Positions 1-32,000 of a stretch of 32,000 nt of DNA are shown here, piece by piece (position 1 is the first letter of the stretch; every line of letters starts with the position of its first letter). The position numbers and the translations under genes are program-made. This DNA comes from Microcystis aeruginosa NIES-843. Its GTDB lineage: Bacteria > Cyanobacteriota > Cyanobacteriia > Cyanobacteriales > Microcystaceae. The notes under the pieces were generated by a model that did no database searches, had not been told where the DNA came from, and saw only the letters and a program-made list of their open reading frames with translations. Location: assembly GCF_000010625.1 (NCBI RefSeq), contig NC_010296.1:1770001-1802000 (forward strand). Direction: 5' to 3'.

Positions 1-336
1 AAGGATATCGCGAATGCGCTGTAAAGTGGCGGAAAATCTCAGATAATGCAAGAATTGCGCCCCTAACAGAGCCGATAAACTGCTACCGATCGCCGAAAAT
101 AGAGCTATGGGCCAACTGGCCGCTAAAAAGAAGGTCAGAAGCAAATCCCCGATAAAAACGCCTAAAACTAGCCTTTTTCCCCCTAAAAAAACAGCAGTTA
201 AGCCAATACCAGCACTCATCCAAATTGGGGCAGGTCGCGACCCTAAATTTAAGCAGAGATAGCCTAGCCAACCAACACCCAGATAAACTAGGGCAACAAG
301 CAGAATTTTAGACCGATCTGATGAAATCCGTAGCAT
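1..336 (-). CDS. Partial CDS (N-terminus, continues off the left edge): MASE1-like integral-membrane sensor domain protein
   Basis: ATG at 336-334 (minus) opens a stop-free frame through base 1 (112 codons, hand-translated: MLRISSDRSKILLVALVYLGVGWLGYLCLNLGSRPAPIWMSAGIGLTAVFLGGKRLVLGVFIGDLLLTFFLAASWPIALFSAIGSSLSALLGAQFLHYL...). Consecutive hydrophobic helices and the PxIW-x-x-AGIGLxA pattern fit MASE1-type sensor N-termini. It is divergent from a response-regulator gene. It is absent from the ORF track because it has no stop in the window. Confidence 0.6.
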   Translation of the reverse strand, partial: MLRISSDRSKILLVALVYLGVGWLGYLCLNLGSRPAPIWMSAGIGLTAVFLGGKRLVLGVFIGDLLLTFFLAASWPIALFSAIGSSLSALLGAQFLHYLRFSATLQRIRDIL

Positions 337-340
337 TTTC

Positions 341-410
341 AGTTATCAGTTATCAGTTATCAGTTATCAGTTATCAGTTATCAGTTATCAGTTATCAGTT
401 ATCAGTTATC
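341..410. repeat. Perfect tandem heptamer array (AGTTATC)x10
   Basis: Ten exact head-to-tail AGTTATC units read directly. The array begins 5 nt from the ATG (334-336, minus) of the sensor gene. Confidence 0.97.
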
Positions 411-665
411 AGGTTTAAGTTTTAAGTTATTAGGTTTAAGTTTTCAATTTTGGTTCTTCGGTTTTTGTTATGCAATGGACGGGGGTTATAAGGGATGGAA
501 CCCTTATATAGAAAGGCATTTGGCGATTTTTGTCAATTATTTTTGCTCTAGAGCGAACTAATCAATTAAGTCTCTTGCCAGATAAGGATTTAGTCGATTT
601 ATGCCCCCCTATCGAACCATACTAAGTAACGAAGAACCTCAATTTTCAATAAATTTAGTATCTTT

Positions 666-712
666 CACTGGTCGCTGGTCACTGGTCACTGATCACTGGT
701 CACTGGTCACTG
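666..712. repeat. Tandem heptamer array (CACTGGT)~6.7 with two variant units
   Basis: Units read as cactggt cgctggt cactggt cactgat cactggt cactggt cactg. The array lies ~95 nt upstream of the response-regulator start. Confidence 0.93.
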
Positions 713-804
713 TTAATCTATTTCCAGATTGCCTAAACTAGGAGTAGTTCTGCCTCATGCAGATGGGTGAAAACCGTACATTTTCCCGTTAGGAATCAAA
801 GATC

Positions 805-1437
805 ATGCGGATTTTAATTGTTGAAGACGATCCTTTAATGCAGTTAGGTTTAGAACAAGCGCTCGGTGAACAGCCAGATTTTGAGATCGTCGGTCAAGCT
901 AGTGATGGTCTGGCGGGGGTACAATTAGCCCTATCCCTACGGCCAGATTTAGTGGTCATGGACATCGGTTTACCCCGTCTCGATGGCATTGCGGCAACTA
1001 AACAGATTAAGGAGGGTTTAGCTAATGTTCATGTGGTTATGCTCACTTCCCACACTCTGCAACAGGAAGTGATCGCAGCTCTGGCTAGTGGTGCTGATGC
1101 CTATTGTATCAAGGGAGCCAGTCTCGATCGCCTTTTGGCCGCCATTGAAGCGGCCAAGGATGGGGCCACCTATTTAGACCCCCAAATTGCCCGTTTAGTC
1201 ATGGATAATCTCAAACCGCCGGCAGTGCAACCTAATCCCAATCTAGCACTTTTATCAGAGCGAGAAATGGAGGTTTTAAAGTTAATTGTTGAGGGCAAAA
1301 GTAACGCTGAAATCGCCGAACAACTTTATTTAAGTACCAATACGATTAAAACCCATGTGCGGGGAATTATGAACAAATTAGCCGTTGATGACCGAGTACA
1401 AGCGGCGGTAATTGCCCTGCGTTCGGGTATTGTTTAA
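805..1437 (+). CDS. Two-component response regulator, NarL/FixJ (LuxR-type HTH) family
   Basis: N-terminal receiver domain (MRILIVEDDP...DLVVMDIGLPRLDG...) with the acidic pocket and phospho-acceptor Asp context. C-terminal LuxR HTH (LSEREMEVLKLIVEGKSNAEIAEQLYLSTNTIKTHVRGIMNKL). Confidence 0.9.
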   Translation: MRILIVEDDPLMQLGLEQALGEQPDFEIVGQASDGLAGVQLALSLRPDLVVMDIGLPRLDGIAATKQIKEGLANVHVVMLTSHTLQQEVIAALASGADAYCIKGASLDRLLAAIEAAKDGATYLDPQIARLVMDNLKPPAVQPNPNLALLSEREMEVLKLIVEGKSNAEIAEQLYLSTNTIKTHVRGIMNKLAVDDRVQAAVIALRSGIV

Positions 1438-1456
1438 GGGGAAAATGGCGATTTAC

Positions 1457-2134
1457 TTATCCCCTATTCGAGGCTTCTCTAATCACCTCTAAAACCTCTG
1501 AAGCATGGGAAATAGTCGGGACGTGACCGGATGCCAAAACCACTGTCTTTGCTCCCATTCTCTCGGCCAAATTAAACTGTAATTCTGGGGGTACGGCTTG
1601 ATCTTGACTAGAGACAATATACCAGTTTGGCTTATTTCTCCAGGCGGTTGTAGTGGTTTTTGCTGTTAGTAAAGAGGCGGCTGCTGGGGTTTGGGTGGCA
1701 TAAATTAAAGCGGCTTTTTCGGCGGGCAAATCATTGGCGAGAATCTTCTCTATTCCCTCTTGAGAAATCCAGATAAACCCCTCTTGTTCTTGAAAATACT
1801 GTGATGGGGTTTCGTATTCACTAAACAAATCTACCATCGACTCCCCCGCATCGGGAGCCAGCGCTGCAATGTAAACTAAACCGGACACTTTTTCATCGTT
1901 GCCGACTTCTGTGATTACCGTACCCCCCCAAGAATGACCGACTAGAATACATTGTCCTTCGATACGGTTTAAAATTCTTTTCGTAGCAGCTACGTCATCC
2001 GCTAGAGAAGTGAGAGGATTTTGCACTGCGATCGCTACGTATCCTTCGGCTAATAACTGGGCAGTTATCTGATTATAACTAGAACCATCGGCCCAAAAAC
2101 CGTGAACCAAAACAATATTGTTAATTCTGTTCAT
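1457..2134 (-). CDS. Alpha/beta-fold hydrolase
   Basis: 225-aa ORF with an HGF oxyanion-type motif near the N-terminus (IVLVHGFWADGS) and a nucleophile elbow GHSWGG. Convergent with the regulator gene. Confidence 0.8.
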   Translation of the reverse strand: MNRINNIVLVHGFWADGSSYNQITAQLLAEGYVAIAVQNPLTSLADDVAATKRILNRIEGQCILVGHSWGGTVITEVGNDEKVSGLVYIAALAPDAGESMVDLFSEYETPSQYFQEQEGFIWISQEGIEKILANDLPAEKAALIYATQTPAAASLLTAKTTTTAWRNKPNWYIVSSQDQAVPPELQFNLAERMGAKTVVLASGHVPTISHASEVLEVIREASNRG

Positions 2135-2325
2135 AAGACCTCTTACAAAACTCGAAAAGTGCTGGTTTTTAGCATTTTTTAACTCTCAGAGAGCTATTAA
2201 TATTCTTACATTGTAGCCATTAAGCCCATTTTAACTTTTTAACTCAATTGCCGGTGCTATAACCATCCAAAAAGTATATTCAATCATTTATAATAAGTTA
2301 TCGACCTATCTCTGTTGGATAAACC

Positions 2326-3078
2326 ATGACTATCGCTCAAAGCTTACCCCTAGTCGAGTCTCATGTAAACCCTGAGATAATCTTCCCACAAGGCCAATTT
2401 TGGAGTGATGAACCCCCTTTGGAAAGTAACCTACATCTACAACAAATTATTTTATTAATTCAGTGTTTAGAATGGTGGTGGCGCGAGCGAGAAGATTATT
2501 TTGCCACCGGCAATTTAACTATCTATTACAGTCCCAACCAGAAAAAGTCAGAATTCTGCCGTGGTCCTGATTTTTTCGTCGTTTTGGGGACAAATTCCAA
2601 CCCCAACCGCAGAAGTTGGGTAGTTTGGCGAGAAGAGGGCAAATATCCCAATTTAATTATCGAAATTCTCTCCGATAGTACCGCCAAAGTTGACCGAGAG
2701 GAGAAAAAACAAATTTATCAAGATATATTTCGCACTCCCGATTATTTTTGGTTTGACCCAGAAAGCCGAGAATTTCAAGGATTTACCCTAATTAGCGGTC
2801 AATATCAACCGATTGCCCCCAATCCCCAGGGATGGCTCTGGAGTCAACAATTAGGCTTATATTTGGGTTTATCTGCCAATAAATTGCGCTATTTTACCCC
2901 CGAAGGGGAATTAGTACCCACTCCCGCAGAAGCGGCACAACAGGCAGAAAATCGGGCTGTAGAGGCAGAAAACCGGGTTTTAGAGGCAGAAAGCCAAGTC
3001 CAGCAAGAAAAGCAAAAAGCTGCGAAATTAGCGGCTAAACTGCGGGAATTAGGCATAGATACCGAGGAAAATCTCTAG
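2326..3078 (+). CDS. Uma2-family (DUF820) putative restriction-endonuclease-like protein with C-terminal coiled coil
   Basis: Core pattern PDFFVVLG...P.LIIEILSDST...D...K...Y...YFWFDP is typical of the cyanobacterial Uma2 family. The tail has a repetitive AENRAVEAENRVLEAE coiled coil. Confidence 0.8.
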   Translation: MTIAQSLPLVESHVNPEIIFPQGQFWSDEPPLESNLHLQQIILLIQCLEWWWREREDYFATGNLTIYYSPNQKKSEFCRGPDFFVVLGTNSNPNRRSWVVWREEGKYPNLIIEILSDSTAKVDREEKKQIYQDIFRTPDYFWFDPESREFQGFTLISGQYQPIAPNPQGWLWSQQLGLYLGLSANKLRYFTPEGELVPTPAEAAQQAENRAVEAENRVLEAESQVQQEKQKAAKLAAKLRELGIDTEENL

Positions 3079-3151
3079 TCTCCTTTTGTTATTCAATAAC
3101 GCTATTTTCGGGGAGAGGTGAGGGTATTTGGTGTCATTTAGAGGCCTCATA

Positions 3152-3252
3152 CTAAATCCGGTTATTAAAAACTGATTATTTATTCTCCCCTTTGCCTTTT
3201 GCCTCTTGCCTTTTGCCTGTCTTGATATGTAGCCTATACTCAACGGATTTAG
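3152..3252. mobile_element. 101-bp MITE, deletion derivative of the IS630-family element at 5531-6718
   Basis: Termini ctaaatccggttattaaa... and ...ctcaacggatttag match the IS ends. The interior matches the IS right arm (ttatttattc-cccttttgcct-ttgccttttgc...tagcctat-ctcaacggatttag). Flanked by TA (3150-3151 and 3253-3254). Confidence 0.8.
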
Positions 3253-3264
3253 TATCATAGTTGA

Positions 3265-4350
3265 CTAATCACAGAAAGCCCCGCGCAAGCGTAAATTTTC
3301 CCGCAATTCCTCGGTCATACCCACATTATCGGTAAACTTTGTCCCCTTCACTTTTGCCCCGCTAAAATTCGCTTGAGTGATGTTGACTTCAACCAAATTA
3401 GCTCCTTCTAAATTGGAGCCGATTAAATTAGCTAAAGCCAAACTAGAACGGTAAAAATCAGCATAACTTAAATCGGCATTAGCTAATAAAGCCCCGCTTA
3501 AATCTGCTCCCCTAAAACTAGCATGACTGCCATTAATTTCGCTTAAATCAGCATCGGTTAAATTGGCCCCGCGCAGATTAGCTTGATAGAGATTGGCCAT
3601 ACCTAAAGATATACCACTTAATTCCGCGGCTAGGAGATTTGCCCCAGTAAAATCCCTTAGGGGATCGAGTTCAGCTAATTGGGCCAGTTCGAGAAAATCA
3701 TCACTAACAGCAGCATAAATTCCCTCGATTTGTGTCTGCAATTTCTCTAAATTTTCTGATGCTGCTGGTTTCGGTTCCACTAGAACAGTATCTAATTCTA
3801 CCTGCGATGACCCCAAAGAAATACGACTCAAAAAAGCATCAAATTGATTTTCCATCAGGAAAAATGCTAACTTTCGCTCTAAAATACTATGTTTATTGGG
3901 ACTTATATCGTGTTTCCATAATCCCGATGTTTCCGTGATACAGATATCGGCAGCTGTCAGCGAAAATTGCACCGTGAGACGATAAGGTTCTTCCTCAACA
4001 CTCACGGTTCCTAGGTTAATCCTTTCGATCGCTCCTGTAAATATTGACTGAGGACTTTTGAACGATAACCGCCATTGATGATTATTAATACGATTTATGT
4101 ATAACTCTTGACTAGAAAGAGGATTTGGTGTTAGGTGACAATTAACTAAAACAAAATCTAATTTTCCTCCTTTCAGTCCCCATTTAATTTCCCCGCCGAG
4201 GAGAGATTGAATTTGAGCTTGTAGGTGTAAAGTTAAATATAAATCAAATTTTTGCGAGTCGGTGGCTACTGGTTTTAGGGTTAAAGATACACTATCGGGA
4301 TAGCGATCGAAGGCAGCTAAAAGACGCATAATCCAAAAGAGAAAAGCCAA
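3265..4350 (-). CDS. Pentapeptide-repeat protein with an uncharacterised ~210-aa N-terminal region
   Basis: The C-terminal ~130 aa are canonical A(D/N)LxX pentapeptide repeats (ANLRGANLTDADLSEINGSHASFRGADLSGALLANADLSYADF...). Position 4350 is a TTG; the first ATG is at 4329. Confidence 0.85.
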   Translation of the reverse strand: MAFLFWIMRLLAAFDRYPDSVSLTLKPVATDSQKFDLYLTLHLQAQIQSLLGGEIKWGLKGGKLDFVLVNCHLTPNPLSSQELYINRINNHQWRLSFKSPQSIFTGAIERINLGTVSVEEEPYRLTVQFSLTAADICITETSGLWKHDISPNKHSILERKLAFFLMENQFDAFLSRISLGSSQVELDTVLVEPKPAASENLEKLQTQIEGIYAAVSDDFLELAQLAELDPLRDFTGANLLAAELSGISLGMANLYQANLRGANLTDADLSEINGSHASFRGADLSGALLANADLSYADFYRSSLALANLIGSNLEGANLVEVNITQANFSGAKVKGTKFTDNVGMTEELRENLRLRGAFCD

Positions 4351-4492
4351 AATAAACAGTAAAAAAGTGGTGTTTCTCCGGCCCTAAAGCCGAGAACTCA
4401 CCCCTATTTAAAACAATAGCCGATTTTCTCGATCCTCGATGAACATTTCTTCGGCGATCGCTGAACGATTGCCCCTGAAAATCAAGGTTAAA

Positions 4493-5386
4493 TTAGTTGA
4501 CTTTCTCTTTTTTGCCGATATTGTCGTCCGCATTAAAAAACATCGGCAAAAAGCGTTCCATAAACATTTTTGGATCACGATTCCAGGCTTTTTGCGCCGC
4601 TTCTACCCGGAATAATTGTAATTTCGGGTCGAGAAGGGATTGGGGTAAACGTTCCATCAGATATTGAGGACGTTCCCAAAGCGGCATAGTGGCGGCGATT
4701 TCCATTAAATGACCGACGCGGCGCAATTCTGCCCCCAGGGTGATATCCATACCCGATTCATAGGCGGCCTGTTCGATCGCTGAGTATTTGGCCTTCGCTT
4801 TTTCGACTTTTTGCCGATGTTCGGGGCTTTTTTGGGCAATTTTGGCTAACCAACGATTACCCCAACGCACATGACCCGCTTCTTCAGGAAAAATTTTGGC
4901 GATCGTTTCCCGAATTTTCAGATTTTCTGGGGTTTGTTCCCCTTCCTTGAGGGCATAGATATGGGCGGCAAAGTATTCGCATCCCCGTTTTTCCGTGACG
5001 TTAATTGCCGCTAGGGCTGCAATCAGTCCATCTTCCCTTTGTTCTTCGCCTTGGAATTGGTCTTGATCGAGAAGACGTTCAAATTCGTCGATATAGGACA
5101 ACCCCGGCGGTTTCCCCACATCGGCCCCCAATTCGATCAATAAATCGGTTAACCAGTAGGCATGGCGGGCCTCATCGGCGACGTGGTGGGAAAGGTCCTG
5201 GATCAGTTCTTTTGGTTGTCCGTCTAGGGTTTCGATCAGTTCGGTCAGGTCTTTACAGCTACGTTGTTCGTTGTAGCGGTAACGGTTGAGGGTGACAAGA
5301 TGAATTTCGCGATCGCTAATGACACGCTTCATGATGTCGCGAGCGCTCATCGTCTTCTTGAATTTACGAGGGTAAGCAACGGTCAT
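4493..5386 (-). CDS. Ferritin-like / di-iron carboxylate (two ExxH motifs) protein
   Basis: Contains DEARHAYW and EEAGHVRWG (ExxH twice) in a helical context. The ORF-track start 5467 is a TTG; the first ATG is 5386 (MTVAYPRKF...). The start is uncertain. Confidence 0.6.
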   Translation of the reverse strand: MTVAYPRKFKKTMSARDIMKRVISDREIHLVTLNRYRYNEQRSCKDLTELIETLDGQPKELIQDLSHHVADEARHAYWLTDLLIELGADVGKPPGLSYIDEFERLLDQDQFQGEEQREDGLIAALAAINVTEKRGCEYFAAHIYALKEGEQTPENLKIRETIAKIFPEEAGHVRWGNRWLAKIAQKSPEHRQKVEKAKAKYSAIEQAAYESGMDITLGAELRRVGHLMEIAATMPLWERPQYLMERLPQSLLDPKLQLFRVEAAQKAWNRDPKMFMERFLPMFFNADDNIGKKEKVN

Positions 5387-5530
5387 GATTTTGTATCGTT
5401 TTGTTAACGGCTTTCCGTATTCTAACGGAGTTTTTCCCCAATCTGGCAAGGGAGCGGGGAGTGGCAAGCTTTTTTCAGTGATCAGTAAACGGTAATCAGT
5501 AAACTGAAAACTTACATCTGATAACTGATA

Positions 5531-6718
5531 CTAAATCCGGTTATTAAAGAATGATTAAGTAGTCATGCAAAATTAATTACCCAAATAAAAAATTAAGAAG
5601 TATAATACATAAAAAAACGAAGCAGCAGGAAAATACAATGAGATTGATTAGAGACCTAAACCCCGAGAGCCAGAAAATGCTAGAGAGAATTTATCGAGCT
5701 AGTAAACATCATCAAGTAAGAGAGCGAGCGAAATGTATACTCTTAAGTTTTCAGGGAACCACGATAGAAGAATTGAGCGGAATATTTGGAGTTACGAGAA
5801 AGACCATCTATAATTGGTTGACGGACTGGGAAGATAGAAAACTAATTGGTTTTTATAATCGTCGAGGAAGAGGGAGAAAACCTAAATTGACAGAAGCCCA
5901 AGGTCAACAAGTTATTGACTGGGTAAAAGAAGAACCGAAAAGCTTAAAAAAAATCCAGATAAAAATTGTAGAAGAAGGGAAATTAACCGTAAGCAAAGAC
6001 ACGATAAAAAGACTCATAAAAAAAATCAACATGAGGTGGAAAAGGGTGAGAAGAGGGGTCGCCAAAACCCCTGATGAGTGGGAGCTTGAGGTCAAACTAC
6101 CTATTTTAGAAGAACTAAAAAAACAGGAAAAAAGAGGAGAGATTGAGATAGGATATTTGGATGAAATGGGAGGGGATTCAAAGCCTTGTATTCCTGACGC
6201 TTGGCAAGAAGAAAAAACCACGATAAAGTTACCACCAATTGAAGGTAAAAGACTAAATATTTTAGGAATAATGAAACGAGATAATCAATTATTTTATGAG
6301 ACACAGGTCGGAACGGTTACTAGCGAGATAGTTATTAATTTTCTGGATAAATATTGCCAAAATATACAGAAAAAAACTGTCATAATAATTGACCAAGCTT
6401 CCATTCATACCAGCGAGGCATTTATGGAGAAACTTGAGGAATGGGAAAAGAAAAACTTGAAAATATTTTGGTTGCCCACTTATTCACCTCATTTAAATTT
6501 AATTGAAATATTATGGAGATTTTTAAAATATGAATGGATTGAATTTAGCGCCTATAAAGACCGAAAGAGCCTCCTCGCTTACGTTAAAAAAGTGCTGGAC
6601 AATTTTGGAGGCGAGTATGTAATTAATTTTGCCTAGGTACTTATTTATTCCCCCTTTTGCCTATTGCCTTTTGCATGAGTGCCTATCCTCATAAGTAGCC
6701 TATGCTCAACGGATTTAG
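5531..6718 (+). mobile_element. Complete IS630-family insertion sequence (1188 bp) with TA target-site duplication
   Basis: Terminal inverted repeats ctaaatccgg... (5531) and ...cggatttag (6718). TA on both sides (5529-5530, 6719-6720). A single intact transposase ORF lies inside. Confidence 0.88.
5638..6636 (+). CDS. IS630-family DDE transposase
   Basis: 332 aa. N-terminal HTH (TIEELSGIFGVTRKTIYNWL) and a DDE-type core (YLDEMG ... IIIDQASIHTS ... YSPHLNLIEILW). Confidence 0.92.
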   Translation: MRLIRDLNPESQKMLERIYRASKHHQVRERAKCILLSFQGTTIEELSGIFGVTRKTIYNWLTDWEDRKLIGFYNRRGRGRKPKLTEAQGQQVIDWVKEEPKSLKKIQIKIVEEGKLTVSKDTIKRLIKKINMRWKRVRRGVAKTPDEWELEVKLPILEELKKQEKRGEIEIGYLDEMGGDSKPCIPDAWQEEKTTIKLPPIEGKRLNILGIMKRDNQLFYETQVGTVTSEIVINFLDKYCQNIQKKTVIIIDQASIHTSEAFMEKLEEWEKKNLKIFWLPTYSPHLNLIEILWRFLKYEWIEFSAYKDRKSLLAYVKKVLDNFGGEYVINFA

Positions 6719-7619
6719 TATGATAACTGATTCAAGTGGGAAACAAAATTAGGCGGTGAAAAAAAGATATTTGTCAGGAGAGTCACTATAAAAACATCAG
6801 TTTTAAAGATTTTTTTGGCAATTATTTTGATTAGGAAATATTTGACACTTCCAGGGGTGACAGAGCGACTAAAAGGCTCGCTGGATAAAGCGCATAGCCA
6901 TTAGACCTCTAGAAAAATATTGGTGTTTTCCAGCAGCAATTCTCATTTTGAAATAAATGATGAATTAACCCCTATTGCGAACCTCAAAGTTTAGTACAAA
7001 AGAATTATGTCGTCAGCTATAGGGCGATCACCAAAAAGAAAAATTGACCCGATTTATTATCAAAATAAAAATTTATAATTGTTGTCCGTTAAGATAAAAT
7101 TAATAGGTGGAACTCTATTAGTTAGTCAAATTTCCTCAAGATGGCAAAAAAGGCAGCGACTACGGACTACAGTAATCATAACAATTGTCGTCGGTTGGGT
7201 TGACCCAAGGAAACCCAACAAAAAGCAATGGGAGGAGGGGAATAGCGAGCGCTCATTCAGACAGATTTAGGTGTTGGGTGTTGGGTTTCGTTCCGAGGTC
7301 TCAATCTACAAAACGATGCGGCGCTCGCCCTGAAGTTCTTTCCCAATCATCGTCGTCTATTCCGTATTTCTCTCTTAAGTGCTTCTCATCCATAGCTTTC
7401 ATGCTATCATACCTTTACCCTCCTGAACGGTTACGCTTTAGGAGTTAGTATATGCTAGGATCACTGTCAACTCAGTATAAATAAGAGTAAGTAAATAAAC
7501 ATGAGGCTCTTCTGGTACTGACAGTTTCTTCCGCCAAATAGCCCTAAAAGTCTTGCCCGATAAGCATTTCACGATTCTATAAGCAAAAATTATCACACAA
7601 AGTCGAGAGGAGCCAACAT

Positions 7620-9230
7620 ATGAGTTTAAAACCTCAATCTCTAAGAACAAAAAAACATTTTAGCATAAATGTATTACTAATCATCGTCATTCTTTCACTA
7701 AGTATTTTTTTGAGGTTTTTTGAATTATCCCAAAAACCCTATACAACAGACGAGGTAAGAACGCTGCTTAGTTCTTCAGGATATACCAGCCAAGAGCTTA
7801 TCTCTCAATCTTTTAATGGACAAATTCTTACTGTTAAAGACCTAAACAAGTATCAAGACTTTGCCAGTGAGAAAACTGACAAAGATACTATTTACGCCGT
7901 AACTAAACAAGATTCCAATCCGCCTCTTTACTTTATCCTACTTCGCTACTGGATGAAATTTTGGGGTAATTCGGTTCTAGTGACTCGCGGTTTATCTGTG
8001 TTGATAGGCTTATTACTATTACCTGTGGTTTACTGGTTATCTTTAGAATTATTTTCATCAAGTATAGTAGGTTGGATGACAGTTTGCTTAATTGCTGTTT
8101 CTCCTTTCCATATGATTAATTCTCAGGAAATTCGTTTCTATAGTCTATTTTCGTTAGCAATTATATTATCTAGTTTGGCACTACTACGCAGCCTGAGAAG
8201 TAACAATAATTTTAACTGGTTAGGTTATGGATTAACTCTTGCATTAGGTATTTATTCACACGTTAATTTTATCTTTGTCTATTTTGCACAAACAGTTTAT
8301 GTAATTGTTACTCAAAAATTTAAGTTTAATAAATTAATACTAAACCATATACTGGCTTCTACCATTTTATTTGTTTCCTTTCTTCCTTGGGCTTTATTTA
8401 TTATTATAAATTGGAGCAACCTCACATCTGGGCTAGGCTGGATGACTAACTTTCAAATTAGTGTCCTTGAAAGAATATTAACAATTATTTTTAATACATC
8501 CACAGTTTTAGTGGATTTTAACAACCAGTTCAATTTTAAAAACCCCTTACCGTATCTAATATTTATTATCATTATATATTCCTTTTGGTTTATGTATCGC
8601 AAGGCTCCATTTCATACTTTCTTATTTATAGCTCTATTAGTTATCATACCTGGTCTATCCCAGATTATTCCCGACTTTTTGCAAGGTGGTAGAAGAACTA
8701 TATACTCTCGCTATCTTACTCCAAGCTATATAGGGGTTAGTCTGTCTGTTGCTTATTTACTTGCTTCTAAAGCTTTTCATGGTGTTGAAAAGCCTCTCAA
8801 AAGAAGGTTATGGCAATTGATCAGCATAGCCATAATTTCTCTAGGAATATTTTCCTCTCTTGCTATTGCTAAATCTCCTACGGGAAGAACTCAAGGAATT
8901 GTACCTATTATGAACTTACAGATTGCTGAAGTAATTAACAAATCACCTAATGTCTTAGTAATTACTGATGATATGTACCATCGAGTTCTGGCTTTAACTC
9001 ACTTACTAAATTCAGATGTTTATCTACAGGTTGTCTATGGGGAAAATCAAAAGGAACTAGAAGAAAAACTATCTAAATTAGAGCAAATAGGTAGTAAATT
9101 TGACAATATATTTCTATACATCCCCTCTGATCAATTAATTCAGCAAATCGAGACTAATGGTTACAATACTCAGCTTATAGTCAGTGATAAGGATAAAAAG
9201 CGATATTGGCTTTATAAAATAACTAAGTAG
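7620..9230 (+). CDS. Polytopic membrane protein, GT-C fold / glycosyltransferase family 39 (ArnT/PMT-like)
   Basis: 536 aa with >10 predicted TM helices. An early-loop DE motif (YTTDEVRTL) and the PPLYFILLRYWMKFWG segment are typical of GT39-like proteins. The soluble C-terminal domain is uncharacterised. The gene is visibly A+T-rich. Confidence 0.65.
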   Translation: MSLKPQSLRTKKHFSINVLLIIVILSLSIFLRFFELSQKPYTTDEVRTLLSSSGYTSQELISQSFNGQILTVKDLNKYQDFASEKTDKDTIYAVTKQDSNPPLYFILLRYWMKFWGNSVLVTRGLSVLIGLLLLPVVYWLSLELFSSSIVGWMTVCLIAVSPFHMINSQEIRFYSLFSLAIILSSLALLRSLRSNNNFNWLGYGLTLALGIYSHVNFIFVYFAQTVYVIVTQKFKFNKLILNHILASTILFVSFLPWALFIIINWSNLTSGLGWMTNFQISVLERILTIIFNTSTVLVDFNNQFNFKNPLPYLIFIIIIYSFWFMYRKAPFHTFLFIALLVIIPGLSQIIPDFLQGGRRTIYSRYLTPSYIGVSLSVAYLLASKAFHGVEKPLKRRLWQLISIAIISLGIFSSLAIAKSPTGRTQGIVPIMNLQIAEVINKSPNVLVITDDMYHRVLALTHLLNSDVYLQVVYGENQKELEEKLSKLEQIGSKFDNIFLYIPSDQLIQQIETNGYNTQLIVSDKDKKRYWLYKITK

Positions 9231-9901
9231 GGTCTGGATTTGCCCAATACATGAATGCTAAAAAATTAACAAAACCTTGATTGACAAGCTGCCACTGGGT
9301 ACACTTTCCCCTTGAAAATGGCTGTACCGTTGGCTGTATCTAGACTAGAGCGATTCCGTAGAGTTGGCTGTATAGTGATCGCTAACCTTATTAACACAGA
9401 TGATGTCATTAATCTCTAGAGTCAGCGATTCCTTCTGTAGCCATGTTTTTGATGGTTTTCTCCCCTGAAACAAGCTATAATGGCAAAAAGGTCAAATTTG
9501 AAAAATTTTGGGCGTTGCTGAATCAAAATATGAATGCCAACTGTGCAGGTTCCCGTGCAAAAGTTAGTTTGGGTCTAGGTTTTAAAAATCCCAGACAAGA
9601 AGATTCCTATCTCAAATCAGCAACCCCAGGATTTCATGGGTATTTCCTCGGTTTGGGTGATTTGAGCTTCTATCAAGAGTTGGCTGAATATCGGTGTAAG
9701 TCTTGCTATCAAAGAGTTTTGGGCTTTTTTGACCAGAAAGTGGCAGAAACAAAGGTTGGGAAATCAAAATAAGCTAAGAGGTTTATCCTTTTACAATGTG
9801 ATCACTAAACTGTTCCGCAGTTCCGTCGTTCCCGAAAAGAAAAACTTTGTACTTCACCATTAAGATAACTGCTATAGTATCGAGGAAAACTAGAATTGTC
9901 T

Positions 9902-10225
9902 ATGAACACATTTACCCCCCATCAAATTGTTAGTTTATTCTGCAAAAATCGAACTTTATACGGAGAAGTAATTCAGGTGATCGAAAGTCGTTCGGCTCTT
10001 TGGGTGCGTCCTCTTTGGTTAATTGTAGCCGATAGTTTTGAGACAATTGATGTGCGGGAAGGTTCCGATTTAATCCTGCCGATGGACTTATTTAAACCCG
10101 CCTTAGACACGGAAGTTTTACCCCTATTCTCCCAAGTTATTAAAGATAATTATATCACTAATATCTCCTATCCTCTCCAGGAATTTGTGCGGAAAGTGTG
10201 TCAAAATTATCCCGAATATTTTTAG
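9902..10225 (+). CDS. Hypothetical protein
   Basis: ORF with an ATG at 9902 (the track start 9896 is TTG). It ends 8 nt before the aldolase-like gene start, suggesting co-transcription. No recognisable motif. Confidence 0.45.
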   Translation: MNTFTPHQIVSLFCKNRTLYGEVIQVIESRSALWVRPLWLIVADSFETIDVREGSDLILPMDLFKPALDTEVLPLFSQVIKDNYITNISYPLQEFVRKVCQNYPEYF

Positions 10226-10233
10226 AAAAATTT

Positions 10234-10845
10234 ATGATTGATGAAGGTTACGTTAAATATAATTGTACTTGGATTCCTGACCGTCCCTTAGCAAGCTCAG
10301 AAATTGCAGAATTAAATTATTGGCGCAATCGGCTCTATCGACTGGGATTAATCGGTCAATACGATAACGGAATCGGTTTTGGGAATGTGAGTCAACGAGG
10401 AAAAATAGACAAAAAAATTATTATTTCTGGCACTAATACTGGAGGGATTCCAGTATTAAATGAATCCCATTACACCACAGTTATAGACTACAATTGGCAA
10501 GAAAATCGGGTCACTTGTCGGGGAACAATTGCCGCTTCTTCGGAAACTCTCACCCATGGAGCAATTTATGAAGCGAATCCCCAGATTAATGGGGTGATTC
10601 ATATTCATCATCGCCCCCTGTGGCAAAATTTGATGTATCGAGTGCCGACCACTCAAGAAAATATCGCCTATGGAACCCCAGACATGGCCGCAGAAATTAT
10701 CCGTTTATGTCAAGAAGAGCGTCTAGAGGAGCAACAAATTTTAGTGATGAGTGGTCATGAAGAAGGAATTATCGCCTTTGGTCAAGATTTAGAAAAAGCG
10801 GGCAAATTATTATTATCCTATTACTGGCAATCTCAAGCATCTTGA
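10234..10845 (+). CDS. Class II aldolase/adducin-family protein
   Basis: ISGTNTGG...ASSETLTHGAIYEANPQINGVIHIHH fits the class II aldolase/adducin head domain with its metal-binding His cluster. The ATG at 10234 avoids overlap with the upstream ORF. Confidence 0.8.
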   Translation: MIDEGYVKYNCTWIPDRPLASSEIAELNYWRNRLYRLGLIGQYDNGIGFGNVSQRGKIDKKIIISGTNTGGIPVLNESHYTTVIDYNWQENRVTCRGTIAASSETLTHGAIYEANPQINGVIHIHHRPLWQNLMYRVPTTQENIAYGTPDMAAEIIRLCQEERLEEQQILVMSGHEEGIIAFGQDLEKAGKLLLSYYWQSQAS

Positions 10846-11014
10846 AAGTGACCTCCTCTCCAACTCACCACCAGGGAGAAAAAAGTAGTTTTGATTTAGT
10901 CGTTTTCATGTTAACTTATTCTGTAGATTTTCGTCTTTGAGGAATGCCATCGTGATCGACATCTTCCATCATCTATCTGTCTCGATCGACTTTTCGCCCC
11001 TTACCAATGTCTTG

Positions 11015-11155
11015 ATGACTATTTCGGAGCAAGACGTGGATATCATCGGCAATGTCCAGAAATCCTTCTCAAATTTTGTCAAAACTGGGCAAGCATGGGC
11101 CTTATTAATCGGTTTGGTTGTCGGTTATATGTTTCGAGGTTTTACTTCTTATTAG
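11015..11155 (+). CDS. Possible small tail-anchored membrane protein (46 aa)
   Basis: The ATG at 11015 gives MTISEQDVDIIGNVQKSFSNFVKTGQAWALLIGLVVGYMFRGFTSY, with one clear C-terminal TM helix. The longer 10937 start uses a non-ATG codon. Support is weak. Confidence 0.3.
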   Translation: MTISEQDVDIIGNVQKSFSNFVKTGQAWALLIGLVVGYMFRGFTSY

Positions 11156-11324
11156 CTTTTCGCCTATCAGCATTCAGCCAGAGTGAGCAATTCTTGCTAT
11201 TCTTATGCTTGTAGGGTTGGAGATTTTTCTAACCTGAAGCGGTAATGCTATCAGCAGCGGATTATTCCCCAAAATTGTCCAGCATATTTTGGTTAACTTT
11301 ATACACAATCATCTAACGAAAACA

Positions 11325-12725
11325 GTGACAGCAAAGAAAACTTGGAGCGATCGCTTTGAAGGTAGTCTCCATCCTACGATCGTGGAATTTAACGCCAGTA
11401 TTGGCTTTGATATCGAATTAATCGAGTATGATCTCACCGGATCAATCGCTCACGCTAAAATGCTCGCCTATACGGGTATTATCAGTCCCGAAGAAGCAGA
11501 TAGTCTCGTCTCTGGATTGGAACAAATTCGTCAAGAATACCGCACCGGCAACTTTAACCCCGGCATCGATCAAGAGGACGTGCATTTTGCCGTAGAACGT
11601 CGTTTAACCGAGATTGTGGGAGATGTGGGCAAAAAACTGCACACGGCCCGTTCGCGCAACGATCAGGTAGGAACGGATATACGTCTGTATCTTAGACAAC
11701 AAATCGATGATATTAGGCAAGAAATTCGCAATTTTCAGCAAGCTTTAGTCAATCACGCCGAAAACCATCTGGAAACCCTGATCCCCGGTTACACCCACCT
11801 ACAGCGCGCTCAACCGATTAGTTTAGCCCATCATCTCCTCGCTTATTTTCAAATGGCCGAACGGGATCACCAAAGATTAGGGCAAATTCGCGCCAGGACT
11901 AATATTTCGCCCCTAGGATGTGGTGCTTTAGCGGGGACGACTTTTCCTATTGATCGTCATTACAGCGCCAATTTACTCGATTTTGAGCAGGTGTATAACA
12001 ATAGTCTCGATGGAGTTAGCGATCGAGATTTTGCCATTGAATTTATGACGGCCGCTAGTCTGATTATGGTCCACCTGAGCCGTTTGAGCGAAGAAATGAT
12101 TCTCTGGGCTTCCCAAGAATTTAGTTTTATCACTCTCACCGATAGTTGTGCCACGGGATCTAGCATTATGCCCCAGAAAAAAAACCCCGATGTTCCCGAA
12201 TTGGTGCGCGGCAAAACAGGGCGGGTTTTTGGGCATTTACAGGCGTTATTGACCTTAATGAAGGGTTTACCCCTAGCCTATAACAAAGACTTGCAGGAGG
12301 ACAAGGAGGCGTTATTTGATGGCGTTAAAACCGTGCGGATTTGTTTGCAAGCGATGACGGTACTTTTAGCCACCGGAATTCAATTTAAAACCGACCGATT
12401 AGCTAATGCGGTGGCGGAAGATTTTTCTAATGCAACGGATGTGGCGGATTATTTAGCCAGTAAGGGGATTCCCTTCCGAGAAGCTTATAATTTAGTCGGG
12501 AAAGTCGTTAAAAGCAGTTTGGCAGCGGGTAAGTTATTGAAAGATTTAACCCTGACCGAATGGCAAGAATTACATCCAGCTTTTGAGGCCGATATCTACG
12601 ACGCGATCGCTCCTCGTCAGGTGGTAGCGGCCCGTAATAGCTATGGTGGCACAGGTTTTGAAGAAGTGCGATCGGCTTTAATTCAAGCTAAAGCCATTCT
12701 CGATCATCGGAAATTTTGGGTCTGA
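11325..12725 (+). CDS. argH: Argininosuccinate lyase
   Basis: Full-length match to the ArgH/fumarate-lyase pattern: KTWSDRFE N-terminus, [19 protein letters not shown] and the signature [12 protein letters not shown]. The start is probably the GTG at 11325 (466 aa); the track start 11289 is TTG. The last ~8 codons lie inside the repeat element at 12702-13061. Confidence 0.95.
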
Positions 12726-13061
12726 AACCCCGCCGTTCTAGGTTGGCTTTACGTTAGAATTAAAAGGCCAGTCTCGAAAACCAAGTGGACGGCGCAGCAC
12801 CTTGAAAACTCGGCTTAGGGGGTTCCGACCAGAAAAGCTTGGCTGGGTAAAAAGTCGCGCGCAACAAGTACAAGAAGCTATAGGCGGTCAACGTACCGTG
12901 GGACACACGGAATCGGGCTTCTGAAATGGGGCGAAAGTCTGTGGACTCTGTGTAAGACAGTACATGGTTTTTTAACTGTGGTATGCGACGGTGGTGGAAG
13001 CAGAAACTTAAATCGTGAGGTTTAGGAATCGCCGCACTTTTAGGGCGGCGAGGATGTCAAG
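12702..13061 (+). mobile_element. tnpB-less IS200/IS605-type mini-element (left end + tnpB relics + omega-RNA/right-end region), copy A
   Basis: Homologous end to end with 17054-17418(-). Shared 5' block: GATyATCG-AAAwTTTGGGT--AAACCCCGyC-TTyTAGG--GGCTTTA. Shared internal TAGGGGGTT / CAGAAAAG. Shared 3' block: AGGAATC-CCG..hairpin..GGCGGyGAGGATGTCAAG. It has no intact ORF, but frames contain tnpB-like relics (..QRTVGHTESG.., ..ESPHF*GGEDVK). Confidence 0.5.
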
Positions 13062-13166
13062 ATTGATATTGTTAGGGGTTGGGGGATAGGTGTTAGGCAA
13101 TAGGCAATAGGCAAAAGTCCTAACTCCAGTAATCCCGTCCCCTTTTTTTATTTTTTAGCTTTATAT

Positions 13167-13622
13167 ATGGGTCGTGTTTGGTATTTTATTAAAAGTGTTA
13201 TGGGAATTATCTTTCGTCATCCTGTAACTGGGGTGACAATGATTCCGCTGCTTGCTGATGGTACAATTGTTTTAATCCGACGCAGAGACACCGGCAAATG
13301 GGCCTTACCGGGGGGAATGATCGATTGGGGGGAAGATATTTTTAATACTGCTCAAAGGGAATTAAAAGAGGAAACAGGATTAAATTTAGTCAGTTTAGGG
13401 CGTTTAGTCGGGGTTTATTCCTCTTTTGAGCGTGATCCGCGCATTCACTCCATTTCATTGTTAATTGAAGTTACAGCTGCGGGTAATTTTCAGATCAAAG
13501 ATACATTAGAAGTTAGTGAGGTGAGAGCTTTTAGCGTCGAAACTTTACCTCTAGGCAATCTCAGTCACGACAATGGTCGCCAACTAGAAGATTATCTCAG
13601 GGGTGCCACTGTAGTGGCTTGA
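13167..13622 (+). CDS. NUDIX hydrolase
   Basis: Nudix box GGMIDWGEDIFNTAQRELKEETGL (Gx5Ex7REUxEExGU) is present. 151 aa. Confidence 0.88.
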   Translation: MGRVWYFIKSVMGIIFRHPVTGVTMIPLLADGTIVLIRRRDTGKWALPGGMIDWGEDIFNTAQRELKEETGLNLVSLGRLVGVYSSFERDPRIHSISLLIEVTAAGNFQIKDTLEVSEVRAFSVETLPLGNLSHDNGRQLEDYLRGATVVA

Positions 13623-13646
13623 TTTTTTCCTAGTATCTGCCACCCT

Positions 13647-13722
13647 AAGTAGCTGGTTATAATTAAATTAAAAATAGATTTTAGGTTCGATCCCCCCCAA
13701 CCCCCCTTAAAAAGGGGGGAGA
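13647..13722 (-). repeat. Partial MITE-like element (tail + one C/G hairpin), inverted relative to the copy at 16475-16690
   Basis: The reverse complement of 13647-13699 matches 16638-16689 with 3 mismatches over ~51 nt (gggggatcgaacctaaaRtcYatttttMatttaattataaccagctactta). It is followed by the hairpin ccccccttaaaaagggggg. Confidence 0.75.
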
Positions 13723-13737
13723 AGAGTTCATAGTAGG

Positions 13738-13799
13738 GTGGGTTAGACGGCAACAATCTAGGCGTTAAAGTCAATCTAACAATCCGTCGTAACCCACCG
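13738..13799. repeat. Long-range hairpin repeat GGTGGGTTAGACGG...CCGTCGTAACCCACC
   Basis: Near-perfect 14-15 bp inverted repeat with a ~33-nt loop. A related GGATGGGTTAGCGG motif (reverse strand) occurs at ~27345-27372. Confidence 0.6.
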
Positions 13800-13881
13800 T
13801 TTTAGTCCACCGAAAGGATGTTTGATTTATGTTTGAAAATAAGATTGATCTGGTTTTACACGCGTTAAAGGAGATGTTGGG

Positions 13882-15054
13882 ATGATCATGATCTATCCAT
13901 CAGAAATCACAAAGAAGTGGCCTCACCGCCCTTTGTCAGAAGTCGTTGATTTCCTCGATAGTAAGAGAAAACCAATTACTCAAAAAGATCGAGTGCCTGG
14001 ACCATATCCATATTATGGAGCTAATGGTCAGCAGGACTCCGTGGCCGATTATATCTTTGATGAGCCTCTTGTACTTTTAGCGGAAGACGGAGGGCATTTT
14101 GGGGATGCTGATAAGACTATTGCTTATCAAGTGGAGGGAAAATGTTGGGTTAACAATCACGCTCATGTTTTGCGACCCAAAAAAGATGTCGATATTAGAT
14201 ACATCTGCCGTCATTTAGAAAGATATGACGTTACCCCGTTTATTACTGGAAGTACACGAGGGAAGCTAACTAAGACTGCGGCTAATAATATTCCTATTGC
14301 TCTCCCACCCCTCGAAGAACAGCGAAGAATTGCGGCAATTTTAGATAAAGCGGATGGGGTGCGACGCAAGCGCAAAGAGGCAATTAGGTTGACTGATGAG
14401 TTGTTAAAATCGACTTTCCTAGAGATGTTCGGTGATCCCGTTACTAATCCGAAAGGGTGGGAGGTTAGAGAACTAGGTGATTGTGTCAAGGATATTGAAT
14501 CGGGTTGGAGTCCTAAATGTGATACGCGACAAGCCGAACCTGAAGAATGGGGTGTTTTGAAATTGGGGGCAGTAACATACGGGCATTTTAATCCTGATGA
14601 AAACAAAGCTATGCTACCAGATGACGTTCCTCGACAGGAATTGGAGATCAAGACAGGTGATTTATTGGTTACTAGAAAGAACACTTATGAATTAGTTGGC
14701 GCTTCTGCTTTTGTACAGATGACTCGCCCCAAATTAATGCTACCAGACTTGATTTTTAGGCTTCGATTAATAGACGGAATAGATCCAGTGTATGTGTGGC
14801 AAACCCTCAGCCAAAAAACAATGCGTCTTAAGTTGAGTGGATTGGCTGGAGGTACAGCAGGTTCTATGCCAAATATTTCAAAAGCGAGACTTCGTACTTT
14901 ACCATTTCCGGTTCCGCCACAACTGCTTCAGTTGAAGTATAGGGAAATTTTCAATCAATTTTGGCTCAAAAAAGAGCATCAGAAAGAGTCGGAAGAAATT
15001 TCCGAAAATCTCTTTAATTCCCTTTTACAAAGGGCATTTAGGGGGGAACTGTAG
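13882..15054 (+). CDS. hsdS: Type I restriction-modification specificity subunit (HsdS), two target-recognition domains, orphan
   Basis: 390 aa with the two conserved HsdS spacer regions (LPPLEEQRRIAAILDKADGVRRKRKEAIRLTDELLKSTFLEMF and LPFPVPPQLLQ...NLFNSLLQRAFRGEL) separating two variable TRDs. No hsdM or hsdR is in the window. Confidence 0.9.
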   Translation: MIMIYPSEITKKWPHRPLSEVVDFLDSKRKPITQKDRVPGPYPYYGANGQQDSVADYIFDEPLVLLAEDGGHFGDADKTIAYQVEGKCWVNNHAHVLRPKKDVDIRYICRHLERYDVTPFITGSTRGKLTKTAANNIPIALPPLEEQRRIAAILDKADGVRRKRKEAIRLTDELLKSTFLEMFGDPVTNPKGWEVRELGDCVKDIESGWSPKCDTRQAEPEEWGVLKLGAVTYGHFNPDENKAMLPDDVPRQELEIKTGDLLVTRKNTYELVGASAFVQMTRPKLMLPDLIFRLRLIDGIDPVYVWQTLSQKTMRLKLSGLAGGTAGSMPNISKARLRTLPFPVPPQLLQLKYREIFNQFWLKKEHQKESEEISENLFNSLLQRAFRGEL

Positions 15055-15332
15055 CCATGACAGCTGGCGGATTACTGCCATAATCTTGTGGGAAATGCCA
15101 TTAAAAAAGACCGTTGGACAATTAACCAAGATTCAGCTACCGCTGCGACGTCCTCAACAACGTCGGTTTTCGGGTAGTCTGCGTATTCGGGAGAACTCTC
15201 TAACCCTTTTTCTCTTTTTTTCCCTTTTTACCCTCATTCTCTATTTTTTCTTTTTTCTTTTATTTCCTGCTCTTAGACGGGTCGATTTTTTTGAGAAAAT
15301 GGCGTTAATGTTAAATTTTATTAAGGCAATGA

Positions 15333-15398
15333 AAGAATTATCGGTTATCAGTTGGGAAGGTGGTGTTATATTATGGGTAGTAAAGTTGCTCAAAAAGC
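15333..15398 (+). repeat. 66-nt direct repeat, copy 1 (partner at 16321-16386)
   Basis: aagaRttatcggttatcagttgggaaggtggtgtKatattatgggtagtaaagttgctcaaaaagc, with 2 mismatches between copies. It ends 12 nt before the ATG at 15410. Confidence 0.9.
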
Positions 15399-15409
15399 CA
15401 GCTACAACC

Positions 15410-15655
15410 ATGAGCGCTCTTGTCAAACCCTCTAGCCTGATTCCCAAAGGATTGCGGGTGCAACAGATTAATAATCTCACCCTATTCAAATTTACAGATG
15501 AACTGGGCGATCGGATGCAGACGCTTCTTGACAAGAAAAAAGCTGATGATCTCACCCCGGAGGAAGTCCTTGAGCTAGAAGCGATTGGCGAACTCGACCA
15601 AATTTTCAGCTACATCAACGCTGTCATTGCCGCCAGAGTAAATGGTCATTCCTAA
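15410..15655 (+). CDS. Small hypothetical protein (81 aa) translationally coupled to the HNH gene
   Basis: ATG at 15410 (MSALVKPSSLIPKGLRVQQINNLTLFKFTDELGDRMQTLLDKKKADDLTPEEVLELEAIGELDQIFSYINAVIAARVNGHS). The longer 15086 ORF runs through a polypyrimidine tract and the repeat, so it is probably an over-extension. Its 3' end overlaps the HNH start by 14 nt. Confidence 0.55.
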   Translation: MSALVKPSSLIPKGLRVQQINNLTLFKFTDELGDRMQTLLDKKKADDLTPEEVLELEAIGELDQIFSYINAVIAARVNGHS

Positions 15656-16103
15656 ATCGCTTTACCATATTGTTCGACAACGCGCTAGGTTCCGGTGTGA
15701 ATACTGTCACTATCCCGAACTCCTCAGTTCCGCCCCTCTTTCGATCGACCATATTCAACCCCAATCCCTCGGTGGTAGCGATACGCTGGACAACCTCGCC
15801 CTAGCCTGTCGTCGTTGCAATGAAAGGCGTTATAACTTCACAACGGGGATTGACCCAGAAACCGAGGCAGAAGCTTCACTGTTCAACCCACGCCAGCAAA
15901 TATGGTCAGAGCATTTTCTGTGGTCGGCGGATGCCTTGAAAATTATCGGCAAAACTCCATCAGGACGCGCCACCTGCCACCGCCTAGATTTGAATGATGA
16001 ACGTCGTGAAGAACCCTTTATCCAGAATGCCCGACGGCAATGGATAGCCGGCCAACTCCATCCACCCAAGGATGACCCACGACAAGAAATTAGTGAGACT
16101 TAA
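15642..16103 (+). CDS. HNH endonuclease (McrA-like small HNH)
   Basis: CEYCHYP...SIDHIQPQSLGGSDTLDNLALACRRCNERR is a complete HNH/zinc-finger motif. 153 aa. Confidence 0.88.
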   Translation: MVIPKSLYHIVRQRARFRCEYCHYPELLSSAPLSIDHIQPQSLGGSDTLDNLALACRRCNERRYNFTTGIDPETEAEASLFNPRQQIWSEHFLWSADALKIIGKTPSGRATCHRLDLNDERREEPFIQNARRQWIAGQLHPPKDDPRQEISET

Positions 16104-16276
16104 GGCGTGGTTTAAAAAAGGTTGATCGGGAGTAACAAAAGCTTAATCCTGATTATTTATTTCCCTTTTTGCCTTTTGCATGATACCATTTTTCTTTATT
16201 TGCGTCACAACGAATGAAGGTTTGGCAAGCATTCGAGCGTGGATGTCTGTCATGGATTTAGAAATTTGGTATGAGT

Positions 16277-16309
16277 AGAAAACGGGTTTCTCGGAGAAAC
16301 CCGTTTTCT
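16277..16309. repeat. Perfect 16-bp inverted repeat (AGAAAACGGGTTTCTC g GAGAAACCCGTTTTCT)
   Basis: Read directly. No U-tract follows on either strand. It sits 12 nt upstream of direct-repeat copy 2. Confidence 0.85.
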
Positions 16310-16320
16310 GTGCGTTACTC

Positions 16321-16386
16321 AAGAGTTATCGGTTATCAGTTGGGAAGGTGGTGTGATATTATGGGTAGTAAAGTTGCTCAAAAAGC
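16321..16386 (+). repeat. 66-nt direct repeat, copy 2 (partner at 15333-15398)
   Basis: Same sequence as copy 1 with 2 mismatches. It contains the same ATG GGT AGT AAA GTT GCT CAA AAA GC mini-ORF start (16361). Confidence 0.9.
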
Positions 16387-16474
16387 TGGTCAGTTTGCTA
16401 TTAGAATAGTAAACGCTGATAAATATCTCAGCCCAGAAAAGAAAGAAGTTATCCTGTTATAATAAAGTTAATTG

Positions 16475-16690
16475 ATAAGTAGGTAGGCGTTAAAAATTAT
16501 CAGATGCCCCCTTATCAAGGGGGATCCCCCCGCCTACCGGCACCCCCCTTATCAAGGGGGATCCCCCCGCCTACCGGCACCCCCCTTATCAAGGGGGATC
16601 CCCCCGCCTACCGGCACCCCCCTTATCAAGGGGGGCAGGGGGGATCGAACCTAAAGTCCATTTTTCATTTAATTATAACCAGCTACTTAT
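16475..16690 (+). mobile_element. MITE-like element with inverted ends (ATAAGTAGGT / AGCTACTTAT) carrying a 36-37-nt tandem hairpin array (16507-16645)
   Basis: Ends are inverted repeats. The interior is ~3.5 tandem units of cccccttatcaagggggatccccccgcctaccggca. The tail matches the inverted partial copy at 13647-13699. The left arm (gttaaaaattRtcagatRccccc) matches 27403-27427. Confidence 0.65.
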
Positions 16691-16706
16691 TTGCTTAATT
16701 TAAGTT

Positions 16707-16943
16707 ATGAACTTCAACCTTGATCTGGAAGATGAATTAAGTCAGCAACTACAGGCTTTATCTCGCTCTACAGGCAAATCCCAGAATGCTTTGATCCGAG
16801 AAGCAATACAGCTTTTAATTACCACAAAGGAACAGTCGCAATGGTCGTCAACTATCCTTAATTTTCAAGGGGTAAGTGATGGTATTGTTTTTGAAGCTTA
16901 TAGAAAGGAACTTTCCCCACCTAGAGAAGATGAGGTGATTTAG
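16707..16943 (+). CDS. Ribbon-helix-helix (CopG/VapB-like) antitoxin
   Basis: 78 aa. The N-terminal RHH pattern (...LSRSTGKSQNALIREAIQLLI) is present. Its stop overlaps the GTG of a PIN-like reading frame (TAGTG). Confidence 0.7.
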   Translation: MNFNLDLEDELSQQLQALSRSTGKSQNALIREAIQLLITTKEQSQWSSTILNFQGVSDGIVFEAYRKELSPPREDEVI

Positions 16944-17086
16944 TGCTGGTTTTGCTCGATACTTGTACGATTAGTGATTTTGTCAAAGGTGATAGCAATA
17001 CTCTAGGGCAGATCAAAAATCACTGTCTGTTAATAGGTGCAACGGCGATTACTCTTGACATCCTCACCGCCGTAAACGGACGGTGA
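16943..17086 (+). pseudogene. Truncated PIN-domain toxin (vapC) N-terminal fragment
   Basis: The GTG at 16943 overlaps the antitoxin stop. The frame reads (M)LVLLDTCTISDFVKGDSNTLGQIKNHCLLIGATAITL, with the typical PIN start and first catalytic Asp. It then runs into the right end of the element at 17054 and stops after 9 foreign codons (47 aa versus ~130 expected). Confidence 0.6.
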
Positions 17087-17418
17087 TTCCTCACCACGCC
17101 ACCTTTTTAGGATGGTCGTTGAATGGGGTTGACGCAGATAGCGAAAAACGCTTAATTGCTTAAGTCTGACTCTTTCGACCCGTCCGTTTTGAGTGTCCGG
17201 ATGCCGGACGGCCACTTTGAACAAGTCGAAAAAATCTAATGTTCAACCTTATTTCCTAGAAAGTTTTACTCGTTCAAGGCCGAATTTGAATTCTTTTCTG
17301 AACAAAACCCCCTACTATCTGTGGTCAAGGTTCAGTTTTTAGCTTGGTTATCGCTTTTTCCATTGTAGCTTAAAGCCGTCCTAAAAGGACGGGGTTTTAA
17401 CCCAAATTTTCGATAATC
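17054..17418 (-). mobile_element. tnpB-less IS200/IS605-type mini-element, copy B (homologue of 12702-13061)
   Basis: Same 5' block, internal blocks and 3' block (..GGCGGTGAGGATGTCAAG, ending at 17054) as copy A. It has a perfect left-end hairpin ccgtcc-tttta-ggacgg and a right-end hairpin caccgTccg-ttta-cggcggtg with one extrahelical T. The relic frame reads ..VAVRHPDTQNGRVE...GEESPSVYGGEDVK. Confidence 0.5.
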
Positions 17419-17426
17419 TTAAATTG

Positions 17427-17634
17427 AATAGGACTTGCTGAAAAAGTAGGGGCGAAGCATTCGGACAGGAAATCTACGGTTTCAGCGATAGGTTATACCC
17501 GAATGCTTCGCCCCCAGAGGACACAATCGCCTTTTAGGAATAATTGGGGGGAAAATTCAGGGACTTTTTCCCTGAAAATTAGGTAAAACCCCACACTCGG
17601 CCCCCACGAAAAACTTTTTGCCGCATACCCTAAA
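17427..17634. mobile_element. MITE, short copy of the family at 28224-28659
   Basis: Left end aataggacttgctgaaaaagt. It has the long hairpin aggggcgaagcattcgg...ccgaatgcttcgcccc, the block ggggggaaaattcagggactttttccctgaaaattaggtaaaacccc, and the right end actttttgccgcataccctaaa. All are collinear with the ends of the 28.2-kb copy. Confidence 0.75.
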
Positions 17635-17650
17635 TACTGGCTTTCTGTCT

Positions 17651-18733
17651 TTAACGGCTGATTCCGCGAAGTTGCTCCAGAAGTTGATCAAGAATGTCTT
17701 CCATCTCTTCCGGGCTTCTGCCCATCCTGACCGGTCCGCGCAGAAACTCTTTAACCGTTATCTTTTTATCGCGGAAGTCACGGACAAAATTATAGATTTT
17801 TTCGGTGGATTGAACTTGTAATTTCATCTCCTCTAGCATTTGCTCAATCGGGTCGATGCCATCCTTCTCACAAGCGCGACTGGCCCTCACCATCTCGCCT
17901 TCCGGGGTATTTCGCACCGAGCGCAGTTCTCTTTTCAGGTTCTCGTATTGCTTTTTGAGTAGTTCGTTATTGGTTTCAACCCTCTCGCACTGTCGTTTGA
18001 GGTCGCTTTCCGATGAGCCTTCAACCGCGAAAGAGTCCCCCATTTGATGCTGTCGTTCGATTTCCAGCAGTCTGGCAATATCTCCCTCTTTATAGGCGCG
18101 GTTGACTTCCTTCATAATCTCGTTGTGACGCATCCGAGTTTCGGGGTCTGTAACCTTGTCGGGGTGAAAAATCTCGGCCATTCTCAGGAAAGTGCGGCGT
18201 ATTTGTCTAGATTCAGGAGATTTAGGCGAGCTTTCAGGTGATAGCTCTGTTCCATCATCGTGACGGCCGTAGGAGTCTCCCCCAGAGAAGAAATCCTGCG
18301 CGGATTGCTCCGATGCTCCTTCTGGTTCTTCGTCTCCGAAAAGTTCGTCTAGTTCTTCATCTCCATCGTCAAATTTTGGGCTAATCACCCCCGTTAACTG
18401 AAGTGTCTCGTAAATTCCGAGAATCCTTTTTTTTGTCTGCTGCCCCAATTTTCTAGCAGTGAGGATTTCGTCAAAAAGGGCGTGTATTTCGCGGTCGAGG
18501 TCGGTAAGTTTTTGATAGAGAGGTTGCCCTCTCTGGAAAATCTCCGTCGCTAAGGAACGCATCTGGTCGAGGAATTTCTTCAGTTCGTTGCGTTTTCTGC
18601 CAATCTGCTTGAGGAGCCACTGGTGCTCCTCCTCTAAAGCTTGGAGACGAAAATGTAGGGAAGACAGAGCCAAGGAAGGAGAGGTAGGCGAATCAGAGGA
18701 GTTCGGTGATTTCGGCTTTTTAGATCTGGTCAT
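17651..18733 (-). CDS. J-domain (DnaJ-like) protein with coiled-coil N-terminus
   Basis: 360 aa. A central J-domain signature includes the HPD tripeptide (FLRMAEIFHPDKVTDPETRMRHNEIMKEVNRAYKEGD). Confidence 0.75.
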   Translation of the reverse strand: MTRSKKPKSPNSSDSPTSPSLALSSLHFRLQALEEEHQWLLKQIGRKRNELKKFLDQMRSLATEIFQRGQPLYQKLTDLDREIHALFDEILTARKLGQQTKKRILGIYETLQLTGVISPKFDDGDEELDELFGDEEPEGASEQSAQDFFSGGDSYGRHDDGTELSPESSPKSPESRQIRRTFLRMAEIFHPDKVTDPETRMRHNEIMKEVNRAYKEGDIARLLEIERQHQMGDSFAVEGSSESDLKRQCERVETNNELLKKQYENLKRELRSVRNTPEGEMVRASRACEKDGIDPIEQMLEEMKLQVQSTEKIYNFVRDFRDKKITVKEFLRGPVRMGRSPEEMEDILDQLLEQLRGISR

Positions 18734-18749
18734 TACTTTGGGGTGAAAG

Positions 18750-21365
18750 ATTAGGGGTCGAGAAGGTCGTCACCGACCTCCCCTCCCATTCAGAACCGTG
18801 CGTGATACTTTCGCATCACACGGCTCCTAGTTTGACTGTTCCCTTGTTAAGGATACAGCTTGACTTCTTTTGGTTGTCCTTGTATTATCTATACTAACTT
18901 CTAATGGTGTTAGCGTAGATGATTTTGGGCTTCCATCAGATGCCGATTTATCATCGTGACAGTGGCGGTGTAGTAATTGAAGGTTCTTGTATTCATCCTT
19001 TCCGCCTAAGCTTAGAGGGTGAATGTGGTCAACTTCAATTAAATCCGATGGGGTGAAATACTGCCCACATCGGCTACACTTGCCTTGTTGCTTTTTGAGT
19101 AGTTTGGCTACTCTTGTCGGTGTGTCGATTGCTTGTCCTCGTCTGGTCGCCCAGTAAGTCCAATTTCCGTCAAATGGTGATGCGTCGGGGCGTACTAGGG
19201 TATGTCTGACGATTGGTGTCCAATTATGTTTCCATAGATAGAGACCGTTTTTGGTTTTGAATAACCAAGATTCGTGTCTTTCTTTCCCATTGCTGAGTTT
19301 AACTGTATCCGGTCTAAAATAATTTCTCAGCTTTTCGTAGTTCGCTTTACCGCATCTTGATACTGTCCATGCCCTTAACATTAACCAGGTTGTATTGTCT
19401 AGTTTATTGAAGGTATCCATAGATACTACTCCTGAGTAGTAGTTAGCCCAACCTCTAATGATTGGGTTTAGTCGACTAATCAGGGCTGATTGAGGTGCTG
19501 TTTTGTGTTTTTTGATTACACCTTTAATCGCTTCTGTGTGGGTTTTAACTGCTTTTTGGCTGGGTTTGATGTGGGTTTTGTGACCAATTAATCGTTTTGC
19601 CCCATCTTTCCCAGATTTGTATTTTCCTACTGGATATTGCCTGATATTGAATCCTAGAAAGTCAAAACCGGGTTCTTCCATTTTCCCATTGTATTCAATA
19701 GGTTTGAGTGTGTGACACACTCTGGTTTTTTCTGGTTTAAGTTCTAATCCAATAGGCTTTAACCATTCAGAAATGGCAGTTTTGCACTGTTCAATGATTT
19801 CGAGTGATGGTGAAATCACCACAAAATCATCGGCGTACCTTATTAAAACAGCTTGATTTTTACCATTTCCCTTTTTGGGAAATAGTGTTTCAATTAATCT
19901 TGCCATTCCATCCAGTGCGATGTTGGCTAGTAGTGGACTTATTACCCCTCCTTGTGGTGTCCCTGTTTCTGTTTCTTCAAATACACCGTTATCCAAAACT
20001 CCTGCTTTGAGCCATTGTTTTATGTCTCTTTTCAGGGAACTTGGACAATGAATTTTGGACAGTAAAAAGTCGTGATTAATTCGGTCAAAACACTTGGCAA
20101 TATCAGCATCTAATACAAAGTAGCTACTTTGATTAATGGTGATGTATATCCTTGATATAGCGTCATGGTCAGACCTTCCGGGTCGGAAACCATAGCTGGT
20201 TCCTTCCATTTTTGACTCCCATTCTGGTTCAAGTGCCGATTTAATCAACGCTTGTCTAGCTCTGTCTTTGATGGTTGGTATTCCTAATGGGCGTTTTTCA
20301 TCCCTGCCGGGTTTAGGAATCCATACCCTTCTTAGCGGTTTTGCTTTAAGTGTTCCTTTGATTTCTTCGGTTAGATTTAGCCTTTGTTCTGGGGATATTG
20401 CTATCATTCCATCGACTCCTGCTGTTTTCTTTCCTTGATTATCTTGGGTTACTTTGCGAACTGCTAATAAACGAGCATAGTATGATTTCACCAATAGACG
20501 TTGCAACCTTCTAACCTTTGCATCCTGTCCCGATTTAGCCGCTTGGTATATCCTCTTTTGGAGCTTGAAAACATATCTTTGGACTTTTGCCCAATTGATA
20601 GTTTTCCATACATTCGTAGTCTTAGTGGTTTTCGGTTTCCCGAATCCTTTACCTTCTCTCGATTTCGTCATATAGACTCCTACTAGACTCTATCCTTACA
20701 ATCAAACCGTAACCCGTCAGCATATCCTGATTATTACTGTCAGGCGTTGGCTTTTGGTTACATCTCACACCCTTGAAGGCTTGCGCTTACACTTATCGCT
20801 ACTGGGTATTTCGACCGATACTCAGAGCCTAAAAGGGTTTATAACGTTCCGTTTATATGGGCATTCCATCTTTAGATTTGTCCTCTCCACCGGGGTACTT
20901 TAAAGGTCTGTGTGAGTGGGAAAGGTAAGACCCTCACTATTCCCCTTATTCTTTTGAATGTAGTGTGTCAACCTATTTCACTACTCAATGTTTACGATGG
21001 TTCAAGTCGGACATTTGGCTCACGCCTAATCTTGGATGGTTGGCAGTGGTCTCGGTTTGGATGTTAGGTTACATCTAGGAGCCTTCCGTTCCCCGCTTCA
21101 GTCCCAGAGTTGTGACTTCTGAATCTGGGGGTGGCTATCGCCGTTACTCTCAGCTTTGTAACGATTTGTGATTGATTGTTACAAAGTGTATTGACCTTGA
21201 GTCCCCTTGCCTGATTTGGTATCGGGTGATACTAAACGTTGGGACATATAAACAGTTATAAGGTTGGTCTGGGTTGACCTCTTAGATTCAGTCGGGGGAC
21301 TGAAGACCTTACTAGGCGGTTATTTCGGGCATTTCAGCCCTATTTCATGCCTAAACGTTTCGCAC
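18750..21365 (-). mobile_element. Group II intron (ribozyme + intron-encoded protein), ~2.6 kb
   Basis: On the minus strand the 5' end is GTGCGAAACG (21365). A canonical domain V, GAGCCGTGTGATGC-GAAA-GTATCACGCACGGTTC (18826-18793), has the AGC triad and a 2-nt bulge and starts right after the IEP stop. A domain VI-like stem with a bulged A follows, and the intron ends ..CCCCTAAT at about 18750. The 5' boundary is ambiguous; a second GTGCGA lies at 21443. Confidence 0.85.
18827..20671 (-). CDS. Group II intron reverse transcriptase/maturase with C-terminal DNA-binding and HNH endonuclease domains
   Basis: 614 aa. RT motifs are present (RRVWIPKPGRDEKRPLGIPTIKDR, FDRINH, GTPQGGVISPLLANIALD, LIRYADDFVV). 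A maturase X region (LNPIIRGWANYY) and an En domain (CSRCGQYF...VDHIHPLSLGGKDEYKNLQLLHRHCH) are also present. Confidence 0.96.
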   Translation of the reverse strand: MTKSREGKGFGKPKTTKTTNVWKTINWAKVQRYVFKLQKRIYQAAKSGQDAKVRRLQRLLVKSYYARLLAVRKVTQDNQGKKTAGVDGMIAISPEQRLNLTEEIKGTLKAKPLRRVWIPKPGRDEKRPLGIPTIKDRARQALIKSALEPEWESKMEGTSYGFRPGRSDHDAISRIYITINQSSYFVLDADIAKCFDRINHDFLLSKIHCPSSLKRDIKQWLKAGVLDNGVFEETETGTPQGGVISPLLANIALDGMARLIETLFPKKGNGKNQAVLIRYADDFVVISPSLEIIEQCKTAISEWLKPIGLELKPEKTRVCHTLKPIEYNGKMEEPGFDFLGFNIRQYPVGKYKSGKDGAKRLIGHKTHIKPSQKAVKTHTEAIKGVIKKHKTAPQSALISRLNPIIRGWANYYSGVVSMDTFNKLDNTTWLMLRAWTVSRCGKANYEKLRNYFRPDTVKLSNGKERHESWLFKTKNGLYLWKHNWTPIVRHTLVRPDASPFDGNWTYWATRRGQAIDTPTRVAKLLKKQQGKCSRCGQYFTPSDLIEVDHIHPLSLGGKDEYKNLQLLHRHCHDDKSASDGSPKSSTLTPLEVSIDNTRTTKRSQAVSLTREQSN

Positions 21366-21445
21366 CATATTGTCTATTCTACCAAGCCGGAAGGAGCCGC
21401 ATTCCTAAAACTCACCCTTGGCTCATTTTGTTGTTTCTCGCACCT

Positions 21446-21583
21446 CCCCAATTCCCCAATTCCCCAATTCCCCAATTCCCCAATTCCCCACTTCCCCAGC
21501 TCCCCACTTCCCCACTTCCCCACTTCCCCATCTCCCCACTTCCCCACTTCCCCACTTCCATCACCCCATCACCCCATCACCCC
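21446..21583. repeat. Phased octamer array: 17 CCCC runs at exact 8-nt period (CCCCAATT x5, CCCCACTT-type x9, CCCCATCA x3)
   Basis: Counted directly: C4 runs start at 21446, 21454, ... 21550, then 21564, 21572, 21580. The complement is (G4N4)n on the minus strand. Confidence 0.97.
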
Positions 21584-21865
21584 TGCGCCGGCGCTCCTGC
21601 GGAAACCTTTTTAAGTGGCTAGAAGCTAGATATATCAATGGTCTTAATTAATTCTTATCAATCGAATTAAATTTTTGTAAATAAAATTCTCGCTCGGATT
21701 AATTATTTTTTCCAAATTCCGCTAGACTTATTTAGTAAGTTCAATCGAGATTCAATATTCCATAGCTAAATTTCTATAGCACGGGCTAGAAGGAAAGTTT
21801 AGCGAGGGATTCCTTTACCCATAATTCAGCACACATACTTGCTTTAGCAGCAGGCAGGAGATTCT

Positions 21866-23224
21866 ATGTCAAATTTTTCGAGACGGAAATTCTTAACCAC
21901 AGCGGCAGTTTCAGCGGCAGGGGCTGTTGTCCTGAAAGGTTGTGTTGGTAATCCCCCCGACACTACGGGTGGAACCACCACCACCGCGCCCGCTTCCCCG
22001 GTTGCTTCTCCCGTCGCCATCGCCCCGGAACAAGCTCCTGAAACCACCAAAATTAAATTAGGTTATATTCCTATCGTTGAGGCCGCACCCTTAATTATTG
22101 CCAAGGAAAAAGGCTTTTTCGCCAAACACGGGATGCCCGATGTGGAAGTCTCCAAACAAGCAAACTGGGGATCTGCTAGAGATAACGTCGAAATTGGGGC
22201 AGATGCGGGCGGAATTGACGGGGGACAGTGGCAAATGCCCATGCCTTACCTAATTTCCGAGGGACTAATCACCAAAAATAACGTTAAAGTCCCCATGTAT
22301 GTGTTAGCGCAGTTAAACACCCAGGGTAACGGAATTGCGATTGCGGGTAAACACGAGGGCAAAAATATCGGTTTAGACCTAAAACCCGCCAAAGATTACA
22401 TCCTCGGCATGAAAACGACGGGAACTCCCTTCAAAGCCGCCTATACTTTCCCGAAAGCTAATCAAGACTTCTGGATTCGTTACTGGTTAGCCGCCGGTGG
22501 TATTAACCCCGATACGGATATTAACCTAATTGCCGTACCCGCAGCCCAAACCGTGGCCAACATGAAAACGGGAACCATGGATGCGTTTAGTACCGGCGAT
22601 CCCTGGCCGGCGCGAATTGTGGCTGATCAGATCGGTTTTATGTCAGCTTTAACCGCAGAAATCTGGCCCTATCACCCGGAAGAATACCTCGCTATCCGCG
22701 CCGATTGGGTGGATAAAAACCCGAAAGCCACCAAAGCGGTGTTAAAAGGAATTATGGAAGCGCAGCAATGGCTCGATCAAGAGGCAAATCGGGCAGAAGC
22801 GGCGGCAATTCTCGCTAAACCGGCTTATTTCAACCTCAAAGAAGAAATTATCGCCGGTCCCCTCAAAGGAATGCAGAAAATGGGTGACGGTAAACCGGAA
22901 ATCACCGACAAAAATAAAGGGGTTTTCTACTGGAAAGATCCCGCCGGTAGCGTTTCCTATCCCTACAAGAGTCATGATCTCTGGTTTTTAACCGAAAGTG
23001 TTCGTTGGGGTTTCTTGCCGAAAGAAACTTTAACCACTGCCTCAGCATTAATCGACAAAGTTAACCGCGAGGATCTTTGGAAAGCGGCAGCCACAGAATT
23101 AGGAGTTCCTGCGGCCGATATTCCCACCAGTACCTCCCGGGGTGTCGAAAAATTCTTTGATGGCAAAACTTTTGATCCTGCCAATCCCCAAGCTTATCTC
23201 GATAGTTTGGCGATCAAAAAATAG
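21866..23224 (+). CDS. nrtA: Nitrate/nitrite ABC transporter substrate-binding lipoprotein NrtA
   Basis: Twin-arginine/lipoprotein signal ([15 protein letters not shown]...LKGC). [22 protein letters not shown] and [15 protein letters not shown] match NrtA rather than the bicarbonate-binding paralogue CmpA, judged from remembered family sequences. Confidence 0.88.
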
Positions 23225-23336
23225 CGAGCTTTTCTCGATAGGCTAGGGGCATAAAATATCTAGTCTATTAATCCCAAAAGTGTTTTCTTCTCTTCCCAAT
23301 CCAGTAACTTTATCTTCAACAAAGGAAAACGGCAAA

Positions 23337-24167
23337 ATGGCAAGTAGCGTCAGCAGAAAAAGTAACGGTGGTTTCAACTTCGGTAAATTCTGGAAAAAAC
23401 ATTCCCAAGACATTCTTCCCCCTATTATCGGTACCTTGGGTTTTCTGATTGTTTGGCAATTAGTCTCGATGCTGGGATTAATCAAATTACCCCCCCCATC
23501 CGACCTAATCACCAATGAACGGACTCGTACCTATTTAATGTATCCTTTCTTTGATCGTGGGGGCATTGATAAGGGACTATTCTGGCAAACTTTAGCGAGT
23601 CTGCAACGGGTATTAATCGGTTATTCTTTTGCCGCAGTGGTTGGTATTGGCGTTGGGATTATGGTCGGTTTAAATTCCTTCTTAAATAAGGCCCTCGATC
23701 CCCTTTTCCAATTCCTAAGAACAGTTCCTCCTCTTGCTTGGGTTCCCCTATCTTTGGCCGCTTTACAACAAAATCAACCAGCTGCTTTATTCGTGATCTT
23801 TATTACCGCAGTTTGGCCGATTTTGATTAATACCACCGTCGGTGTCCAACAAATTCCCCAAGACTATATCAACGTTAAACAAGTCTTGCAATTGTCCAGC
23901 AAAAAATTCTTCTTCAAGATATTAATTCCCTCGGCACTTCCCTACATCTTCACTGGTTTGAGAATTGCGATCGGTTTAGCTTGGTTAGCGATTATCGCAG
24001 CTGAAATCGTTATGTCGGGTATCGTCGGTATCGGTTTCTTTATCTGGGATGCCTACCAAAATAACTACATCAGCGATATTATTCTTGCGCTGTTTTATAT
24101 CGGTGGTGTGGGTTTATTGCTCGATCGCTTTATGGCTTGGTTGCAAAATCAAATCGTTCGTCAATAG
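23337..24167 (+). CDS. nrtB: Nitrate/nitrite ABC transporter permease NrtB
   Basis: Polytopic permease in the conserved position after nrtA. The ATG at 23337 gives 276 aa; the track start 23280 is upstream and non-ATG. Confidence 0.88.
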   Translation: MASSVSRKSNGGFNFGKFWKKHSQDILPPIIGTLGFLIVWQLVSMLGLIKLPPPSDLITNERTRTYLMYPFFDRGGIDKGLFWQTLASLQRVLIGYSFAAVVGIGVGIMVGLNSFLNKALDPLFQFLRTVPPLAWVPLSLAALQQNQPAALFVIFITAVWPILINTTVGVQQIPQDYINVKQVLQLSSKKFFFKILIPSALPYIFTGLRIAIGLAWLAIIAAEIVMSGIVGIGFFIWDAYQNNYISDIILALFYIGGVGLLLDRFMAWLQNQIVRQ

Positions 24168-24236
24168 GGAATAAATGGGGAAACTTTCCCCATTTTCAAA
24201 TAACTGAAACTTGAGCCAATTTAAGGAGAAAAAACT

Positions 24237-26255
24237 ATGAGTTTGTTTGTCGCTGTCGATAACATTGATAAAGTATTCCCCCTTAGTGGTGGCGGTGAAT
24301 ATGTGGCCTTGAAAGGGATTGATTTACAGATAAAAAAAGGGGAATTTATCTCCCTCATCGGTCACTCCGGTTGCGGAAAATCCACCCTCTTAAACATGAT
24401 CGCTGGTTTAGATTTGCCCACGGAAGGAGTGGTGACTTTGCAAGGTCAAAGCATTAAAAAACCGGGACCTGATCGCATGGTAGTCTTCCAAAACTATTCC
24501 CTTTTGCCCTGGTTAACTGTCAAAGAAAATATTACTCTGGCCGTCGATCAAGTTCTCACCCAACTATCAGAAGAAGAAAGAAAAGCTGAAGTCGAAAAAT
24601 ATATCGATCTGGTCAATCTTCGTCATGCAGTGGATAAACGTCCCAACGAATTATCGGGGGGGATGAAACAACGGGTAGCGATCGCTCGCGCCCTAGCCAT
24701 TCGTCCGAAAGTGCTACTTTTAGATGAACCCTTTGGCGCGTTAGATGCCCTGACTAGAGGTAATCTACAGGAACAGTTAATGCAGCTGTGCGAAGAATAC
24801 CAAATGACCTCGGTAATGGTGACGCACGATGTGGATGAAGCGGTGCTATTATCCGATCGCATCGTCATGCTCACCAACGGCCCCGGCTCAAAAATTGGCG
24901 GTATTTTGGAAGTGGATATCCCCCGTCCCCGCAAACGCATGGAAGTGGTGGAACACCCCAGTTACTACAGTCTCCGGAGTGAAATTATCTATTTCCTCAA
25001 CCAACAAAAACGGATCAAAAAACTGCGCGCCCGCAAAGTCGAAGTAATTGCCCGTCACGGTTTAGAAAAAGTCAATCTAGAAATCGGTTTTGTTCCCCTC
25101 ACCGCTTGCGCGCCCCTAGCAGTGGCCAAAGAAAAGGGATTCTTCACTAAACATGGTCTAGATGAGGTGAATTTGGTCCGGGAAACCAGTTGGCGAGGGG
25201 TTGTGGACGGGATCGCGGGGGGATTCCTCGACGGGGCGCAAATGCCTTCGGGAATGCCCACCTGGTTAACCGTCGGTGGTTATCAGGAGCAACCTTTGCC
25301 GATTGTCAGCGCCCTGACTATGACTCGTAACGGTAACGGTGTCACCCTCGCTAAACGCTTCTATGACGAGGGAGTGATTGACGGTAACGCTTTAAAACAG
25401 ATGCTATTGGAATCGAAGGAGCAGCGCCATATTTTTGGCATTGTTCACCCCTCCTCGATGCACAATTTGCTCCTACGTTACTGGTTAGCGGCAGCGGGAA
25501 TTGACCCGGATCAAGACGTTCACCTCGAAACTATTCCCCCAGCCCAAATGGTAGCCGACCTGAAAACCGGTAGTATTGACGGTTACTGTGTCGGTGAACC
25601 CTGGAACCTACGGGCCGCTATGGAAGATATCGGTTACACTGTCGCTACCGACTTAGAAATCTGGCAGGGCCACCCGGGTAAGGCCCTGGGAGTCCGGGAA
25701 GATTGGGCCAATAAATACCCTAATACCCATGTCGCTTTAGTTAAAGCACTGCTGGAAGGTTGTCGCTACTGTGCCGATGAAACAAATCAGGAAGAAATTC
25801 GTCAAATCCTCGCCAGTCGTCAGTACCTTAGTACCAATATCGATTATATCCAACTGGGTGATCCCAACTCCTACGCGTGCAGTCTCGATCAACCAATGAA
25901 AGAATATGCACACCATCTGTTCTATGGAGAAGGGGTAAATCGTCCCAGTCGTACCGAACACCTCTGGATGATGACCCAAATGGCGCGCTGGGGCCACATT
26001 CCTTTCCCCCGTAACTGGGTAGAAATTCTCGAACGCGTCTGTCGGGTGGGTGTTTTTAGTACCGCGGCCCGGGAATTGGGTCTAGGGGATATTAAATATC
26101 GTCGCACACCGATCCTTTTATTCGATGGTATCGAGTTTGATGCCGAGGATCCGATCGGTTATCTCAATAGTTTAGAGATCAAACAAAACATCACCATGGC
26201 CGAAGTGGCTATTGATGCTCGTCCTGGTGCCAGTGAATCTCGCAAAATTGCCTAA
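24237..26255 (+). CDS. nrtC: Nitrate/nitrite ABC transporter ATPase NrtC with C-terminal NrtA-like regulatory domain
   Basis: Walker A GHSGCGKST, signature LSGGMKQR and Walker B LLLDEPF. The C-terminal ~400 aa are homologous to NrtA (FVPLTACAPLAVAKEKGFFTKHGL versus the NrtA segment [24 protein letters not shown]). Confidence 0.9.
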   Translation: MSLFVAVDNIDKVFPLSGGGEYVALKGIDLQIKKGEFISLIGHSGCGKSTLLNMIAGLDLPTEGVVTLQGQSIKKPGPDRMVVFQNYSLLPWLTVKENITLAVDQVLTQLSEEERKAEVEKYIDLVNLRHAVDKRPNELSGGMKQRVAIARALAIRPKVLLLDEPFGALDALTRGNLQEQLMQLCEEYQMTSVMVTHDVDEAVLLSDRIVMLTNGPGSKIGGILEVDIPRPRKRMEVVEHPSYYSLRSEIIYFLNQQKRIKKLRARKVEVIARHGLEKVNLEIGFVPLTACAPLAVAKEKGFFTKHGLDEVNLVRETSWRGVVDGIAGGFLDGAQMPSGMPTWLTVGGYQEQPLPIVSALTMTRNGNGVTLAKRFYDEGVIDGNALKQMLLESKEQRHIFGIVHPSSMHNLLLRYWLAAAGIDPDQDVHLETIPPAQMVADLKTGSIDGYCVGEPWNLRAAMEDIGYTVATDLEIWQGHPGKALGVREDWANKYPNTHVALVKALLEGCRYCADETNQEEIRQILASRQYLSTNIDYIQLGDPNSYACSLDQPMKEYAHHLFYGEGVNRPSRTEHLWMMTQMARWGHIPFPRNWVEILERVCRVGVFSTAARELGLGDIKYRRTPILLFDGIEFDAEDPIGYLNSLEIKQNITMAEVAIDARPGASESRKIA

Positions 26256-26334
26256 AAATCGACTAAGGGGATAATTCCTAGCCAATTATCCCTAGCCATT
26301 GCTCCTATTAACTAATTTCCCCCAAAGACTAATC

Positions 26335-27174
26335 ATGTACACTACCACCGACACAGTTAACCCGGCAACCCAGACCCCCAGTAAAGAAGCTTTTGTCACC
26401 ATTGAAGGAGTTTCTAAGGTTTATCCCACTGCTAGAGGCCCCTACACCGTCCTCAAGGACGTTAATCTCAACATCGATGAAGGTGAATTTATCTGTGTGA
26501 TCGGTCACTCCGGTTGCGGTAAATCGACCCTATTAAATATGGTGTCGGGTTTTTCTTCTCCCACCGATGGCATCGTTAAAGTTAACGGTAAGACAATTAC
26601 TAAACCCGGGCCCGATCGCATGGTAGTGTTTCAAAACTATGCTTTATTGCCTTGGTTAAGCGTTTTTGAAAATGTCTATCTCGCGGTAGATGCGGTGTCT
26701 CCCAATGCTCCGGAAGCGCAAAAACGCTCGATCGTGCGGGAACATTTAGCGATGGTGGGTTTAACCGAAGCTATGGACAAAACCCCTCCCCAAATCTCCG
26801 GGGGGATGAAACAACGGGTTTCGATCGCCCGGGCCCTTTCTATCCGTCCAGAAGTATTAATTCTCGATGAACCTTTCGGTGCGTTGGATGCGATTACCAA
26901 AGAGGAATTACAGGAAGAATTGCTGAAAATCTGGCAAGATAAACGCTGTACGGTGTTGATGATTACCCACGATATCGATGAGGCTCTTTTCCTCGCTGAT
27001 AAGCTGGTAATGATGACCAATGGACCAGAAGCAAAAATCGGCGAAGTGATGAATATTCATTTCCCCCGTCCCCGCGATCGGGAGAGAATTATGGAGGACC
27101 CTGAATATTATCGTCTGCGTAACTATGCCCTCGACTTCCTCTATAATCGTTTCGCTCACGATGATGTTAGCTAG
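26335..27174 (+). CDS. nrtD: Nitrate/nitrite ABC transporter ATPase NrtD
   Basis: Walker A GHSGCGKST, ISGGMKQR and ILDEPF. The ATG at 26335 gives 279 aa. Confidence 0.9.
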   Translation: MYTTTDTVNPATQTPSKEAFVTIEGVSKVYPTARGPYTVLKDVNLNIDEGEFICVIGHSGCGKSTLLNMVSGFSSPTDGIVKVNGKTITKPGPDRMVVFQNYALLPWLSVFENVYLAVDAVSPNAPEAQKRSIVREHLAMVGLTEAMDKTPPQISGGMKQRVSIARALSIRPEVLILDEPFGALDAITKEELQEELLKIWQDKRCTVLMITHDIDEALFLADKLVMMTNGPEAKIGEVMNIHFPRPRDRERIMEDPEYYRLRNYALDFLYNRFAHDDVS

Positions 27175-27198
27175 ATGTGAGCATTTGTATTAGTTTGG

Positions 27199-27239
27199 GG
27201 TGCGGTTGACTTAATAGCGATCGCACCTAGATTTTTTTT
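27199..27239 (+). terminator. Candidate intrinsic terminator after nrtD
   Basis: A GGTGCG ... CGCACC stem (with a HIP1 site in the loop region) is followed by tagaTTTTTTTT. The loop is long (17 nt), so support is weak. Confidence 0.35.
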
Positions 27240-27422
27240 CTAGGGAAGCCTTCTTCAAGTAAAATTATTTCTAAGTAAGTAAGTGGGTGGGTGGAATTAA
27301 ATATAAGATGAACGTAGGTTGGGTTGAAGCATGAAACCCAACGACCGCATAGTTTACGCTACCGCTAACCCATCCTACAAATAATTGTGCCTCCCTACTT
27401 AGATGTTAAAAATTGTCAGATA

Positions 27423-27637
27423 CCCCCCTTATCAAGGGGGGATCAAGGGGGGATCAGCACCCCTTATCAAGGGGGGATCAAGGGGGGATCAGCACCCCTT
27501 ATCAAGGGGGGATCAAGGGGGGATCAGCACCCCTTATCAAGGGGGGATTAAGGGGGGATCAGCACCCCCCTTATTAAGGGGGGATTAAGGGGGGATCAGC
27601 ACCCCCCTTATAAAGGGGGGATTAAGGGGGGATCAGC
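27423..27637. repeat. Six tandem 35-37-nt units (CCCCTTATCAAGGGGGGATCAAGGGGGGATCAGCA)
   Basis: Units were counted directly, with 3' units drifting (atc>att, caa>taa). Each unit has a CCCCTT-ATC-AAGGGG hairpin and two G6 runs. There are no unique spacers. Confidence 0.93.
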
Positions 27638-27708
27638 TTACTTGTTAGCTAAATAGAACAATTAGCAATAAAATACAATAATAATTTTTACTTTTTACTT
27701 AATCGATC

Positions 27709-28182
27709 ATGCTCAAACAGATACGGAAACTACTTATCAATTTCGGTCAACAATGGCGCGATGAAGATTTCATGAGGTCGATTCATCTCATCGAAAACAT
27801 AGTTTCTAAGGTTTTATCCGTAGCCTTAATTGTTGTTATTATTGTTTCTCTTTATGATTTAGTAGTTATCCTAATCAAAGATTTATTTACCACGGAACCC
27901 GTCGGTTTTTTTAGTAAAACTTTAATTGAAATCTTCGGATTATTTCTCAATATTTTGATCGCTTTAGAGTTATTAGAAAACGTCACTGCTTACTTAAGAA
28001 AACACATCGTACAGGTTGAATTAGTCGTAGTTACTGCCCTGATTGCCATCTCTCGAAAAATTATTATTTTTGATCCCAATAAATACAGTAAAGATGATTT
28101 AATTGCCCTCACCGTGGGAACCCTAGCTTTAGCGGCAAGTTATTGGTTAATCAGAAAAGTTAATCGCGATAATCGCTCTTGA
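27709..28182 (+). CDS. Small four-helix membrane protein, PsiE-like (phosphate-starvation-inducible family)
   Basis: 157 aa. The TM pattern and the segment FGLFLNILIALELLENVTAYL resemble the PsiE family. The assignment is from memory of the family pattern only. Confidence 0.5.
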   Translation: MLKQIRKLLINFGQQWRDEDFMRSIHLIENIVSKVLSVALIVVIIVSLYDLVVILIKDLFTTEPVGFFSKTLIEIFGLFLNILIALELLENVTAYLRKHIVQVELVVVTALIAISRKIIIFDPNKYSKDDLIALTVGTLALAASYWLIRKVNRDNRS

Positions 28183-28192
28183 ATTAAGGGAA

Positions 28193-28219
28193 AGGGATAG
28201 ATTTAGAAAATCTATCCCT
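28193..28219 (+). terminator. Perfect 10-bp stem hairpin after the PsiE-like gene
   Basis: AGGGATAGAT-ttagaaa-ATCTATCCCT lies 11 nt after the stop. Only a short T-containing tail follows. Confidence 0.4.
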
Positions 28220-28223
28220 TCTA

Positions 28224-28659
28224 AATAGGGTTTGCGGCAAAAAGTAGGGGCGAAGCATTCGGATAGGAAATCTAGGGTTTCAGCGATAGGTTATGCCCGA
28301 ATGCTTCGCCCCTACAGGACGCGGGCCGATGAAGATGTAAGGTTTTGAAACATGATTCTCTCAAAATCTTGCACCTGTTTCGCTCGTAAAGCCCCAAAAC
28401 CCTTACTTTGCCTACATTTCACATTTATTCAGCCAGCCCTAGGGCTTGCTGAATAAATCTAAAAACATTGTTCGATAATACTTTGAGACCTTTTTGAAAT
28501 CCAAAAGTACCAGCCATTGGAGTGAGCGGGGGGAAAATTCCTGGACTTTTTCCCTGAAAATTAGGTAATTGACCACCTGAAAATGGGTAAAACCCTACAC
28601 CCTACACCCCACACCCCACACCCTGCCCCCAGGAAAAACTTTTTGCCGCAAACCCTATT
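28224..28659. mobile_element. 436-bp MITE with 22-bp terminal inverted repeats and TA target duplication
   Basis: The ends aatagggtttgcggcaaaaagt (28224) and actttttgccgcaaaccctatt (28659) are perfect reverse complements. TA flanks both sides (28222-28223, 28660-28661). Internal features are the hairpin aggggcgaagcattcgg...ccgaatgcttcgcccct and an internal TIR-like tagggcttgctgaataaa at ~28440. Confidence 0.85.
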
Positions 28660-29180
28660 TACTGGACTCTGGAAATATTACCCGCTTTAATCCAACCTTC
28701 GCGACCATCGGACAGACGTATGCGCTGCCATTGGCCATCGCTGCTGGTTCCCACCACACTGACTTTAGTATTATAATCCAGACCGCCGAGACGAGTCGAT
28801 TCACTGGTAGGTTGAGAGCGCAGACTTAAACCGCTTTGCCATGTCACCCGCGCTTGATAACCCTCGGATGTGGCTTCTCTTTTTCTTGCTTCGGGACTGG
28901 GTTTCGGGGAAGCTTTTGGTGCTGGTGCAGCTGTGGGAGACTCTTTCACCTCAGCTTGGGGTTGTTCTTGGACGGGAGTAGTAGGGATGGGAGAAGGTTT
29001 GACGGCGGTTTTTTCCTCCTTAGTTTCCTCTTTTTTCTCCTCGGTAAAGACGGGTTTAGGAGGATTAGAATTCATACCGGAGAGAAGCATATAGGCGACA
29101 GCAGTAGCCCCACCGACCAAAATCGCCACTCCCATGACAAAACCGAGCATAAATTGCAATAAACCAGATAAACGCTTCAT
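28659..29180 (-). CDS. Membrane-anchored protein with Pro/Glu/Lys-rich linker and C-terminal bacterial SH3 domain
   Basis: N-terminal TM helix (LLQFMLGFVMGVAILVGGATAVAYMLL), a low-complexity linker, and an SH3_3-like C-terminus (YQARVTWQSGLSLRSQPT...GQWQRIRLSDGREGWIKAGNI). It starts 12 nt after the ycf46-like stop. Confidence 0.75.
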   Translation of the reverse strand: MKRLSGLLQFMLGFVMGVAILVGGATAVAYMLLSGMNSNPPKPVFTEEKKEETKEEKTAVKPSPIPTTPVQEQPQAEVKESPTAAPAPKASPKPSPEARKREATSEGYQARVTWQSGLSLRSQPTSESTRLGGLDYNTKVSVVGTSSDGQWQRIRLSDGREGWIKAGNISRVQ

Positions 29181-29192
29181 ATTGGTGCTAAA

Positions 29193-30698
29193 TTAACTGC
29201 TAGAATTGACATTAAAACGATCATCGCGAGAGGCTAAACGAGCTTTACCGGACTTTGCCCAATCCTGTAGAAATTGAATCTGTTCTTGGGCAGTCCGAGC
29301 TAGGGGGATAATCTGACTAGCGGCCTCAAGCACATCATCGGTGCTAAAGTCGCGATTTTGACTAAAACCGATGTGCATCGCTTCCACGATGGTTTGTTCG
29401 ATTTCTGCCCCCGAAAAATCGGGAGTTTCGTAGGCTAGTCGCTTTATATCATAACTTTTTAGATTATGGGGCCGAACTTTCCCTAAATGAACGCTAAAAA
29501 TCTCCTCGCGGGACTTTTGGCTAGGTAGTCCGACAAAAAATATCTCATCGAAGCGTCCTTTTCGCAACATTTCCGGGGGCAGAGATTGGATGTTATTAGC
29601 TGTAGCGACGACAAAAACCGGCGATTGTTTCTCGGCTAACCAAGTGATAAAAGTCCCGAAAACCCGCCCGGTGGTTCCCCCGTCACCTTTTCCCTCCGCT
29701 CCGGCGAAAGCTTTATCGATTTCGTCTATCCACAGCACACAGGGAGCTAAAGCTTCGGCGAGATTAATCATCTGACGGGTACGCGATTCCGATTCTCCCA
29801 CCAATCCGCCAAATAAACGCCCCACGTCTAGACGCAGTAGGGGTAAGTGCCAATGATGGGAAATAGCTTTCGCTGTCAGGGATTTACCCGTCCCTTGAAT
29901 TCCCACCAATAGTAAACCCCGGGGATTGGGTAAACCGTAGGCGCGGGCGCGTTCACTAAAAGCACCACCGCGACGAATCAGCCAATCTTTGAGATTATCT
30001 AGGCCGCCGATGTCAGAAATCTGCTCTGTGGCGGGATAAAAGTCCAATATCTGGGTTTGACGAATCGATTGGCGTTTTTCTGCCAAAATTAATTCCACGT
30101 CCTCTGGCTCAATTTTGCCGTGACTGGCTAAACATTTGGCTAAAACCCGACGAATTCTCTCTAGGGATAATCCTTGGGCAGAAAGCACTAATTCATCGAG
30201 GAGTGGTTCTTTGACGGGTTGTCCGGTGGCAGCGATTAATCGCTGGATTTCCTGTTTAATTTCTTCGCCACTGGGGAGGGGAAAATCGACGACGGTGATT
30301 ACTTCGGTTAGATCCGAGGGGATAGACAGTTCGGGAGCGACGATAATTAGGTTTTTAGGCTGAGATTTCAGAGAACGGGCCAGATTTCGCAATTTTCTGG
30401 CGATGGAAATATCTTCTAAAAAGCGCTGGAAATCGCGTAAAATTATGATGGCGGCGATGTTAGGCGGCAGCTTTTCGACGAATTCAAGAGCTTGGAGGGG
30501 ATTACGCCGAGCAAAGTTCTCATTATTGGGATTATCTTGATAACCATCCACGAAATCCCAGACATAGACAGCACGGTTATTGCTCTGTTTGGCAATATCG
30601 GCGATCGCTTTTTCGAGACGTTCCTCTTCTAGGGTGGTAATATAGATGAGAGGATAGCGCGCCCGCAGCAGTAATTCAAATTCTTCACCAAAGCTCAT
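29193..30698 (-). CDS. ycf46: AAA+ ATPase, Ycf46-like
   Basis: MSFGEEFELLLRARYPLIYITTLEEERLEK N-terminus. The C-terminal AAA module has Walker A GIQGTGKS and Walker B VLWIDEIDKA. The ~500-aa architecture is typical of cyanobacterial/plastid Ycf46. The track start 30785 lies inside a MITE, so the ATG at 30698 is preferred. Confidence 0.8.
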   Translation of the reverse strand: MSFGEEFELLLRARYPLIYITTLEEERLEKAIADIAKQSNNRAVYVWDFVDGYQDNPNNENFARRNPLQALEFVEKLPPNIAAIIILRDFQRFLEDISIARKLRNLARSLKSQPKNLIIVAPELSIPSDLTEVITVVDFPLPSGEEIKQEIQRLIAATGQPVKEPLLDELVLSAQGLSLERIRRVLAKCLASHGKIEPEDVELILAEKRQSIRQTQILDFYPATEQISDIGGLDNLKDWLIRRGGAFSERARAYGLPNPRGLLLVGIQGTGKSLTAKAISHHWHLPLLRLDVGRLFGGLVGESESRTRQMINLAEALAPCVLWIDEIDKAFAGAEGKGDGGTTGRVFGTFITWLAEKQSPVFVVATANNIQSLPPEMLRKGRFDEIFFVGLPSQKSREEIFSVHLGKVRPHNLKSYDIKRLAYETPDFSGAEIEQTIVEAMHIGFSQNRDFSTDDVLEAASQIIPLARTAQEQIQFLQDWAKSGKARLASRDDRFNVNSSS

Positions 30699-30721
30699 AG
30701 CTATTCGTCTATAGTTTTTGC

Positions 30722-30900
30722 TATTTAGGGCTTGCTGAATAAATCTAAAAACCTTGCTGGATAAGACTTTTAGACTTTTTGTCAATCCAAAAGTACCGGA
30801 CCTGGGAGTGAGCGGGGGGAAAATTCAGGTACTTTTTCCCTGAAAATGGGTAAAACCCCACACCCTGCCCCCACGAAAAACTTTTTCAGCAAACCCTATT
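30722..30900. mobile_element. ~180-bp MITE, short member of the 28224-28659 family
   Basis: Collinear with 28438-28659 (tagggcttgctgaataaatctaaaaac...gagcggggggaaaattc...ccctgaaaatgggtaaaacccc...actttttcagcaaaccctatt). Followed by TA (30901-30902). It ends 24 nt upstream of the ycf46-like ATG. Confidence 0.75.
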
Positions 30901-31126
30901 TATATCGTCATCAGAAAATATAGCAGTTAGCCGTCTATTAGATATTTTAGTACAAATGCTCGGACTTGTGTTCTAAATGTTCCACAAGTGCTTCGCCATC
31001 GTTCCGCTTATCTTCATGAGACCCCTGTTTAATTCTATTTTTTTACCCTTAAGTATTTCTACTTATTTCTAAAGTTAGATGCTCCCGTATTTTCTTAATG
31101 GTAGAAGCATCTTGCCTTAGTCGGGA

Positions 31127-31161
31127 TTAACCTTCTGTTAACTAAATTAACAGAAGGTTAA
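31127..31161. promoter_or_regulatory. Perfect 15-bp inverted repeat TTAACCTTCTGTTAA-ctaaa-TTAACAGAAGGTTAA (operator-like) upstream of the sugar-modification genes
   Basis: Read directly. It lies ~135 nt upstream of the 31295 ATG and is followed by a second A/T-rich palindrome, gctaat-taaattaa-attagc (~31176-31197). Its function is inferred only from symmetry and position. Confidence 0.4.
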
Positions 31162-31294
31162 TTAAATTAAGCTTTAGCTAATTAAATTAAATTAGCCTAC
31201 CAGGGGTGACAAAAGTTAGTCACTGGTTCGCCCCTTCTTTGCTGTCAATTAATTTCAGCCTTTCTCACAACCATTCCCTAGGGGGGTTAAATTC

Positions 31295-31828
31295 ATGTTT
31301 AAACTAGCTTCAGACTTTTTATCTTTAGATTTTCTCCGCCAACAAAATCAGAAAAATAAGCCAGAAAGTCAATTTAACTCTTTGCCAATTTCTCAAATCA
31401 CGAAAGAGGGTAAAGTTTTAGCGATAATTCTCCGACGAGAGTTTAACCAAGAGGGGATTCATTTCCTAACTCCCGATGATTTTTCCCAACAGTTGGCCTA
31501 TATGAGACACCCGACGGGAAAAAGTATTATGCCCCACGTTCATAACAAAGTACAACGGGAAGTATTTTTTACCCAGGAAGTCTTAATTATCAAAAGAGGA
31601 AAACTGCGGGTAGATTTCTATGATGACGACCAACAATATCTAGAAAGTCATATATTGAGAGATGGGGATGTGGTTTTGTTGATCCAAGGTGGTCATGGTT
31701 TCCAAGTCTTAGAAGAAGTAGAAATGATTGAAGTAAAACAAGGTCCCTACGTTGGTAATCAGGATAAAACTCGCTTTACAGGAATTGAGGAAACTGTGGT
31801 TAAAATGGCGGGAGCAGAGATAGCATGA
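31295..31828 (+). CDS. Cupin-fold sugar-nucleotide modifying protein (WxcM/FdtA-like or WbuC-like)
   Basis: The beta-rich C-terminal region with His residues (MPHVHNKVQREVFFTQEVLIIKRGKLRVDFYD...GGHGFQVLE) is typical of cupin ketoisomerase-like proteins. Its stop overlaps the ATG of a DegT-type aminotransferase (ATGA). Confidence 0.55.
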   Translation: MFKLASDFLSLDFLRQQNQKNKPESQFNSLPISQITKEGKVLAIILRREFNQEGIHFLTPDDFSQQLAYMRHPTGKSIMPHVHNKVQREVFFTQEVLIIKRGKLRVDFYDDDQQYLESHILRDGDVVLLIQGGHGFQVLEEVEMIEVKQGPYVGNQDKTRFTGIEETVVKMAGAEIA

Positions 31829-32000
31829 GTAGCTTTATTCCCGTCAATGAGCCACTACTTGCGGGCAAGGAAAAACAGTATCTTAACGAATGTATTGATA
31901 GCGGTTGGATTTCTTCGGAAGGTCCCTTCGTTCAGAAGTTTGAAGAAAATTTTGCCCTCGCTGTTGGGCGAAAGTATGCCGTTTCCGTGTGCAATGGTTC
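31825..32000 (+). CDS. Partial CDS (N-terminus): DegT/DnrJ/EryC1/StrS-family sugar aminotransferase
   Basis: Hand-translated MSSFIPVNEPLLAGKEKQYLNECIDSGWISSEGPFVQKFEENFALAVGRKYAVSVCNG, the characteristic N-terminus of this PLP-dependent family. It runs off the right edge. Confidence 0.8.
   Translation, partial: MSSFIPVNEPLLAGKEKQYLNECIDSGWISSEGPFVQKFEENFALAVGRKYAVSVCNG

Follow-up and report, generated by a model that had tools for sequence, protein, structure and literature searches.

A probable gene-less IS200/IS605-type element carrying a TnpB guide-RNA scaffold at the end of argH in Microcystis aeruginosa NIES-843

The end of argH in M. aeruginosa NIES-843 lies in an ORF-free block of about 360 nt that recurs nearby on the opposite strand, which raises the question of what this block is and what it carries. 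The locus was analysed within a 32,000-nt stretch of contig NC_010296.1 (positions 1,770,001 to 1,802,000; the window), and all coordinates below are those of the window. A preliminary description, made by reading the sequence, took the block for an IS200/IS605-type mini element that has lost tnpB, retains the omega-RNA region and encodes the C-terminus of ArgH. The repeated, ORF-free block was confirmed at both places and on opposite strands, and this interpretation was supported, with errors in detail only. We consider it highly probable that the block in argH (copy A) belongs to the PATEs (palindrome-associated transposable elements), that is, that it is a gene-less derivative of an IS608-like IS200/IS605 element of the type that has tnpB as its sole gene when complete, and that the second block (copy B) is its sister.

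Insertion site, limits and spread of the element

Three insert-free contigs (L001-L003), in which argH adjoins the same NUDIX gene, gave the junction ...CTCGATCAT|GATTGATATTG. When the empty site (...GATCAT|GATTGAT...) was compared with the filled site (...GATCAT, 353 nt, GATTGAT...), copy A was found directly 3' of TCAT and without a target-site duplication. These contigs, thus, define copy A as the 353 nt at 12708..13060 (+ strand) and not as 12702-13061; the block first described is real, but its limits were off by 6 nt on the left and 1 nt on the right. To their left, both copies share GATYAT; this is the target motif and belongs to the flanking DNA, as does the G at 13061. The TCAT itself (12704..12707, +), the target or transposon-adjacent motif (TAM) of copy A, is flanking DNA within argH and outside the element. 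Empty and filled alleles of this site both occur in wild Microcystis populations.

The insertion falls in the last codons of argH (argininosuccinate lyase; 11289..12725, +; Pfam Lyase_1 and ASL_C2). ArgH ends in ...LDHD at the empty site and in ...LDHRKFWV in the window, so that copy A supplies five codons and a stop (RKFWV and stop in translation; 12708-12725, +, within its left end) in place of one codon and a stop. Since the RKFWV tail is missing from genomes without the insert, the proposal that the ArgH C-terminus is element-encoded holds: this terminus is transposon-derived and polymorphic, a point of relevance to genome annotation.

With its ca. 350 nt, many copies and no ORF, the element resembles a classical MITE, which a DDE transposase mobilises and which is recognised by its terminal inverted repeats and by duplication of the target site; Microcystis is rich in MITEs (PMC2779907). 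However, the junction sequences refute this explanation, to which we assign next to no probability. There is no duplication at the junction, and the ends of copy A are not inverted repeats of each other, the left end (CGGAAATTTT...) being unrelated to the right end (...GGATGTCAA). In addition, the element is always inserted 3' of TYAT with the same orientation and has ends in common with TnpB elements. The absence of both target-site duplication and terminal inverted repeats is the behaviour of IS200/IS605 elements, and catalogues of Microcystis MITEs that are based on terminal inverted repeats would overlook this family.

The insertion pattern was then followed across Microcystis metagenomes, in which 54 complete elements were found at 45 sites. 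The left flank was TCAT or TTAT at 44 of these 45 sites, the exception being L187, and the orientation was always the same; IS200/IS605 elements typically insert in this way, behind (3' of) a particular tetra- or pentanucleotide and in a single orientation. Copies of 352/353 nt always lay 3' of TCAT, and those of the 358-360-nt type lay 3' of TTAT, again with the exception of L187. Intact copies showed at least 24 (A-type) and at least 12 (B-type) distinct right flanks in the metagenomes, and one identical 353-nt sequence appeared in 13 metagenome matches. Intact copies thus occupy at least 36 different sites, which indicates that the family is, or recently was, mobile, and bears out the earlier view of a propagating family. 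Variants with internal deletions (193-321 nt) all came from one assembly set (28 of 28, VY accessions) and were absent from the JGI and other contigs (0 of 29), and some carried runs of N at the junction. These variants were treated as assembly artefacts, and recurrent loss of the omega-RNA region at fixed sites was rejected as they are confined to the VY assemblies. Scans of viral contigs gave 0 and 4 matches.

A host structured RNA that is not mobile, for example an argH 3' UTR with a regulatory role, a ribozyme of known type or the HEARO (IscB omega) RNA, would also be structured, ORF-free and conserved across cyanobacteria, as the block is. The block is, however, missing from the same locus in related strains and present at dozens of unrelated sites, and this polymorphism and multiplicity of sites refute the possibility of a host RNA, whose chance of being correct is minimal. 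Neither copy matched an Rfam family at gathering scores, and the only such match in the window was a group II intron domain at 18750-18828. HEARO, the IS605-orfB motifs and group I/II introns likewise fell below their Rfam gathering thresholds in both copies. In a permissive Rfam search of 12500-17700, only HgcC (RF00062) touched either copy, at 12960-13073 across the 3' end of copy A; with 14 bits (E = 8) against a gathering score of 50, it was dismissed as a chance match. A tRNA/tmRNA scan found none.

Ends of the two copies and pairing with the target motif

Copy B (17055..17412, - strand) is 358 nt long and represents a second subfamily of the mini elements, as indicated by a covariance-model match and a subfamily alignment; it is inserted after a TTAT (17413-17416, -). 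Both copies finish with ...GGCGGyGAGGATGTCAA preceded by a hairpin. The right end of copy A (13026..13060, +) has an IS608-like layout, as judged from its single-stranded DNA (ssDNA) fold, motif conservation and the geometry of IS608. It comprises GAAT (13026-13029, +), the hairpin TCGCCGC-ACTTTTAGG-GCGGCGA (13029-13051, +) and, after this terminal hairpin, GGATGTCAA, in which the TCAA cleavage motif (13057-13060, +) follows GGATG. The ssDNA fold of the right-end hairpin gave z = -4.4 in copy A and -2.4 in copy B, and 9-10 nt separate it from the end of TCAA. In IS608 of Helicobacter pylori, the right end is also GAAT, a hairpin and about 10 nt ending in TCAA, with TCAA lying 10 nt 3' of the hairpin (PMC3201880).

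The left end of copy A (12708..12751, +) is 84% identical to that of L131, a full-length element described below. It carries an imperfect subterminal hairpin, CCGCCG-TTCTA-GGTTGG (12730-12746, +), which is degenerate (ssDNA fold z = +0.37), whereas that of copy B (CCGTCC/GGACGG) is intact (z = -1.8). The claim of subterminal hairpins at both ends, therefore, stands for both right ends and for the left end of copy B but is weakened for the left end of copy A. The degenerate variant was found at 31 different left flanks, and the hairpin variants among copies show compensatory changes in the stem. Imperfect palindromes are thus subterminal at both ends and the cleavage sites lie at a distance from them, as in IS200/IS605 elements; the left-end hairpin is ca. 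20 nt from the cleavage point, as in IS608.

A tetranucleotide 5' of the left hairpin covaries with the target motif. In copy A this is GAAA (12724-12727, +), a candidate DNA guide recognised from that covariation. Elements at TCAT carry G-AAACC (55-60 distinct left flanks) and those at TTAT carry A-AAACC (41), with one exception; TTAC elements carry AAAG, and a putative TGAC element carries CAAG. These combinations (TCAT/GAAA, TTAT/AAAA, TTAC/AAAG and TGAC/CAAG) suggest that the TAM may be matched to the left-end guide by base pairing. The pairing of a target motif with a guide 5' of the left hairpin, a feature of IS200/IS605 elements, is visible here as sequence covariation. The covarying positions are TAM position 2 with guide position 1 and TAM position 4 with guide position 4, and the register of the pairing is approximate. 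This agreement between target motif and left-end guide recalls IS608, as does the AAAG 5' of the left hairpin in the related TTAC-flanked elements. Unlike IS608, which inserts at TTAC, the mini elements target TCAT or TTAT and contain neither tnpA nor tnpB, and their covarying positions are more distant from the hairpin, by 2 nt, than the guide of IS608.

Full-length relatives and the omega-RNA scaffold

The right-end pattern GGAATCNCC..GGNGAGGATGTCAA was present at no fewer than 120 loci in genomes of many phyla, mostly a short distance 3' of a TnpB gene; among the matches listed, an ORF of 250-570 aa ended within 200 nt in about 45. The existence of full-length tnpB relatives with the same ends, which had been anticipated, was borne out by L131 of Microcystis and L085 of Nostoc. 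L131 (L131:7194-8513; 1320 nt; from a Microcystis metagenome) follows a TCAT TAM and encodes a TnpB of 395 aa. L085 (1319 nt) contains an ORF with the Pfam domains OrfB_IS605, Cas12f1-like_TNB and HTH_OrfB_IS605, and the same three domains were found in the ORF of L119. Both L131 and L085 belong with the TnpB-only elements of the IS605 family (IS1341 group) and have the ends, TAM and scaffold of copy A, but copy A lacks ca. 950 nt of tnpB. The identity between L131 and copy A is 84% at the left end and 89% at the right end, and copy A could not be aligned with it over nt 56-289; L131 is, therefore, a cousin rather than the immediate parent, and no immediate full-length parent was found among the elements compared. 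ISMae10, an IS605-family element of 1330 bp with 49 copies in M. aeruginosa NIES-843 (PMC2779907), can be equated with L131 by length and family only. Neither tnpB nor tnpA was found within the window. A 360-aa ORF adjoining copy B (17651-18733) was rejected as TnpB, showing only a weak DnaJ match, and a Y1-type ORF in L001 is not evidently the cognate TnpA, being a REP-associated-type transposase by its sequence as read by eye.

A covariance model (R1) was built from full-length and mini elements, its structure being derived here from these relatives. R1 matched copy A at 12912-13060 along its entire length of 146 positions, with a score of 93.4 bits (E about 1e-21). The structure comprises 26 base pairs; across 96 sequences, 93.2% of cells were paired compared with 44-49% when the partners were slid, and 459 cells with double changes were counted, 21 pairs having such changes, a level reached by none of 500 shuffles. 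The alignment used for this covariation had been fitted to the model, which somewhat favours the structure. Together with the RNA fold (z = -2.83), these results identify an omega-RNA scaffold at 12896..13060 (+), homologous to tnpB's 3' end together with the right end, and agree with the proposal that copy A retains the omega-RNA region; homology to these parts and a covarying secondary structure are two of the properties expected of such an RNA. The scaffold begins with H1, a hairpin with a GGACA loop (12896-12910, +) found separately from R1, followed by the long-range helix H2 (UCUGU/GCAGA), H3, H4 and the terminal hairpin H5, and the last 64 nt of copy A are 89% identical to L131. In copy B, R1 matched 17055-17217 with 40.7 bits; alignment with the second TnpB subfamily showed that its scaffold is of the L120/L036/L119 type, with GGACG/GCGTC as H2.

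In TnpB systems such as ISDra2 (Karvelis et al. 2021, PMC8612924), the omega RNA (reRNA) extends from the tnpB 3' end through the right end, has a conserved structure ending at the element boundary and takes its guide from the 3' flank. The scaffolds here share these features but, unlike ISDra2, the mini elements have no TnpB in cis. Because the empty sites place the end of copy A at 13060, its predicted guide begins at 13061, one nucleotide before the start first proposed (13062). This guide would be GATTGATATTGTTAGG (13061..13076, +), flanking DNA that directly follows TCAT in the empty alleles, its length being taken from other TnpB systems. The predicted guide of copy B is GAGTAATCGCCGTTGC (17039..17054, -), the flanking DNA directly 3' of its right end.

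The scaffold of copy A scores 93 bits as compared to 120-151 bits for other mini and full-length elements (143 for L085, 137 for L131), contains an insertion of 25 nt that separates H1 from H2, and its H3 is imperfect; it may, thus, bind TnpB poorly. Such a low score and insertion are what one would expect if copy A were an inert relic, a PATE mobilised by TnpA whose scaffold persists through recent descent, is unexpressed or unbound by TnpB, and brings no benefit. The Microcystis copies are also nearly identical, so that conservation among them is uninformative about selection, and no sigma-70 consensus promoter was found in or adjoining either copy. On the other hand, copy A has the same orientation as argH, which makes a promoter of its own unnecessary. 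Moreover, the mini elements of six other cyanobacterial genera (365-403 nt, one common architecture) keep scaffolds that score 120-151 bits, on a par with full-length elements, in a region that no longer codes for protein. We, therefore, regard an inert copy A as rather unlikely, and favour the reading that its omega RNA may be used by TnpB supplied in trans.

Between the left end and the scaffold lies a middle segment (12752..12895, +), which shares the blocks ACCTTGA, TAGGGGGTT, CAGAAAAG and GTAAAA with that of copy B. This segment of ca. 140 nt had no match in any full-length element compared. It was rejected as a structured RNA (RNA fold z = +1.04) and as a sigma-70 promoter, there being no consensus site; it opens with TAGAAT (12755-12760), and this TAGAAT/TACAAT is -10-like by eye only. 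Relics of both ends of TnpB had also been proposed. The 5' relic, LELKGQSRKPSGRRSTL, was not substantiated: tblastn with 46 N-termini gave noise only, and a profile of the TnpB N-terminus did not score real elements above 400 shuffles, so a local match of FRKEFKFGLE to RKAFKFRL is not claimed. At the 3' side, RTVGHTE is consistent with the C-terminal tail of TnpB (..GLRTVGHTGT in L041 and ..LSTVGHTETN in L163), but copy A itself gave no significant match; significant C-terminal matches were obtained in related mini elements, in which the last ca. 40 codons are detectable. The other 3' candidate, ESPHF*GGEDVK, is merely the right-end hairpin.

Possible use of TnpB in trans and comparison with known PATEs

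On the basis of these features, the following route is proposed. A Y1 TnpA encoded at another genomic locus would excise and insert copy A as single-stranded DNA, finding its target by pairing of the TAM with the short left-end guide. As many as 14-16 active IS200/605 tnpA copies are reported from M. aeruginosa PCC 7806 (PMC11448079). Copy A may be transcribed by read-through from argH or from a left-end promoter, and TnpB from a full-length relative may bind the RNA. The 3' extension GATTGATATTGTTAGG... would then direct the cutting of the empty allele (TCAT|GATTGATATTG...), and this would favour restoration of the element by recombination (homing). The change of the ArgH end is a side effect of the insertion.

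PATEs are gene-less IS200/IS605 derivatives first described in Haloquadratum; they often encode omega RNAs that would require TnpB in trans (Meers et al. 2023, PMC10055086), and PATE-like elements are known from Geobacillus stearothermophilus and Clostridioides difficile (PMC10055086; Zedaveinyte et al., bioRxiv 10.1101/2023.11.20.567912). Gene-less omega-RNA elements have, thus, already been described and their use in trans is not a new idea (PMC10055086). The present family agrees with PATEs in having no ORF, family ends with subterminal hairpins, no target duplication and a TnpA presumably acting in trans. It differs in the middle segment, which is missing from its full-length relatives, and in its two subfamilies, which have a common left half, scaffolds of two TnpB lineages and TCAT or TTAT sites. 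A literature search found no description of this cyanobacterial family (353/358 nt in Microcystis, 365-403 nt in six genera). The locus provides a natural gene-less element with a TnpB guide-RNA scaffold, exact limits and empty and filled argH alleles, and a cognate-looking TnpB element occurs in the same Microcystis populations; the use of trans TnpB by a PATE is, therefore, directly testable, and in a bloom-forming cyanobacterium. Two natural TAM/guide pairs, at TCAT and TTAT, are supplied as well.

In the Microcystis mini elements, one left end with its leader of ca. 140 nt recurs with omega-RNA/right-end cassettes that belong to either of two TnpB subfamilies, the A-type resembling L131/L085 and the B-type L120/L036, with a switch of target and guide (TCAT/G vs. 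TTAT/A). We tentatively raise the possibility, for which we hold only modest expectation, that these elements form a self-propagating family of solo guide RNAs that exploits two TnpB lineages and homes by means of TnpB in trans. If so, guide-scaffold modules would be exchanged between gene-less and TnpB-bearing elements, and each copy would home into its own empty allele using TnpB supplied in trans.

Ends of the two copies and the terminus of argH

An ORF-free block of ca. 360 nt was common to positions 12702-13061 and 17054-17418 of the window, on opposite strands, as the preliminary description had reported. Alignment of the copy at the 3' end of argH (copy A) with its sister (copy B) showed conserved islands with diverged stretches between them, and both 3' termini consisted of a hairpin followed by GAGGATGTCAA. 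A look-up in public assemblies of the NUDIX protein whose gene lies downstream of argH gave three contigs with the same argH-NUDIX order and a shorter spacer. The empty alleles read ...ATTCTCGATCAT joined directly to GATTGATATTGTT..., while the window reads ...GATCAT, 353 nt and then GATTGATATTGTT.... Based on these junctions, the insert is exactly 12708-13060 (+). The extent first proposed for copy A, 12702-13061, was therefore slightly too wide: the GATYAT found left of each copy belongs to the target, and 13061 (G) to the flanking DNA. No target-site duplication was found between the empty and filled junctions of copy A, and the insert 12708-13060 has no terminal inverted repeats. Copy B occupies 17055-17412 (358 nt, minus strand) after TTAT.

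Before the stop codon, ArgH ends in ...LDHD in the empty alleles and in ...LDHRKFWV in the window, confirming that the terminal RKFWV and the stop are element-encoded. Three other contigs have the same argH insertion, its T-run shorter by one base, and their ArgH ends in ...LDHRKFASETPPF. Since the tail is beyond the Pfam ASL_C2 domain, its alteration probably does not affect the enzyme. The final 116 nt of copy A recur with 100% identity at another insertion site in a Microcystis contig. Rfam gave no credible match to either copy, the sole overlap in a permissive search being HgcC (14 bits, E = 8), and no tRNA or tmRNA was found.

Relatives, TnpB and the omega-RNA scaffold

The right-end pattern GGAATCNCC-N8-18-GGNGAGGATGTCAA, scanned in one genome per species, was found at at least 120 loci in cyanobacteria, proteobacteria, actinobacteria, chlamydiae and other phyla. 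Among the matches listed, an ORF of 250-570 aa ended within 200 nt of the motif at ca. 45 loci; two such ORFs were tested, and both were TnpB by Pfam (OrfB_IS605, Cas12f1-like_TNB, HTH_OrfB_IS605). The left end was also common to several cyanobacterial loci. Full-length elements with this left end were 1319-1346 nt long (L085 of Nostoc, L053, L025, L119 and L057), and gene-less minis of 365-403 nt occurred in Scytonema, Microcoleus, Calothrix, Microseira, Baaleninema and an Oscillatoriales genome. The tnpB-bearing relative with the same ends that had been anticipated was found in the Microcystis metagenome contig L131 (7194-8513), where a 1320-nt element after TCAT encodes a 395-aa TnpB with 68% identity to that of L085; its identity to copy A was 84% at the left end and 89% at the right end.

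The last ca. 40 TnpB codons were still recognisable in related minis by tblastn. Relics of both ends of TnpB had been suggested for copy A. The RTVGHTE stretch near its 3' end is similar to the corresponding position of TnpB tails, though no search gave a significant match for copy A itself; the relic near the 5' end was not supported.

When the regions next to the right end were aligned for 15 elements, full-length and mini, the consensus had five helices, namely a hairpin with a GGACA-type loop (H1), a long-range helix UCUGU/ACAGA (H2), two further helices (H3 and H4), and a terminal hairpin that is also the TnpA right-end hairpin (H5). The covariance model R1 built from this alignment (146 positions, 26 pairs) had exactly two significant matches in the window, at 12912-13060 in copy A (93.4 bits, full model) and at 17055-17217 in copy B (40.7 bits). 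Minis of other genera reached 120-151 bits, on a par with the scores of full-length elements. Among 96 R1 matches in the retrieved loci, pairing holds in 93.2% of cells as compared to 44-49% when the partners were slid by 1-3 columns, changes on both sides were seen in 459 cells, and no shuffle reached the observed values; the fitting of this 96-sequence alignment to R1 biases it towards the structure, but the margin is large. A 25-nt insertion separates H1 (12896-12910) from H2 in copy A, whose H3 is imperfect. Copy B, with GGACG/GCGUC as H2, represents a second subfamily and aligns well with L120-, L036- and L119-type elements.

Right-end motifs matching the scaffold model with no TnpB-sized ORF nearby were also observed outside the cyanobacteria, e.g. 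in Methylobacter and Glycomyces (L006, L012, L027, L070, L076, L106 and others). It appears that this TnpB clade has widespread gene-less derivatives.

The middle segment of copy A (12752-12895) had no counterpart among the full-length elements compared, and had neither a TnpB coding signal nor an unusual fold. Since A- and B-type minis have this segment and the left end in common but their scaffolds come from two distinct TnpB lineages, their sequences suggest module exchange or an unsampled parent.

Mobility, target choice and proposed mechanism

A pattern drawn from the middle segment common to A and B matched at least 120 loci in metagenomes. The matches listed include 54 complete elements at 45 distinct sites, none with tnpB inside, and one identical 353-nt sequence recurs in 13 of the matches listed. 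Also among these, all copies of 352/353 nt follow TCAT and those of 358-360 nt follow TTAT, except L187. Intact copies alone gave at least 24 (A-type) and at least 12 (B-type) different right flanks. Recurrent internal deletion was considered for shortened copies of 193-321 nt and rejected: all 28 were in one set of assemblies (VY-prefixed accessions, loci L128-L247) against 0/29 in JGI and other contigs, and N runs were present at some junctions. They probably reflect misassembly of a high-copy repeat.

The right end has the order GAAT, hairpin and 9-10 nt finishing in TCAA, and the left hairpin is ca. 20 nt from the junction; this layout of the Microcystis minis matches that of IS608 (PMC3201880). 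The target/transposon-adjacent motif (TAM) covaries with two left-end bases, with one exception. Among the matches listed, GAAA-CC accompanies TCAT (55-60 distinct left flanks) and AAAA-CC accompanies TTAT (41). TTAC-flanked relatives have AAAG, as does IS608, and a putative TGAC element (n = 1) has CAAG. At the sequence level, this covariation is what DNA-guided target choice by Y1 TnpA predicts. Left-hairpin stems differ among copies, with compensatory changes, and the commonest A-type hairpin, that of the window included, has a weakened stem, yet occurs with 31 different left flanks among the matches listed. In some metagenome copies the loop is inverted (e.g. L130 and L149 vs L137 and L209), as in CCGCCG-TAGAA-CGGCGG vs CCGCCG-TTCTA-CGGCGG and likewise TAAAA vs TTTTA, a pattern expected of template switching within a palindrome.

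The results demonstrate that copy A is a discrete gene-less IS608-like element, recently mobile, with a scaffold whose counterpart in full-length relatives overlaps the 3' end of tnpB. Judging from its family, TnpA in trans would have moved it as single-stranded DNA (PMC3201880; PMC8612924; PMC10055086). The element would be transcribed, the simplest route for copy A being an argH transcript that includes it at its 3' end, and TnpB from an L131-type element may bind the scaffold. The 3' flank from 13061 on would then act as a guide against the empty allele, TCAT followed by GATTGATATTG..., which is present in natural populations. Microcystis is reported to have active IS200/605 tnpA copies (PMC11448079) and a 1330-bp element of the IS605 family in 49 copies (PMC2779907).

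The copy A family belongs to the PATEs (palindrome-associated transposable elements), and PATEs 'often encode omega RNAs' for which TnpB would be needed in trans (Meers et al. 2023, PMC10055086). The overall interpretation in the preliminary description was thus supported, but this kind of element is already known. The cyanobacterial family itself, the two TAM/guide states and the natural empty/filled allele pair are new.

Other features of the window and nearby loci

The copy B locus (16688-17417) has an orthologue in the metagenome locus L194 (96% over 733 nt, same right flank). Since the two sequences are unrelated left of TTAT, a rearrangement or further insertion abuts the left end of copy B in one strain. 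MITE-like short repeats lie directly left of copy B (17441-17522 and 17537-17640) and again near 28-31 kb (28239-28320, matching the former, and 28519-28665 and 30804-30907, matching the latter); one of them forms a long hairpin, GGGGCGAAGCATTCGG...CCGAATGCTTCGCCCC.

A group II intron occupies 18750-20671 (-), with an ORF at 18827-20671 (-) having reverse-transcriptase, maturase and HNH domains (RVT_N, RVT_1, GIIM, HNH) and an Rfam Intron_gpII domain V/VI at 18750-18828 (-; 59 bits). The DDE_3/HTH transposase at 5638-6636 (+), with inverted repeats at 5549-5580 and 6619-6650, looks like an IS630-type insertion sequence bounded by its terminal inverted repeats. A 73-nt inverted repeat (13646-13718 and 16617-16689, 86% complementary) encloses a 2.9-kb segment with genes for HsdS (type I restriction specificity; 13882-15054) and a free-standing HNH endonuclease (15642-16103) and an ORF matching no Pfam family (15086-15655); the segment is possibly a cassette that moves or inverts. 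At 16507-16634 and 27390-27636, palindromic units of 35-37 nt (CCCCCTTATCAAGGGGG...) are arrayed in tandem without spacers, and simple 7- and 8-nt tandem repeats lie at 322-475 and 21417-21584. In L001, with its empty argH-NUDIX locus, a Y1/HUH transposase-like ORF (5329-5707; ...IMPNHFHGIV...) two genes downstream of that locus is flanked by GGGCGCACGCGATGCGCCC palindromes and looks like a REP-associated (RAYT-type) transposase.
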